Virus record (IMG/VR): IMGVR_UViG_3300018080_000200
Location: 1 to 59,557 of that record
Direction: 5' to 3' (one strand)
Source: a virus
Lineage: Duplodnaviria; Caudoviricetes
Length of the DNA stretch: 59,557 nt
In this document: piece by piece, positions 1 to 59,557 of the stretch
How the letters are laid out: each line of letters opens with the position of its first letter
How positions within the stretch are numbered: position 1 is the stretch's first letter
Notes under the pieces: model-generated
Database searches by the model: none
Told to the model about the DNA's origin: nothing
The model's input: only the letters and a program-made list of their open reading frames with translations
Made by a program: the position numbers and the translations under genes

Positions 1-35
1 CTACACGGGATTTTCAAGCCTGTGGACATGGAAGC
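1..35 (+). repeat. Terminal direct repeat (contig end overlap with 59523-59557)
   Basis: ctacacgggattttcaagcctgtggacatggaagc is identical at 1-35 and 59523-59557. Confidence 0.97.
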
Positions 36-123
36 GCTGATCATATCTTCGGATTTGATGAAACTACTGTGGTTGAAGCAGGAACCGGAAACGCGCATTC
101 GTGCGCACTTTTTGGATAGCAGG
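1..123 (+). mobile_element. Right part of 209-bp IS607/TnpB-like non-autonomous element (copy 2, continuing from 59437 across the junction)
   Basis: 2-123 matches 58961-59082 except one substitution; ends ...ttggatagcagg; UUCG hairpins at 40-59 and 93-106. Confidence 0.7.
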
Positions 124-174
124 CAGGAAAGCCTAAGAAATACGAAGGCCCTGTTCTAACTGTAAAATAGTTTT

Positions 175-525
175 ATGAGGTACAACATGCCAATTACAAA
201 CCAGGACATTGGAATGCGGGCTTATATGGAGGGGTTCAAAGGTGAACTTCTTACTAAAATAGCCCAAGGAGCTTACTATGGCCCTCCAGGTATGCCAGGC
301 CCACAGGGTCCTGTCCAGTCGGCTGCTGCAAGTGCTGGAGCTGGATTACCAGCCGATATGACTGAAGCTCAATTTGAGAACCCTGCGCTGCAAGAGCAGC
401 TATCTGGCCCAGCTTCGGAGGCCCAACCAGTGGACTTTACTCCGGAAGAGCTACAGTATCTACAGCAATTGCTATCTAGTCAATTGCAAAGTGGGTATGG
501 AGGCATGTATGGCGGATCTTATTGA
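175..525 (+). CDS. Hypothetical P/Q/G-rich virion-associated protein with GF..KxA leader
   Basis: AYMEGFKGELLTKIA leader followed by low-complexity body. Confidence 0.7.
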   Translation: MRYNMPITNQDIGMRAYMEGFKGELLTKIAQGAYYGPPGMPGPQGPVQSAAASAGAGLPADMTEAQFENPALQEQLSGPASEAQPVDFTPEELQYLQQLLSSQLQSGYGGMYGGSY

Positions 526-1075
526 TAAACAAGGGTATATCGTGGGGTTCGTTAAAACCGCTAGTCGTACCCTAGACATCTCCGAGGATGATGCAACAGG
601 TCTTCTGTGCATATATTGTCTTGAGAAATCTGCTGAAATTCCTTGGTTAAAGGATGTAGGCAATTTTCTTAGTAAAGCTTACGGAAGCGATATCCGGAAC
701 ATGGATTGGAAGCACCATCTAGCCCGATTAGGATTGGGTGCGGTTGGGGGTGGACTCCTTAGTGGAGTAGTCGGAAAGAACCCCTTGTGGGGGGCTATGC
801 TCGGCGGAGGAGCCTCGTTAGCTGCACCAATTGGAAGAGGTATTTATGAAGCCTGGAATGCTCCAGGAGGATACTTTGGGGATTTCTGGAAGAAATACGG
901 TGCTAAGTACAAACAACTAAATCCTTCGCAACAGAGAGGCTTTATGAAAGAGTGGCAGAGGATATCTCAACTTCCTACGATGAAAGGTAAAAAGTGGGGT
1001 GATATTCTTGCGGCTACTAAGAAAACTTTAGGTAGAATACAACCTTACAAACCTCTCTATCAACAGAGGCAGTGA
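509..1075 (+). CDS. Glycine-zipper protein with KxA leader (putative internal head/ejected protein)
   Basis: Start moved to ATG 509 (ggagg SD at 499-503); GYIVGFVKTA, EKSA; GLGAVGGGLLSG..GAMLGGGA zipper. Confidence 0.75.
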   Translation: MADLIDKQGYIVGFVKTASRTLDISEDDATGLLCIYCLEKSAEIPWLKDVGNFLSKAYGSDIRNMDWKHHLARLGLGAVGGGLLSGVVGKNPLWGAMLGGGASLAAPIGRGIYEAWNAPGGYFGDFWKKYGAKYKQLNPSQQRGFMKEWQRISQLPTMKGKKWGDILAATKKTLGRIQPYKPLYQQRQ

Positions 1076-1524
1076 TGTCTAAATTACAATTTTATAACGG
1101 TTTTATGACCAAGTGTGCCGCCTTAGGGCTTACAACGCAAGATAGTTTAAACCTATGGAAAGAAGCTATGGTAGATCCGAGTATCTTGGGTATTGCCTCT
1201 ACTAAGCTAGACCCTAAAGAGTACTACAAACGTACTGGACAGCTTTTGGATAAGGGTAAATCTAGTAAGGTTAAGACCCCAGCCCCAGTACAGAAAGCCA
1301 CCAAAAAGGCTAATCTGTTAGAGTTAGCGGAGGAATACCGCATTCCTCAGGTTAATGAATACTTCTGTAAGTGTGCGGAGGAAGGGATCAACACTAAAGA
1401 CAGTGTGATGGCTCTATTAGAGCATTTAGGGCTGTCCAAGAAGGCTGATATTCAATTCAATTACAATTATCAGGACCCATTCGTGGCACTTGCCGATTGT
1501 ATGTTACAAATTGGGAGCAAATAA
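1072..1524 (+). CDS. Hypothetical protein with repeated KxA motifs
   Basis: FYNGFMTKCAALG, WKEA, CKCAEEG; GTGA/TAATG overlaps with neighbours. Confidence 0.75.
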   Translation: MMSKLQFYNGFMTKCAALGLTTQDSLNLWKEAMVDPSILGIASTKLDPKEYYKRTGQLLDKGKSSKVKTPAPVQKATKKANLLELAEEYRIPQVNEYFCKCAEEGINTKDSVMALLEHLGLSKKADIQFNYNYQDPFVALADCMLQIGSK

Positions 1525-1952
1525 TGACTGGTGAAGAACTTTTGAAACAAACGTTTTGGGCTGGTTATCAGGATGAGATGAAGAAGATGGCTGCTGGGCG
1601 AATGATGCCCACCGAGGGGCCGGAAGCTGTTGGATTAGAAGATCCTGACGCAGCCACTAAGGCATTACTAAAGGCTTTGGCTGAACGTGGAGGCTCGGCA
1701 GGTATCGGCGCTGCCGGTGGGGCTGGTCTCGGAGCTGGTCTTGGCGCGTTAGCTGGCGCACCTGGGACTGGAGCTGCCCTTGGCGGGGCCGCTGGATTAG
1801 CCGGAGGTGCTGCGCTTCCGGAGTTGCAGGCAATTGCAGAAAGATACGGCCCTGAAGCTTTAGAAACTATTATGAAGTTTTTTGGGGCAGGTGAAGGAAC
1901 ACCTGCAAGTGGTGGAGTTAATCCTCAGAGTCTTGGTAGAACGGTTAGGTAA
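1524..1952 (+). CDS. Glycine-zipper protein with KxA leader
   Basis: Start at TAATG overlap; FWAGYQDEMKKMAA then long GxxxG run. Confidence 0.75.
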   Translation: MTGEELLKQTFWAGYQDEMKKMAAGRMMPTEGPEAVGLEDPDAATKALLKALAERGGSAGIGAAGGAGLGAGLGALAGAPGTGAALGGAAGLAGGAALPELQAIAERYGPEALETIMKFFGAGEGTPASGGVNPQSLGRTVR

Positions 1953-1957
1953 TTTAC

Positions 1958-2272
1958 ATGTCATACGGAAAATGCACGATTCAAGCAGTAACTGCTGTTC
2001 CGGCTGAGATCATTTTCGTAAAGTCTATTTCTCCGTCTGCTCCTCATGAAGTGTGCCATGCCGTTTGGTTGCATAACCATGGAACTGCTACAATACACTA
2101 TACGTATAATATAGAAACTAACCCTAATCCTGACCCTGCTACGGGTAACTCATTTGAGCTTTTAGCGGGGGAACAGATTATACTTGGGGGGCATGATGGA
2201 GAACAGATAAAACGAATGCGCTTTTTAGTTAGTGTGGGGACGGGTGTCTTTAAATGGGCTCGTATGTGGTAA
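1958..2272 (+). CDS. Small beta-rich virion protein (hypothetical)
   Basis: 104-aa ORF in tight operon; beta-strand pattern. Confidence 0.6.
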   Translation: MSYGKCTIQAVTAVPAEIIFVKSISPSAPHEVCHAVWLHNHGTATIHYTYNIETNPNPDPATGNSFELLAGEQIILGGHDGEQIKRMRFLVSVGTGVFKWARMW

Positions 2273-2290
2273 TACGCAGTAGAGGATACT

Positions 2291-2671
2291 ATGTCTTTTA
2301 TAATGGTTGTTAGAGGAGGCAGCGGAGGTGGGGGTACAGTTCATAATAGCCTTAGTGGGTTAGAAGGTGTAGGACCAGAGTTTATTCATTTAAGCCAAGT
2401 AGAGTACAATACGCTTCTTAGTAGTGTAGAACAAAGATTCGGCGTAGCTGCTATAGGAACAAGCACTGTTGTACTAACAGTTACGTTTGGTACCCCATTT
2501 ATTGGATCTCCAGATTATAATGTTAGTTTCTCGTTTAGTAATGACGTCGATCCTGCCCCTAATGCCCTTACTGGAATGGTTATTCAGCGCACTTTAACCC
2601 AAATGACAATCGAAATTGCAGGTGAAGTTGATACCGGTAACTATAAAATGTTTTGGAGAGCTTATAGGTAA
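2291..2671 (+). CDS. Short fibre-associated protein with gp53-like/H-type-lectin-like C-terminal domain
   Basis: SD gagga; VTFGTPF...YNVSFS...WRAY resembles the C-terminus of 2684..4369. Confidence 0.55.
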   Translation: MSFIMVVRGGSGGGGTVHNSLSGLEGVGPEFIHLSQVEYNTLLSSVEQRFGVAAIGTSTVVLTVTFGTPFIGSPDYNVSFSFSNDVDPAPNALTGMVIQRTLTQMTIEIAGEVDTGNYKMFWRAYR

Positions 2672-2683
2672 GAGGAGATTCAT

Positions 2684-4369
2684 ATGTTACTTACAGCTGA
2701 AGGTTTAATTAACCCCGCTACTAGTGGTAACGTTACTATTGATGCTACCAATGGTGGAAATATCTACTTTGATTTAGGAGATACTGCGGGAGTTAAACAG
2801 GCTATATTCCGCGATTCCGGTGGGGCGCCGGTTTTAACAATTAACTCGGATGGCGATGCTGTTTTAGAAGGTAATCTACAGGTAAAAGGTGACTCGGTTA
2901 TTTTTGAAACTGGTACCAAACTTGTTGAGGATAACCTAATAGGTTTAAACTATGTGGCTTCCGGGGGAGCCCCTACTTTAGTATCAGCAGGTATCTATAT
3001 TCAACGAGAAGATTTAGCTGTGGAGGGGGAACCGACTGCAGGTACTGCGAGTGCTACGCATAGACAATTTATTTGGCATGAGAGCAACGATGCATGGTCT
3101 ATACAAGTAAACGCTACAGATATTGTCTCTATTCCCTATAGTAATGGCACTCCTTCCACAGCTTTTGCTGCCAGTAATCCCAATTTAGCTACACGCGGGG
3201 CTGCGGTAGGTACTTCTGGAGCAGCACAAATTGGAGTATATGATGACTCTTCTTTTGTGTTTATTGCAACTCCTGGGGAAGTCCAAGAGGCGCTTCGACA
3301 ACTCGATGCCGCGATAGATGGGCTTGGGGTTACAGGGTTTGCCACCCCTAATCTAACGCTGGGAACATCCAATGCAGCCGGATCTGCTACTACTGTTATA
3401 CGCTCAGATGCTACCATCTTGGTATTTGATGGTACCACTCCGGCTAATGTCAGTACTTCTGGCGCTACTGGGAGTGCCACAGTTACTGCTAGAAGAGACC
3501 ATGTTCATGGACATGGGCAGATAATCGGTGGGGCCTCTTTAGCAAATTCCTACCACGATGCAAGAGACGTTAATACGACTAACTTTGCATCTCCTAGTAA
3601 CTATACTCCTGTTATAGGATCAGATGGTAATGCTAATTTTGTATCTGTAGAAGACCATTTGAGAGCTATCGATACAGCTATTGGTACGGCTACGGCAAAT
3701 GCCTATGGTACCATTAACGGTAATACAGGAACTGCTGTAGCAGCCTCTGCATCAGATACTATTACCATTACCGGTACAGACGGAATTAGTGCTGTTGCTA
3801 CTAATGGCTCTCCAGACACACTACAATTTTCTCCTACTTTTGCTGCCCCAGGGTTTACTCTCGGGATTGCGGCAGCGGCAGGGTCTGCGTCTTCTTTTGT
3901 TCGTTCGGATGCGACTATTGCTATTTTTGATTCTACTAATCCTACAACGATTCAACCCGATGATGCAGCGGCGGTTGGCACAGCCGCATTCACTGCTAGA
4001 CGAGACCACCAGCATGCTATTGCTACTGATACTCCTGTAGGGATTGGTGGAGTTTTAGCTGAGGGTACCTCTACTAGCTTTGCTAGAGCAGACCACGTGC
4101 ATACTGTGGACTTTTCCGACGGAGCAAATGTAAAAGGAGGTTCAGCAGATATAGGCAGTGGGTCGACATCTGTGGCAGTAACGTTTAGTACAGCGTTTAG
4201 TACAGCCTGTACTAGAGTTGTATGCACAATAGAGAATACTACGGACGGTTCTCCGTTGGCTATTGTTGTTACTATTACAGCACGTACCACTACTGGGTTT
4301 ACAGCCACTCTTTCCGGGGCTACCGATAGTGCTAACTACGATTTACATTGGGTTGCTTATGGAAGTTAA
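2684..4369 (+). CDS. Tail fibre protein
   Basis: SD aggag; T/A/G/S-rich; repeats RSDATI..ARRDHVH / ARRDHQH / ARADHVH; C-terminal VTFSTAFS..TTTGFT..WVAYG domain. Confidence 0.7.
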   Translation: MLLTAEGLINPATSGNVTIDATNGGNIYFDLGDTAGVKQAIFRDSGGAPVLTINSDGDAVLEGNLQVKGDSVIFETGTKLVEDNLIGLNYVASGGAPTLVSAGIYIQREDLAVEGEPTAGTASATHRQFIWHESNDAWSIQVNATDIVSIPYSNGTPSTAFAASNPNLATRGAAVGTSGAAQIGVYDDSSFVFIATPGEVQEALRQLDAAIDGLGVTGFATPNLTLGTSNAAGSATTVIRSDATILVFDGTTPANVSTSGATGSATVTARRDHVHGHGQIIGGASLANSYHDARDVNTTNFASPSNYTPVIGSDGNANFVSVEDHLRAIDTAIGTATANAYGTINGNTGTAVAASASDTITITGTDGISAVATNGSPDTLQFSPTFAAPGFTLGIAAAAGSASSFVRSDATIAIFDSTNPTTIQPDDAAAVGTAAFTARRDHQHAIATDTPVGIGGVLAEGTSTSFARADHVHTVDFSDGANVKGGSADIGSGSTSVAVTFSTAFSTACTRVVCTIENTTDGSPLAIVVTITARTTTGFTATLSGATDSANYDLHWVAYGS

Positions 4370-4405
4370 TGTGGGGCTTGGATTAAAAGGTATATACAAT
4401 ACGCT

Positions 4406-4762
4406 ATGTCATTTATTTACATCGTGTGTGATCCATCCTCTGGGTCTACCCCTTCAACCCCTACCATTTATGATAATGGTAACAGCGGTACAGCGGCGAC
4501 GATAGATTGGTCTAGAAGTAATTTACAGCAGATAACGCTGGATAATGATTGTACATTTACCTTCACCAATCCAACAGAGGGACAATCTTGTAAATTATAT
4601 ATTATCCAAGACGGCGTTGGTGGGCATGTTATTACATGGCCAAGTCTGACTTGGGACAAAAACGTTGAACCGACTTGGTCTACTCTGTCAGGTATTCTCA
4701 ATATAGCTTTTTTAGATTACTTTGGGTCTGCGTGGGTCGGTGCTGGGTGGACTCCTGTCTAA
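4406..4762 (+). CDS. Fibre-associated beta-sandwich protein
   Basis: TIDWSRSNLQQITLDNDCTFTFTNP..IIQDGVGGHVITWP, a pattern common in phage fibre domains. Confidence 0.6.
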   Translation: MSFIYIVCDPSSGSTPSTPTIYDNGNSGTAATIDWSRSNLQQITLDNDCTFTFTNPTEGQSCKLYIIQDGVGGHVITWPSLTWDKNVEPTWSTLSGILNIAFLDYFGSAWVGAGWTPV

Positions 4763-4777
4763 ATGTGTGGGGAACTT

Positions 4778-5041
4778 ATGAAAGTTAAGATAATCGATAT
4801 TAATACTAGTAGTAATGCGAGTATCGTTATAACATACAAGGTGTACACTGATGCTGAGGTTTATCAGTATACTGATACAATTGGGTTACATAATTTGGAA
4901 ACTTCAGACCAAAACGCTGTTTTGCTGTATATTAAAGAGGGTCTAAGTGCTCGTATTTCGCAGAAACAGGCGGAGGAAGCTTCAATATTATCCGCTACAG
5001 CAAACAGTAAAATGGATATTATGTGGGATTTAAGTGGCTGA
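4778..5041 (+). CDS. Hypothetical protein (possible fibre chaperone)
   Basis: ATG 4778 after gggga SD; lies between fibre genes. Confidence 0.55.
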   Translation: MKVKIIDINTSSNASIVITYKVYTDAEVYQYTDTIGLHNLETSDQNAVLLYIKEGLSARISQKQAEEASILSATANSKMDIMWDLSG

Positions 5042-6269
5042 TTTTGTTTCAAAGTGGCATGTTACTCCTGGGTACATGGATATTATATTACCACTACACA
5101 GTGGTGGAGTATATAATTTTACAGTTGACTACGGAGATGGTTCAGGGCCAAAGACCGTTACTGCTTACAATGATCCAAACGCAACCCATACCTATACCGT
5201 GGCAGCTCAGTACACAGTAATAATTTCAGGGACTATAATTGGGTGGACGTTTTCTGGAAATCCAACTAATGCTAGTAAATTTGACGAGATTTTACAATGG
5301 GGAGATCTTAGACTAGGAAATACTGGACGAAATTTCTATTATTGTTCAAATCTACAAGTCACCGCAGTAGACCCATTAGATTTAACTGGCACAACTACTC
5401 TTAGTGAGATGTTTAATTTTTGCTCTGGTATGACCAGCATATATGCTGAAAATTGGGATACTAGTAGTATTACTGATATGTACTCAGTGTTTTACCATTG
5501 TACCTCTCTAACATCGGTATATATTTCTTCTTGGGATGTTAGCAATGTACTCGATATGTCTTGGATGTTTATGTTTGACCTTGCTCTTTCTACTATAGAT
5601 TTATCCTCTTGGGATACGGGCAGCGTAACAAACTTTGGGGCTATGTTTGTATATTGTCTAGGTATAGCAGATTTCAGTATGTTGGAAAACTGGGATACTA
5701 GCAGTGCGACTACTATGTGGGGTATGTTTTACTATACTAGCGTGTCTAGTTTTAGTGTGGAAAATTGGGATACAAGTAATGTTACTGATATGAACAGTAT
5801 GTTTGCATACTGCAGTTATCTAGTCAGAGTTGATTTTTTACGAGATTGGGATGTAAGTAAAGTTACTAACTTTAGTACTATGTTCCAAAGTTGTACTAAT
5901 TTAGTGGAAATAGATTTGAGATATTGGGATACCAGCAGTGCTGCGAATATGAACGCTATGTTTTACTACTGTACTTCTCTGGTTGCTCCTCATTGCTACA
6001 ACTTTAGTATTAGAAATACCACAGAATTAAATCGTATGTTTTATCAGACAAATTTACGAACAAATGTATATAGTGCTATTTTGATATCCTTTGCTAAACA
6101 AGTAACAGGCATCCCTAGCACTATACAATGGATTAATGCTATTAAGTACTATTTGGGTAGAACAGCGGATGCTAGAGATTATTTAATTAATACGGTGGGG
6201 TGGAGTATTGTAGATAGTGGTGATGATGGGGTTATGCAGTCTAGTGGAAAAGTATTATGTACTGTTTAA
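5034..6269 (+). CDS. DUF285/BspA-type repeat surface protein with N-terminal PKD-like domain
   Basis: Seven W-D-[TV]-[SG]-x-[VIA]-x-x-[MF]-x-x-[MV]-F repeats of about 25 aa plus two degenerate ones; FTVDYGDGS..THTY PKD motif. Confidence 0.85.
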   Translation: MADFVSKWHVTPGYMDIILPLHSGGVYNFTVDYGDGSGPKTVTAYNDPNATHTYTVAAQYTVIISGTIIGWTFSGNPTNASKFDEILQWGDLRLGNTGRNFYYCSNLQVTAVDPLDLTGTTTLSEMFNFCSGMTSIYAENWDTSSITDMYSVFYHCTSLTSVYISSWDVSNVLDMSWMFMFDLALSTIDLSSWDTGSVTNFGAMFVYCLGIADFSMLENWDTSSATTMWGMFYYTSVSSFSVENWDTSNVTDMNSMFAYCSYLVRVDFLRDWDVSKVTNFSTMFQSCTNLVEIDLRYWDTSSAANMNAMFYYCTSLVAPHCYNFSIRNTTELNRMFYQTNLRTNVYSAILISFAKQVTGIPSTIQWINAIKYYLGRTADARDYLINTVGWSIVDSGDDGVMQSSGKVLCTV

Positions 6270-6290
6270 ACTAATGTATAGTATAATATT

Positions 6291-6632
6291 ATGAAGTATA
6301 CAGTGTTATTACTACTGTTGTTTACAGGGTGTGCTTATCCTACAACGGAGTACCAGATCGTTTTGAGTGCTAAGCATGCTTCTGAGGATTGTTTTGAAGC
6401 AGCCAGCAAGTGCGTAGCCAAGCTAAGGAAATTAGAGTATCCTAAGGTTACTCTATGCACTGGATTATTAGATATTGGAGAGCATGCGTGGGTAGAGTAT
6501 AGTATGGAAGGTATCCGTATGGTATTAGACCCATTTGGTAATCCTATGTTGTGTACTAGATCTGAGTTTATTAATAAAGTTATTATAGAAAGAGTACGTG
6601 TAGAGTATACTATTACCAAAAGTGTCCCTTAG
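6291..6632 (+). CDS. Small lipoprotein with transglutaminase-like Cys-His-Asp motif
   Basis: MKYTVLLLLLFTG|C lipobox; EDCFE, EHAWVE, VLDP. Confidence 0.6.
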   Translation: MKYTVLLLLLFTGCAYPTTEYQIVLSAKHASEDCFEAASKCVAKLRKLEYPKVTLCTGLLDIGEHAWVEYSMEGIRMVLDPFGNPMLCTRSEFINKVIIERVRVEYTITKSVP

Positions 6633-6656
6633 TCTCTGGATATTTAAGAGGAGTAT

Positions 6657-8756
6657 ATGAGTAGGACTTCTACAGAAGGTATTACTAATCCTGACGGAGC
6701 AATTACAATAAAGACTCCAAATACTGTTATTTCTGATGGGGATTTGGAGAATAGTGAAGCTAGTCCCTGGCAGGATGAAACAAACAAACAGCTTAGCTGG
6801 AGATCTAAAGATAGTTCTGGCGTTGCTCTGTCGTATGAAGTGAGCAGGCGCCCAGGGTATGATTGGGTAAGTCGTACAAACCCAGAGGATAGCAACTGGT
6901 CTAATATAGCATATGGAAATAATAAGTTTGTTGCTATAGCAAATTCAGGCACTAATCGTGTAATGAGTTCCGAAGATGGGGTTAATTGGAGCATACATGC
7001 AGCTTTAACTACAGGAAGTTGGGTGGGTCTTTGTTATGGTAACGGGTTATTTGTAGCTATTACGGGATCTGCTATTTCAGAGCAGGTACAAATTTCTGTT
7101 GATGGGGAAACCTGGACTGGCGAAACCGCTTCCCATCAAAGCGCTTGGCAAGATATAACTTATGGTAGTGGTCTTTTTGTGGCAGTATCAGCAACTACTG
7201 CAGAAGCTAATGGGGTAATGACTTCTTCGGATGGGATTCTATGGAAAGCGAGAGCAAGTGCAGCACAGAATACGTGGTCTGCTGTTTGTTATGGCAATGG
7301 TTTATTTGTGGCTGTATCTTACTCTGGATCTGGTAACAGAGTAATGACTTCACCAGATGGAGTCTCTTGGACTAGTAGAACAAGTGCAGCAGATAATAAT
7401 TGGAACTCAGTTTGCTTTGGTAAGGGTTTATTTGTTGCAGTAGCTTCTACTGGTACTGATAGAGTAATGACCTCTCCGGATGGAGTAACATGGACATCGC
7501 GGTCAACTCCGGGAGATACTTTAAGCTGGACTGATGTCCACTACGGTGCTAATTTATTTGTAGCTGTAGGGGGCTCTGGCGTTGGAACTAGGGTAATGAC
7601 TTCTATAGACGGTGTTAACTGGGTATTACGTACTAGCGCTGCAGATAATATTTGGAGGGCTGTTACGTATGGCAAGGGTATGTTTGTAGCGATTTCTGCT
7701 ACCGGTACTGGTAATAGGATTATGACATCCGGTACTATTGAGAATAGTGAAGCTCCGCATAACAATATCCATCAAGGTGAACAAATATTCCAGCAGGCTA
7801 TCGCTGTTTTAAACGATGGTGCGTCCCCTATTGTAACAGAAAGAAGATCTTCTTCTACCTCGAGTTCTTTACGTGGCTTAGAGGTACATAGAACTACTAC
7901 TGGTACCTCGGCACCAGGTATAGGGGTGGAAGTAGGTTTTAGGATTCAAGACAGTGGGGGTTCTCTAGAGACCGCTGGTACAATTAAAGGAATTTTGACT
8001 GATACTCCACCTAGCGGTGAAGAAGGCAGTATAGAGTTTGAAGTGGCCTCTGATTCTGGTTTAATTACCGCTGCTAAATTTGTAGGACTCCCTGGAGGAG
8101 TAGCTGAGATAGACTTCTTAGGGTTTCCCCTAAAAGATTACCAAAGAACAGAATTTAGTAAATTTATAGAAGATTTTGATGCTATTTCTCAGACTAATTT
8201 CGCTGCATCGTACGCTATTACAGGGGCGACTAATGATGTTACTTCTAGTGCCAGTTATAACACTATAACAACAGCCGCTTCTGCAGGATCTTCAGGATAC
8301 ACTAGATCTTTATACGCTCAGGGGCATAGGGCTTTACGCACTCGACTTGAGTGTAAGGTAAAACTCTCGCAGGTAGATGCTGATACAGAGTTTTATTTTG
8401 ATTTTAATACTCAGTCTGGTTTAACACATTCTGCAAACGATACTTTTGTGGCGATAGCCTTTAGGAAGAATACTTCAGATTACTGGCAATTACTAGTAGA
8501 CGATGGCTCAGGTACAGAAACACAAACTAGTTCTACTGCTGCAACAACGAATGATACTATATTAGAAGTATGGGTAGAAACAGACGGGACCGTCCACTGG
8601 GCTATTGATGGTGTAGAGCAATCTACTTCTTCTATTACTAAAGTAATGGCAACGTCAGCTCATTATGTAGGATACGCAGTTGTATCTACTACAGGAGGCG
8701 GAGGAGCTGCTAAAACAGCTCTGGTGGATTTCTTTGAAATGGAAAAAGCCAAGTAA
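6657..8756 (+). CDS. Receptor-binding/fibre protein with 7-bladed beta-propeller and C-terminal lectin-like domain
   Basis: Seven W-x-x-[VIL]-x-[YF]-G-x-x-x-F-V-A repeats with SxDGxxW Asp-boxes; SD gaggag. Confidence 0.75.
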   Translation: MSRTSTEGITNPDGAITIKTPNTVISDGDLENSEASPWQDETNKQLSWRSKDSSGVALSYEVSRRPGYDWVSRTNPEDSNWSNIAYGNNKFVAIANSGTNRVMSSEDGVNWSIHAALTTGSWVGLCYGNGLFVAITGSAISEQVQISVDGETWTGETASHQSAWQDITYGSGLFVAVSATTAEANGVMTSSDGILWKARASAAQNTWSAVCYGNGLFVAVSYSGSGNRVMTSPDGVSWTSRTSAADNNWNSVCFGKGLFVAVASTGTDRVMTSPDGVTWTSRSTPGDTLSWTDVHYGANLFVAVGGSGVGTRVMTSIDGVNWVLRTSAADNIWRAVTYGKGMFVAISATGTGNRIMTSGTIENSEAPHNNIHQGEQIFQQAIAVLNDGASPIVTERRSSSTSSSLRGLEVHRTTTGTSAPGIGVEVGFRIQDSGGSLETAGTIKGILTDTPPSGEEGSIEFEVASDSGLITAAKFVGLPGGVAEIDFLGFPLKDYQRTEFSKFIEDFDAISQTNFAASYAITGATNDVTSSASYNTITTAASAGSSGYTRSLYAQGHRALRTRLECKVKLSQVDADTEFYFDFNTQSGLTHSANDTFVAIAFRKNTSDYWQLLVDDGSGTETQTSSTAATTNDTILEVWVETDGTVHWAIDGVEQSTSSITKVMATSAHYVGYAVVSTTGGGGAAKTALVDFFEMEKAK

Positions 8757-8792
8757 TTCAAATAAATATTTATTGTGTGGAGGAGACATGTA

Positions 8793-9131
8793 ATGCCGGT
8801 AAAGCTTTCGATGACATCTAGAAATGGCCACTCTAGCGAACATTTTAAAATAACCTCTCTTACTTTTGATGTCGTAAGCTCTAAAGGCTCTATGACAGTA
8901 CATTTATGGAAAGATAAAGCAGCACGGCTAGCAGGTTGCAAATCTGTTGGTAGGATAGTATTACCTATAGGCCCTGAGGAAGAAACTGACGCAAATGGGT
9001 ATAAACGTGTTATAGGGTATTCTGAGATCCCTTCGCATACTGTAGAGCAAGCGTTAGCCAAATTAAAACAATATAAGCTTCTATTCCAAGGAGTTGAATT
9101 AGATTTTACTCAGGCTGTGGATGACGACTAG
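8793..9131 (+). CDS. Hypothetical protein (possible fibre chaperone)
   Basis: ATG 8793 after aggag SD; follows the propeller gene. Confidence 0.6.
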   Translation: MPVKLSMTSRNGHSSEHFKITSLTFDVVSSKGSMTVHLWKDKAARLAGCKSVGRIVLPIGPEEETDANGYKRVIGYSEIPSHTVEQALAKLKQYKLLFQGVELDFTQAVDDD

Positions 9132-9180
9132 TATGACGTGCAAACTATTAGCAGTATACTTTGTATGTAAGATTTTAAAG

Positions 9181-9208
9181 TTGACATTTTACTGAAAAAA
9201 GTTATTAT
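9181..9208 (+). promoter_or_regulatory. sigma70-like promoter
   Basis: TTGACA (9181-9186) - 16 nt - TATTAT (9203-9208) in an AT-rich intergenic gap. Confidence 0.55.
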
Positions 9209-9224
9209 GAAATCAATTACATAA

Positions 9225-9653
9225 GTGCATAAAAGGCAAGCAATGGCTAATTCAGCTACACCCTGGTGGTTCAACCCACTTACTACTACAATCCCTTCTG
9301 CAGCCTTACTATATTGGCTAGGGGGTAAGGTAGGGAGTTCTTTAGGTGGCCAAGGCAGCTATAAACAGCAGAAGCAATACTCTAATATTGGAAGACTAGC
9401 CGGCGGAACCTTAGGCGGGCTTTTAGGCCTTTTGGGCCATAATCATGTTACAAACGCCCTCACTCGTGAGTTACGGCAACGGGGTCCTGCCTTTACTAGG
9501 AAACTCGAAAACGCTCGTAATAGCAGCTTAGCTTCTATTAGAGAGTTAGACCTTAATGAATTTGGTCAGTTTGATCGTATTAAAAAAGAGTTGGGCACCA
9601 AGTCCGCTGCTCTAAACACTGTTTACGGTATTTTATTAAAGAGGAATAGGTAA
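9225..9653 (+). CDS. Glycine-zipper membrane-like protein
   Basis: GRLAGGTLGGLLGLLG; TKSAA. Confidence 0.65.
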   Translation: MHKRQAMANSATPWWFNPLTTTIPSAALLYWLGGKVGSSLGGQGSYKQQKQYSNIGRLAGGTLGGLLGLLGHNHVTNALTRELRQRGPAFTRKLENARNSSLASIRELDLNEFGQFDRIKKELGTKSAALNTVYGILLKRNR

Positions 9654-10633
9654 TGAAAGTTACTGCTACACAGAGTTACGAGATCCACTTGGGTTTCGTT
9701 TTACCTAATGGGGTGCAGTTACCAGCGGTTGGTGCTTCCCCTAATTACGTTGAGATCGACGATATTTACGCCGATAACGAGCATCTAATCGCTTTGAAAG
9801 ATGCCGGGAAGCTCACCATTAGCGGATTCGATAAGGATAGCGCTCTAGTAGTTGGTGCCACGGAGCTTAATGAGCACCTGTTAGGTCTGTTTTCTTTCGC
9901 TTTTCCGAAAAATACACCGGGCGCTATTTCAGGTGGCACAAGTGCCTCTATTGTTTCTGCAAATGACGAGGCATATGACTTACGTGCTAAGAACTATTTC
10001 CGTTTCCTGGTAGATGGAACTCTCTCCGATCCTGTTTTTGACCTAGAAGTGACTGTTGCAGCCGGTATATATACTGCCGCTACGCTGGTAAATGCGCTTA
10101 ATGGCGATGCTACTTTTACAGAGCATTTGGTGGCCTCTGTCTCTGGTGGGACAAAGGTACAAGTAGAGTGTCGGTCTAAGGGAGGAACTTCGTTTGTGGT
10201 GGCTGCAGTACCGGTACTTGGTCCTCTTGCCGACGCGAATGATAACCTTGGGTTTCCTACGGCGGCACCTAGCGTTGCTGGGACAGGTACGGCCAGTAAT
10301 ATTACTGCGCAAGCTGTTGGACCTACTAATGTAGGAATGCATAGGGCCAAGTTATACGTGGCTGCTTACACTACAGACTCAGGAGGCGGCGATGTGGTAA
10401 GTGCGGGTGCCTTTATTCAAGTCCCTAAGAAAGGAACTATCATCTCTGGTATCTACCAGGCTGGAGTCGAAGCAGTGGTAGAGACAGACCAGGACGGTTA
10501 CATCGATATTGAAATTGCCGATGTTACTCATGCTGACAACCCCGTTTTCCTAGGGTTTCGCGCTTTGACCGGGTATGATTTTGCTATTATTCCTACTGGA
10601 GGTGGCACCAGAGTATCTGTAGCCAACGCCTAA
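9653..10633 (+). CDS. Virion structural protein (beta-rich, sheath-like insertion-domain features)
   Basis: YTAATLVNALN..VASVSGG..ANDNLGF pattern; TAATG coupling. Confidence 0.55.
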   Translation: MKVTATQSYEIHLGFVLPNGVQLPAVGASPNYVEIDDIYADNEHLIALKDAGKLTISGFDKDSALVVGATELNEHLLGLFSFAFPKNTPGAISGGTSASIVSANDEAYDLRAKNYFRFLVDGTLSDPVFDLEVTVAAGIYTAATLVNALNGDATFTEHLVASVSGGTKVQVECRSKGGTSFVVAAVPVLGPLADANDNLGFPTAAPSVAGTGTASNITAQAVGPTNVGMHRAKLYVAAYTTDSGGGDVVSAGAFIQVPKKGTIISGIYQAGVEAVVETDQDGYIDIEIADVTHADNPVFLGFRALTGYDFAIIPTGGGTRVSVANA

Positions 10634-10634
10634 G

Positions 10635-11267
10635 ATGCCGTTTAAGTCTAAAGCACAACAAAAGTTTATGTTCGCTGCGGAAGAGCGAGGTGATTTACCT
10701 AAAGGAACTGCAAAGCGTTGGGCCGATGAGACCCCTAGTATAAAAAAGCTCCCTAAGAAGGTTAAAAAAAAGTCTTCTAAAAATACTAAGAAGGCTCATT
10801 TCCTTGAGAGGCAAGAGATTGCTGATTTAGTGAAGTCTGCAGCCCTTAAGACTTTAGATCAGAGTGATGAACTTAAGTCTTTGGCCAAGCGGCAACTAAA
10901 ACTTTTAGAGCAAATAAATGTACGTCTTTCTCAGTTTCCTAAAAGGAAGGCCCCCCCTGGGGAGCAGGACGTAGTCTCTGGGGCCTCATCCTCTATTGGT
11001 AAACCAATTCCTTTATTACCTCGAGTAAGCGATGAGGCAGTTGGCAGGTCTACTGATTACAGGCGTAACGTTGAGTTGCAGTTTATGGGCAGGCCTTTAA
11101 CTTCTGCTGATAAAGCTAGAATTTTAGGTAACTATAAAGATAGACGAGATTTTGGTGCAGTGAGCAGCCCTTTTGTAGGTATACCTAACCAAGGTATCTG
11201 GCATAAGATAAAAACATTACTAGGTATGGGGAGTCAGATTAGTGTTGCACCAGAGCTTAGAGGGTAA
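10635..11267 (+). CDS. Basic protein with MPFKSKAQ N-terminal motif
   Basis: MPFKSKAQQKFMFA..AKRWADETP, Lys-rich stretch, KxA sites. Confidence 0.7.
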   Translation: MPFKSKAQQKFMFAAEERGDLPKGTAKRWADETPSIKKLPKKVKKKSSKNTKKAHFLERQEIADLVKSAALKTLDQSDELKSLAKRQLKLLEQINVRLSQFPKRKAPPGEQDVVSGASSSIGKPIPLLPRVSDEAVGRSTDYRRNVELQFMGRPLTSADKARILGNYKDRRDFGAVSSPFVGIPNQGIWHKIKTLLGMGSQISVAPELRG

Positions 11268-11682
11268 GGCATACAGAGAAGGCTTCTACGAGGAAGCCGC
11301 TAGAGCCGGGATATCTAAGGAGGCTCTAGCTAATACTGTCTTGCCCGAAGTAGATATTTGTTCTATTAGATCTCCCGAATTTGATGTGAGATTAGCCTCG
11401 TTTGCGGGTGGTATGGCCAACTCCGGAATAGAGAAGGAAGCTTTTATTAGTACTCTTGCCAATTGGTTACCTTATATAGCAATAGGATTACCAGTAGGCG
11501 GTTTAGGCGTAGGGTCTGTTATGTCTCTTTTAAAGCGGCGCTATATACGTAGACATTCTGAACCTGCTAAAGCGCAGAAGCTAGTACGCAAAGCTATAAA
11601 GGAGCTGGAACGCGAGGATACAGAGGCAAAGCAGCTTCCTAAATATCCTCCAGGTTCTATGGAGGAGGTGCTAGGGCGATGA
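11242..11682 (+). CDS. KxA-leader protein with a hydrophobic segment
   Basis: AYREGFYEEAARAG, SKEA, EKEAF; IAIGLPVGGLGVG. Confidence 0.7.
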   Translation: MLHQSLEGKAYREGFYEEAARAGISKEALANTVLPEVDICSIRSPEFDVRLASFAGGMANSGIEKEAFISTLANWLPYIAIGLPVGGLGVGSVMSLLKRRYIRRHSEPAKAQKLVRKAIKELEREDTEAKQLPKYPPGSMEEVLGR

Positions 11683-11978
11683 TAGGAAACGTTCATAATA
11701 AGTTGTATAGTAATACTGCGTCAGAGCATATGAAGCTGATGTCCGACCCTCTTATTAAAGAGATAATTAAGTTAGGCATTCAAGCTAGTTGCAAAACGGA
11801 GATATTCGATTTTAGTATTCCAGCGCAGTTGCAAGCGTATAATGAGCTTACGACTACTATGGCACAAGGCGAAAAGCTCTTACCACGTTTTGAGGATGGG
11901 CATTGGACGCAAGACGGCCGGCACATCCGCTGTGTCAGTTATATCATATTGGAAAAAAGCCCATGGTCCCAAAAATAA
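11679..11978 (+). CDS. Hypothetical protein
   Basis: ATGA overlap, ggagg SD. Confidence 0.65.
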   Translation: MIGNVHNKLYSNTASEHMKLMSDPLIKEIIKLGIQASCKTEIFDFSIPAQLQAYNELTTTMAQGEKLLPRFEDGHWTQDGRHIRCVSYIILEKSPWSQK

Positions 11979-13399
11979 AAGAAGCTGCCGCCACAACAGA
12001 AGGTCCTAGTACCCTAGAGCAGTTATTATATGTTTTAGGTAGAACTGGTACAGGGGCCTTACAAGGCGGAGCTGTAGCCGGAGGAGTCTTAGGTGCCGGT
12101 TTATTGGGCGATTACATTTACCGCCGATTAGCCGGGGAAGACGTCCCTGTCTCAGAGAGTATTCCTAAAACTATACCTACCAATCTAGCCGAGAACGCAG
12201 AAGAAAATAAACAACTTACCGACGAGTCCAGAGCCCGCAAGATACAGCAGTTTGGAATTAAATCTGCGGCTGAGATGCCTTGGGGATTAGGGAATGTCGG
12301 ATACGGAGTGTCCCTTCCTATCGGAGCTTACCTGGCTTGGCGTATGTACGACGCTCTAAAGACCAGGCAGGAGACCTCTGAGTTACAAGAGGCTGCCAAC
12401 GAATTAGTTAGAAAGGTTAGAGGCCCTATAGGGTATAAGGGTACTTCTGAAGAGCAAACCCCAGAAACTAAAAAGATTCCAGCTACTAACAAAGCTGCTC
12501 AAGCATACAACAAAGTCCCGGTGATGGACTTTGTTATTGACCAGCTGTGTGAGGCTGGAGTGGGGTTGGAGAAGGAGGCTTGGGGTTTAGAGTCAACACT
12601 AATTAAACGGATTTACCCGAAAGGGAAAAAGCCTGTAGTTTCGGCAATAGATGATGTTTTAGCCAGGCTAACAAAGCAGCCAGGAATACTTAAACGGTAT
12701 TTGGGGTTTGCCCCGAGTATCGTTCGGCCTGTTGACGAAAGCGCTATTAAGGCAGTTGTTAAAAATCTAGGTAAATCCTTTGTCAGCCCTACTACGGTCG
12801 ATGAAGCTGCAAAAGCCGGACTCCCTATACTAGCCAACAAGGGAATCCTGCACAGCGCTCTTAGATTAATTTCTCCACTTCGGACCAAGCCACAGTTTCA
12901 TACTAGAGATTTAGCGACAGGGGCATTAAGAGCTTTAAGTACTGAGGGCAAAGACATTAAAGCGTTCTCCCATCTTTTACCTTTGGCGGAAAAAGCCTTT
13001 GGGCAGTCTAAGCTTACCAAGCTAATTCCTTGGGGTGGTACTGCCTTTGGCCTTGTACCTGGCGCTTGGTGGCTTGGGGAGAATGCCAAGTCTTTATGGG
13101 AGAATGCAGCGAATTACGGGATGAGAACAGGTGCTCCCAGTCAGCCATATACTGATTTCCCCATTAAAAGGCTTATGAGCGGTGTGGGGAAAGGCATTCG
13201 TACGGGGGGCAGTACTGTTTTAGATTGGTTTAAAAGCCTAGTTGGTAAAGATGTTCTAGCACCTCTAATCGGCATAGGTGGAGCAGGCCTTGGTATTGGC
13301 GGACTTTTAGGATACCTCGGAACCGAAGAATACCTTCGCGGTAAAGAGGAAGAAGAAGAAAAAGTTAAAGTACCTAAGCTGGTGAGCGCTCATGGATAA
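11963..13399 (+). CDS. Multi-segment glycine-zipper protein with several KxA sites
   Basis: IKEAA, IKSAA, NKAA, EKEAW, most followed by Gly-rich hydrophobic segments; start likely ATG 11963. Confidence 0.75.
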   Translation: MVPKIKEAAATTEGPSTLEQLLYVLGRTGTGALQGGAVAGGVLGAGLLGDYIYRRLAGEDVPVSESIPKTIPTNLAENAEENKQLTDESRARKIQQFGIKSAAEMPWGLGNVGYGVSLPIGAYLAWRMYDALKTRQETSELQEAANELVRKVRGPIGYKGTSEEQTPETKKIPATNKAAQAYNKVPVMDFVIDQLCEAGVGLEKEAWGLESTLIKRIYPKGKKPVVSAIDDVLARLTKQPGILKRYLGFAPSIVRPVDESAIKAVVKNLGKSFVSPTTVDEAAKAGLPILANKGILHSALRLISPLRTKPQFHTRDLATGALRALSTEGKDIKAFSHLLPLAEKAFGQSKLTKLIPWGGTAFGLVPGAWWLGENAKSLWENAANYGMRTGAPSQPYTDFPIKRLMSGVGKGIRTGGSTVLDWFKSLVGKDVLAPLIGIGGAGLGIGGLLGYLGTEEYLRGKEEEEEKVKVPKLVSAHG

Positions 13400-13994
13400 G
13401 TTAGGGCAATCTTCTCAAGGAACGCAGGAAGCTGTACCTAAGAATTGGATGGAGTTTCTGTGGCGAGCATCTAAAGGTAACCGCTTAGCAATGTTTAAAA
13501 TGGCACCTCAACTGCTAAAGATGGTGCGCGATTTTAAAGACCCTAAAGTAGCTAAGCAGTACGCCGCTAACCTGCAAGCCATGACTAAGCAGGTAGCGCA
13601 GCCTATTCAGCAAGGAATCCAAGGCACTGTTTCTAATATGGCGAAGCAATATGCTCCCTGGTTAATCGGAGCGTTTGGAGCGCCTATGCTTATGCAGGGT
13701 TTAGGTATGATGCACCGCGGATACCAGCAAAATCAAATGATAAACCAGCTACAGCAAATGAATAAACATATGACAGCCATGTATAGGCGTATGAACCAAG
13801 CCCCTGGGAAGATGCCGGCGCAGATGTCGGCACAGCCTCAGATGAATCTAGCTAATTTGTACCAAGGTAGGCACAGGCTAGCTAGTCCAATGCCGCAGCA
13901 TAGACCGGGCTTAGTCCCTGGGCTGATAACCAATGCTTTAAAGAATCGTAGGGGTAGTACTTCACTAGCTACTATTAAACCGAAAATAGTGTAA
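13392..13994 (+). CDS. Q/M-rich protein with one hydrophobic segment
   Basis: Low-complexity Q/M composition; APWLIGAFGAPMLM. Confidence 0.7.
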   Translation: MDKLGQSSQGTQEAVPKNWMEFLWRASKGNRLAMFKMAPQLLKMVRDFKDPKVAKQYAANLQAMTKQVAQPIQQGIQGTVSNMAKQYAPWLIGAFGAPMLMQGLGMMHRGYQQNQMINQLQQMNKHMTAMYRRMNQAPGKMPAQMSAQPQMNLANLYQGRHRLASPMPQHRPGLVPGLITNALKNRRGSTSLATIKPKIV

Positions 13995-13995
13995 C

Positions 13996-16900
13996 ATGGC
14001 CACACTCCCTAGAACTCTACACGATTTTCATGATACCACTGCTACACGTAAACGCATTTTCGAGAAAGTTACGGCAGCATTTCAAGATGCATTCCCTAAG
14101 AAGGGGCGGCATACTACAGTAGAAGTTTCAAATCTCAGCATTCCCTCCAAAGAATATTCTATTGCAGATCAAAAGAAGCACATTTTAGAAGGGCGCGACC
14201 TTACAGTACCCCTTAAAGGAACCCTTAAATTACGCGATAACGACTCCGGCAAAGTTATCGAAGAGAGGACACAAACTTTAGCGCAGGTTCCGTATTACAC
14301 CGGTCGTGGAACATTTATTTCTAATGGTAACGATTTTGCAACGGTAAACCAATTCCGCCTTAATCCAGGTGTTTATACTCGTTGGAAAGATAACGGTGAT
14401 TTAGAGGCACACTTCAATCTACAACATGGCTCCGGTCTGTCATTCCGTTCTTTTTTGGAGCCTAAGACAGGTGTGTTCCGTCTGAATGTTGGTCAGGCTA
14501 ACCTTAAGTTGTACCCTATTCTACGAGCTATGGGTGTGCGGCATGGGGATATAGAAAGCGCGTGGGGAAAAGATATCGCTGCTATTAACCAGCATGCAGG
14601 TAAAGATATGTCAACTGTTAAAAAACTCTATTCTAAGATAGCAGGGTGGCGGGCTAATCCGAACTTAAGCATCCCGGAGCAAGGACAAGAGATAACCAAA
14701 GAACTCGCTAAGGCGCGTATGGACCCTTCGGTCAATAGGGTTACACTTAAAGGGGACTTCGATAGGGTAACACCTAGAGTATTTCTAAAAGCTACTTCTA
14801 AATTATTGGATATCAACAAAGGGAAGGACCGTGTAGACGATAGAGACTCGGTTGCCTTCCGGCGTGTCTTTGATGTGGCGGATTATATGTCAGAGAAAGT
14901 CCGTAAAGATGCCGGTAATATCCGCAAAAAAGTTCTTTCTAAAGTAGATCGAGAACGGTCTCTAAAAGCAATAACTCCTGGAATCTTTACCAGACAGGTT
15001 AAAGGGGCGGTACTAACAGACTCAAAGATACAGCCTGTGGAAGAAGTTAACCCTGTAGAGTTATTCGATTACCAAGAGAGGATAGTTTCGTTGGGAGAAG
15101 GGGGTATTAGCTCTGTTGAAGCGGTGCCGGAAGAAGCGCGCAATGTGCATCCTTCCCAGCTAAACAGTATAGACCCAGTACGCGGCCCTGAGTCGATGAC
15201 TGTAGGGGTAGATGTTAGAGCAGCTTATAATACATTTAAGGGTGATGACGGTCGTCTTTATAGCAGTGTTTTAAACAAGAGAGGCCAGCGAACTCTTATC
15301 CCAGCTGATAAACTTGCTAGGGCAGTAGTAGCCTTCCCAGGGCAGTATGGGAAGCGGGGTAGTGGAATAAAGGTTATCGATAAAAAAGGAACCTTACGGG
15401 ATGCTTCTGATAAAGAGGTGGAGTATTGGCTACCCCACGGACAGGGAATGTTTAGCCATGTAGCCAACTTAATCCCTGGTATTGGGTCAACAGAAGGACG
15501 TCGTCTTCTGATGGGGTCTAAATTTCAAACTCAAGCGCTACCCTTAGAAACTCCCGAGCATCCTATTGTAATGAATAAGGTTCCAGGTACAGATATACCA
15601 TTTGAGAGACTTATAGGTATGAAAATTGGTGGCCGTCCTGCGAAAGTGGGTGGCAGAGTAACTAAAGTTACGCCAAATGATATATACATAAAGGGGGCTG
15701 ATGGCAAATCAGTTCGCCATGGTGTTTATAATAACTTCTCTTTTAATAGGAAGTCTTACATACACCAAACACCGATAGTGAAACCGGGAGACGTTGTGCG
15801 TAGAGGGCAGCCGTTAGCTAAAAGTACGTTTACAGACAAAGAGGGGAACTTAGCCCTTGGACGTAACTTGGTAACAGCGTACATGCCCTTTAAGGGATAC
15901 TCTGTAGAGGATGGGATTGTTGTTAGCGAGTCCGCCAGTAAGAAGCTTACTACGGATCTTATGTATTCCGTTAACCAGCCGGTTGATAAAGAGGTAGAAC
16001 TAGGTAAAAGTAAGTATGTTACTGGTATGCCGACGACTTTCACTAAACCCCAGCTAGCCAACTTGGATAATGAGGGTGTGATTAAACCTGGCACCACTAT
16101 CAAAAAAGGCGATCCTATTATTTTAGCCCTCCATAAGCGTCCTCTTTCTGCTACTGATATAGTGCTAGGGAAGTTGCACAAGAGTCTGCGAAACTTCTAC
16201 AGTGATAAATCACATGTTTGGGATCACGACACTGATGGAACAGTTACCGACGTGGCTAAGACAAAGAAGGGCTACAAGGTTACCATTAAAACGAAGAGTC
16301 CTCTTGTTGAATCTGATAAGATAGCCAATAGGTTCGGGGGGAAGGGTGTTATTGGAAAGATCCTTCCCGATGATCAAATGCCTGTAATAGAATCAATGGG
16401 TAAGCGTGTAGAGGTACTTCTGAATCCTCTAGGAGTCCCCAGTCGAATTAACCCTATGCAGGTCTTTGAAACCTTATTAGGAAAGGTTTCAGAGAAAACA
16501 GGAAAGCCTTATTTAGTAGAACCGTTTTCTGACGAATCCAGGGTAGATTTTGTGAAACGCGAGCTTAAAAAGCATGGGGTATCAGAACAAGAGTGGTTGG
16601 TAGACCCCTCTACTGGAAAGCGGTACAAGAATCCTATTTTGGTAGGTAAACAATTCTTTACCAAATCTTTTAAAACTAGTGAGTCTGGGTTTTCTGCTAG
16701 AGAGCTTGGGAGCTACACTGCTGAGGAGCGACCGGCCAAGGGTGGAAAAGAGGGGGCTAAGAAGATTGGTGGAATGCTTATTAGCGCACTACTCGCCCAT
16801 GGGGCTACAAACAATTTACGAGAGATGTCTACTATTAAGGGAACTAAAAATAGGGAGTTCTGGAAGGCCATGCGGCTAGGCTTGCCTCTACCCTCTCCTG

Positions 16901-18363
16901 AAGTTCCTTTTATTTATAAGAAGTTTGAAGCTTACCTTAAAGGTGCTGGCGCCAACGTAGAAAAGTTTGGCCACGATACTAGAATACAACCTTTAACTCA
17001 ACAGGGTGTGGATGCCATTGCGGGGTTGCCAGTTAAAAACGATAGGCTGTTAAAGGCCAAAGACCTTTCTCCTGAGAAGGGAGGACTTTTTGATTTCGCT
17101 ATTACTGGCGGACCTTCCGGACAGCGATGGTCCCACATTCCATTAGTTGAGCCAATGCCCAATCCAGCTATGGAAGAGCCCATCCGTAGAATGTTAGGGC
17201 TAACCCAAAAGAAATACGAGTCTATTTTATCCGGAAAAGAGCAGTTTGAGGGGGCCACTGGCCCTAAGGCTATAGCGAATGGTTTGAAAGCGCTAAACAT
17301 AGACACGGAGTTTAATAGGGCTAAGGCTGAAATTAAGAGTGGTAAACGGAGTATCCGTGATGATGCCGTGAAAAGGCTTCAATACCATACTATGTTTAAG
17401 AAGACGGGTATCAAGCCTGCTGACTTAGTACTCGATAAATGGCCTGTGCTGCCGCCTCAGTTTAGGCCTATTGCAGTATCTGGAGCGGGGAATACGGTAG
17501 TTGTCTCTTCTCCCAATCTTCTTTATAAAGATTTAATACAGGCCAACTCTACTTTAGGTGACCTTAAGAAGGATCTTCTAGAAGAGGACACTACAGAGGA
17601 AAGACTGGGGCTTTATAAGGCACTAAAAGCAGTAGCAGGGTTGGGCGATCCTATAAATATTAAAACTAAAAGAAAGCGTGCTAAAGGGTTTATTAAAGAT
17701 ATTATTGGGGATATCCCAAAAAGCGGGCTGTTTCAGTCCAAAGTTCTTGGAAAGACACAGGATTTAGTTGCTAGAGCAGTAGCCATGCCAGATCCGGCCT
17801 TGAATATGGACCAAATAGGGGTACCCAAGGATGCCCTATGGAAGATGTTTAAGCCTTTTGTTATGAGACGCCTAGTGCAAAGAGGCATACCTGCTTTAGC
17901 CGCTGCGGATGCTATTGAAAATAGAACTCCGCAAGCTCAGGAGGCCCTGGAGAGAGAGATTAAGGAACGGCCGGTTATGATGGATCGTGCCCCGGCCCTA
18001 CATAAATTTAATATGATGGCAGGGTACGCAGTTCCTAGGAATGATACCAGTTTAGGGTTCCCTGTTAGTACTGCGCCAGGCTATAATGCTGATTTTGATG
18101 GAGACCAGTTGAATCTGCACGTACCTGTTACAGAGGAGGCTAAAGAAGAGGCGGTAAAGAAATTGCTTCCCAGTACCAACCTGTTCTCTATTAAAACCCA
18201 CGGAGTTCATTTTGTACCTCAGCACGAGGCGGGATTAGGGCTATATTTTGCGAGTAAGACTCCAAATAAGACCGCTGTAAAGAAGTTTAGTACGCAGGAG
18301 GAAGCCATACAGGCTTACCGCGATGGAACTATAAAGTTAAACGATCCTATAGAAGTGGGGTGA
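13996..18363 (+). CDS. rpoBC: Multisubunit RNA polymerase, beta subunit fused to the N-terminal part of beta'
   Basis: beta motifs GTFISNG, EARNVHPS..GPES, RLLMGSKFQTQA, GNLALGRN..FKGYSVEDGIVVSE, DKIANRFGGKGV, NPLGVPSRIN; beta' motifs PVLPPQFRP, GLFQSKVLGK, RAPALH and catalytic NADFDGD (18085-18105). Confidence 0.97.
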   Translation: MATLPRTLHDFHDTTATRKRIFEKVTAAFQDAFPKKGRHTTVEVSNLSIPSKEYSIADQKKHILEGRDLTVPLKGTLKLRDNDSGKVIEERTQTLAQVPYYTGRGTFISNGNDFATVNQFRLNPGVYTRWKDNGDLEAHFNLQHGSGLSFRSFLEPKTGVFRLNVGQANLKLYPILRAMGVRHGDIESAWGKDIAAINQHAGKDMSTVKKLYSKIAGWRANPNLSIPEQGQEITKELAKARMDPSVNRVTLKGDFDRVTPRVFLKATSKLLDINKGKDRVDDRDSVAFRRVFDVADYMSEKVRKDAGNIRKKVLSKVDRERSLKAITPGIFTRQVKGAVLTDSKIQPVEEVNPVELFDYQERIVSLGEGGISSVEAVPEEARNVHPSQLNSIDPVRGPESMTVGVDVRAAYNTFKGDDGRLYSSVLNKRGQRTLIPADKLARAVVAFPGQYGKRGSGIKVIDKKGTLRDASDKEVEYWLPHGQGMFSHVANLIPGIGSTEGRRLLMGSKFQTQALPLETPEHPIVMNKVPGTDIPFERLIGMKIGGRPAKVGGRVTKVTPNDIYIKGADGKSVRHGVYNNFSFNRKSYIHQTPIVKPGDVVRRGQPLAKSTFTDKEGNLALGRNLVTAYMPFKGYSVEDGIVVSESASKKLTTDLMYSVNQPVDKEVELGKSKYVTGMPTTFTKPQLANLDNEGVIKPGTTIKKGDPIILALHKRPLSATDIVLGKLHKSLRNFYSDKSHVWDHDTDGTVTDVAKTKKGYKVTIKTKSPLVESDKIANRFGGKGVIGKILPDDQMPVIESMGKRVEVLLNPLGVPSRINPMQVFETLLGKVSEKTGKPYLVEPFSDESRVDFVKRELKKHGVSEQEWLVDPSTGKRYKNPILVGKQFFTKSFKTSESGFSARELGSYTAEERPAKGGKEGAKKIGGMLISALLAHGATNNLREMSTIKGTKNREFWKAMRLGLPLPSPEVPFIYKKFEAYLKGAGANVEKFGHDTRIQPLTQQGVDAIAGLPVKNDRLLKAKDLSPEKGGLFDFAITGGPSGQRWSHIPLVEPMPNPAMEEPIRRMLGLTQKKYESILSGKEQFEGATGPKAIANGLKALNIDTEFNRAKAEIKSGKRSIRDDAVKRLQYHTMFKKTGIKPADLVLDKWPVLPPQFRPIAVSGAGNTVVVSSPNLLYKDLIQANSTLGDLKKDLLEEDTTEERLGLYKALKAVAGLGDPINIKTKRKRAKGFIKDIIGDIPKSGLFQSKVLGKTQDLVARAVAMPDPALNMDQIGVPKDALWKMFKPFVMRRLVQRGIPALAAADAIENRTPQAQEALEREIKERPVMMDRAPALHKFNMMAGYAVPRNDTSLGFPVSTAPGYNADFDGDQLNLHVPVTEEAKEEAVKKLLPSTNLFSIKTHGVHFVPQHEAGLGLYFASKTPNKTAVKKFSTQEEAIQAYRDGTIKLNDPIEVG

Positions 18364-18366
18364 TCC

Positions 18367-18765
18367 ATGTCCTTTAATTGGGATTTAATGAAGAAAATAG
18401 CTAGTAATTTACAGAAGCAAGGGTTTATACCTGGCAACCAAATACCTAGCCAGCCAATGATGGGTATGGACCCCAGTATGATGGGAGGTGGGATGCCTCC
18501 TATGGACCCCAGTATGATGGGAGGCGAAGTTCCGCCAGAAGGGGCTCCTCCAGCGGAAGAGTCTCCGAAAGAAGAGGAAGGGGCTTCAAAATACGAGGTT
18601 CTAGAGACTCGTATGAGTGCTTTAGAACAACGTTTTAATGATTTAAGTAACTATTTACTAAAAGGGAGTCAGCCAAGTGCTAAGACGGCCGAAGCTAATA
18701 AAGACCCTACATCTGACTTGGTTATTCCCGAATTACAAAAGATATTATTGAGGAGTGAACAATGA
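18367..18765 (+). CDS. M/G/P-rich KxA-leader protein
   Basis: KKIAS, QKQGF, MDPSMMGG x2, C-terminal coiled segment. Confidence 0.7.
   Translation: MSFNWDLMKKIASNLQKQGFIPGNQIPSQPMMGMDPSMMGGGMPPMDPSMMGGEVPPEGAPPAEESPKEEEGASKYEVLETRMSALEQRFNDLSNYLLKGSQPSAKTAEANKDPTSDLVIPELQKILLRSEQ
18465..18524 (+). repeat. 24-bp direct repeat, 36-bp period
   Basis: tatggaccccagtatgatgggagg at 18465-18488 and 18501-18524. Confidence 0.9.
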
Positions 18766-19379
18766 GGAGATGTTTAATCGTAGCGGTTATATTTCCGTTA
18801 CTGCTTGGCTGTACAAGCGTGAAACACGCGTTTGTTGACTTTGGTACCAATTACGTGGAGCAAGAAGTTCCACCTATCGTGACGAAGCTTCTTAAAGAAG
18901 AGCTGGCAGAGTGGAAGATCGTCTCATTTATAAAAGACCTTAGGGCTGAAAATCCGGTGTGGGCCGACTATTTAGAGAACCTTTTGAAACAACTAAGCGC
19001 TAAGGCCAAAGAACGGTTGATCGCACAATATGAAACATTTAAGACAGCGGCTACAAAAGATCTTGAAGGTACTGGATCTGCTTTTGAAGATTTTGATATC
19101 GATAAGAACGGGCAGATTTCTTTCAATGAATTAATCCGTCTATGTGATGCCCTTGGGGATAAAGAGAAAACCTGTGTGAGAGACGGCATACAATATTTAC
19201 TCTTGCGGTACGGCATGATGTTCTTCGGCGAACCAATAAAGGATAATTTATTGGATTACCTAGCTGCCCCCACTGAGACCACTAAAGGACTTCCAAAGCA
19301 GAAAACGGATAAAGAAACCGTAGAGTATTTTGTGAAACTTCTTAAAGCAATGGATGAGGATAGTAAACCTAAAAAATGA
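18762..19379 (+). CDS. Lipoprotein with an EF-hand loop
   Basis: MRRCLIVAVIFPLLLG|C lipobox; DIDKNGQISFNE canonical 12-residue EF-hand. Confidence 0.75.
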   Translation: MRRCLIVAVIFPLLLGCTSVKHAFVDFGTNYVEQEVPPIVTKLLKEELAEWKIVSFIKDLRAENPVWADYLENLLKQLSAKAKERLIAQYETFKTAATKDLEGTGSAFEDFDIDKNGQISFNELIRLCDALGDKEKTCVRDGIQYLLLRYGMMFFGEPIKDNLLDYLAAPTETTKGLPKQKTDKETVEYFVKLLKAMDEDSKPKK

Positions 19380-21232
19380 GTAAGAAAACTACTGTAGGGC
19401 GCTTATTATTAGAGAAAGCTATACCTGGTGAGTTCAAGTCTTCTTTATTGAAAATGGAGAATGCTACCAAGGGGGATCTACGCAGTTTCTTCCAGCATGT
19501 TGCTGACACTAAACCGGAGGCGTATAAGGGTGTCTTACAGCAGTTAAAGGATTTAGGGGATGACATTGCCACTACGGAAGGCTCTAGCTTTTCACTTTTA
19601 GATTTTACCCCTCCATTTAATAAAAAGGAAGTTTTAAAGCCTTTATTGAGTAAAATCAACAAAATAAGGAGTAGTTCTAAGCCGTTAGAGGAGCAGGAAG
19701 CGGAAGTAGGTAACTTACTCCAGGGTGCTTCTGGGAAGATCAGGGGTCTAACGCTAGAGTCGGCTCTAAAAAGGGGAGACGTCATCTCGCAAATGGTTGC
19801 CACCGGCACTAGAGGCAAACCTGCTCAGTTGAATATGATGGTAGGCTCTCCGTTAATGTTTACTGATCACCATAATAGACCTATCACTGTCCCCGTCATT
19901 AGTTCGTACTCGGAAGGATTAAAACCTTACGAGTACTGGACTGCTAGTTACGGTGCTCGTAAGGGTGTTATCTCCGAAAAGCTCTCTCTAAGAGATGCTG
20001 GGTATATGGGGAAACAGTTAGTGAGAGTGGCTAATACTCTTCTTGTTACAGCCGATGATTGCGGAGTCCAGAATGGTATTATGGAGTCAACCTCAGGATC
20101 GGATGCTGTTGGGCGTTACTTAGCTAGGTCTGAGGGAGGATACCCGAGAAATACTTTAGTTACTGCTGAAGTATTGTCTGGTTTAGTGAAGCGTGGAGTT
20201 AAGTCGGTTATGGTGCGGTCCCCTCTAACCTGTGAAGCTACGAACGGTATCTGTAAGTACTGCTCTGGTCAAAATGAAAAGAGTAAACTACCGGAATTAG
20301 GAGAAAATGTAGGAATAAACGCAGCGCATTCGATGAGTGAACCTTTGATGCAAATGACTCTGAATGTAAAACATTCTGGAGGTGTAGCCGGTGGCGGTGG
20401 GGTTGGCGGTTTTAAGCTACTAAAACAGTTGACCACTATACCAAAAAACTTTACGCATGGTTCCATACTTTCTGAGAAAGCGGGTACTGTTGAGAAGGTA
20501 GTAGAGGCCCCGCAGGGAGGGCACTATATAACAGTTGGAGAGCAAAAGCATTACTCCCCTCCCCTATTGACTGTTATTAAAAAAGTTGGAGATTCCGTCG
20601 AACAAGGGGATCAACTTACAGATGGGATAGTCAATCCTTCCGATGTGACTAGATTAAAGGGTGTTGGGGCTGGTCGGCTATACTGGGCCCGGGCAATGGA
20701 AAAGGTTATGCGGGATAATGGGGTAAAACTGTGGAAGCCTAATTACGAGATTATAGCTAAAGGCTTAGTGAATCACGTTAGAGTAGAAGATCCAGAGGGA
20801 CTAGGGGACAGTTTACCCGATGATGTTATAGAGTACTCGGCGAATGCCAATTCATTGATTCCTCAGAGTGCATTAGTTACCAATAATGTTAGACAAACCT
20901 TAGGGCAATACCTTGGGCAGAATGTATTGCATTATACTATTGGGACTAAGATAACTCCTAGCGTTATGAGGGACATCCAACGCGCCAAAATACAAGATGT
21001 AAAAGTAACAAATACTCCCCCTAGTGTTACTCCAGTGATGCTACGTAGTGCAGATGTTCCGCAAGCAAAAAAAGATTGGCAAGCGCAATTAGGGGCAACA
21101 AATTTAAAAAGAAATTTACTAAAGGCTATCTCTCGTGGTATGATAAGTAAGAGGCACGGGCTTCATCCTGAACCAGCTTTAGCGTACGGGTTGGAATTCG
21201 GTAAGCCAGTAGCTGGAAAAATAGGGTACTAG
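19376..21232 (+). CDS. rpoC: Multisubunit RNA polymerase beta' C-terminal part
   Basis: GTRG, bridge helix EGLKPYEYWTASYGARKG..DAGYMGKQL, DDCG, RSPLTC..GICKYC zinc site, trigger loop GINAAHSMSEPLMQMTLNVKHSGG. Confidence 0.95.
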   Translation: MSKKTTVGRLLLEKAIPGEFKSSLLKMENATKGDLRSFFQHVADTKPEAYKGVLQQLKDLGDDIATTEGSSFSLLDFTPPFNKKEVLKPLLSKINKIRSSSKPLEEQEAEVGNLLQGASGKIRGLTLESALKRGDVISQMVATGTRGKPAQLNMMVGSPLMFTDHHNRPITVPVISSYSEGLKPYEYWTASYGARKGVISEKLSLRDAGYMGKQLVRVANTLLVTADDCGVQNGIMESTSGSDAVGRYLARSEGGYPRNTLVTAEVLSGLVKRGVKSVMVRSPLTCEATNGICKYCSGQNEKSKLPELGENVGINAAHSMSEPLMQMTLNVKHSGGVAGGGGVGGFKLLKQLTTIPKNFTHGSILSEKAGTVEKVVEAPQGGHYITVGEQKHYSPPLLTVIKKVGDSVEQGDQLTDGIVNPSDVTRLKGVGAGRLYWARAMEKVMRDNGVKLWKPNYEIIAKGLVNHVRVEDPEGLGDSLPDDVIEYSANANSLIPQSALVTNNVRQTLGQYLGQNVLHYTIGTKITPSVMRDIQRAKIQDVKVTNTPPSVTPVMLRSADVPQAKKDWQAQLGATNLKRNLLKAISRGMISKRHGLHPEPALAYGLEFGKPVAGKIGY

Positions 21233-21233
21233 T

Positions 21234-23441
21234 ATGAATGAAGATTTTCAAGTTGCCTTTAGTGATATGGCTTACAGTAGGTTGCAGGGAGAGGCGCAAC
21301 CACTACTGCCATACTTGCTAGGGTTTGAGGTTGTGGATAAAAACGACAGTAACACGCAAGCTGTGGGCATATTTATATTCCAAATATATGATCTACACTT
21401 ATATGTCCCTGTATTCTTTATTAATGGTGAGGTAAAGCCTGTCATTCTATTGTATTTACCTAAGCAAGATCTTTTCGTTCCTTTGACGCCAGAGTATATT
21501 AGGCATATATTGAAACGGGCGACAATGAAATTCGGGGAGGGTGTCTCTAAGGAGGAGTCTGAAGTATTTGCTCGTCCTTCTCTAGAACGCCTCATACTTC
21601 CACCTAGAACTGGTAAATATGCTTCTATAAAAGGTACCCCTAGTGATATCTTTGTTAGAATGCTCTACTCTGGATGGCAGTTAGAACCTAATGTGCTGCA
21701 CAAGGCCGGTCAGGCGTACCCTCTTCCTATCGTTCGGACCTTCGCTGAAGATACCGACCTTATTAAAGTCGCAGACAAGCTGGGAATAATGGATAGCATT
21801 TTAGCATTAGTTAGTAATGCCCCCATTATTTACAAAGAAGCTACCAAAATAGAGGATTCGAAAGTCCGGGTAGTTGAAGAAGGCGACGATGACTTCATTA
21901 CCGAGGTTAGAAAATCTAAGGTTAATAAGAAGAAGGCCATTCGTAAACGTTTTGTAGTAACCGATGACGGCGACAACACAGTTCAACTTTATGACACTCA
22001 ATACACGGAAAAGATACAGAATCCCAATTCTAACGGAGTGTACCTTTTAATAGCAGCCGATGGTTCGCTCGTACCTGTGATTGTTATAATGTCTCCAAAA
22101 GACTGCAACACTATGCATGGGAGTACTCATACATTAGTTTATAGCTGGGAAGACGATCAGTATGCTATCCGTCCGGCAGAGAGGATTTGGGTAACTTCTA
22201 GTTATAAGGTCGATAACCTTGACAAGGTTATGAAACAAGGCGTAGAAGTAGACAAGGTTAAAGTAGGCAAAATGTATTTTTTAATGTGCCCTTCAGCTAT
22301 GATGTTTACTTCAGGGCATGCCTCTGAACCTTTTTTAGTTAAGAATAAGGTTACAACTACTGATGGTACTGTCTATTTGTCCGTTAAACCTTGCTACTAT
22401 AACGATGATTGGATCTCTAAACCCAGTGAAGGGTTAAACAGAGAGCAGTCTGACGGTATGACCGGATTCTTGGGCGAGGACCGTAGAGGTCAATCTTCGG
22501 AGACTTATTCTGAAGACGATGAGTACAAAGGGGGGCCGCGTCTTCTCGCTAAGATTTATATGACGGATTCCGATAGCAGGGACCTGACTCAAATAGGAAC
22601 TGGGTTAGCGGTCCCTAAACACTATCGCTTCTTTGAACTTACCGGGGAATGTGGTAGTTGCGGTTCATTACAAATTGGAGATCCTGGAACTTTAAATACT
22701 GCTATTCGTTTTAAACGTGGGTACAAGATGCTTAAGGTTCGCTCTGACGGGGCTGAGTATTTTACAAGTTTAGACGAGGCCCCTTGGAAGAAGTTTAATA
22801 AAGAGGCTGCTCTAGCCCAGCATTTGGTAGGACTTGGATTGAATACCCAGTCTATAGAGAGAATACTGGAGGACGTAGGGGCATGCTTACAGCATAAGTA
22901 TATGGTTAAATCTTCACAGTACAATCAAATGGACCCCACGTTGATGACCGATCCTACTTATTCTGCTGCATTCACACAGATACCAGAAGAAAGAATCTTT
23001 CCCGCGACAACGGAGCCTCCTCTTAACCCGCCGAGGCCTATGGGCGAAGGTGAGAATCTTTACCTGGGTCCTAGAGGAGTGCCTGGGGTATTAGGCCAAG
23101 CACCCGCTAACCCAGTAGGAGCGATGAAGGGGCTTGAGGCACTGGGGGATGATCAGCTGTTTGAGCACGGTATGCTTGCAGCGATTGCGTCTACCAGCGA
23201 TACTCTAGGGATGGTCAGTTCTTTTATACCTACTCTTAATGCGGCTGTTGATAAGTTAGCTAGAATTATTTTCTTATTTTGGTATAAGGCAGAAGACTTC
23301 CAAGATCTATTTCAAATAACGGAATATAATACCCAAGAGGATATGCTGGTACAAACGTTTAAGAATCTTGGTACTTTAGTCCTATCTTTTCAGAAAAAAG
23401 CTGCACCAGATAATGTGGAGTTAGAGCTTCATGGAAGTTGA
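21234..23441 (+). CDS. Large hypothetical virion protein (putative inner head/core)
   Basis: 735 aa; multiple KxA sites; P/G-rich linker before helical C-terminus. Confidence 0.7.
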   Translation: MNEDFQVAFSDMAYSRLQGEAQPLLPYLLGFEVVDKNDSNTQAVGIFIFQIYDLHLYVPVFFINGEVKPVILLYLPKQDLFVPLTPEYIRHILKRATMKFGEGVSKEESEVFARPSLERLILPPRTGKYASIKGTPSDIFVRMLYSGWQLEPNVLHKAGQAYPLPIVRTFAEDTDLIKVADKLGIMDSILALVSNAPIIYKEATKIEDSKVRVVEEGDDDFITEVRKSKVNKKKAIRKRFVVTDDGDNTVQLYDTQYTEKIQNPNSNGVYLLIAADGSLVPVIVIMSPKDCNTMHGSTHTLVYSWEDDQYAIRPAERIWVTSSYKVDNLDKVMKQGVEVDKVKVGKMYFLMCPSAMMFTSGHASEPFLVKNKVTTTDGTVYLSVKPCYYNDDWISKPSEGLNREQSDGMTGFLGEDRRGQSSETYSEDDEYKGGPRLLAKIYMTDSDSRDLTQIGTGLAVPKHYRFFELTGECGSCGSLQIGDPGTLNTAIRFKRGYKMLKVRSDGAEYFTSLDEAPWKKFNKEAALAQHLVGLGLNTQSIERILEDVGACLQHKYMVKSSQYNQMDPTLMTDPTYSAAFTQIPEERIFPATTEPPLNPPRPMGEGENLYLGPRGVPGVLGQAPANPVGAMKGLEALGDDQLFEHGMLAAIASTSDTLGMVSSFIPTLNAAVDKLARIIFLFWYKAEDFQDLFQITEYNTQEDMLVQTFKNLGTLVLSFQKKAAPDNVELELHGS

Positions 23442-24111
23442 TCACCTTAGTAAGCCGTTTGATTGGCGTGCGCAAAACGCAAGATCTTTGGAGCCAACTA
23501 TAGATGCGCTCTGCAAAGACTACCGCGATTACCTACGCGGCGATAATACCGATTACCGGTTTAGAGTAGCCAGGCAATTGCATGATAAGCCTGCTTTTAA
23601 AAGGCAAGTGGAGGCGATGCTTTTAGCCGGATTTTCTAGTGAGGAGTGCGCCGCTAAATTTAAAATAGGACCGGAGATCGTAGACACTTACAAGCAGCTA
23701 TTCTTTGACCTTGATACCAAAAACTCGGAAGCAGAATGCCTAGAGGCTGTAATGAATGACCCTTCTTATAGCGGCGATCAGTTTAAAGTAGTGGCTAGAC
23801 TACTGGGTCGAGAAGCTTTGATGTTTACTCTGGGGTACAAGACGAATATCACAAAGGAGTCTTCCGATAATATACGCCGCCGCCTGGAGTACGCGCTCCT
23901 CTTGCAGTGCGCGAGAATAGAGTTAATTGACCCAGAGGAAGACCAGCAGTTCAAAATTATCTTGAAAGCTATTGAAACATTAGGTAAATTAGAGTCTACG
24001 AAGGCTGATGCCGCACTTTCTAATGTACAGCAGATACTTTCTACAATTTCTGATAAGCTGACAGTTTACCAAGGTAAGCCTAAGAGAAGCAGAGAGGATT
24101 TGGGAATATGA
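23431..24111 (+). CDS. Hypothetical helical protein (possible HTH)
   Basis: AMLLAGFSSEECAAKFKIGPEIVDTYKQLFFD resembles an HTH. Confidence 0.65.
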   Translation: MEVDHLSKPFDWRAQNARSLEPTIDALCKDYRDYLRGDNTDYRFRVARQLHDKPAFKRQVEAMLLAGFSSEECAAKFKIGPEIVDTYKQLFFDLDTKNSEAECLEAVMNDPSYSGDQFKVVARLLGREALMFTLGYKTNITKESSDNIRRRLEYALLLQCARIELIDPEEDQQFKIILKAIETLGKLESTKADAALSNVQQILSTISDKLTVYQGKPKRSREDLGI

Positions 24112-25304
24112 GTGAGATATACTCTATCATTGCAGATGCCACTCTTGAGGCGGCGACCCTTTTACGCTCGGGGGTTTCTCCTACTGATGCAGTAGAGAAG
24201 GTTGCTATAAGCAATGAGCTAACTCTTGACTCTGTAGATCGAGTTACGGAGGCTCTTAATACTGCGCAGATGCTTTCGGTTCTGAAGAAAGACGCTAGTG
24301 AGCGTCGGACAGAGTTTGAAGTAGCCGATAGCACAGAGGTGAAAAGACGTTTAACAAAAAAGGCGGTCAAAACAGCCGAGTGGCATGGCAATGACCCCTT
24401 TATGGACTACTATGCTCCCACTCTTAGGAAGAAATACATCCCTCCTCCTACTGTGGAAGTTTTACAAAAAACAGCAACAGCTACCCCTAACCAGATTTTA
24501 AAGCAGCTTAACTCTATTAGTAAGGTTGCCGAATTAGCTGTTATGGAATTACACACTACTGGGAGAGAGTTGTTGCGGAAACTTGCAGAGGTTAAACCCT
24601 TACTTCCCTCATTACACAATATTTTAGCGGTATGTTCTGATGAACCTTACTGTGGGAACGCTATGGAGTATTTAACTAAAGTAGCAGGGGTAAGTAGTTT
24701 GTCGCCTCCGGATTCTTTGGTTGATTCTTCAGAGTTTGCACCATTCAGGGATTTCTGTAGGCTATTGCAGAAGTACGATGCTCTAGAAAAAGTGGCTAAG
24801 GATTACGCGGATCTCTATAAAACGGCGCATGAGAAATTTAAAGAGACAGTCTACTCTTCAATGGAGAAGGACGCTGCCGGTATTGCACCTTTTATATCTT
24901 CCGGACTATGGGCAGGGCGGTTGGGGCAGTCTGCAATGGGTATGAGAGAGAGTAATCTGGCAAAACGGCAGACTGGCCTACAAAGTGTAAAAGAGTTAAT
25001 TTCTGCAGTTAAGAAAGCCAGAAAACTACAGCAAATTGTAAAAGGAGATGAGATCTTACGAGAGCAACCGCCGGAGAAAGTTCTTAGTGCTTACAATATG
25101 CTTAACGCTATGTCTGGAATGGCTGCTACTCAAGAGCCAGTCGTTAGGGCGTTCTTACGCCAGGCAGTCTTGCACGGGGACACTCTTACTGGGTTTGATG
25201 TTAAGCAATACTTAGACCTTGAGAAAGGGTTAAGAGAACTCGACTATATTAATAAGGGCAAACTAAGCCCTACACAGCAATTAAAAAATGTGAGGGGTAA
25301 GTAA
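24108..25304 (+). CDS. KxA-rich helical virion protein
   Basis: At least nine KxA sites (EKVA, VKTA, QKTA, SKVA, RKLA, TKVA, EKVA, YKTA, EKDA). Confidence 0.75.
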   Translation: MSEIYSIIADATLEAATLLRSGVSPTDAVEKVAISNELTLDSVDRVTEALNTAQMLSVLKKDASERRTEFEVADSTEVKRRLTKKAVKTAEWHGNDPFMDYYAPTLRKKYIPPPTVEVLQKTATATPNQILKQLNSISKVAELAVMELHTTGRELLRKLAEVKPLLPSLHNILAVCSDEPYCGNAMEYLTKVAGVSSLSPPDSLVDSSEFAPFRDFCRLLQKYDALEKVAKDYADLYKTAHEKFKETVYSSMEKDAAGIAPFISSGLWAGRLGQSAMGMRESNLAKRQTGLQSVKELISAVKKARKLQQIVKGDEILREQPPEKVLSAYNMLNAMSGMAATQEPVVRAFLRQAVLHGDTLTGFDVKQYLDLEKGLRELDYINKGKLSPTQQLKNVRGK

Positions 25305-25651
25305 TGCAGTTACGATTTATTAAGACGTTAGAGAATAACATCTACCAAATCCAAATTGTCCCAGAAAATTACTCGCAGGGGGAACTTGCCCTAATGGAGA
25401 AATACGGGGAGCCTACTATAGAGACTGGCGGGACAGGTTCGTTGTCTCCGGCGTACGAGTTTCCTACTGACCCGCGGGATATTAACTCCGGTTTTCCGTT
25501 TACTCGGTCTATCTCTGCAGAGGATGACGCCCAAGCAGAAGCTAAAATGAATAATTGGCAGACTGAGATGACCACCGCGTTTACTAATGCTATGGCTACT
25601 CTTAGATCACTTTCTGATACCTTTACAAATATAGTAGTGGAGACCATCTAG
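25304..25651 (+). CDS. Hypothetical protein
   Basis: TAATG coupling, gagggg SD. Confidence 0.65.
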   Translation: MQLRFIKTLENNIYQIQIVPENYSQGELALMEKYGEPTIETGGTGSLSPAYEFPTDPRDINSGFPFTRSISAEDDAQAEAKMNNWQTEMTTAFTNAMATLRSLSDTFTNIVVETI

Positions 25652-26037
25652 TGGATAGCTATCTGGTGAAAAAGGCTACTGTTTTTGGTATTATACGAGA
25701 CCAACTTATTCGACAAGATGTTGATGAACCAACCGCAATTAAAGCGGCTGCTCTAGTAATCAAACAAGCCGAAGAAGGATGGGTACAGCAACTTCTTTCA
25801 AGAGTCAATGAGAACCCTACTCTACGTAATGCCTTGTACGGAGGACTAGGAGGTACCGCGGCCGGTGCGACGTTAGGTATCCTAGAACCGGAACCAGAGA
25901 TTTCTTATAAAAAGAAGCTGCAGAGAGTACTCCAAAAGGCTTTAACGACTGGCCTGATTACATCGGCTGTATCAGGTGGTTTAACGGCTTTGCCAAAATT
26001 CACACAAGGGCTGGAAAAGAAATATCAAACGACATGA
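25651..26037 (+). CDS. Glycine-zipper protein with KxA leader
   Basis: IKAA, IKQA then ALYGGLGGTAAGATLG. Confidence 0.7.
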   Translation: MDSYLVKKATVFGIIRDQLIRQDVDEPTAIKAAALVIKQAEEGWVQQLLSRVNENPTLRNALYGGLGGTAAGATLGILEPEPEISYKKKLQRVLQKALTTGLITSAVSGGLTALPKFTQGLEKKYQTT

Positions 26038-26198
26038 GTATTATCAAAATCATAGACATTTCTGTGCCGATGTTTCGTTTGCCAGCAAATTATGAAAATG
26101 TTCTTGAGATTCTTTCTAAAGATGTGGTACAATCTGAAGATACACAAACAGCAGAAGCAGTAAAACATGATAACAAAGATTATAAGCAACAGCTTTAA
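26034..26198 (+). CDS. Small ORF not in the ORF track (54 aa)
   Basis: ATGA overlap with the upstream stop; MSIIKIIDISVPMFRLPANYENVLEILSKD... fills the gap. Confidence 0.45.
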   Translation: MSIIKIIDISVPMFRLPANYENVLEILSKDVVQSEDTQTAEAVKHDNKDYKQQL

Positions 26199-27483
26199 CT
26201 TCGGAGAAGCCACCATACAAACTATACCTATGGTTAAGGCCGCCAGTCCTAACTATGGGGAGTTCGGGGCATTTATAGAGAGTCTAAAGCCTGAGCCAGG
26301 TCATACTAAACTTCTGATGTTGGCTCTTGGGGCTGGGGAGACATATGGGTGTAACAGGAACGGAGATTACTTCCCGGAGTTAGCCTTAGTAGAGCATCAC
26401 AAAACTTTTGAAGAATTCGGCCATAACTATAAACATCATATTAACAAAGACCCTAATCGTAGTTACGGTAAAGTAGTAAAATCATACTGGAACCCCAGAA
26501 TGAAGCGGGTCGAGTTAATAGTTGATGTTGATAATTCGAAGGCACCAGACATACTTGTTAGAGTAGACGCCGGTGAGTTGATACCAGTCTCCATGGCTTG
26601 TAAAGTCCCATATGATATTTGCTCTATTTGTGACAACCGCGCTAAGACTATTGATAATTATTGCGACCATTTAAAGAATCATATGGGGGAGATACTGCCC
26701 GGTGGTAAGCAAGTATACGCCGTTAATACCAAGCCTGTATTTTTCGATATCAGCTATGTTATCAAACCAGCAGACAGGACAGCATATGTTTTGCAAAAAG
26801 TCGCAACAGCTTCTGAGGCTACACAAGCCCTTCCTAATAAGAAGGATATCTTTCTAAAATCCGCCCTACTTAGAAAGCTGTCCGCAATAGAGAAGAACCT
26901 TTTAAACTACGGTACGGATGTTACCGATACAATTTCTAAAACACTTCCTGAAGAATCTATTTCGGATGAAATATTAGATCAGTTAAAGAAATATCCTAAA
27001 GAAGTAGCGCTAGGCAGTCTAGCTAAAAATGGAATAATACTCTCTCTGTCCGATTTCTTGAAACTTCTCCTTCCCCAGACAAGAATTGCGGACGATACCC
27101 TTGATGAAGTCCGGCCGTGCGTGTCATTCAGTAGTTTAAATGAGGACGATTTAGGTTTGCCTGAGTTACTACGGCCGGCTTCTCTTTTTTCGGATATAGA
27201 ATCGCTAATAGGTAAATTAAAGGACCGGTTTTCGCTGTTACCAGAGCAGGCTGGAAGACGGGCCTTACAGATTTCGTTTAGTTCTCCGCCTAAGATTAGA
27301 CTTCGTATATTCCCTGGCGGTATGTCAGTAGGCTCTAGTAGGAGCAGCGGAGGCATGACTATAAAGAAGTCGGCTGCCCAACAGTTGGCTGACGTCTATT
27401 CTCTTTATAAGTTATCTGGTACGGCGCTGTGCCCAGGCCAAAATGATAATTTATTTCTATCACTAGTTGTCTCACAGAGGTAA
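26167..27483 (+). CDS. Putative prohead maturation protease with Cys/His zinc-binding insert
   Basis: NRNGDYFP, HHINKD..SYGKV, VSMACKVPYDICSIC..YCDH, FFDISYVIKPAD; sits upstream of scaffold and MCP. Confidence 0.75.
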   Translation: MITKIISNSFNFGEATIQTIPMVKAASPNYGEFGAFIESLKPEPGHTKLLMLALGAGETYGCNRNGDYFPELALVEHHKTFEEFGHNYKHHINKDPNRSYGKVVKSYWNPRMKRVELIVDVDNSKAPDILVRVDAGELIPVSMACKVPYDICSICDNRAKTIDNYCDHLKNHMGEILPGGKQVYAVNTKPVFFDISYVIKPADRTAYVLQKVATASEATQALPNKKDIFLKSALLRKLSAIEKNLLNYGTDVTDTISKTLPEESISDEILDQLKKYPKEVALGSLAKNGIILSLSDFLKLLLPQTRIADDTLDEVRPCVSFSSLNEDDLGLPELLRPASLFSDIESLIGKLKDRFSLLPEQAGRRALQISFSSPPKIRLRIFPGGMSVGSSRSSGGMTIKKSAAQQLADVYSLYKLSGTALCPGQNDNLFLSLVVSQR

Positions 27484-27538
27484 CTGTAGGTAGAAGTGGC
27501 CGGTAACTAAGTGCTTGTTTTCAAAATAGGAGATCCTA

Positions 27539-28924
27539 ATGACTCGTGACTTAGGTAACATGCTCGTCGAGCTACGCTCTTGGATAGATAAATCCGCAGA
27601 AGAGCGTTTGTCAGACGGGAATGTTCTTAGTGGAAATCGGCGAGCTACCGACGGAGCAGGTGAAAGCACCCCACCTCCTAAGGCAACTAGCCCAGACCTC
27701 GAACATCCTCAGATTGAACAAACTGGGGATAAAGACAAACAGAATAAGTTCAATATTGCCCAACAAGGCAACGAGAAGAGCACTAAGGCTACGTCCTTAA
27801 GCCAATCTCCGCCGTCTCAGAAAGTTGCTGCATTAGCTAATGAGTTACTTTCTAAACTCGACACTTTTACTTCTAACAAGTCTGCCGCGCATACAGCTGG
27901 TAGTGAGGCTGCTGAGAATATTATTAAAAGCATTCTTTCGAAATCTGCAGCGGAGGACGACTCTGAAGAAGAGTCTAAGAGCGAGAGTATGAAAGAAGAA
28001 GAGCGAGCGGCCGAAGGTGAGGAAAGCCCGGCAGAAGAGTATCCTGCAAACGACGAAGAGGAAATAGAGATCGAAAAGCTCTCCTCGGATCAGCAAGCTA
28101 AGTACTATAGGTACAAGGAAGCCGGCGCACAAGCTTGTCGTGAGTTTATTGCGGCTGTGCAACAGCAGCAGGGTCCTGCGCTTCAAAAACAAGCAGCCGA
28201 AGCTGAAGCTGCTGGCCGCGAGTTTGCGAAAGTAGTCGAGCAAGCTCGGCTGGAAGGGTACAAACAAGCGCAAGCCGAAGTGGCACAGGCTATTGATATG
28301 CAGAAGAGAGCTGCAGAAGCTGCCGAACAACAGAAGATGTTCATTCAAAAGTCCGTAGAGGATGCTTTGAACAACTCTGTTAAGCAGGCGGAGGCCCAGA
28401 TTGCTGCTCAAGACCGCCAAAAAGAGCAAGACAATATAGCAAAAATCGCTGCTTGGCTCAACGACTTACAAGGGAACGGAGGGACCCCCCGCCCTTTCGT
28501 AAGTAAGGCAGCTGCTCATATAGACCAAGTGCACCCTATCCTTAGCGGCCTTCTAGGTGAAGGTACTATTGACGATACAGAAAAGCAGAAGGTGCTCGAC
28601 TATATTGCTGCTGCCGAAGCATTGAATGAAAAAACGATTGCAGAAGCAGTAAAAGAAATCAATAACCCGGAGGTAGTTGCTGAACGGCTCTCTCGAACCA
28701 TTCTACAACACAATGCCCATCCGGCTCCTTCTCCCGATCCCGCTATGCCTGTTAGCCAAGTTAGCCCATCGGCTCAAGAAGCTGTTTACACTGGTACAGT
28801 TTCTCAGCATCCTATTCCGGGGAGCTTGGAAGAACGAGAAGGAGATGAGAGCTCTATAGAAGTACAGGCAGCCGCAAAAAAGGTTTTGCAAGAAGCCCTG
28901 GCTAGTTTAAAAGGAGGCGCATAA
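27539..28924 (+). CDS. Putative head scaffolding protein
   Basis: Acidic A/E/Q-rich coiled protein with about 11 KxA sites, between protease and capsid genes; aggag SD. Confidence 0.7.
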   Translation: MTRDLGNMLVELRSWIDKSAEERLSDGNVLSGNRRATDGAGESTPPPKATSPDLEHPQIEQTGDKDKQNKFNIAQQGNEKSTKATSLSQSPPSQKVAALANELLSKLDTFTSNKSAAHTAGSEAAENIIKSILSKSAAEDDSEEESKSESMKEEERAAEGEESPAEEYPANDEEEIEIEKLSSDQQAKYYRYKEAGAQACREFIAAVQQQQGPALQKQAAEAEAAGREFAKVVEQARLEGYKQAQAEVAQAIDMQKRAAEAAEQQKMFIQKSVEDALNNSVKQAEAQIAAQDRQKEQDNIAKIAAWLNDLQGNGGTPRPFVSKAAAHIDQVHPILSGLLGEGTIDDTEKQKVLDYIAAAEALNEKTIAEAVKEINNPEVVAERLSRTILQHNAHPAPSPDPAMPVSQVSPSAQEAVYTGTVSQHPIPGSLEEREGDESSIEVQAAAKKVLQEALASLKGGA

Positions 28925-29281
28925 GTGGATACCGTACAGGTGCCTATAAGCTTCTTAGCTAAGGTAGCTCAATATATTAGCGCTTCCCAGGCTCATGTAG
29001 AGACTTTGGAGAAGACCGCTTCTCAGCGAAATGACGAACTTAGGGACAAAGTGGCCCACGCTGTTGGACTTATGGTGGATAAGGGGTATGTTGCTACTGA
29101 CGCGTCTACCCAGCTAGTTGATGATCTAACCCACTACCCTGAGAAGATCGCTGAGGTACTTAGTCAGATTGTTAGATCAGCAGAATTACCTACTTTAGGT
29201 TCACCTTCGGGGCAGCCTGATACGCCGGCACTGGACGAAGTTACCAGGTTTGCGCTTGAAGGCCCCAAGATGTATACATAG
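28925..29281 (+). CDS. Head assembly-associated KxA protein
   Basis: AKVA, EKTA, DKVA, EKIA; aggagg SD. Confidence 0.65.
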   Translation: MDTVQVPISFLAKVAQYISASQAHVETLEKTASQRNDELRDKVAHAVGLMVDKGYVATDASTQLVDDLTHYPEKIAEVLSQIVRSAELPTLGSPSGQPDTPALDEVTRFALEGPKMYT

Positions 29282-29297
29282 GAGGTTTTAATAACCA

Positions 29298-29735
29298 ATG
29301 GCTATTAACATGGCAAGGGGCTGGCCGTTTGAAGGAGCTATTATAGACAACTTCCCTCAAGCTGCCGGCGCAAACATTGTTGAAGGAATGGCTTGCAAGC
29401 TCAACTCCAGCGGTGAGCTGGTTAAAGCAGACGGTACTCAGTACGAAGTTGCCTGGGTTGCCTACGACTGTTATACTGCCACCGACGTTCGAGCAGGAAA
29501 GAAACTGCCCGTTGCTCTAAACGGCGTAGTTCAAACCACGGAGTATGTGGCAGGTAGCTACCCACCAGGAACGCAGGTGCAGATTAGCGCTGTTGCCGGG
29601 CAAGAGGGGTTAATCATCCCCCATGCCGGTGGTACTGCGCCCACTTATGGATGGGTCCTTCGGGGCGAGGTAACGTTCGATGGAACCACGTACCTTGAGA
29701 TTATCAAGGTCGTTCCTAACGGCACAGCCCAGTAA
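29298..29735 (+). CDS. Putative head decoration/cement protein
   Basis: 145 aa beta-rich ORF directly upstream of MCP; EGMACKLNSSGELVKA..YPPGTQV. Confidence 0.6.
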   Translation: MAINMARGWPFEGAIIDNFPQAAGANIVEGMACKLNSSGELVKADGTQYEVAWVAYDCYTATDVRAGKKLPVALNGVVQTTEYVAGSYPPGTQVQISAVAGQEGLIIPHAGGTAPTYGWVLRGEVTFDGTTYLEIIKVVPNGTAQ

Positions 29736-29746
29736 AGGAGGACGTA

Positions 29747-30679
29747 ATGAACGAAGCTTGCCAAACACAAACATTATATGGTAGCCGTCGTGACGATGGG
29801 CTCGGACGGACAGTAACCTCTAACTTCTGCAACTTGATCGAGCAAGGCCACGTGAAAGAAGCAGCGGTGTCAGCAACCAGTTTCACTAGAAGTCGGTTGC
29901 GTGAGGAAGGGTTCACCCGCAAGATCTATACTCCACTTCCAATCGCTGATGACCAATTGGACAAGCAGTTGGATTCGGACAAGCCTCGAAAGATCTTGGA
30001 ACTGGAGCCTGACTCTCAGGCAACGTATGTAGCTTTCAGAGGAATGGCGCCTGCACGGTACTTTACTGGGAAGTTTTATGAGGCAGTGTTCGGGAAGATC
30101 CAGTCCGAACGTCAAACCAAGTCGATTTTCGAATTAAAAACATACGACAACGACATCCGTAAGATTCTCAGTGATAACCTGGTTAAGGATATCCATGGGG
30201 AAGAAGACGGCGCTTACATTGCTACCTGTAACGATATCGTTGCCGCCAATCCGGTCCAACAGAACCTGGTGATTGGTGGCGGGGTTACCCGTAAGAATGT
30301 AGCCGAGGCTATGAAGGCACTCCCTAAGATGAAGTTGCCGAACGGCTGTATCCTTATGAATGATGTTACCAGTAAGGATATCCTGAAGTGGGAAGACACC
30401 GATATTGGTGACGCCGCGCTTACCGAACAATACTACAACGGTCTTACAACGGGTAAGATCATGGGTATTCGCACCCTGTTTACCATTAAGAGAGAGATTA
30501 TCCCCGATAATGTCATGTACTTCTTCACCACGGAAGACTTCTTAGGGAAGTTCTTCATTATGCTGGAGCCGACTGTTTATATTAAACACGAAGCTGACCT
30601 GTTGCAGTTCTGGCTGTACGAGTGCATCGCAATCGCTATCGGTAACACCAAGGGTGTTGTCAAGGTAACCTTTACATAA
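29747..30679 (+). CDS. Major capsid protein (HK97 fold)
   Basis: Strong SD aaggagg; RLREEGFTRKIY, spine-helix-like LVKDIHGEEDGAYI, CILMN, IMGIRTLFT..IIPDNVMYF, AIAIGNTKGVVKV; synteny. Confidence 0.75.
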   Translation: MNEACQTQTLYGSRRDDGLGRTVTSNFCNLIEQGHVKEAAVSATSFTRSRLREEGFTRKIYTPLPIADDQLDKQLDSDKPRKILELEPDSQATYVAFRGMAPARYFTGKFYEAVFGKIQSERQTKSIFELKTYDNDIRKILSDNLVKDIHGEEDGAYIATCNDIVAANPVQQNLVIGGGVTRKNVAEAMKALPKMKLPNGCILMNDVTSKDILKWEDTDIGDAALTEQYYNGLTTGKIMGIRTLFTIKREIIPDNVMYFFTTEDFLGKFFIMLEPTVYIKHEADLLQFWLYECIAIAIGNTKGVVKVTFT

Positions 30680-30687
30680 GATAAACA

Positions 30688-31116
30688 ATGGCAGCAATCA
30701 CAGTCGACGATGTGCGGCTGTTTATAAAGGATTCGCCGCAGAGTAATTATAAAGGGGAAGCGGAGTTTACGACGCCGCAGATCGAGCGGGCCATAGACTT
30801 TACGATATCTGACTTTAATTCCACGCCTCCGCTAATAACAGGCTTTACTAAGAACGATTTCCCCTATTTGTCGCTGTTATTGCTTGGCGTGGTGTCACAT
30901 CTCTATAAGGGTGCTGCGATCCATCAGGAGCGCAACCACCTGCCTGCTTCTTCCGGCGGAGTATCAGTTGACGACTCTGCTCACGCTAATCCATATTTAC
31001 AGCTCGCTAATGATTTACGCGCAGAGTACGAGCAGAAGAAATCTATGATCAAAATCTCCCTAAACATGGCACAAGGGTGGGGAGGCATAGGGTCGGAGTA
31101 TTACGGGTATGTTTGA
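30688..31116 (+). CDS. Putative head-tail adaptor (neck 1)
   Basis: ITVDDVRLFIKD..FTTPQIERAI..SSGGVSVDD; directly after MCP. Confidence 0.6.
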   Translation: MAAITVDDVRLFIKDSPQSNYKGEAEFTTPQIERAIDFTISDFNSTPPLITGFTKNDFPYLSLLLLGVVSHLYKGAAIHQERNHLPASSGGVSVDDSAHANPYLQLANDLRAEYEQKKSMIKISLNMAQGWGGIGSEYYGYV

Positions 31117-32530
31117 AAAGATGGCGCTTGGACTAGAAGATATTCAGAAATTCATTACTGCTCATCCCGAGGTTATAGGAGGTGGGGCGGGTGCATTAAC
31201 TGGAGGTCTTTTAACCAGGAGTCTTCTAGGAGCTGGTTTAGGAGGTTTAGCTGGGGCGGGTGCTGGGTACGCGTCTACTGATAGAGGTAGACAAGCTATC
31301 CAGAGACTCCTTGGGCTAGAGACTCCTGAAGTTCCCTCTACTCCGGCAGCGGCTTCTGAACAATCACAGGTAGAGGCGCTGTCAGAGGCGTTTGGTTTAA
31401 GCGATGTAGTACCGGAAAGTGAACAGCTTGCCGCATACTTAGACCAAATAAAAGATACGAACCCTGACGCATATTATAGCACCCTATTGGCGCTAAAAGC
31501 GAAACAACAAGGGGAGTTTGTTAAGCGAAAGGCCTTTTTAGAAGAAGGGCTCAAGAAGCTGGCGCCTAATGCACCAATAGAGCAATTTCAGAAGGCTATT
31601 ATACATCCAACATTAGTACAATCTTACTACTCTGGTTTAACAAAGAGCCCTAGCGGGCAGCTTTTACCTACATTTGAATTCCCAAAAGGGGAAATGGCCG
31701 GCTCTCCAGAGCTGCAAGGACTTTACAGAGGAATCTCAGATGAACTAGCGGCCAGTATGTTAGAGCCAGTATTAGCAGAGCGCGAATGGACTGCTAATGT
31801 TGAGAAGTTTGCCCCTAAATGGCGTTCTGTCTTTGGAGAAAACATCCCTAGATGGGCCAATGTATCATTGTGGGAAGGGCTTCATAAAACAGATCCCGGT
31901 AGAGCCGGTACAAAAAAGACTTTACAGTATATGCCTTGGACCGGAGGAGAGAAGTTGTATTGGAAGAACTTACAGAAGTATTTTCCGATGTCGAGGGGAG
32001 GCCCCCCTGATTTAAACATTGCCCGGCAACAGCAGGCTATCTTACAGGGCCTCTTGAAAGAGAAAGACCCTCAAAAACTTATGGTAGAGCTGGGTAAAAC
32101 TTCGTTTGGAAAACCCGTCTTAGCTCGCATGCGTGAAGTTATACAAGATCCTCAGAACCCCTATCGTATTACAGCAGCCCCTCAACAGCTAATGAAGCAT
32201 CTGCAAAAGACCTATATAAAAGATTACGGGACTGACCCCAGTAGTATGTTAGGAGAAGAATTGGGAATACCCCTTGGCGCCGGGCTTATTAATGCTCTTA
32301 GGAATCAATCTGCGAAAACTGTTGGCTCTAGTCTAGCGGCTAGAGCACGTGCTTTTGGTAGAGGATTTCGTGAATTTACAACAGGCGGTAAAGGGGGTCT
32401 TGGAACAAAAGGATTCGCGCCTTGGGCATTGGCTGCCTTCTTGCTTGGAAGAGGTATAAACAGAGGGGCCGGGGCTAAGGATATAACACAGAAAATATGG
32501 AGCAAAGGTGTCAGCCGTCCATTTAAATAG
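31109..32530 (+). CDS. Glycine-zipper protein with KxA leader (putative ejected protein)
   Basis: MFEKMA then GGGAGALTGG..GAGLGGLAGAGAG. Confidence 0.75.
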   Translation: MFEKMALGLEDIQKFITAHPEVIGGGAGALTGGLLTRSLLGAGLGGLAGAGAGYASTDRGRQAIQRLLGLETPEVPSTPAAASEQSQVEALSEAFGLSDVVPESEQLAAYLDQIKDTNPDAYYSTLLALKAKQQGEFVKRKAFLEEGLKKLAPNAPIEQFQKAIIHPTLVQSYYSGLTKSPSGQLLPTFEFPKGEMAGSPELQGLYRGISDELAASMLEPVLAEREWTANVEKFAPKWRSVFGENIPRWANVSLWEGLHKTDPGRAGTKKTLQYMPWTGGEKLYWKNLQKYFPMSRGGPPDLNIARQQQAILQGLLKEKDPQKLMVELGKTSFGKPVLARMREVIQDPQNPYRITAAPQQLMKHLQKTYIKDYGTDPSSMLGEELGIPLGAGLINALRNQSAKTVGSSLAARARAFGRGFREFTTGGKGGLGTKGFAPWALAAFLLGRGINRGAGAKDITQKIWSKGVSRPFK

Positions 32531-33368
32531 TTACCCATACTACCCTGATGCGATTTGCATTACATGGGAAATCGTTGATTCTCCAGCCTACCCAGATGCC
32601 GAGATTTGGGTGGAGCGATCTGGGTCCCCTGAAGGACCGTGGGAGAGGCGGCATACACTACCCCTTGTAAATGTGGGCAGTTGGGTTGACCAAGACCAGC
32701 AATATGCAGCTATCACTAAGCAGATGCTAGTGTATTATCGTGTTGTTGCCAAGCTTAGTGCTGCCAGAACAATCACTTCTGGAGCTATTAGCTTATTCGG
32801 GCCTCTTAACAAAGATGACTGGATGATAGCGCGTAAGCTAAATGAAAAAGAACACTTGCGGTTTAAAAAGATTGGTGTGCCTCTGCTAGTAATTAAAAGA
32901 AAGTACTGGGGAACGCCATGTTCGTGCAGAGACCAGGCTTCATCCCTAAAGACAAAGGACTTCTGTGAAGAGTGTTATGGAACTGGCCTAACAGGGGGTT
33001 TCTATGATCCTATTCCGACTTGTGGTGAGATAGTAGAGAATGCTCGAACTACAGACCTCAATGAGCAGGGGTTGGGAGTTGTAGAGGAGCACAGCGCATC
33101 CCTTAGGCTATCTAGTTATCCTATTATTGTAAGGGATGACTTGGTAATAGAAGAGAATACCAATATACGCTGGAATGTGTGGGAACATCAGTATATAGAA
33201 TGGCGACGGGTCCCTGTGGCCCAAACAGCAGTATTGAAAAAGATTCCTCCGTCCAGCATCAGGTACCGTGTAGAGTACACAAGAAATACAGACGGAACGT
33301 ACCATCTCGATGCCGCGCCCCCTAAAATTACCCAGAATGGGGAGCCTTGGCGGAAACGTACTGGGTAG
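32508..33368 (+). CDS. Putative head-closure/neck protein with zinc finger
   Basis: N-terminal FN3-like segment; KRKYWGTPCSC..CEECYGTGLTGG. Confidence 0.6.
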   Translation: MSAVHLNSYPYYPDAICITWEIVDSPAYPDAEIWVERSGSPEGPWERRHTLPLVNVGSWVDQDQQYAAITKQMLVYYRVVAKLSAARTITSGAISLFGPLNKDDWMIARKLNEKEHLRFKKIGVPLLVIKRKYWGTPCSCRDQASSLKTKDFCEECYGTGLTGGFYDPIPTCGEIVENARTTDLNEQGLGVVEEHSASLRLSSYPIIVRDDLVIEENTNIRWNVWEHQYIEWRRVPVAQTAVLKKIPPSSIRYRVEYTRNTDGTYHLDAAPPKITQNGEPWRKRTG

Positions 33369-33378
33369 GGAGCTATCA

Positions 33379-33603
33379 ATGCCTACATCAAAACATAGAA
33401 AATCAGAGACCACAGCAGAAACTCGTAAAAAGGGGAAGAAATACAAAAACAAGTCTCTAGCTTTAGGTACCCCATACACGGTGAAATCTTCATCCCTTAA
33501 GGAATTTGCCGAAGGGTTTGTTGAAAAATGTGCGGAACACGGCGTGACTGACTCCGCTATTATTAAAGAATTGTTTACTCAAAATGTCACCATCGAATCC
33601 TAA
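33379..33603 (+). CDS. Small basic protein with GFVEKCA motif
   Basis: ATG 33379 after ggag; FAEGFVEKCAEHG matches the motif in 1072..1524. Confidence 0.6.
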   Translation: MPTSKHRKSETTAETRKKGKKYKNKSLALGTPYTVKSSSLKEFAEGFVEKCAEHGVTDSAIIKELFTQNVTIES

Positions 33604-33644
33604 GATCCTTGAGCAGTATTCTTTGTTATCCGAGCATAGTATAA

Positions 33645-34307
33645 ATGACGTCCCCGCAATACACACGAGAGCTAACCACAGTAAAGATTCGGAAAACGCC
33701 ACTGGTAGTAACAGGGATCTTCGTGGAGCTGTTGAAACAGTATTTTCAGCTAAACGAAGGACAGTTCCGATGGAGTCAAGATTGCAACAGCAGCCAAATC
33801 GTAGTGGCTCCAAGTTATGAGTGGAACCCCACAGAGTTTGCTGCCCAAAAACGACCGGCTTGTTACATTAAACGGGGAGGGCTGACTTATACTAGGGTGG
33901 CTATAAATGATTTACATAGCATTCACCCTGCTGAGGACACTAAGGGCTTCGCAGTAGTAGGTAGTGGAGATGTCTCCTTACTTTGTATTAGCACAGAATC
34001 CGGTGCTGTTGAACTACTAGCGGAAGAAGTCAGTGGATTTCTAACAGCGTATAGCCCGGAAATTAGGAAAGAACTAACGTTTAGCACTTTCAGAGTTGCC
34101 GGTATACAGCCTATAGGAGTACTTAAAGAGTATACTAATGCGTTTGTAGTTCCAGTCAATATTGTTATAGGGTTTAACGAAGTCTGGAGTTTGACGTATA
34201 AAGCCCCCAAGATTGCGCACATTGTAACTTCCTTGGCTGTTCATGAGCAACTGGACTCACAAGGAGTTGCCTACGGCGAAGGGTTATACGGGGAGGGTAC
34301 TTATTAA
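33645..34307 (+). CDS. Putative tail terminator/completion protein
   Basis: KRPACYIKRGG..LLCISTESGAVELLAEEV; upstream of sheath; C-terminal YGEGLYGEG. Confidence 0.55.
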   Translation: MTSPQYTRELTTVKIRKTPLVVTGIFVELLKQYFQLNEGQFRWSQDCNSSQIVVAPSYEWNPTEFAAQKRPACYIKRGGLTYTRVAINDLHSIHPAEDTKGFAVVGSGDVSLLCISTESGAVELLAEEVSGFLTAYSPEIRKELTFSTFRVAGIQPIGVLKEYTNAFVVPVNIVIGFNEVWSLTYKAPKIAHIVTSLAVHEQLDSQGVAYGEGLYGEGTY

Positions 34308-35074
34308 TGGCCACTGAGACGACTACTTTATTAAATTTGGAACTTCCGGTTTCTAATGATGCCGACACGCGAGGGCAGTGGGGAGAAATTTTAAACACTG
34401 CATTAAAGAGTTTAGAATACTACGCCCATGCAGCCTCCTTACATACGCACTATGCACCTATCAGCAGTGCAAATGTTTTAGGACACCAAAATAGAATAAT
34501 CACAGGGGCTTCCGGTTCACCCTTGAATTTCTCAGTAGGTGTTGGTAAAATAGCGGTTAGTGTTAACGCCGGTGCTGATTTAGACGGAATTTTAACGGTA
34601 ATAGGTACTGCCTATGATAAATATACTAATACTACGCGGGCTGTTTCGGAACAAATAGCAATTAGCGGTACCGGGGTGTACGTTAGTCAAAACGTATACG
34701 TAGGGTCGGTCACTATCGAACTAACAAGTGTAGACTTCTCCGACTATGACGTGGATTCGTTTATACTTTGGGATAATAGGAACAGACCTTTTTTAGTCAG
34801 GTATATCGGGGTTGATGCCCTAAACACGGCAGTTTCTACTACGGCATCCGTACAAATAGACTTTGTGGATATTAGCACCGGAAAATTTGATGTATTTGAC
34901 ACACACACGATATCTTTTGTAACTATTGCAGATAGCAGGCACTGGTTTAAGAGTAAAACTTTGCTTTCTACTCTACTGGAGCCGAATAAGCATGGTATTA
35001 TTGTTAAATCAACTGCTGCCGATTACAGTCTTTGGACTAAGTTACAGCTCATACTCGAAGTACAAGAAAGGTAG
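34307..35074 (+). CDS. Virion structural protein (collar/fibre-like N-terminus)
   Basis: TTLLNLELP..WGEILNTALKSLE N-terminal pattern. Confidence 0.55.
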   Translation: MATETTTLLNLELPVSNDADTRGQWGEILNTALKSLEYYAHAASLHTHYAPISSANVLGHQNRIITGASGSPLNFSVGVGKIAVSVNAGADLDGILTVIGTAYDKYTNTTRAVSEQIAISGTGVYVSQNVYVGSVTIELTSVDFSDYDVDSFILWDNRNRPFLVRYIGVDALNTAVSTTASVQIDFVDISTGKFDVFDTHTISFVTIADSRHWFKSKTLLSTLLEPNKHGIIVKSTAADYSLWTKLQLILEVQER

Positions 35075-35079
35075 AAGCA

Positions 35080-38000
35080 ATGGCTTACTCACCTCCAGCT
35101 GTACAAGTTAATCAGGAGTTTGCGGCTCCTGCTGTCGCTGCATTCCCGGCTTTAAACCCGGTTATTATAGGCCCACGGTACGATGTATTGACGTACCAGG
35201 CTGATAAGGCCACTATAGCCTTAGGGGCCTATGACCCGTCAACTACAGTTAAACACTCTTACCCAAATCTTTCGGCCACTGGCATTGTAGATTTGGCTAA
35301 TGTGCTACTGTATTTCGATGACGCGTACCTGAAGTATTTTGAGAAGCTTATTGCCGATACAACATACCAGTTCAGAGTCATCACCCCGCATAGGAATAGA
35401 ATACGGGCAGCGGCAGACATTGACAGTTCGGAACCTATATTCTCTACAACTACGGATCGTCTAGGTAACACCTATACGAGATCCTCCAATTTTCTACGGG
35501 ATGTGTTACCGGGGGATGGTATCCTGGTACACGCCGAAATTGGCGGCACAGATTATAGCATTCTAACGAAAGTAGCTGAGTTGCTACATGACATTATACC
35601 GGCTGTGGTGGGTACTCCAACCGCAGATGCCGGCAATGAAGGAGTACATTCTCATTCCGTTGGATCCCCAGCAGCCGATGCCGGTAATACCGGGGATGAG
35701 GTTGTTGCAGCCGGTGGCACTTACACTGGTGACTTGGCCTCTGGTGTAGTAGAAGATACTTACACTGTTGAAGTCACTACTGGCGGAAACTACGCCACGC
35801 AGACTATTACCCAGAACAACGCTATCGGCACGGATACTTTGGTCATTGATGCTACGTCTGAATGGGATCATTCCAGTGACGAAGTTTATACCATTGAGAT
35901 CATCCAAACAGGGGCTACCGGTGTAGCTAAAATGAGGTATACCAGCGCTTCTGGCTTGGATAATGGTCCGGTGGCAGGGGCTACTGTTACATTCGGGGCA
36001 GCAATAGCTATTGGGTCCTACGGCCTAGTAATCACCCTCAATGACACTACTGATAGTACTCTAGAGGCAGGGTCTAATTGGGAGATTACCTGTACAGCGG
36101 GAACGGCAGTGTTAAAGATTACATCGGACTCCGGTGTAGACGACGTTCTCTCATACAAAGCCCGCACCGATGGTTTCGCGTTCCCCCTCGGAGCCTTAGG
36201 AGCTACTTTCACTCTCACTGATGGCGGTGATACCGTACTGACACTGGGGGATAAGTGGACCGTTGATTGTGAAGCCGGGTTTTCATTGCCTGGTCTTACT
36301 ATGGGCGGTACTTACACCAATGATAGGGACCTGGTCTACACCGTTGAAGTAACAAAGGGCGGTGTGTGGGGTACTTGTGAGATTACTGTAACATCTACTA
36401 GTACTGATAGCAGTGGCCCAAGTGTTGTAGCTGTTTCTACAGCAGTTACATTTGGTACAAAAGGACTCACTGTCACTTTTGCAGCTAACACGCAAGGCGG
36501 GTTGCTACTCGGAGACAAATGGACCGTAGCCGCTACGGCGACTCTGAACGGGCCTACTAAGTCTATCCGGTTGCAAGATGATCTTCCGGCAACAATACGG
36601 ACTACGGCTCCAACTATTACCGGACCTACTGATGTGGTTGCCGGTCCCGATGATGTTGTTGTCGATACGTCGGCATACGCCGATAACTTAAACGTCCTGT
36701 CGGAGCGCGATAAAGAGGTCTATATAGTCGAGATTACTAAAGGGGGAGCCGTTGGCGTAGCCGAGTATAGTGTGACCTCACAGTCTGGGCTGGACAGTAC
36801 CCCTACGGATCAAGTGATTGCCGACTTCGGTACCACCGCGTATGCTGTTGGTACTCAGGGCCTCACCGTTAAATTCCAGGATACCGATGTTAGTACCGAT
36901 TTAACAGTCGGACAGCAGTGGGCTTTTGAAATAGAGAAAACCAACCTGGATGTTACACTTTACATCATTAAAGATGATGTTAGTATTCCAGAATACCGAG
37001 TGGATACTCCTGCTGATGACGCGTGGCAAGTAGAGAGCGATGGGATTACCATCGAAAGCAATATCTATCTTACCGATAGCACCTGGGCTTCTGGGTCCAC
37101 ACTCGTTCCTCTCCCTGTAACGCAGGCCAACCAGTATGTTGCTTACAGAGCATTACGGCCTGAAGACTCGGATGAGATAGGTACTATGGATGGAAACGCT
37201 ACTGATACGACTATAGAAGGTCTTTTGGGGCCTATCCAGCCTACAAACCCCATTTCTTATGGTGTTAAGAAAGCTATTCTAAACTCTGGAGGCGCCGATG
37301 TTCGGTACATGAAACTAGCTACGGACGACACTGCCGGGTATAGTTCTGCACTTTCCAGGCTGCAGGAAGATCGGGCTTCGTACGCTATAACTCCTCTTAC
37401 ACAGAGCGCGGCGGTTCATCAATTAGTGATCGCCCATGCGAACAGCCTTTCCACGTCAACAGAAAACAGGTGGCGGATCGGGCTGTTCAATAAAGCCCTT
37501 AACACATCGATCTATTTGTTTGAGGATTATACTGATCCAGTATCCGGAGCTGAATCCGACTACGTAGCAACAGTAGAGGATGATCCTCTAGTGTCCGGTA
37601 CGCAGTACCAACTCCTAATCGGAGACACTGCTCAGGGAGTAAACTTCCTTACTAGCGGGGTAGTAGTCGGCGATGTAGTAGAACTAGGATTCTCAGTGGA
37701 CCTAAACGGAGAGTTGCAGTGGACAGACTATACTATTACGGATGTCCGCAGTGAAACGGCACTTACGTTTACTCCGGCACTGACAAGCGCTATCACTACG
37801 CCTTCTAAATTCAGATTGCGTAGGGTTCTCTCCAAGCAACAGCAAGCCGAAGAGATCCGGGATTACGCAGCTTCTCTATACAACCGTCGGGCAATGTTAG
37901 TATGGCCGAATATCGCAGGAGACGGAGAGTACCAGGTCGAAGGGTACTTCTTAGCTGCCGCTATTGCTGGCTTGACAGCGCAACATTTACCGCACCAGGG

Positions 38001-38487
38001 CTTTACTAACATGCAAGTCCTGGGGTTTGATGATTTAAGTAACAGCTTCTTGTACTTCTCTAGAGCACAGCTAAATACTATAGCCGAAGGCGGGGTGACT
38101 ATAGTAACACAGCAGATAAGAGAGGGGGCTCCATTCATTAGGCATCAGCTGATGACCAAAATGTCTGGCAGTCTATTCGATCAAGAGTATTCTCTTGTTA
38201 GAGTGCCTGATTTTATCTCGTATTACTTCTATGAGAATTTCCAGGATTTCATTGGGCTGTACAATATAAACACCAATATTTTGGAAGAAATCGAAGCAAG
38301 AGCGCTCTCTATCATTGATACTCTATTATCAACCGATTTCCCACGGATCGGTACTATGATCAATGCAGGTAGAGTCCTCTCTGTTGCACAGCATGAAACG
38401 TACAAAGATCGGGTAGAAGTTCTTGTAGAACTCGTTATTCCCGCTCCGATTAACGATCTGGTAATTACGCTGTCTTTCGTGCTGTAA
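35080..38487 (+). CDS. Contractile tail sheath protein with inserted repeated beta-domains
   Basis: MAYSPPAVQVNQE N-terminus; C-terminal core FLAAAIAGL..PHQGFTN..QLNTIAEGG..IRHQL..PAPINDL. Confidence 0.85.
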   Translation: MAYSPPAVQVNQEFAAPAVAAFPALNPVIIGPRYDVLTYQADKATIALGAYDPSTTVKHSYPNLSATGIVDLANVLLYFDDAYLKYFEKLIADTTYQFRVITPHRNRIRAAADIDSSEPIFSTTTDRLGNTYTRSSNFLRDVLPGDGILVHAEIGGTDYSILTKVAELLHDIIPAVVGTPTADAGNEGVHSHSVGSPAADAGNTGDEVVAAGGTYTGDLASGVVEDTYTVEVTTGGNYATQTITQNNAIGTDTLVIDATSEWDHSSDEVYTIEIIQTGATGVAKMRYTSASGLDNGPVAGATVTFGAAIAIGSYGLVITLNDTTDSTLEAGSNWEITCTAGTAVLKITSDSGVDDVLSYKARTDGFAFPLGALGATFTLTDGGDTVLTLGDKWTVDCEAGFSLPGLTMGGTYTNDRDLVYTVEVTKGGVWGTCEITVTSTSTDSSGPSVVAVSTAVTFGTKGLTVTFAANTQGGLLLGDKWTVAATATLNGPTKSIRLQDDLPATIRTTAPTITGPTDVVAGPDDVVVDTSAYADNLNVLSERDKEVYIVEITKGGAVGVAEYSVTSQSGLDSTPTDQVIADFGTTAYAVGTQGLTVKFQDTDVSTDLTVGQQWAFEIEKTNLDVTLYIIKDDVSIPEYRVDTPADDAWQVESDGITIESNIYLTDSTWASGSTLVPLPVTQANQYVAYRALRPEDSDEIGTMDGNATDTTIEGLLGPIQPTNPISYGVKKAILNSGGADVRYMKLATDDTAGYSSALSRLQEDRASYAITPLTQSAAVHQLVIAHANSLSTSTENRWRIGLFNKALNTSIYLFEDYTDPVSGAESDYVATVEDDPLVSGTQYQLLIGDTAQGVNFLTSGVVVGDVVELGFSVDLNGELQWTDYTITDVRSETALTFTPALTSAITTPSKFRLRRVLSKQQQAEEIRDYAASLYNRRAMLVWPNIAGDGEYQVEGYFLAAAIAGLTAQHLPHQGFTNMQVLGFDDLSNSFLYFSRAQLNTIAEGGVTIVTQQIREGAPFIRHQLMTKMSGSLFDQEYSLVRVPDFISYYFYENFQDFIGLYNINTNILEEIEARALSIIDTLLSTDFPRIGTMINAGRVLSVAQHETYKDRVEVLVELVIPAPINDLVITLSFVL

Positions 38488-38489
38488 AA

Positions 38490-38678
38490 ATGTTGTACTC
38501 ATACAAACACCCTTACGAATGGCGTTGGAGAAGACGGTTACTTTATTTCGACTACCCCAATGACTTTTTGCGACTACCGGATGATTCTAGGCCATTTGTA
38601 ATGGTGAATGTGGAGACAACTGCTGGAACAGTACAAGAGAAGGTTTTTTTAAATCAGATGCAACGAGTAGGAGAGTAA
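38490..38678 (+). CDS. Small hypothetical protein
   Basis: Fills the gap between sheath and tube. Confidence 0.45.
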   Translation: MLYSYKHPYEWRWRRRLLYFDYPNDFLRLPDDSRPFVMVNVETTAGTVQEKVFLNQMQRVGE

Positions 38679-38683
38679 AACTA

Positions 38684-39283
38684 ATGCCTGATATCTACGG
38701 GAAGAATGTTCAGTACAAGAATACTGGTCTGGTAACAGCCGATGAGATGATACTAACCATCCAAGGCGGGGGTACTACTACCGCTGGTCAGACTTCAAAT
38801 CAGTTCTTGGTACAGAGCGTTATTATCCAATACAACCAGCCGGTTAATAGAGTATTCGAGATCGGGTCGTCTTTTGTCTATTTTGCCCCCGGCAGGCCTA
38901 TTGGCAATTTGCAGATAGGTCGCATTGTAGGGTCTAAACTAATCACAGCCTTGTTAGGGCAGACTGGTACGGGGGTGTGGACTGCCGCTGCTGCCGAAGC
39001 GGCCGGGGATAAAACAGTCACATTCCGGAAAGGCTCTGCTGCTGGAGGCTCTATCAGTGGAGGTAATGATGCTGATGTCCAGTTACACATTACCGGCCTT
39101 ATTATAGAGTCTTATGGTTTTCAAACAGATGCAAATGGTACCCTGTGCCAGGAGAACATTTCCGGTCAATTTGCATCTTTGACTTTTGGCGGTGATGTCA
39201 GTGGTATTGTCTCTGCAGCTGCTGCAGCAGTTACAACTGCCGGGCAAGCTGTAACAGAAGCTATTACAAGTATCTTTGGATAA
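38684..39283 (+). CDS. Tail tube protein
   Basis: LVQSVIIQYNQPVNRVFEIGS..GNLQIGRIVG..ENISGQF; follows sheath. Confidence 0.75.
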   Translation: MPDIYGKNVQYKNTGLVTADEMILTIQGGGTTTAGQTSNQFLVQSVIIQYNQPVNRVFEIGSSFVYFAPGRPIGNLQIGRIVGSKLITALLGQTGTGVWTAAAAEAAGDKTVTFRKGSAAGGSISGGNDADVQLHITGLIIESYGFQTDANGTLCQENISGQFASLTFGGDVSGIVSAAAAAVTTAGQAVTEAITSIFG

Positions 39284-39294
39284 TACATACTTGC

Positions 39295-41562
39295 ATGGAT
39301 TATCAATCACCTTTAAGCCTAGGTCTGGATGGGTTGCCAGGCAACGCCAGTTCCAAATGGACTGGAGAACTGCCGTTGGATGGTGCTGCGTTCCAATTGT
39401 TACAGCAGCACCTCCAGAATAACACATTTTTGCAGCTAGGCCGCATCCTAGATGTAGTCGCAGGGGCGTATACCGCTCAAGTGAATACTGGATTAGGAAC
39501 GTACGCCGCCCGGTGGTGCTCGGAAAGCGTTGGTGGTTTATTCGGGAATGGTACTATTTGTACTCCTCAGTACGGCGACTATGCCGTTATCTTTAACCCA
39601 CCTTCTGGTATGCCGGTCATCCTAGGATGTATCCCACCAGAAGGGTTTTCTACAAGCGGAGTCCTCTATAGAGCACTACTAGGGGGTTCCGTTTCTGCAT
39701 TTACTGAAGAGGCACACTCCGGCATCTGGAGAGGTCCCGATCAGGGTGCCATCATCCCTTTTAATGCTGGCCGCCCTGTAGATGTGTTCCCAGGAGACAG
39801 TGGCTGGTGTAATGAGGACGGCGGTGTACTCGGACTGTTCAAAGGGACTATAGCTCTTCTTAAAGCATCCGAACTAGCACAGATACAAGCTATTAGCGTA
39901 GACGACTTAGTACGTATAGTAGCTAGAACCTACCAGGTGTACCATGCCTTAGGTGAAACCCACCTCTATGATGATGAAGGGTACGTAAACTCTGAAATCT
40001 CTATCGGAATCCAGAGTTGGGAGCCTTTAGGTAAAGACGAAGAAGGGCAGGAGATTGGAAGTGAAGTCTCCGACCCGGACGATGGGTACTACGAATTAGA
40101 AGAGAGTAATGACCCAAAGGCAAGAGTACAAATACATGCCGGTTGGCTCGGAGACTTGTTGCGAATCTACACACAAACTACAGATAATAAGGGATTAAGT
40201 CGTTTACACTTCGATGATGAAGGCAGGATTAGTCTGCATTCTACCAAGGAGGTCTTACTTAGACGAGTAAACGAAATCCCCATACCTCATAGACTAAAAG
40301 ACCCACAGGACCCGGAGGGAGATACTAACATAACGCCGTCTGACATTACGCCCTATACTTGGAATGAGACTCACATCGATGGTCGCGGTTTGGAAGAGGT
40401 AGACTTCTTAAAATATACAGAAGAAGTAGGGTCTCAGAGACGATTTAATGATTACTCTAAGGATTGGGAACTAGTAAGGGAAGAAGTAGAGACTAAAGCG
40501 GACGGCCTCATCCATATTAGAGATGACGGAAGTATTGTCTTTAGAAGTAACTCAGGTAGCACCATAGAGATGAACTCTGCTGGCGATATCATACTCGCCC
40601 CGGCCAGGGATCTTCTTCTTCAATCTGGGCGAGACCTTATTGCACTAACTTCAGGAAATACTAGTATTCGTACAAATAAGCACTGCACACTTAGTTGCGA
40701 TTTTGGCGACGTCAGAGTAAAAGCGGATAGTAATCTTCACATGTTTTCTAAAACAGGGGGCATTCTTTTAGAAACGGAAGGAGATGCTGCGCCAGTTGAC
40801 GCAACAACTGGGGATGAGATGAAATCGGGCGGTATCATTCTTAGGAGCAAGGGAGACGCTCCTATTGTCTTAGACTCTGTGAGTAATACTATACAGCTAG
40901 AGGCAGAGAGCAATATTACGCAGCGGACTAAAGGCTCTGGTGCACGGATACGTTTAGATACCAGTATCATTTCAGGAACAGCTTCGGACCTAATTTCCTT
41001 TACTTCGACTGAGTATGACCTGGAAACTGCAAGTTGGGATGTACAGTGTACTACAGCGGAGATTAAAACGCAGCAGTGTCGCATGGATGGCCGCACAATG
41101 GCTATAACGGGACATAGCTCTTGTCGCATACATGCCCCTAATGGTGTGGACGTTGCCCACAACCATCCACAGTATGAATGGACGTATGTTGGGGATGCCC
41201 ATGGCAAGAACGGAGTGTTTATTAGTAAAAGGAATAGTCCTAGCCCTGCTGTGCCGACTATACGAGAAACACAGGATATCGACTCTCTAGTTCAGCCCTG
41301 GCAGTATACGGAAACCTCAAAGATAAAATTCCTATATAGAGATAACCAGCGCGTGGGCGGATTGTACTACACTCCGTGGCAACTAAACGAACAAGATGAG
41401 AGATCAGAGTGGGACCTAACATACGATAAGATAGAGAACACATTGCCATACCCTGGTGCAGGTGTTACACTATACTCGTACACTCGTAATACAGAACCTA
41501 AGTCTAGTGGAGGCAAATTTGTTGCCACTACTATCTATGTTGGTACTAAAATTGAGGAGTAG
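39295..41562 (+). CDS. Baseplate central spike (gp5/VgrG-like)
   Basis: N-terminal OB-like PQYGDYAVIF..VILGC; beta-helix repeats IHIRDDGSIVFRSNSGSTIEMNSAGDIIL. Confidence 0.65.
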   Translation: MDYQSPLSLGLDGLPGNASSKWTGELPLDGAAFQLLQQHLQNNTFLQLGRILDVVAGAYTAQVNTGLGTYAARWCSESVGGLFGNGTICTPQYGDYAVIFNPPSGMPVILGCIPPEGFSTSGVLYRALLGGSVSAFTEEAHSGIWRGPDQGAIIPFNAGRPVDVFPGDSGWCNEDGGVLGLFKGTIALLKASELAQIQAISVDDLVRIVARTYQVYHALGETHLYDDEGYVNSEISIGIQSWEPLGKDEEGQEIGSEVSDPDDGYYELEESNDPKARVQIHAGWLGDLLRIYTQTTDNKGLSRLHFDDEGRISLHSTKEVLLRRVNEIPIPHRLKDPQDPEGDTNITPSDITPYTWNETHIDGRGLEEVDFLKYTEEVGSQRRFNDYSKDWELVREEVETKADGLIHIRDDGSIVFRSNSGSTIEMNSAGDIILAPARDLLLQSGRDLIALTSGNTSIRTNKHCTLSCDFGDVRVKADSNLHMFSKTGGILLETEGDAAPVDATTGDEMKSGGIILRSKGDAPIVLDSVSNTIQLEAESNITQRTKGSGARIRLDTSIISGTASDLISFTSTEYDLETASWDVQCTTAEIKTQQCRMDGRTMAITGHSSCRIHAPNGVDVAHNHPQYEWTYVGDAHGKNGVFISKRNSPSPAVPTIRETQDIDSLVQPWQYTETSKIKFLYRDNQRVGGLYYTPWQLNEQDERSEWDLTYDKIENTLPYPGAGVTLYSYTRNTEPKSSGGKFVATTIYVGTKIEE

Positions 41563-41565
41563 CCA

Positions 41566-42153
41566 ATGCCTGATGAATTCACAGTACCCCCGGCAGGGGC
41601 CGCAGTAGCCCCGCAGCAGGAAGAACCAGAGAAACAGGATGAGATTCCCGCTATAGGAATGGAAGTTAAAACTCCGCTTAATGAAGACCTACTCCTGGAA
41701 GAAGCTGCAAATATAACAGACGCAATGCGGGATGCGTACCTGGTACACACCATGACAGATGAGCCTTACGAAGAGACCTACGAGGTAGCAAAGGGCGCTC
41801 TAAAAATAACATTTAAATCCAAGTCATTGCAGGATTATCATGCAAGTGTGGATTGGGTTAACTCAAAATTAACGCCGGAAACTACCAATCAACAGTTTTA
41901 TTCCTACGAAGCTTTAGCCGATCTAGCATGTTTCCTTAAAAAAGTTACAGCTATTCATCCAACAGAAGGTAAAGAAGGCACGATAGATTATACGGCCTAC
42001 CCCTTTGCGTCTCGCGTAGAGCATTTACTAAAATTCTCTGGCTCTAAGTTTATCCTGTTCACAGAACTCCTGAGTAGATTTGCGGCGCGTATGGAAGTTA
42101 TGCGCAGAGAGTTACTCGAATCGGGTTTACTACAAGCCGCCATCGTTACTTAA
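41566..42153 (+). CDS. Tail assembly chaperone (gpG-like)
   Basis: Acidic protein upstream of tape measure with a slippery site near its end. Confidence 0.65.
   Translation: MPDEFTVPPAGAAVAPQQEEPEKQDEIPAIGMEVKTPLNEDLLLEEAANITDAMRDAYLVHTMTDEPYEETYEVAKGALKITFKSKSLQDYHASVDWVNSKLTPETTNQQFYSYEALADLACFLKKVTAIHPTEGKEGTIDYTAYPFASRVEHLLKFSGSKFILFTELLSRFAARMEVMRRELLESGLLQAAIVT
42123..42129 (+). other. -1 ribosomal frameshift slippery heptamer G GGT TTA
   Basis: XXXYYYZ in the correct phase; the -1 frame is open from 42123 to the stop at 42611. Confidence 0.7.
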
Positions 42154-42611
42154 TAGCGTACTCCTATGTCAGACAAGGGGCTACTCTTAACTTTAAACCT
42201 AAAACATTACTAGGGTTTATTAGAAATCAAGTAATCTTGGATGTCCATTCTCGTCTACAGGACACAGATTTTATGAAAACCCAAGTAGTGGTGGCGGCTT
42301 CTTTACTAGCATCCGGAATGGAAAACTCCGGGGCTTTACTAAATGACTCTTTACAAAACTACTATCGGCTTATATACTGTGAAGAGTTACCCACCGTTAA
42401 AAAAGAGGATACTGCGGATTTGGCTATGAAAGCAGCAAAGTGGGAGTTCGAGCATGGATTGAGAGACTCCCCATCCTTCCATATATCCGAGTTGGATATT
42501 CTTGCTGCTCGTGCTAGAGAAACAGGGGATAAATCTGCAGCACAGCGCGAGCGTGAACGTTTAGCGAATAGATATAAAGAACTCTTCCCACAAGGTGGTA
42601 CTAGTGGATAG
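42123..42611 (+). CDS. Tail assembly chaperone frameshift extension (gpGT-like)
   Basis: Track ORF 42237..42611 has only a TTG start without SD; its frame is open back to the slippery site. Confidence 0.65.
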   Translation, partial: GFTTSRHRYLIAYSYVRQGATLNFKPKTLLGFIRNQVILDVHSRLQDTDFMKTQVVVAASLLASGMENSGALLNDSLQNYYRLIYCEELPTVKKEDTADLAMKAAKWEFEHGLRDSPSFHISELDILAARARETGDKSAAQRERERLANRYKELFPQGGTSG

Positions 42612-45600
42612 ACAACTTATACAAGGCCTCTTATCTCAATTAGCAGGTGCTATAGGTCTAACTGGTGGCGCTCCGACTAGAACCTCGCACTACACCGGTT
42701 CGGGGGGCTACTACGCTGGTAATATAATGAATTATCAGCCTAATATGCTGACTAGTATAGCCCAAATGGTCTTCCCTGCTATAGGTAGGCAAGCTCCGCA
42801 GAACATGTTACATCAGAGGTGGATGGAAGTTCTTGGGAGGTCGGATCAGCGCGCTAGGCTAGAACAACGACTATCCGGGTATAATCCTCTAGCGGTTATA
42901 TCAGCCACTAGGGGTTTAGAGCGGATGGGGTTCAAAGGTGCTCGTGGACTGTTTATAGATAGAGCCACCGGGCAACCCACTATGATGGGTAATATGCTTT
43001 CCCAGGCTTGGAATATGACTGCTGGACCCTTACTAGGGGATGAAACAGCTGATCGCGGACGCCAAGCAGGACTACTGTATGACACTCTTGCAGGAATAAC
43101 TATGACCAGAAGAGGTAGAATGCCTCAAATGGGTCTTCGGAGCAATGAAGTTGAAGACTTAATGGGTAACTTGGCTGGTAGAACTTACCGAGATCCTAAA
43201 ACAGGGCTATTTAGAAAGGGACGCTTCAACCTGCGTGAGATGGTTGACATTGCCCGTATGGGTGCCGACTATGGTATGTTGTCCGGTGTTGATCCTAAGG
43301 ATCTAGGTAAACGGGTGGAACAATTATCTGAAGTAGTGGCTACAGGACTTTCTGTATACGGGACTTTGTATAAGAGTATGAAAAAAGAAGAAGTCATACA
43401 GAAAGTTATGGAACTTACTGCTGGGACACTTCCAATAACAGAAACAGCCAGTGCTGGCCAACTTCTTATGAAAGTGGATGCTTTAGCAAAGCAGGCTCAC
43501 GTTTCTGTGGAAGTCATGCATAGACTTATGTCGGAAGGGGCCAAGGTGTATGGCCAACTGGGATATACTGGTACTACCGGGGCTATGATGGCGGCGGGCA
43601 CCTACCAGAGAGCGCAACTCCTCCGGCAAGGGTTTAAAGCTAGTGACGTCGGGATGGGTAAAACTCCCGAATTAGCCAGGCCTGTTTTAACAGCACGCGA
43701 ATTAGCAGCAGCAGGAGGAATGTCAGGTACTCAAGCCGCTCTGGAAATGGCACAGACAGCCTGGATGGGCAGTAGCCAATTTAAGAATACTGCATCTCTT
43801 CTTCAGATGGCACAAGATGTAGGTGTGAATCCGAAAACAGTGCAGCAGTATTTTACTATGTCTGGTGAGCCAGGAGGTTTAAACGTAGGGGCTAGGAACT
43901 CCTTGCTCAATTTAATCAAGGCCCGTTACAAAGCGACTGCCGGGCCTGGGCTTTCAGATGCAGCCGCCGATAGAGAAGTACGCAGGTTACTTAAACAAAA
44001 CCAGCAGTATAACACAAATAGATTCACAGAAGGCGTGGCATCGGGGAGATTTACCATCGGTACAGGGCCACAGCAGCGTAGCACCGATATCATGGATATA
44101 CAGCGTCGTGGTAGAATCGCACAGGTAACTGAAGCTATAGCTGGGGTGACTCCGGACGACAGCGAAGAGCGTAGGCGCCTAATGCTGCGTGGTGAGGAGT
44201 TTGCAAAATTAACAACAGGGCAGCGTGAGCAACTTCTTGAGCAAAAGAGAGCCGTTGTTCAGCAGTTTTATCAAAAGAATTTTGGTTGGACAGAGGCTCA
44301 AGCTCGCGTGGTTGCAAAAGAATCGATAAGAATCTTCCAGGGTGGGGCCAACGATCCCTATTTTAGGCTTGCGCGTATGCGTATGCGAGACGCTACCGCG
44401 TCTGCACTAGAGGCTAGAGCAACTGAAAGAGAGGCTAGAGGCTTACCTAGACCTATGGAGAGACTTTGGAATGTCATCAAAAGGGAATCCTCTCAGGGAG
44501 TCGGGGAGTATATTAAGGCCCTTCTACCACAAGAGGAGGTTCTCTCACTTATAAATATGAAGGATGTGGCTGCTGGGAAGACAATATTTGACCCAGAGCT
44601 TATAAAGAAAAGAGAGTTAACCCCGAAGGCTTTAGCAGCAGTGGAAAATAAGCTGCTACAAGTACTCCCCTGGATGTACGATCCTACTACCAGAGGAGCC
44701 TACGCAGGCATGAAACTTCTCACTGGCCGTAGCAGTTTTAGCGTGGCAAAAGGGATGTCACAGTTTAAAACACTGCGTGGAATAATGGAGGATGTTGGGA
44801 GCACTACTAGAGCTGATGCTATTGGGAAACTCGGTAAGAATTTAGGAATAGCGGCAGCCGACAGAGAAGGCTTCGCGACACAATTAAGTGAATTTTTTGA
44901 TAAGCGCGATCTTAATATGGCCTCTATGGAAGAATTTATTAAAGGACAGGGTTACTCTGAGCAGTACAAGAAAGCGCCGGAAGAGAATATGAAGAATATG
45001 CTAGCCCTTCTTAGAGGCAGTAATAAGGGTAAGTATGACACCTTTATGAGAGATTTCCAGGATACAAGGCAGGTTATTGAAAATATTAGGCTAAAGTCTG
45101 GAGGTAAAGGCTTCGAGGAAATACTAAAAGAGCGGGGGATACCAGAACTCATCAGAGTTTGGAAGGCCGGTACTGCGGATGATGCCCAAAAAGACAGAAT
45201 AAAAGCATCTTTCAGAGTATCGAAAGTTACAACATTCGCGGATTTTGCGAAAGATATAGCCTTAAAATCTCAAAAAGCAGTAGGATTAGCCGCAGAAGAA
45301 CAAAAAGCATTACGTAAAAAGCAAGTCGATACCTTAGTTGAGGATAAAGGAATATTATTAGCCTATGCTAAGAAGGGTCTAACAGAAATCTCTGACAGGA
45401 AGAAACGAGCTGCGAGGCATCTACTAGGGTTTGAGAAAGAAAGTGACTTCCGTGAGTTTGCTACCCAAGAATTGGAGACATTATCCCAGTTAGCCGGAAA
45501 GCCTGAGGAAAAGAGGGCAAAGGGTTTTAGAAAATTTATTGGCAAAATGCAGCAAAGGCTCGAAGAAAGAGGTACGGCTAAGACTGGAATGCGGATGGAG

Positions 45601-45873
45601 AATATGGTAAACTTGTTACAAGCCATGATGAGCACGGCTGGAACAGGAGTATCTAAGAAATTGTTAGGGACTTTTAGCGCTGGGATACAAAAAGCCGAGA
45701 AAGAGTGGGGTATAAACACTTCTCAAAAGATAGCACAGGCCTCACAGGAGACTGCTAACAACACAAAACAGATGAAAGAAGACCTCACCGCAATAAAGAA
45801 CAATACTAAACAGAAGACAGATAAAGGCATTCCGCAGCATACAGCTAAAAAACCTAGTGTAACAAGGCGATAA
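42595..45873 (+). CDS. Tape measure protein
   Basis: 1092-aa helical A/G/M/R-rich protein after the chaperone pair and before baseplate genes. Confidence 0.75.
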   Translation: MVLVDRQLIQGLLSQLAGAIGLTGGAPTRTSHYTGSGGYYAGNIMNYQPNMLTSIAQMVFPAIGRQAPQNMLHQRWMEVLGRSDQRARLEQRLSGYNPLAVISATRGLERMGFKGARGLFIDRATGQPTMMGNMLSQAWNMTAGPLLGDETADRGRQAGLLYDTLAGITMTRRGRMPQMGLRSNEVEDLMGNLAGRTYRDPKTGLFRKGRFNLREMVDIARMGADYGMLSGVDPKDLGKRVEQLSEVVATGLSVYGTLYKSMKKEEVIQKVMELTAGTLPITETASAGQLLMKVDALAKQAHVSVEVMHRLMSEGAKVYGQLGYTGTTGAMMAAGTYQRAQLLRQGFKASDVGMGKTPELARPVLTARELAAAGGMSGTQAALEMAQTAWMGSSQFKNTASLLQMAQDVGVNPKTVQQYFTMSGEPGGLNVGARNSLLNLIKARYKATAGPGLSDAAADREVRRLLKQNQQYNTNRFTEGVASGRFTIGTGPQQRSTDIMDIQRRGRIAQVTEAIAGVTPDDSEERRRLMLRGEEFAKLTTGQREQLLEQKRAVVQQFYQKNFGWTEAQARVVAKESIRIFQGGANDPYFRLARMRMRDATASALEARATEREARGLPRPMERLWNVIKRESSQGVGEYIKALLPQEEVLSLINMKDVAAGKTIFDPELIKKRELTPKALAAVENKLLQVLPWMYDPTTRGAYAGMKLLTGRSSFSVAKGMSQFKTLRGIMEDVGSTTRADAIGKLGKNLGIAAADREGFATQLSEFFDKRDLNMASMEEFIKGQGYSEQYKKAPEENMKNMLALLRGSNKGKYDTFMRDFQDTRQVIENIRLKSGGKGFEEILKERGIPELIRVWKAGTADDAQKDRIKASFRVSKVTTFADFAKDIALKSQKAVGLAAEEQKALRKKQVDTLVEDKGILLAYAKKGLTEISDRKKRAARHLLGFEKESDFREFATQELETLSQLAGKPEEKRAKGFRKFIGKMQQRLEERGTAKTGMRMENMVNLLQAMMSTAGTGVSKKLLGTFSAGIQKAEKEWGINTSQKIAQASQETANNTKQMKEDLTAIKNNTKQKTDKGIPQHTAKKPSVTRR

Positions 45874-45874
45874 G

Positions 45875-46024
45875 ATGAGTAAAAACCAACTGCCGTTAAC
45901 CGCTATGGCTCACTTTGAGCATTGTCTTTACACTATTCAAAATAAAGATAAGACACTTAGTACGCTACCCCCGTATACAGCAGCGAAAGAGAATGGCGTA
46001 ACAGACTTTAATGAGGAAAGCTAA
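45875..46024 (+). CDS. Small ORF not in the ORF track (49 aa)
   Basis: ATG 1 nt after the TMP stop; stop overlaps next start (TAATG); MSKNQLPLTAMAHFEHC... Confidence 0.5.
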   Translation: MSKNQLPLTAMAHFEHCLYTIQNKDKTLSTLPPYTAAKENGVTDFNEES

Positions 46025-46518
46025 TGTCAATCTTTGGCAATTCCTGGCATAACTCGTATAGAGCTACAACTAAAACTTCCGACTCTGAATCGCTAATAGT
46101 TTTCGGAGATCGCCAGGAATTAACTTGGCCGGTTATCTTTAACTCATACCGCCTAGAAGAGAGCGAGCGTTTACAGGTCTTAGAGACTTTTAACGACTTA
46201 GTGCACGTATATGCTTACGGTAGGAGTATCGGCAGGTTAACTCTTGGTGGAATGGTGATGCCATCGGGGACGTTCCCAGGGATAACTGATAATCTCCATA
46301 CAGCACTTATGAAGAAGTACCAGGAGGACCTTAGAGCATTTAAGCGCGCCTCTAACGCTGGTAATGAGTATATTAGAATAGCTGGCCCTAGGGGTCTGTA
46401 CTTGGATGGCATACTAGGGGGCCTTCTTCTAGAAGTGACCGCTGAAACCGATAGTATAGCGGCAGTAACTCTAAGCCTTCTTCTACCCCATCCCCTAGAG
46501 GATAGCCAAACGACATGA
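46024..46518 (+). CDS. Tube-like baseplate protein (tube initiator)
   Basis: ERLQVLETFNDLVHVYAYGRSIGRLTLGG echoes the tube pattern. Confidence 0.6.
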   Translation: MSIFGNSWHNSYRATTKTSDSESLIVFGDRQELTWPVIFNSYRLEESERLQVLETFNDLVHVYAYGRSIGRLTLGGMVMPSGTFPGITDNLHTALMKKYQEDLRAFKRASNAGNEYIRIAGPRGLYLDGILGGLLLEVTAETDSIAAVTLSLLLPHPLEDSQTT

Positions 46519-46958
46519 TGTTAAACTATAACTACTCTTTGGCACTAAACCAGATCAATACTTTGGCCCCAGAGTACGTCCCAAGTACTTATCCTGGATA
46601 CTTAGAGCGATTGCGTCAAATATTTAGGCTATCGGACCATTCTTCAGCTGTTAAGTTTATCCAAGCCGCCGAAGCCACTGAGTTATTCCTGTATTTACCA
46701 CGCACACTCCGGGAGCATACGCTCAACTTTAGCTCTGGTGCTTACATAGGCGATGGTACATACCCTCTTCCCACTATCTCTAACATACTAAAAACAACAG
46801 ATCTGCAGAAGTTACAGACAGATGCTTCTAAATTTCTGGATTCCTCTATCCTAAATACTCTTGTTTATATCAAGAACACACACTTTACAAGTATCTACGT
46901 AGTTTCTGCAATGGCGATACTCTGGCTGTTTGTAGCCGATTACTATCATAATCAATAA
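46515..46958 (+). CDS. Hypothetical baseplate-region protein
   Basis: ATGA coupling. Confidence 0.55.
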   Translation: MMLNYNYSLALNQINTLAPEYVPSTYPGYLERLRQIFRLSDHSSAVKFIQAAEATELFLYLPRTLREHTLNFSSGAYIGDGTYPLPTISNILKTTDLQKLQTDASKFLDSSILNTLVYIKNTHFTSIYVVSAMAILWLFVADYYHNQ

Positions 46959-46959
46959 C

Positions 46960-48570
46960 ATGCGAACAACGTTTACCCCAGTAGTAGTAGATATAGAAAT
47001 AACTCGAGAGGGAACTACCTTATTCGATTCTTCTTCCGGTACAAAAGCTATATACGTAGCAGAAGTACAAATTTCTAATAGACTTAATAATATTCCTGAG
47101 GCAATTATTGGTATAGGGTTTAGGAACAGAGATGCCCATAAGCAAATACTTAGTATCTTTCCCCAAACTGGCAAGGGGGCTATGTTTGCTAAAGTAGATA
47201 TTACTGTTCGTGGGTTTAGGACAAAAAGGTCTGCTATAACTGAGCCTCATAATATCTTCTCGGGCTACGTAACAGGGTATGGGATATCAAAGAGTTCTAA
47301 GGCAGGAACTCAATATACAATAAACGCTAGAGGGGGTTTATACCTACTTAGCCAGACTCCTATCGCTACTATAGGATTCCACCCAGCTAGTCCTTTTGCT
47401 TGGGGAGTATTTAAACTTAGCTCGATGGGCTCGGATAACACGAATATGGCACCCGGTCAATTACTGGGAGTTGTGGATGTTAGGGATACTGCTTGGCAAA
47501 TATTCTCTCGTATGTTCTCTAGATTCACTGAGGTTATGACTAAATCTAACGCGACTGTTAATTCTGCATTAGGCAATGAATGGCATACAAGGGCTTTCCG
47601 TGCTGCGCAAGAAGCTTTTAAATTAACAGAGGGACAACAGCAGTTTCTAAAAGATGAAATAGCACTAGTAACAGAGTTAGATAACCTTGTACTTCCGTGG
47701 GAGGGAGATCGGGCTGCTGTACACGCCTTTCTTTATAGAGCCTTCACAGATTATCAAGCCACGTTCTGGCACCTCATTATAGAGTTATGCCAGCACTTCG
47801 GGGTTGTAATAATTTCAGTAGGAAATAAAGTATATATTTCAGCATTAACCCCTCTCGACACTTCAGGGATTAACTATTTAGCAGCGGAAGAGACTACATC
47901 TATCGAAGTATCCGACTTCCCGTTTAGCGTACCCACTAGAGTTCTACTAACTGCTCCAAAATATAACAGTTCTGTCTCTGCGGGGCAAATAGACGGTGAT
48001 CCTTTCATATTATACCCCCCAGAGAGTAAATTAACTGAACAAGAGAAAAAAACTGGGGTTAAAACCCTGCTATTTCAAGCCCCGGGGGTAGTCGGAAAAT
48101 TAACTAGTGAAATTAAAATAAAGGCGTATAATGATATAAAACTCCACAAAGAGGTAAGTAGAGATAAAAATAAGCAGTCGGTACAGTCTATGAAGGATGC
48201 TATTGCTAATTTAGATAAACCTAAACTTGGTGAAACCTACGCCGCGTATGTGCTGATGGCTAAAAAGTTTGAACAGCGTTTGGGAACTGTGTTAAGCAGA
48301 TATCGCCCTGATATTATTCCAGGATTTGGAGGTGTTGTCGTAATCGGAGATAACCTAAATATGCTTGGGTACGTAACCGAAGTGACACACAGCCTCAGCG
48401 CTACATCACAAACAGCATTGACTCAAACATTATTCTCTCATGTCCACTACGCGAGTGAATTGACTAATCCGGAGATTATCAAGAATCCCCTATACCCTAG
48501 CTTCGACACGCAGGCTTCTGCTACCAAAATACTCACAGATGTAGGATTCTTGGGAGTGGTGCCCTCATGA
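46960..48570 (+). CDS. Putative baseplate hub protein (gp27-like)
   Basis: IFSGYVTG..YTINARG N-terminus; RPDIIPG..GYVTEVTHSL C-terminus. Confidence 0.6.
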   Translation: MRTTFTPVVVDIEITREGTTLFDSSSGTKAIYVAEVQISNRLNNIPEAIIGIGFRNRDAHKQILSIFPQTGKGAMFAKVDITVRGFRTKRSAITEPHNIFSGYVTGYGISKSSKAGTQYTINARGGLYLLSQTPIATIGFHPASPFAWGVFKLSSMGSDNTNMAPGQLLGVVDVRDTAWQIFSRMFSRFTEVMTKSNATVNSALGNEWHTRAFRAAQEAFKLTEGQQQFLKDEIALVTELDNLVLPWEGDRAAVHAFLYRAFTDYQATFWHLIIELCQHFGVVIISVGNKVYISALTPLDTSGINYLAAEETTSIEVSDFPFSVPTRVLLTAPKYNSSVSAGQIDGDPFILYPPESKLTEQEKKTGVKTLLFQAPGVVGKLTSEIKIKAYNDIKLHKEVSRDKNKQSVQSMKDAIANLDKPKLGETYAAYVLMAKKFEQRLGTVLSRYRPDIIPGFGGVVVIGDNLNMLGYVTEVTHSLSATSQTALTQTLFSHVHYASELTNPEIIKNPLYPSFDTQASATKILTDVGFLGVVPS

Positions 48571-49574
48571 TACAAAATGGGATTACTTTTGGTGATAAGT
48601 TTGAGGGTGGGTACGACATTCTCCAGGGATTGGAAAAAGTTGGGATTTGCCTACTGGCTGCAAAAGACTCTTCCGTGGTGATTGTCAAAAAGGCAGCTAT
48701 ACCAGATAGACTACTAGTACCGGGATTAATACAGCAGGTATGCTGTTTGTATGGCCCCGATAGTGTTTATGTAGACGGTGTTCCGTTGCCATCAACCGTT
48801 ATCTCATCAAAAGGATTAGAGAAAACTGCTTCGGGGTTTTGGTTAAATGTACAAGGGACCTTTGAAAAACTGTCTGCTACCTCTAAAGAGCAAATGGTGT
48901 ATGCTTACGGTGACTGGAAATCTTCTCCGACTAAGAAGAACATGGCGTATGTCCTTAGAACTTTAAACCCAGTCATTAATAGAGAGTTACACACCTACAA
49001 GGGTACTATCCCAGAAACGGTACTACGAGGTATGGCGAAAAAGATAGCCATAGCCTCTGTAAAGAACTATAACCCTAACAGGGGAGCCGCACTTAGTACC
49101 CACTTGGTACACCAGCTGCAGCAACTACACCGAAAGAACTACGAATCCTTTAGTACAGCACGTCTTCCAGAGCACTTACAGCGCGGAGTTGGGGGTTTCT
49201 TACGCGCTAAGAGCTATCTTAGAGACACACTTGGTAGAGAACCAACCGTAGCCGAATTGGCAGACGAAATGAACTGGGGTGTTAAAAACGTAGCACAAAT
49301 TCAGAGACGACTGCGAAATGAGGTAGGTGATAAAGTACTAGAGTTCGACCCCATCCACTCCTCTGAAAGCGAGGAGGATGCTCGGGTAGACTACTTCTAT
49401 AATGATTTGAACCCTCAAGATAAGATTATTTTTGAGCACACCACTCGTTACGGAGGAGCGGAGATACTCCCCAAGAAGGCTATCGCCACAAAACTAAGTA
49501 TTTCCCCTGCAAGGGTGACGCAAAGAGCTAATAATATAGCAAAGAAGTTTAAGGCGGTGTTTAGACAAGGATGA
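48567..49574 (+). CDS. sigma70-family RNA polymerase sigma factor (FliA/SigB-like) with N-terminal extension
   Basis: Region 2 YNPNRGAALSTH, RLPEH; region 3 LGREPTVAELADEM; region 4 LNPQDKII..IATKLSISPARVTQ. Confidence 0.88.
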   Translation: MIQNGITFGDKFEGGYDILQGLEKVGICLLAAKDSSVVIVKKAAIPDRLLVPGLIQQVCCLYGPDSVYVDGVPLPSTVISSKGLEKTASGFWLNVQGTFEKLSATSKEQMVYAYGDWKSSPTKKNMAYVLRTLNPVINRELHTYKGTIPETVLRGMAKKIAIASVKNYNPNRGAALSTHLVHQLQQLHRKNYESFSTARLPEHLQRGVGGFLRAKSYLRDTLGREPTVAELADEMNWGVKNVAQIQRRLRNEVGDKVLEFDPIHSSESEEDARVDYFYNDLNPQDKIIFEHTTRYGGAEILPKKAIATKLSISPARVTQRANNIAKKFKAVFRQG

Positions 49575-49906
49575 GTACAGAATACACAGATTTTGTTACA
49601 GATGAAGCCCAGCAGTGGACAGACTACGCTGAAGCTGTTAAGAATAAACAAAAGCCTGCATGGTATGCCTACACCGAGCGCAGTACCAAGGCTTTAGGAG
49701 CATCCTCCCTTAAAGCGGCTGACTGCCCTAAATCGGCAGGGTATAAAATAGCCGGGGATGCTATTGCCCTTAGGAAGAGGGCGGTAATGATGCGTAATAG
49801 GAAGAGAAACCACTTCTTTACATTTGCAGTTGTTCACGCGCAAAGTAAAGCGGACCAGTTAAACGCACAACTAGGTATTGTAAGAGAACTAACAGAAGAC
49901 TTCTGA
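49571..49906 (+). CDS. Hypothetical protein
   Basis: ATGA/TGATG coupling on both sides. Confidence 0.6.
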   Translation: MSTEYTDFVTDEAQQWTDYAEAVKNKQKPAWYAYTERSTKALGASSLKAADCPKSAGYKIAGDAIALRKRAVMMRNRKRNHFFTFAVVHAQSKADQLNAQLGIVRELTEDF

Positions 49907-50370
49907 TGTTGCAACTATCATACACTTACACCGGACGGTCAATAGATGTCTTGATGGTTGACCCACCAGCTTCTATTACTGGTGCAATCAGCCTGACCTA
50001 CCCTCGTCCTTCTAAAATATGCACCGGAGTACAAAAACTAGCTCAGAAGTTTATTATTGTCCTACTGACTGCCCCGGATACGCAACCCTTTGAGGTTGGT
50101 AGAGGAACACTGTTAGGCAGTATGGTGCATACTTCTGTGGCTATACGCAGGAATCTTATAGAGCATGCTTGCCTAAGCTCTGTTAAATCGGCGAGAGACA
50201 CTATTGTTGAAGACCAAACAGATGATACCCCGGGGGATGAATACCTAATCGATGCAGAGCTGAAAGACTTTGCATTCACTGCAAATGGCGGGATTAGCTT
50301 TACGGTAGAGATGACTACCCGCGATAATACTGTTTATATTATCCCTCTTAGTATAGGGTCGCTGACATGA
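49906..50370 (+). CDS. Baseplate wedge subunit (gp25-like)
   Basis: TGVQKLAQKFIIVLLT..GRGTLL..DEYLIDAEL; upstream of baseplate J. Confidence 0.7.
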   Translation: MLQLSYTYTGRSIDVLMVDPPASITGAISLTYPRPSKICTGVQKLAQKFIIVLLTAPDTQPFEVGRGTLLGSMVHTSVAIRRNLIEHACLSSVKSARDTIVEDQTDDTPGDEYLIDAELKDFAFTANGGISFTVEMTTRDNTVYIIPLSIGSLT

Positions 50371-51884
50371 CAACTATAACAGAAGACCAGTACTTACAAG
50401 CACAAGAGCTTCTTATTGCCTCGATAAAAGAGAACCTTCCTGACATCGATACCGGAGTTGGTACTCCTACTAGAGAAATTTTAGTTAATGTTGGGGGATT
50501 AATATCGGCAGTTATACAGTCTCAAATCGATACTTTTGAGGCTACGTCGTCCTTTAAGAACTTAGAGGCTAACCCCAGTCTAGCCCAAACAGATGTCCTA
50601 GATGGGCTATTAAGCAACTGGTTTGCTACGCGTAACACTGGGGATAAAGCCACAGGGCAACTTCAAGTTATTTATGCTTCGAACATCACACAATATATCC
50701 CTGCTGATACACAATTCACTACTGCCGGCGGACTAGTATTCACAAACTCTGATCCCTATGTCATAGAACCTGCTGATACTGCCGCACCAGGATCCGTTAA
50801 ACTATATCCTTATACTACAGATACCTACAGAGCTTTAATACCGGTAACTGCCGAAGTAGAGGGTACATCGTACCAGTTAAAGGCTGGTACTAGTTTAACA
50901 GCGCCTTCCTTGGGGACTCTTGTTGTAAACATAAGTGCATTTACTGATTTTGACGGCGGCGCTGCTGCAGAGGGAGTGACTGACAGTATTTCGCGTACCC
51001 GCGAAAGCCTAGCTTTGCGCATGCTCTCTAGTTATAAAGCTATCCGGGCGGTACTCCTAGAGCAGTTTACAACTATACAGAAATTGGTTATTGTAGGCTA
51101 TGGCTTCCGAGAGATGCAGCGCGATAGGGCGACTCCGCTAGGAGTGGGCCGGGGGTCCAAAGTTGACATCTATGTGAAGACTCCGTTAGAGAATACGGTA
51201 TTAACGAAAACCGTTTCAGATACTGGAGTAATTGAGCTAACCTCTGTTGATGAAATCCCGATCTACCGTATCCGTAGTATTAGTAAGCAACAGTTCCCCG
51301 GCCTACCGCTTGAGACTACAGCCTACTCTGTAGACTATTCAGCCGATACCGAACAGACCGCAAACTATTTAAGCAACGTAACTCAAGGCCGTTTTACAGT
51401 ATATGAAGAAGTCACCATCACTATAACAGATGAATCGTACTTCGGTGAGACGGTTCTACTCAGTGTGGATCGCCCAACCTGGGTAGATGAAATACAGCAG
51501 TATGTCCTTAGTACTGATACTCGCGCTGTTTGCGCCGACCAATTGGTTAGAGGAGCTATACCCTGTTACGTAACAGTGAGCATGATAATAGAGTTTACAT
51601 ACGAAGAGCCTATAGACACTATTAAAACAGCAATCCAAGAGTATATCCTCGGCGCTGCAGCGATTAATGCTTCCGAAATCGTAGATATAGTACACAATCA
51701 GGATGCCGTCAGTAAGGTGCAACTGCCAATATCTATAACAGGCCTGCTTATTCTACCGGATGGTACTACGCAAACGTTAGAAAGTTCAGACAGCCTTGTT
51801 ATACCAACAGACTACTCTCTCTCACTAAGCAGTAATACCGTGACATACTTCAACGAGTATATTTATATCAACGAGGAGAGCTAA
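50367..51884 (+). CDS. Baseplate J / gp6-like wedge protein
   Basis: PDIDTGVGTPTREI, RNTGDKATG, IPADTQFTT, FDGGAAAE, GSKVDIYV. Confidence 0.8.
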   Translation: MTTITEDQYLQAQELLIASIKENLPDIDTGVGTPTREILVNVGGLISAVIQSQIDTFEATSSFKNLEANPSLAQTDVLDGLLSNWFATRNTGDKATGQLQVIYASNITQYIPADTQFTTAGGLVFTNSDPYVIEPADTAAPGSVKLYPYTTDTYRALIPVTAEVEGTSYQLKAGTSLTAPSLGTLVVNISAFTDFDGGAAAEGVTDSISRTRESLALRMLSSYKAIRAVLLEQFTTIQKLVIVGYGFREMQRDRATPLGVGRGSKVDIYVKTPLENTVLTKTVSDTGVIELTSVDEIPIYRIRSISKQQFPGLPLETTAYSVDYSADTEQTANYLSNVTQGRFTVYEEVTITITDESYFGETVLLSVDRPTWVDEIQQYVLSTDTRAVCADQLVRGAIPCYVTVSMIIEFTYEEPIDTIKTAIQEYILGAAAINASEIVDIVHNQDAVSKVQLPISITGLLILPDGTTQTLESSDSLVIPTDYSLSLSSNTVTYFNEYIYINEES

Positions 51885-53488
51885 TGGCCGAGACTCCGCA
51901 TGGGTTTAACTACGGGCAGCACCTGCTAGAAATGATGGGCAGTTTCTGGACAGCCGCATATCAGGACCAAGATCTGATGGTTTCATTCTCCAAAGGGCTT
52001 GGGGAGGTACTTGGGCAGAAATACCTTAACTTTTTAGAGCAAATGCTAGCATCTTCTCTTAAAGATATTCCAATATTCCATAAAGAGCGGTGGCACTTAC
52101 TAACTTTCAAAGAGAGTGAGACAAACCAGAACGATGCTACAGTACTAAAATTCGGTGGATCGGCAGCTTTTAAGAATCAGCCCGCTGTGTTCGGGCCTCA
52201 GCCTGCCGGCACAGAGTACAAAGAGGGAGCTACATTCCAATTCGGTGGTTTTGCCAGTGGGCAATACTATGCATACGCCATCCCAAGCGACCTGGCAGAC
52301 ATCGATGCCTACATCGTAAATAGAGTATACGACCCTTCCCTGGTTTGGTCTAAAGGCACAGATTTCCAAGTTGATAAGAGTGTTATTATCTTCTACGAGA
52401 ATCCATTCGATAATGTTCTTATTCCCAAGCGTAATATTCTAGATGAAGTTGGCAATATCACTGATAGAGAGATCGCCCTATGGGCCTATAATGCTAAATT
52501 CGACAAAGAGAACTTGTGGACCCACTATGGGTATCTGTTTGATGTTAAATTGGATAGTTCGGAAAATTACCGGGACTTTTTAAGAGCTGCTATGGGAATC
52601 TTTATGGTTGGTCCAAGGTTTAACACTCTAACGGGAGTGCTTACAGCTCTGTTTGGCTTGCCTATAGTTAAAGAGACCTTAGAGGTAGTAGAAGAAATAC
52701 AAGTTGTAGGCAATGAACGTATAGTATTAACCGATAAGAATAAGTACACATTGGGAGCCTCTGTAGAATTAAACCCCGATGTGTCTATAGGCGCCTCTCT
52801 CCCGATCTTTACACCACTTAGTAATACCGTACAAATACTTGACAACGTAGAACAGCCAAATTGGTGGAGAAATAGGACGTTTATCCCTCTCCCAGTACAA
52901 ATACTAAACAATGAGTACTACGGCCCGCTTGTAGTGTATAACGAATACGCAACCTATGAGGTTAAATGGAATAACACATTTGATTTTCAGCACAAAGGGT
53001 CTATGACAGATGCCCAGCAAGAATACTTCCGTAATTTCCCCATGACTTGGAATATGGGCTGGAAGTGGAATGAAAGCACAGCCAGGGTCAATTTTTTAGA
53101 CTACATCTTCTCCAATATCACCAAGGATAGCTTATTTCTATTGACAGTTAATACAAATGATATTATACTGGAAAGACTGATAGGCACTGCTTTTGAGCTA
53201 TTTAATGAAGCTCTGCCAGCTAACGTATTTATGGTAGCTTTATTCGAACATACTTTAGAAACAGACTACGAAACTGCTTCTAGAATAGTAGATACGCTTT
53301 CGGAAGATAGAGGTTTTAGTCTAGAGGAAACCATAGAACTCAACACAAGGGTTCAAGATGGCCATCATGGCATCGCAAGATGGAACTCAGGTTTAGTTTG
53401 GGGCCCTCCCGCTACATGGAAGTGGAACTCTGTAGCGTTTCAGCCTAATATAGCTATTCTAAAGCGTTTCTTTAAGTGCCAGATATGA
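51884..53488 (+). CDS. Baseplate wedge protein (gp7/I-like)
   Basis: MGSFW N-terminus, SSENYRDFLRA..ALFGLP, W-N repeats near the C-terminus. Confidence 0.6.
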   Translation: MAETPHGFNYGQHLLEMMGSFWTAAYQDQDLMVSFSKGLGEVLGQKYLNFLEQMLASSLKDIPIFHKERWHLLTFKESETNQNDATVLKFGGSAAFKNQPAVFGPQPAGTEYKEGATFQFGGFASGQYYAYAIPSDLADIDAYIVNRVYDPSLVWSKGTDFQVDKSVIIFYENPFDNVLIPKRNILDEVGNITDREIALWAYNAKFDKENLWTHYGYLFDVKLDSSENYRDFLRAAMGIFMVGPRFNTLTGVLTALFGLPIVKETLEVVEEIQVVGNERIVLTDKNKYTLGASVELNPDVSIGASLPIFTPLSNTVQILDNVEQPNWWRNRTFIPLPVQILNNEYYGPLVVYNEYATYEVKWNNTFDFQHKGSMTDAQQEYFRNFPMTWNMGWKWNESTARVNFLDYIFSNITKDSLFLLTVNTNDIILERLIGTAFELFNEALPANVFMVALFEHTLETDYETASRIVDTLSEDRGFSLEETIELNTRVQDGHHGIARWNSGLVWGPPATWKWNSVAFQPNIAILKRFFKCQI

Positions 53489-53495
53489 GGTTGTT

Positions 53496-54035
53496 ATGCT
53501 GCTCCCACAAGGGAATTTACAAGTCTTACTTCGCCATAAAACTACCAAACGAGTTACTGCAAACTACTCCAAATCCAATATAGTTGTCTACCAAGCCGGC
53601 GACATCTTAGCCAAAGTAACCGCAGGAGAGTTCTCTTTCGCACCTACCCATATTTACGGAGAGCATGCCTCTCATCCGGGTAATTACACAGAAGGGGTTC
53701 TGCCCCCTCTGACAGCCGCTTTGACAGATACGATTGCTACTCTTCGTATTAGCCCACGTAGTACCACTGATGCCGAATCTGCTATTCTCACCAAAGGGTA
53801 CAATAAAACTACAGAGTACCCTTCCGGTACACCAGTGTCATATTGGGCTCACAACAATATCACGTTTACTGCTACAATCGGTGATTCCGCAGTAGATAAT
53901 GATATATTCGTCGGAGCGGGATTGGTTACAGTCGTACTAGGGCAGGAGTACTTATTTGCGCATCAATACCATCCTGGTCTTGTTAAACTACCCTCGTTTG
54001 AGATTGTATATTTATGGACTATACGCTATACCTAG
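53496..54035 (+). CDS. Baseplate/fibre attachment protein
   Basis: SNIVVYQAGDILA..ITFTATI..AGLV..LFA..KLPSFEIVYLWTI pattern. Confidence 0.6.
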   Translation: MLLPQGNLQVLLRHKTTKRVTANYSKSNIVVYQAGDILAKVTAGEFSFAPTHIYGEHASHPGNYTEGVLPPLTAALTDTIATLRISPRSTTDAESAILTKGYNKTTEYPSGTPVSYWAHNNITFTATIGDSAVDNDIFVGAGLVTVVLGQEYLFAHQYHPGLVKLPSFEIVYLWTIRYT

Positions 54036-54047
54036 AATGAGGCAACT

Positions 54048-55127
54048 ATGCCAGTCAACTACACACCAGTAGCCAGTTGGGGAACAGACCCAGTCGTGTT
54101 TCAAGCCCCCGATGATGCGGCAGACGCTACGCTAGCGTTTGTAGGTGCTCAGACAGCCCTTAATCGGGCGCTAGTGCTAAAGAATGATGCAGATACACTA
54201 TTAGGTAGGTTTGATGCTAGTTTATTAAAACTAGGACTCACCGTAACCGGCCCTAGCGATACGACACCCCCTACATACGGGGGTTCCCCGTATATTCTAA
54301 TAGGGAACATGACGCACCAGGCTGCTCTGGAAGCTGTCGACGCCGAACTAAAAACTAAGAACACATCGATCACTAACATGATCGCCAATATCGGTGGGAA
54401 TACCGATAATCCTACCCTGGACAACTACTCGTCGGTGGTTTTTGTAAGCAATGGAGACTCCCATCACGTAGCGATTGGGAAGTTAGATGCGGCCCTAGAT
54501 ACCGTAGAATCTGCCTCTAGCTCTGCCAGCACGCTAGCAACTACGAACTCCACCCGTATTACTAATATAGTAACAAAATTAGGAATAGACGCCGATCAAG
54601 CCGCGGCCTGGACGTATAGCAATACTAACTATATAGCCAATGGGCAGACTCTAAAGGTGAATACCGAGGGTATAGACCGTTCATTGTTAGGGGCCGATAG
54701 AACTGCCCATAGAGCATTCGGTCTCGCTGCTGTTAATTCAGGCCGTGTTTTAGCTGTAGAAGAAACTATTACTAACTTAGAAACATTTTGGGATGACTTC
54801 TACGATGCAACTAAAGTAGATACTCCGAACACTACGGCTACTGTTGACACGGAGCAACAACAAGTTAGCGGTAACAGCACCGTACTGGTTGAACAATTCA
54901 CTGCTGCAGTTACCATGGATCAGATCCAAGTGGACTGGCAGAGCTATGGGTCTGTCTCAGTTTATGCCAACTTAATCGGTTCAGTAGTCTCTGGGGATTA
55001 CACACTGGTACCCACCAAAGATACTTGGGTAAACCCTGCTTCTGGAAATGGTACTGGTGTAGTAATTAAATTCGAAATCGGAGTAGGCGGAATACTATAC
55101 AACTACCACTTATCGGTGAAACCATAA
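54048..55127 (+). CDS. Fibre/whisker-like protein
   Basis: Repeats of Y..(N)G.(T/S)H..A(L/I)..LD coiled units. Confidence 0.6.
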   Translation: MPVNYTPVASWGTDPVVFQAPDDAADATLAFVGAQTALNRALVLKNDADTLLGRFDASLLKLGLTVTGPSDTTPPTYGGSPYILIGNMTHQAALEAVDAELKTKNTSITNMIANIGGNTDNPTLDNYSSVVFVSNGDSHHVAIGKLDAALDTVESASSSASTLATTNSTRITNIVTKLGIDADQAAAWTYSNTNYIANGQTLKVNTEGIDRSLLGADRTAHRAFGLAAVNSGRVLAVEETITNLETFWDDFYDATKVDTPNTTATVDTEQQQVSGNSTVLVEQFTAAVTMDQIQVDWQSYGSVSVYANLIGSVVSGDYTLVPTKDTWVNPASGNGTGVVIKFEIGVGGILYNYHLSVKP

Positions 55128-56725
55128 TGGTAACCTTTACACCAACAGTCACACAGATAAACGACGGGCAAGATGTCAAAGCTCTGATTGTTAATAAACC
55201 GCTAGGAGATCTCGACCAGAGGACACTTTGGTTACGGGAGCAGGTAAGAAATATACAGTCTGCTTACCGGGTAATTAGTGTTCCCAATGTCCCTGTAACG
55301 GATGACGTCGTCGATTGGAATGCCGTATACTGGAACCCTTCCGGTAGCCATAACGAGTCGCCGTTAGGTGCGTTTTCTCCAGCAGTAGCAGAGGTTATCT
55401 GGGACGGGGCTAACTTTGTCCCTGGAGACAGAAACTATGTTGCCGGAGTGGTAGGCACTGTTACAGGAACAGTAGGCTTACGACGGGCTACCCTTTACCT
55501 ACATGGTCTAATAGAACAAGTAGCCTCCCAAGGTTTACTAAAAAGCGGACAAACACTAGTCTATGGGAAGCCCGTTTATTTAACAACAGACGCTACGGCC
55601 GCCGGAAAAGGTGAGATCACACAACCCACTATCGAGGTACAGCTCGGAAAATACGTCCCTGAGGGACTACTGGTAAACCCGTATATACGTAACCTCGGTG
55701 AAACACACCTTCACTACAAATTCGATCTATCTGATAACACAGAGTGGTCTGGAACCGGACCTTGGCTATACCCAGCAGCTAACTTACAGCCATACCCGCC
55801 TATTCCATTCGAGAGCGCTGTACTATTAGTAAATGGTCTATACTACTCGTACGGCACTAGTGCAGATTTCTACCTGGACGCTACAGGTGTCATTCTTACT
55901 AACTCTACGTATCCTCCGGCAGCTACAAACTGGGACGTCTTCCTGCATTATATTATTCCAAAATCGTTAACGGGAGCCGGTGTTACTACCCTAACTCCTG
56001 GAAACGACATAATACAAATACAGAGCTGTACACCTGGTGGGTTACCAGATGTAGGTGATCTCAAAATATCCGCTGTAAACGTTATTGATGAGGTTACAGC
56101 CGTCTCTAGCCGTACTCTGGTAGTAAAGAAGATAGAGACAAACGCATCTACAGGCCATTTGGAAGTAGATACAGGGCCTTACGTACAGAAACTCGTAGCA
56201 GGGCCTGGTGTAGCATTATCTCCTGTTGGAGGAACTGGCGAAGTAACAGTTTCCGTTGTTAGTGCCGACCAAATTAATAAGCGCATAATTGATATTGCTC
56301 TTAATAATGCGAAAGAACGAATCGAGGGGTTGACGTCCTTTATTGGGTTCCCAAAGACCATTACTACAGAAATACTCTGCAAAGAGAAGCTGCCTGAAGG
56401 AGTTAATCAAGGGGTTGAACTAAAGATTTATTGCGATTATCTGGGAGTGGTGTCAGCAGCTGGCACTGGTACGTTTAATATTTTGTATCGAATTACCGAT
56501 TTAGATGGTAATGTTACAGGCTCTGGGGTTGCAACAACAGGTAATCTAATATTTCCTGACGGCTATTCTGCATACACACGTAAGTATGCACAACTATTCT
56601 CAATTCCAGGGTCAGCTTTATTTAGCAGTGGTATCCTAAGTTTCTCTGTAGAGAGAGACATCACTGATACCTATAGTGATGAAGTTGGTATTTTAGTCTT
56701 AGAAGCGGTGGTTACTGTACAATGA
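55127..56725 (+). CDS. Baseplate/tail fibre protein
   Basis: INDGQDVKALIVNKPLGDLDQRTLWLR N-terminus; YGKPVYLT. Confidence 0.6.
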   Translation: MVTFTPTVTQINDGQDVKALIVNKPLGDLDQRTLWLREQVRNIQSAYRVISVPNVPVTDDVVDWNAVYWNPSGSHNESPLGAFSPAVAEVIWDGANFVPGDRNYVAGVVGTVTGTVGLRRATLYLHGLIEQVASQGLLKSGQTLVYGKPVYLTTDATAAGKGEITQPTIEVQLGKYVPEGLLVNPYIRNLGETHLHYKFDLSDNTEWSGTGPWLYPAANLQPYPPIPFESAVLLVNGLYYSYGTSADFYLDATGVILTNSTYPPAATNWDVFLHYIIPKSLTGAGVTTLTPGNDIIQIQSCTPGGLPDVGDLKISAVNVIDEVTAVSSRTLVVKKIETNASTGHLEVDTGPYVQKLVAGPGVALSPVGGTGEVTVSVVSADQINKRIIDIALNNAKERIEGLTSFIGFPKTITTEILCKEKLPEGVNQGVELKIYCDYLGVVSAAGTGTFNILYRITDLDGNVTGSGVATTGNLIFPDGYSAYTRKYAQLFSIPGSALFSSGILSFSVERDITDTYSDEVGILVLEAVVTVQ

Positions 56726-57570
56726 CAGTTAGGCATTTAGAGTGGTTAAATCTTAATAGTCAACGATCATACCCGATTAAAGAAGATACCACACGTACAG
56801 ATGATACTGGTAACTTTGTCATTCCGAATGGGTTATTAGTAGATGCTGTTGTCGCTGTAGATACAGGGGACATAGAAACTTTATACATTAAGCAGCTTAC
56901 TATCCTGCCGGACACTCTTACACTTGTTCTGTATTCACAAGACAACACCTTGGTGGGCTCTAGTATTGTAGATCGCAGCACACACCAGGCAAACGACTAC
57001 TACGTTTTACAGGGGTTTGGTGAATTTACTACCTTACGGGGTAAGTTAGTCATAGGAGAAATCCCCGATGTTGTTGGAGCTTACTCTTTTAGCCAATCGG
57101 CTACTGAACTAGAGAGTAAGGTTCTTATACCTAACCTTAGAGGGGTGTCTAGTCTGGGCATCTATTCCACTTCTCCTGACATTCCAGCCCCTCTAAGGGG
57201 ACATGTAAAACTGTCTGAAGGATTTAATATTAGGCTCACATACGACTATACTAACAACGCTATACGCATAGACGCTATCGAAGGAGCCGGTCTTGGTACT
57301 AGCTGCGTATGCCCGGATGATTCTATTCCACCCGGGAATCCGATAAAGTTTATAAATGGAATACCACCGGACGATTCTCGGAACTTCAATGTACAGGGGG
57401 TAGGGTGTATCACCGTTACTCCGATAGAGAACGGTATTCGTATAGAGAATACCTGCGAGGAGCCTTGTTGCGACTGTGAAGACGTTGCCGCACTACAAGC
57501 CATCGCGGATGCTTTGAGTGCTAGAATAAGTAGTCTTGATACTAGAGTATTGACTCTAGAGAATTGTTAA
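56722..57570 (+). CDS. Baseplate-associated protein with Cys-rich C-terminus
   Basis: WLNLNSQRSYP; IKFINGIPPD..CEEPCCDCED followed by a coiled tail. Confidence 0.6.
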   Translation: MTVRHLEWLNLNSQRSYPIKEDTTRTDDTGNFVIPNGLLVDAVVAVDTGDIETLYIKQLTILPDTLTLVLYSQDNTLVGSSIVDRSTHQANDYYVLQGFGEFTTLRGKLVIGEIPDVVGAYSFSQSATELESKVLIPNLRGVSSLGIYSTSPDIPAPLRGHVKLSEGFNIRLTYDYTNNAIRIDAIEGAGLGTSCVCPDDSIPPGNPIKFINGIPPDDSRNFNVQGVGCITVTPIENGIRIENTCEEPCCDCEDVAALQAIADALSARISSLDTRVLTLENC

Positions 57571-57580
57571 GGAGTTTAAT

Positions 57581-58045
57581 ATGTTCGATACTCTAGAAAA
57601 GAGAGCCTGGTTGAGGGGTTTTGTCGATGAACTTACAAAATCTGGACAAGAGAAACCCCCTATATTGGAAAACGTGTTCCCTCGTATTAAAGGAGGGGTA
57701 GACCTACTAGGCAATCTGCCATTACTCATTGGGGGAGCTGGGGGCCTATTGGGTGCCCAAAAGGGGCAAGGTTGGAGAGGTCTTGGCCATGGGGCATTGC
57801 GTGGAACCGTAACTGGCCTAGGAGCTGCTGCAGGTGGGTCGATTGGCGAAGGTTTGGGCAATCTTATCTTTGGAGATCCTATGGCTGCAGGACTCGGTCA
57901 AATTATTGGAGCTGGATTAGGTGGTTACGGTGGATACCAAACCGGTGGGGATATTCTTAAAGGTTTGTATGGTAAAGAGCAGGAAGAAGGTATATTTGGC
58001 AAAGACCGCCCTGTTTCTGTTCCCGGAAAGATAAAACCGGTATGA
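57581..58045 (+). CDS. Glycine-zipper protein with KxA/GF leader
   Basis: MFDTLEKRAWLRGFVDELTKSG; extended GxxxG zipper; aaggag SD. Confidence 0.75.
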   Translation: MFDTLEKRAWLRGFVDELTKSGQEKPPILENVFPRIKGGVDLLGNLPLLIGGAGGLLGAQKGQGWRGLGHGALRGTVTGLGAAAGGSIGEGLGNLIFGDPMAAGLGQIIGAGLGGYGGYQTGGDILKGLYGKEQEEGIFGKDRPVSVPGKIKPV

Positions 58046-58413
58046 CAAACACTACCCCAACAATATCTAAAGCATTTCCTGTTTATTACAAATCGTTCGA
58101 AGATTGGTTTATAGCTGTGCTTACAGCTAAGCAAGATGTAATTACTTATAAGAAGCCTTTCACGCTTAACTACTGTTTACCTATAGTTGCATCTTTTACC
58201 GCTAGAGGGGCGCGGGGTGATGCGATTCTATGTAACACCGCGTCGGAACCCCTGATAAGAACATGAGGGAATGTCCAAAAAGATAAAATTCCCAAAGAAA
58301 TGTTAGGAATCAAAGTTATTCCTTCCACCAGTATTCCGGAAAATATATTATATTTTATACCGGATGAGGAAGAACTAGACACGGCTAAAGTAATAAAGTT
58401 AGTACTGGAGTAG
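58042..58413 (+). pseudogene. Truncated major capsid protein paralog interrupted by an in-frame TGA (58264-58266)
   Basis: ILCNTASEPLIRT*G..MLGIKVIPSTSIPENILYF aligns by eye with MCP ILMNDVTSKDILKWE..IMGIRTLFT..IPDNVMYF; the stop sits at the Trp position. Confidence 0.6.
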
Positions 58414-58414
58414 T

Positions 58415-58669
58415 ATGATGTTCGACACACTACAAAAACGAGCCTGGTTAGACGGGTTCGTAGAGAAACTTTCTGAAACGCTATTCCCCTGCCAAGGAAC
58501 CGGGCGCACCGGTATGGGCCTTGGGCGAGCACTACGCGGTCCCTTAGGCATCCCTCCAGGCTCGGAAGAGCGCAAAAAGAGGAATATGCCAAACAAAAAA
58601 GGGCCTGGTAAGAAGCAGTTAGAGCGCCGCAAAAAAGACAAAGAACGTGAGAATGATGAAAAGTCTTGA
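58415..58669 (+). CDS. Small basic protein sharing the leader of 57581
   Basis: MFDTLQKRAWLDGFVEKLS; K/R-rich tail. Confidence 0.65.
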   Translation: MMFDTLQKRAWLDGFVEKLSETLFPCQGTGRTGMGLGRALRGPLGIPPGSEERKKRNMPNKKGPGKKQLERRKKDKERENDEKS

Positions 58670-58873
58670 GAAGAAGGCCTTTTTAGAGGGGTTCCGAGAA
58701 GAGTTTGAGAAGAACGCTGGGAAGCTTTATGAAATAGCAAGCTTTCTAGAGGACCTAAACTCAGTAGTTCCGGCAATACTAGGTGGTGGAGTTGGAGCAG
58801 CAGAACTATTGCGCTCGAAACCGAAAACTCCAGCCGATGTATTAAGAGCCTCAGGTATTGGTCTAGGAACAGG

Positions 58874-59082
58874 AGAACTACCTAGCAAACTAAATAATGA
58901 ATGATTATGTATGTTTATGAATAAAGAATTCATTTTTGTAGAATCACTAGTACCGTGGGTTACACGGGATTTTCAAGCCTGTAGACATGGAAGCGCTGAT
59001 CATATCTTCGGATTTGATGAAACTACTGTGGTTGAAGCAGGAACCGGAAACGCGCATTCGTGCGCACTTTTTGGATAGCAGG
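58874..59082 (+). mobile_element. 209-bp non-autonomous IS607/TnpB-like element (copy 1)
   Basis: Preceded by GG and ends in GG, no target duplication beyond this; 10-bp periodic repeats at 58897-58926; two differences from copy 2. Confidence 0.7.
58950..59082 (+). ncRNA. omega-RNA-like structured RNA
   Basis: ccgtg/cacgg stem (58953-58967), gcctgt..gaagcaggaa, C(UUCG)G hairpin 58999-59018, GCGCA-UUCG-UGCGC 59052-59065. Confidence 0.55.
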
Positions 59083-59436
59083 GTACTCCTTATCTAGCAG
59101 AGTAATGTCCCCACCAGATCAACAAAAAGAGTTGGAAAAAAAGGCCCGTAATACTCAACTTTACCACATGGTACTAGGAGCTGCTCCGGCAATACTAGGT
59201 GGTGGAGTTGGAGCAGCAGAACTATTGCGCTCAAAAAATAAAACTTCGGACGATACTCTGAGAGCAGCAGGCCTTGGCCTTGGAACAGGAGCTGGGGCTA
59301 ATTTCGGAAGAAGAACTGGGTATTGGGCAGGGCATGGACTTTCGAGTATTCTTCCGTACTACTTTGGCATTCCTTTTGACAGAGATATTGCTACAACAGT
59401 TCTAGAAAGCCTAGGAACCCTCGGCGGAGGCCTTGG

Positions 59437-59557
59437 AGAACTACCTAGCAAACTAAATAATGAATGATTATGTATGTTTATGAATAAAGAATTCATTTTT
59501 GTAGAATCACTAGTACCGTGGGCTACACGGGATTTTCAAGCCTGTGGACATGGAAGC
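59437..59557 (+). mobile_element. Left part of the 209-bp element (copy 2)
   Basis: Matches 58874-58994 with two substitutions; preceded by GG at 59435-59436. Confidence 0.75.

Follow-up and report, generated by a model that had tools for sequence, protein, structure and literature searches.

The window, the whole 59,557-nt stretch of viral DNA analysed here (IMG/VR record IMGVR_UViG_3300018080_000200), carries at positions 13996-21232 four ORFs on one strand, and the locus is confirmed as a cellular-type RNA polymerase (RNAP) with shifted subunit boundaries (Table 1). The catalytic NADFDGD motif, the beta barrel lysines, the bridge helix, the second zinc site and the trigger loop of bacterial core RNAP are all present, distributed over two chains whose genes are separated by two small ORFs. 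An earlier note on this DNA had described a 1455-aa chain that passes from beta into beta' and includes NADFDGD, with the bridge helix, second zinc site and trigger loop on a separate 618-aa gene two ORFs downstream; Pfam matches, PDB matches and motif positions agree with this description.

Table 1. Features of the polymerase locus, its downstream neighbour and the sigma gene (window coordinates).
Feature	Position (nt)	Strand	Description or basis
Chain 1, fused	13996..18363	+	1455 aa; RNAP beta, residues 1 to ~991, in frame with beta' N-terminal half, ~1005-1455
Rifampicin-pocket segment of beta	15049..15096	+	Alignment to solved beta chains
Beta double-psi barrel block	16312..16350	+	Conserved D774, K775, K783; invariant columns in the 18-sequence alignment A1
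Beta to beta' junction, short linker	16969..17010	+	Between last beta block and first beta' block
Beta' start without N-terminal zinc-finger domain	17080..17180	+	Alignment of 11 phage forms and 4 bacterial beta'
NADFDGD catalytic Mg-binding motif	18085..18105	+	Chain 1 residues 1364-1370
132-aa protein	18367..18765	+	Pro/Met/Gly-rich repeats and helical segment; short member of ~240-aa family
205-aa protein	18762..19379	+	Lipoprotein-like N-terminus (lipobox by reading of the sequence) and one EF-hand
Chain 2, beta' C-terminal half	19376..21232	+	618 aa; Pfam Rpb1_5, PDB beta' matches, motif positions
Bridge helix, chain 2	19928..20032	+	Motif mapping
Four-Cys zinc site, chain 2	20054..20269	+	Cysteines 229, 286, 293, 296, the chain's only four
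Trigger-loop N-helix, chain 2	20321..20383	+	Motif mapping
735-aa protein	21234..23441	+	Conserved neighbour downstream of beta' C-half; homolog of Arash Gp218
Sigma-70-family factor	48567..49574	+	Pfam Sigma70_r3 (E 9.6e-7); PHROG 351 sigma factor; alignment A2

In chain 1, Pfam Rpb2_6 (beta) covers residues 553-912 (E 9.4e-55) and Rpb1_2 (beta') residues 1252-1387 (E 1.8e-22), with a further beta' match, Rpb1_1, at residues 1122-1201 (E 3e-7, under the Pfam curated cut-off). PDB matches assign residues 260-994 to beta and 1057-1455 to beta'. The final beta-like block stops at residue 991 (nt 16968); GGLFD, which opens beta', begins at residue 1029 (nt 17080). These limits place the junction at about nt 16969-17010, within the interval of about 16860-17040 first proposed, and it is colinear across all phage forms aligned. 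The clamp helices and NADFDGD barrel of beta' belong to chain 1, and D1366, D1368, G1369 and D1370 are invariant in alignment A1. Chain 2 matches Pfam Rpb1_5 at residues 181-366 (E 4.2e-24), and its residues 3-487 correspond to M. tuberculosis beta' 659-1166; a PDB search gave no match for residues ~490-618.

The beta' N-terminal zinc-finger domain is deleted in 11/11 phage forms aligned, the four-cysteine stretch of ~32 residues and the segment that follows being exchanged for a short, conserved, Cys-free stretch. Residues 1014-1038 of chain 1 weakly match B. subtilis beta' 29-53, after which the match resumes at beta' 141. The whole of chain 1 contains zero cysteines. Its residues E349, Y359 and V364 align with positions 516, 526 and 531 of E. 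coli beta (numbered against solved beta chains, with query residue 46 at E. coli beta 513), positions known to govern rifampicin sensitivity. Since the phage pocket residues are those that give resistance in bacteria, the enzyme is predicted to be insensitive to rifampicin.

Between the two polymerase genes, the 132-aa ORF has no Pfam or PHROG match; in 34 related loci the fused gene is followed by a member of a ~240-aa family, whose 34-member HMM matches this ORF (E 1.3e-10). The 205-aa ORF matches Pfam EF-hand_1 (E 2.9e-6; 26.9 bits vs a cut-off of 25.4), finds no phmmer match among 362 gap ORFs of relatives, and probably entered the locus as an accessory gene. Downstream, the 735-aa protein has tblastn matches in 51/81 loci, ~40 of them full length, with no Pfam or PHROG match and an uninformative predicted fold. 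For the genes directly upstream of the fused gene, no homologs were detected beside the polymerase in relatives, and the conserved gene context is confined to the downstream side.

Orthologs in the particles of Salmonella phage Arash

The same layout is found in cultured phages. Salmonella phage Arash (gp206, 1525 aa) and Vibrio phage D69 (VPHD69_0261, 1527 aa) each encode a fused chain with a separate beta' C-half downstream. Chain 1 aligns by tblastn to the Arash genome (OQ632216) in one piece over residues 5-1455 (34.1% identity), gp206 being a single CDS. Arash also shares with the window an orthologous sigma factor, an orthologous downstream “structural protein” and the lack of alpha and omega. 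Between window and Arash, the fused chains share 34% identity, and the beta' C-halves and the sigma factors 28% each; across Arash and Vibrio phages D69, D148 and D181 identity is 33–34% for the fused chain and 28–31% for the C-half. In Arash, however, 4.8 kb separates the two genes, the interval holds genes on the opposite strand and the C-half is followed by a helicase gene; in Arash and the Vibrio phages the upstream neighbours are not those of the window. The records of these phages name the polymerase genes “subunit beta” or “hypothetical”; neither “fusion” nor “fused” appears in the Arash paper (PMC10585845).

LC-MS of Arash particles, as reported, detected the fused chain, Gp206, more than any other protein (128 unique peptides; 3516 spectra vs 1333 for the major capsid protein), and also found the beta' C-half Gp216 (40 unique peptides, 1210 spectra), the “structural protein” Gp218 (36 peptides, 1149 spectra) and the sigma factor Gp10 (24 unique peptides, 467 spectra; PMC10585845). 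The virion packaging proposed in the earlier note is supported through orthology with these particle proteins. On this footing, the reading that we favour, and regard as probable, is that the window RNAP is a virion-delivered, alpha-less, sigma-dependent polymerase.

An unlikely alternative is that the enzyme acts outside the virion on middle and late genes, that the host RNAP reads the early genes, and that its detection in Arash particles reflects carry-over. The authors themselves allow for carry-over of abundant infection proteins, and their list of 116 particle proteins includes metabolic enzymes, among them ribonucleotide reductases and ligases (PMC10585845); yet the spectral count of Gp206 exceeds that of every other Arash protein, and both the neighbour Gp218 and the sigma Gp10 accompany it in the list. 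Gene position also speaks against carry-over: in Arash the polymerase genes are surrounded by portal, head and further particle-detected genes, and in the window they lie directly upstream of the head module. The distance of the orthologs counts against the favoured reading, as virion placement of the window enzyme would be carried over from proteins of the low identities given above. The alternative is favoured by the second Arash sigma, gp196 (Sigma70_r2, E 1.1e-11): “Gp196” occurs 0 times in the text of the Arash paper, particle list included (PMC10585845), so not all of the Arash transcription machinery appears to be packed.

Alpha, omega and sigma

The alpha and omega Pfam HMMs (PF01000, PF01193, PF01192) matched 0/5 records, namely the window and four complete relatives, and matched 14/14 control genomes. 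As the window represents only ~31% of its genome (CheckV figure), its own negative result carries little weight; the 4/4 negative complete relatives extend the initial statement that no alpha or omega is recognisable. A very divergent substitute for alpha or omega, or use of host alpha, is compatible with this Pfam-HMM result.

Assembly of the phage chains on a host alpha dimer, perhaps with host omega, would yield a hybrid enzyme, which we consider quite improbable. An alpha-type platform is common to all cellular RNAPs, but the alpha-free RNAPs of jumbo phages are reported to be active (PMC7598289), and in the window enzyme the covalent beta-beta' link offers an alternative means of holding the halves together. 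That HMM searches of the window and the four complete relatives found no phage alpha, and that beta and beta' of the phage resemble the bacterial subunits far more than phiKZ-type subunits do, would suit a hybrid. A virion-delivered enzyme, however, would need host alpha carried from the previous cell, and the portion of the Arash particle account covered here names no host proteins (PMC10585845).

Each of the five records holds one PF00623-bearing ORF, although a second, very divergent polymerase could escape this search. The conserved sigma family is likewise represented by one ortholog per record (5/5). The window sigma is an ortholog of Arash gp10 (28% identity over 218 aa, E 2.8e-26); its conserved core spans ~nt 48840-49574, and the first ~100 residues have no counterpart in relatives. 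A complex of the phage sigma with the beta' N-half was predicted with a score of 0.37 (runs 0.45, 0.36 and 0.37) vs 0.12 for the best control, with partner pLDDT of at least 65 and at least 38% of contacts agreeing between runs. The mark used for such predictions is reached by 58/80 solved complexes and 2/110 mismatched pairs, but at scores up to 0.60 by only 7/80 solved complexes and by both mismatches. Sigma and beta' are a textbook pair and the prediction ran on author-built alignments, so the pass may reflect likeness only; the predicted complex lends weak support to a sigma-dependent enzyme.

Conservation, phylogeny and related polymerases

The fusion of beta to the beta' N-half is a single open frame in 81/81 related loci, Arash among them, and is therefore no sequencing accident; Vibrio phages D69, D148 and D181 give equivalent matches. 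The beta' C-half follows downstream on the same strand in 61/81 loci, in the same frame in only two of these, so that beta' is split in 59/61. Among the matches listed, 119/120 database relatives hold Rpb2_6 and Rpb1_2 in one protein of about 1450–2450 aa, the exception (P0005) duplicating the window sequence in truncated form. Relatives are encoded at no fewer than 495 IMG/VR loci. We conclude that the two-chain layout is the norm for this clade, a clade trait and not chance.

In a sister clade, beta-beta' is one continuous chain of ~2000 aa, with which the split point is colinear residue for residue. A beta' tree (68 rows: 35 phage forms and 33 bacterial beta'; 1017 columns) places a branch of ~1.1 changes per site (SH-aLRT 100) between phage forms and bacterial beta', and groups the 22 split forms in one clan (support 97) and the 13 continuous forms in another (support 87). 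With eight archaeal A' sequences as outgroup, the phage clan has a support of 100. This clan test sampled cells narrowly (33–36 bacterial and 8 archaeal rows) and contained no mReC sequence. The branch joining the 36 bacterial rows has a support of only 50, and these trees leave the phage clan unplaced with respect to the bacterial root, so a deep origin and fast evolution are not separable in them.

Nesting of the phage sequences inside a bacterial clade, the outcome that the phylogeny could have returned, was not observed, and recent capture of a bacterial rpoB-rpoC, or bacterial contamination of the contig, is highly improbable. The top PDB matches are bacterial beta and beta', but identity to bacterial beta' is only 26–33%, the phage forms make up one clan on a long branch, and the contig also bears head, sheath and baseplate genes. 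Related contigs have been binned into bacterial MAGs; these hosts span unrelated taxa and include no isolate genome, a pattern consistent with mis-binning of phage contigs. An artefact of assembly or of a frameshift, conceivable for a metagenome contig whose “terminal repeat” is doubtful, is refuted by a fusion and a split conserved across the related loci, with three independently sequenced cultured phage genomes included.

The lineage called mReC (multimeric-RNAP-encoding Caudovirales; Weinheimer and Aylward 2020, PMC7481178) is likewise described as metagenomic tailed phages, some >200 kb, in which beta and beta' are found by cellular HMMs, carry NADxDGD, form a clan apart from cellular RNAPs and are encoded among hallmark structural genes. 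Its subunits were recognised by a length of at least 800 aa, a match to each COG and the motif (PMC7481178); by Pfam models, used here in place of the paper's COG models, the fused chain alone would count as both subunits. mReC capsid proteins were found in 8/97 contigs and are of Gp23 type, PF07068 (PMC7481178); a PF03237 terminase is a further trait of the lineage. Our PF07068 search matched 0/5 records and no control either, and the capsid candidate of the window has no Pfam match. A search started from a contig with a neighbouring metagenome id yielded no contig of the sample named for mReC. The RNAP results and methods of the mReC paper make no mention of fusion, split, alpha or virions (PMC7481178), and the layout of a fusion plus a split is undescribed there as it is in the published text on Arash. 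The window RNAP is an added member of a published, biochemically uncharacterised lineage that is Arash-like and probably mReC.

RNAPs of phiKZ/AR9 type are also phage-encoded two-barrel enzymes without alpha or omega (PMC7598289, PMC7824862), with beta' split directly after the catalytic barrel and a virion-packed form (PMC7598289). As reported, however, their beta is in two or three chains separate from beta' (PMC7598289, PMC7824862), their genomes carry two enzyme sets and they have no sigma homolog, whereas the window beta is intact and fused, and Arash-like phages have one detectable set and a conserved sigma-70-family factor. Their sequences are also far more divergent, and the distinction from phiKZ-type RNAPs drawn at the outset stands.

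The break in beta' falls directly past the catalytic barrel, near the split site of jumbo phages and of cyanobacteria. In cyanobacterial and plastid RNAP (gamma and beta' from rpoC1 and rpoC2) the break occupies the same stretch between domains: gamma of cyanobacteria (8h3v_E) matches the last part of chain 1, and residue 10 of beta' (8h3v_B) aligns with chain 2 residue 32, the phage break being ~20–25 residues earlier. Cyanobacteria differ in having a separate beta as well as alpha and omega. Helicobacter and Wolbachia rpoBC are natural bacterial fusions of beta and beta'. These and the bacterial-type fused proteins P0205, P0209 and P0240 also join beta to beta' in one chain, but they retain all of beta' and every bacterial domain, and in the tree they fall with bacterial beta'; their origin is independent of the phage clade. 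Compared with bacterial core RNAP (two alpha, beta, beta' and omega), the phage form is without alpha, omega and the beta' N-terminal zinc finger. The RNAPs of crAss-like phages (gp66) and of P23-45 (fused to the tape measure) are reported as particle-packed enzymes with covalently linked barrels that transcribe the first genes, but they are without most beta/beta' domains and any sigma; crAssphage RNAP is described as too divergent for detection by cellular HMMs (PMC7481178).

A proposed virion-delivered holoenzyme

In the reading that we favour, two chains would form the catalytic core in place of the bacterial set of beta, beta', omega and two alpha. Through its covalent beta-beta' link, chain 1 most likely does some of the assembly work of the alpha dimer; the core would assemble without host alpha, and promoter recognition is most likely supplied by the phage sigma. 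By orthology with Arash, core and sigma would be late products that are packed into the virion and enter the cell along with the DNA, where they begin phage transcription. As each genome has a single detectable core, this core is probably in use throughout the cycle. The two-chain layout may have arisen by fission of a single-chain beta-beta' ancestor past the beta' barrel, with other genes now in the gap; fission, not re-fusion, is the most parsimonious direction, parsimony being its sole basis.

Taken jointly, these proposals depict an alpha- and omega-free, zinc-finger-less, rifampicin-insensitive, packed and injected sigma-70-type holoenzyme that is the phage's only polymerase from first to last gene, and whose single-chain beta-beta' ancestor was later cut. 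We put forward this full combination tentatively, as a real possibility that falls short of probable. If true, this would be the first phage-encoded multisubunit RNAP still working with sigma, and the cut would mark a permissive site at which cyanobacteria and phiKZ-like phages have, independently, also split beta'.

Anatomy and conservation of a fused and split RNA polymerase

Every long ORF of the window is on the + strand, and the polymerase is encoded by two of them (see table). The earlier note had described one 1455-aa chain in which beta runs directly into beta' and which includes NADFDGD, with the bridge helix, second zinc site and trigger loop on a separate 618-aa gene; each checked detail of this observation was correct. 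Pfam matches on the long (fused) chain are Rpb2_6 (residues 553-912, E 9.4e-55), Rpb1_2 (residues 1252-1387, E 1.8e-22) and, below the curated cut-off, Rpb1_1 (residues 1122-1201, E 3e-7). Alignment to solved structures places residues 260-994 on bacterial beta (e.g. B. subtilis beta 369-1148) and residues 1057-1455 on beta' (E. coli 147-548). The junction, put by the note at about 16860-17040, lies within that interval. The short chain (C-half) matches Rpb1_5 (E 4.2e-24), its residues 3-487 align with M. tuberculosis beta' 659-1166, and it carries the bridge helix, four cysteines and the trigger-loop helix.

Polymerase, virion and neighbouring genes of the window
Feature	Coordinates (nt)	Strand	Remark
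Fused chain ORF	13996-18363	+	1455 aa
Beta/beta' junction	about 16969-17010	+	on fused chain
NADFDGD motif	18085-18105	+	on fused chain
First gap ORF	18367-18765	+	132 aa
Second gap ORF	18762-19379	+	205 aa
Beta' C-half ORF	19376-21232	+	618 aa
735-aa ORF	21234-23441	+	directly downstream of C-half; homologs in 51/81 loci
Prohead-protease-like protein	26167-27483		downstream of polymerase genes
Major head protein	29747-30679		downstream of polymerase genes
Tail sheath	35080-38487		downstream of polymerase genes
Sigma	48567-49574	+	Sigma70_r3 E 9.6e-7; PHROG 351
Baseplate wedge	50367-51884		downstream of polymerase genes

The fused chain contains no cysteine and the short chain exactly four, which together make up the second zinc site of beta'. 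In 11/11 aligned phage forms the beta' N-terminal zinc-finger domain is deleted along with the segment that follows, and a short conserved Cys-free stretch replaces the region; the 4/4 bacterial beta' of the same alignment keep the domain. In at least one relative, the IMG/VR locus L004, the zinc-site region of the C-half has gained an insertion and lost all four cysteines, so part of the clade can do without even the second zinc site. D774, K775 and K783 of the beta barrel and the three beta' aspartates are invariant among 18 aligned clade members. The rifampicin pocket has Glu, Tyr and Val at the positions that correspond to E. coli beta 516, 526 and 531. Substitutions at the last two are classical causes of rifampicin resistance, and the phage enzyme is therefore predicted to be insensitive to the drug.

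A protein database search returned 533 matches among 8000 scored candidates. Rpb2_6 and Rpb1_2 occurred in one protein in 119 of the 120 matches listed, the sole exception being a truncated copy identical to the window. Scanning IMG/VR with a single protein as query gave no match; an alignment-based scan found relatives at at least 495 loci. The best 80 of these, together with the cultured Salmonella phage Arash (OQ632216), made up a set of 81 loci. A single open frame spans the fused match in 81/81. In 61/81 the C-half follows on the same strand, and many of the remaining 20 contigs end too early. The gap between the polymerase genes measures 0.55-1.1 kb in 32 of 59 split loci (1012 nt in the window). 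At two of the 61 loci (L068 and L080) the C-half is in frame with the fused part, giving one chain of 2034 or 2159 aa, and a search for longer short-chain relatives found more continuous chains of about 1850-2800 aa (e.g. P0136, P0139, P0141 and P0143). The break in the window is colinear with the continuous chains, with 0 residues lost, and stands directly before a conserved TTVGR block. We conclude that the fused/split layout is a clade character. The clade has cultured members on Salmonella and Vibrio, in whose genomes these genes are labelled 'subunit beta' or 'hypothetical protein'.

Insertions occur in the polymerase genes of some relatives. In Vibrio phages D181 and D148 (OZ196140, OZ196545) the fused-gene match comes in two pieces over 5.4 kb, with an annotated homing endonuclease beneath it; in D69 the match is continuous over 4.5 kb. 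Some isolates seem to have the fused gene interrupted by a mobile element. Precomputed Pfam annotations list inteins and LAGLIDADG or Hint domains (PF14528, PF14890, PF01079) in the polymerase genes of P0011, P0014, P0016, P0063, P0125-P0134 and other relatives, PF01551 in several continuous forms and, as single cases, a SET domain (PF00856) in P0011 and an acetyltransferase domain (PF00583) in P0014.

The gap holds small genes. A Pro-, Ala-, Met- and Gly-rich protein of ~240 aa follows the fused gene in 34 loci, and one of ~80 aa precedes the C-half in 33. The first gap ORF of the window is a short member of the ~240-aa family (HMM E 1.3e-10). An HMM search of the window for the ~80-aa family gave no match; in its place stands an EF-hand protein (the second gap ORF) with a lipoprotein-like N-terminal signal and with no counterpart within the gaps of 59 relatives, possibly the product of an accessory gene inserted at the fission site. 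Homologs of the 735-aa protein, among them Arash Gp218, mostly occupy the same position as in the window. Pfam and PHROG gave no match for this protein and its AlphaFold model is poor (mean pLDDT 61, pTM 0.34); Foldseek found 0 PDB matches at E<=0.001 (best E 0.019, TM <0.1) and the ESM Atlas no usable feature match (TM <=0.33). HMMs built from the ten upstream-gene families most common in relatives had no match in the window, and upstream synteny is therefore unusable.

Subunit inventory, sigma factors and probable virion packaging

The window is a fragment (31% complete by CheckV), and the searches therefore also covered four complete relatives: the 180,819-bp Arash genome and, from IMG/VR, three genomes of 203-208 kb with a completeness rating of 100%. 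Pfam HMMs for alpha (PF01000, PF01193) and omega (PF01192) matched in 0 of these 5 records and in 14/14 control genomes; the apparent lack of both subunits, noticed earlier in the window, extends to the complete relatives. The ~240-aa gap family was considered as a hidden alpha and rejected, being mostly Pro/Ala/Met/Gly low-complexity sequence with one helical core. Each of the five records has one ORF with the beta' catalytic domain. The sigma family found in the window likewise has one member per record, matched in the relatives at E 2e-32 to 9e-39.

The window sigma is orthologous to Arash gp10. Its first ~100 residues (48567-48870, +) have no counterpart in the four closest relatives (~240 aa), and either are an added domain or lie before the true start, which would then be an internal Met at about residue 110. 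When the sigma core was modelled together with the beta' N-half, the predicted complex scored 0.37, against 0.12 for the best control (partner pLDDT >=65, contact agreement >=38%); this weakly suggests binding and may reflect likeness alone, the two being a textbook pair. Arash has a second sigma, gp196 (OQ632216 120656-121693, Sigma70_r2 E 1.1e-11), close to its portal and polymerase genes. 'Gp196' has 0 occurrences in the text of PMC10585845, and the protein is not named in the particle list; it may serve promoters of a later class.

The earlier note had proposed a virion-packaged polymerase. In Arash the portal gene is followed by the fused gene. LC-MS of purified Arash particles detected the fused chain Gp206 (128 unique peptides and 3516 spectra, the highest spectral count of all proteins), together with the C-half Gp216 (40 and 1210), Gp218 (36 and 1149) and the sigma Gp10 (24 and 467), in a list of 116 proteins for which the authors allow carry-over of abundant enzymes (PMC10585845). 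Given these counts and this caveat, packaging is likely across the clade, and by orthology we infer it for the window's phage.

Several features of the contigs are described here. IMG/VR marks the window with a 'direct terminal repeat'. Bases 2-123 recur at 58961-59082, which is not the extreme end, and the last 800 bases (58769-59557) hold repeats with a 563-nt period (58872-58994 equals 59435-59557). We rejected the label as a sign of a complete 59.5-kb genome; it probably reflects this repeat array at one end and not genome ends. A 411-aa ORF (5034-6269, +) contains four copies of a 45-nt repeat (5448-5963) encoding an NWDTS...M..MF-type unit, presumably a BspA/DUF285-type leucine-rich repeat, and matches PHROGs without assigned function (best phrog_3649, E 2.8e-33). 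Fused-polymerase contigs (L089-L108) had been assigned to MAGs named for a wide range of unrelated taxa (Gemmataceae, Thermoguttaceae, Aquaspirillum, Treponema, Desulfovibrio, Nanopelagicales and others) and to 0 isolate genomes. This fits mis-binned lytic-phage contigs and, given the spread of taxa, the MAGs indicate no host.

Phylogeny and probable order of events

A tree of beta' equivalents (68 rows, 1017 columns; IQ-TREE quick search, LG+G4, SH-aLRT) places 35 phage rows and 33 bacterial rows, three bacterial-type fused proteins counted among the latter, on opposite sides of a branch with a length of about 1.1 changes per site and support 100. A beta' N-half tree rooted on eight archaeal A' sequences (79 rows, 399 columns, LG+C20+F+G4) recovers the phage clan too, with support 100 and a stem length of 0.97. 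We looked for nesting inside a bacterial clade; the phage forms stand apart on a long branch in both trees, and recent capture of the polymerase genes is therefore rejected. In the rooted tree the branch joining the 36 bacterial rows is supported at only 50, so the phage clan may lie outside all bacteria or inside them. Branching before the bacterial radiation is argued for in PMC7481178, which described multimeric-RNAP-encoding Caudovirales (mReC) from metagenomes. From these alignments, the clan would be either such a pre-bacterial branch or a lineage that evolved fast from within bacteria.

Within the beta' tree, 22 split forms make one clan (97) and 13 continuous forms another (87). Inside the split clan the window groups with 10 other rows (100), and its terminal branch is rather long (0.74). 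Both phage clans have the covalent link from beta to the beta' N-half. From a bacterial-like start, fusion followed by fission counts two events and the reverse order three, which makes fission of a single-chain ancestor the more parsimonious course.

Relation to known polymerases

The window enzyme belongs with Arash-like phages and is probably part of the mReC lineage, which the earlier note had named; the fused chain alone would suffice for detection as mReC (PMC7481178). The available texts of the mReC and Arash papers (PMC7481178, PMC10585845) mention neither fusion, split nor alpha. A scan that took as its seed a 207-kb contig from a neighbouring metagenome gave 4 loci, 0 of them from the mReC paper's named sample, and a Gp23 capsid search of the five records, without a working control, gave 0 matches.

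The enzyme differs from those of the jumbo phages phiKZ and AR9 by an intact beta, a covalent beta-beta' link, one set per genome and a sigma, and resembles them in its beta' cut site and lack of alpha and omega. The cut after the beta' barrel falls in the same stretch as in cyanobacterial gamma/beta' and jumbo-phage beta' (PMC7598289), about 20-25 residues earlier than the cyanobacterial one in PDB alignments. As in bacterial RNAP, there are a sigma, clamp helices and most beta and beta' domains; unlike it, the enzyme lacks alpha, omega and the beta' zinc finger. Its place is intermediate between the bacterial enzyme and the highly divergent RNAPs of phiKZ type. Overall, the earlier note's interpretation is supported.

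In the openly accessible main texts searched, we found no biochemical or structural study and no layout description of this lineage's RNAP. The window is a new member of a published, poorly described lineage. The following appear not to have been published: the exact layout of the subunits, the single-chain sister clade, the missing beta' zinc finger, the presence of one core per genome and the conserved sigma detected in particles. The lineage is large, as the at least 495 IMG/VR loci attest. Its two chains plus sigma offer a tractable enzyme for the old question of how a multisubunit RNAP can be assembled and start transcription when the alpha platform is missing. The split and continuous sister clades allow a natural comparison of the states before and after gene fission, at a site cut repeatedly in evolution.
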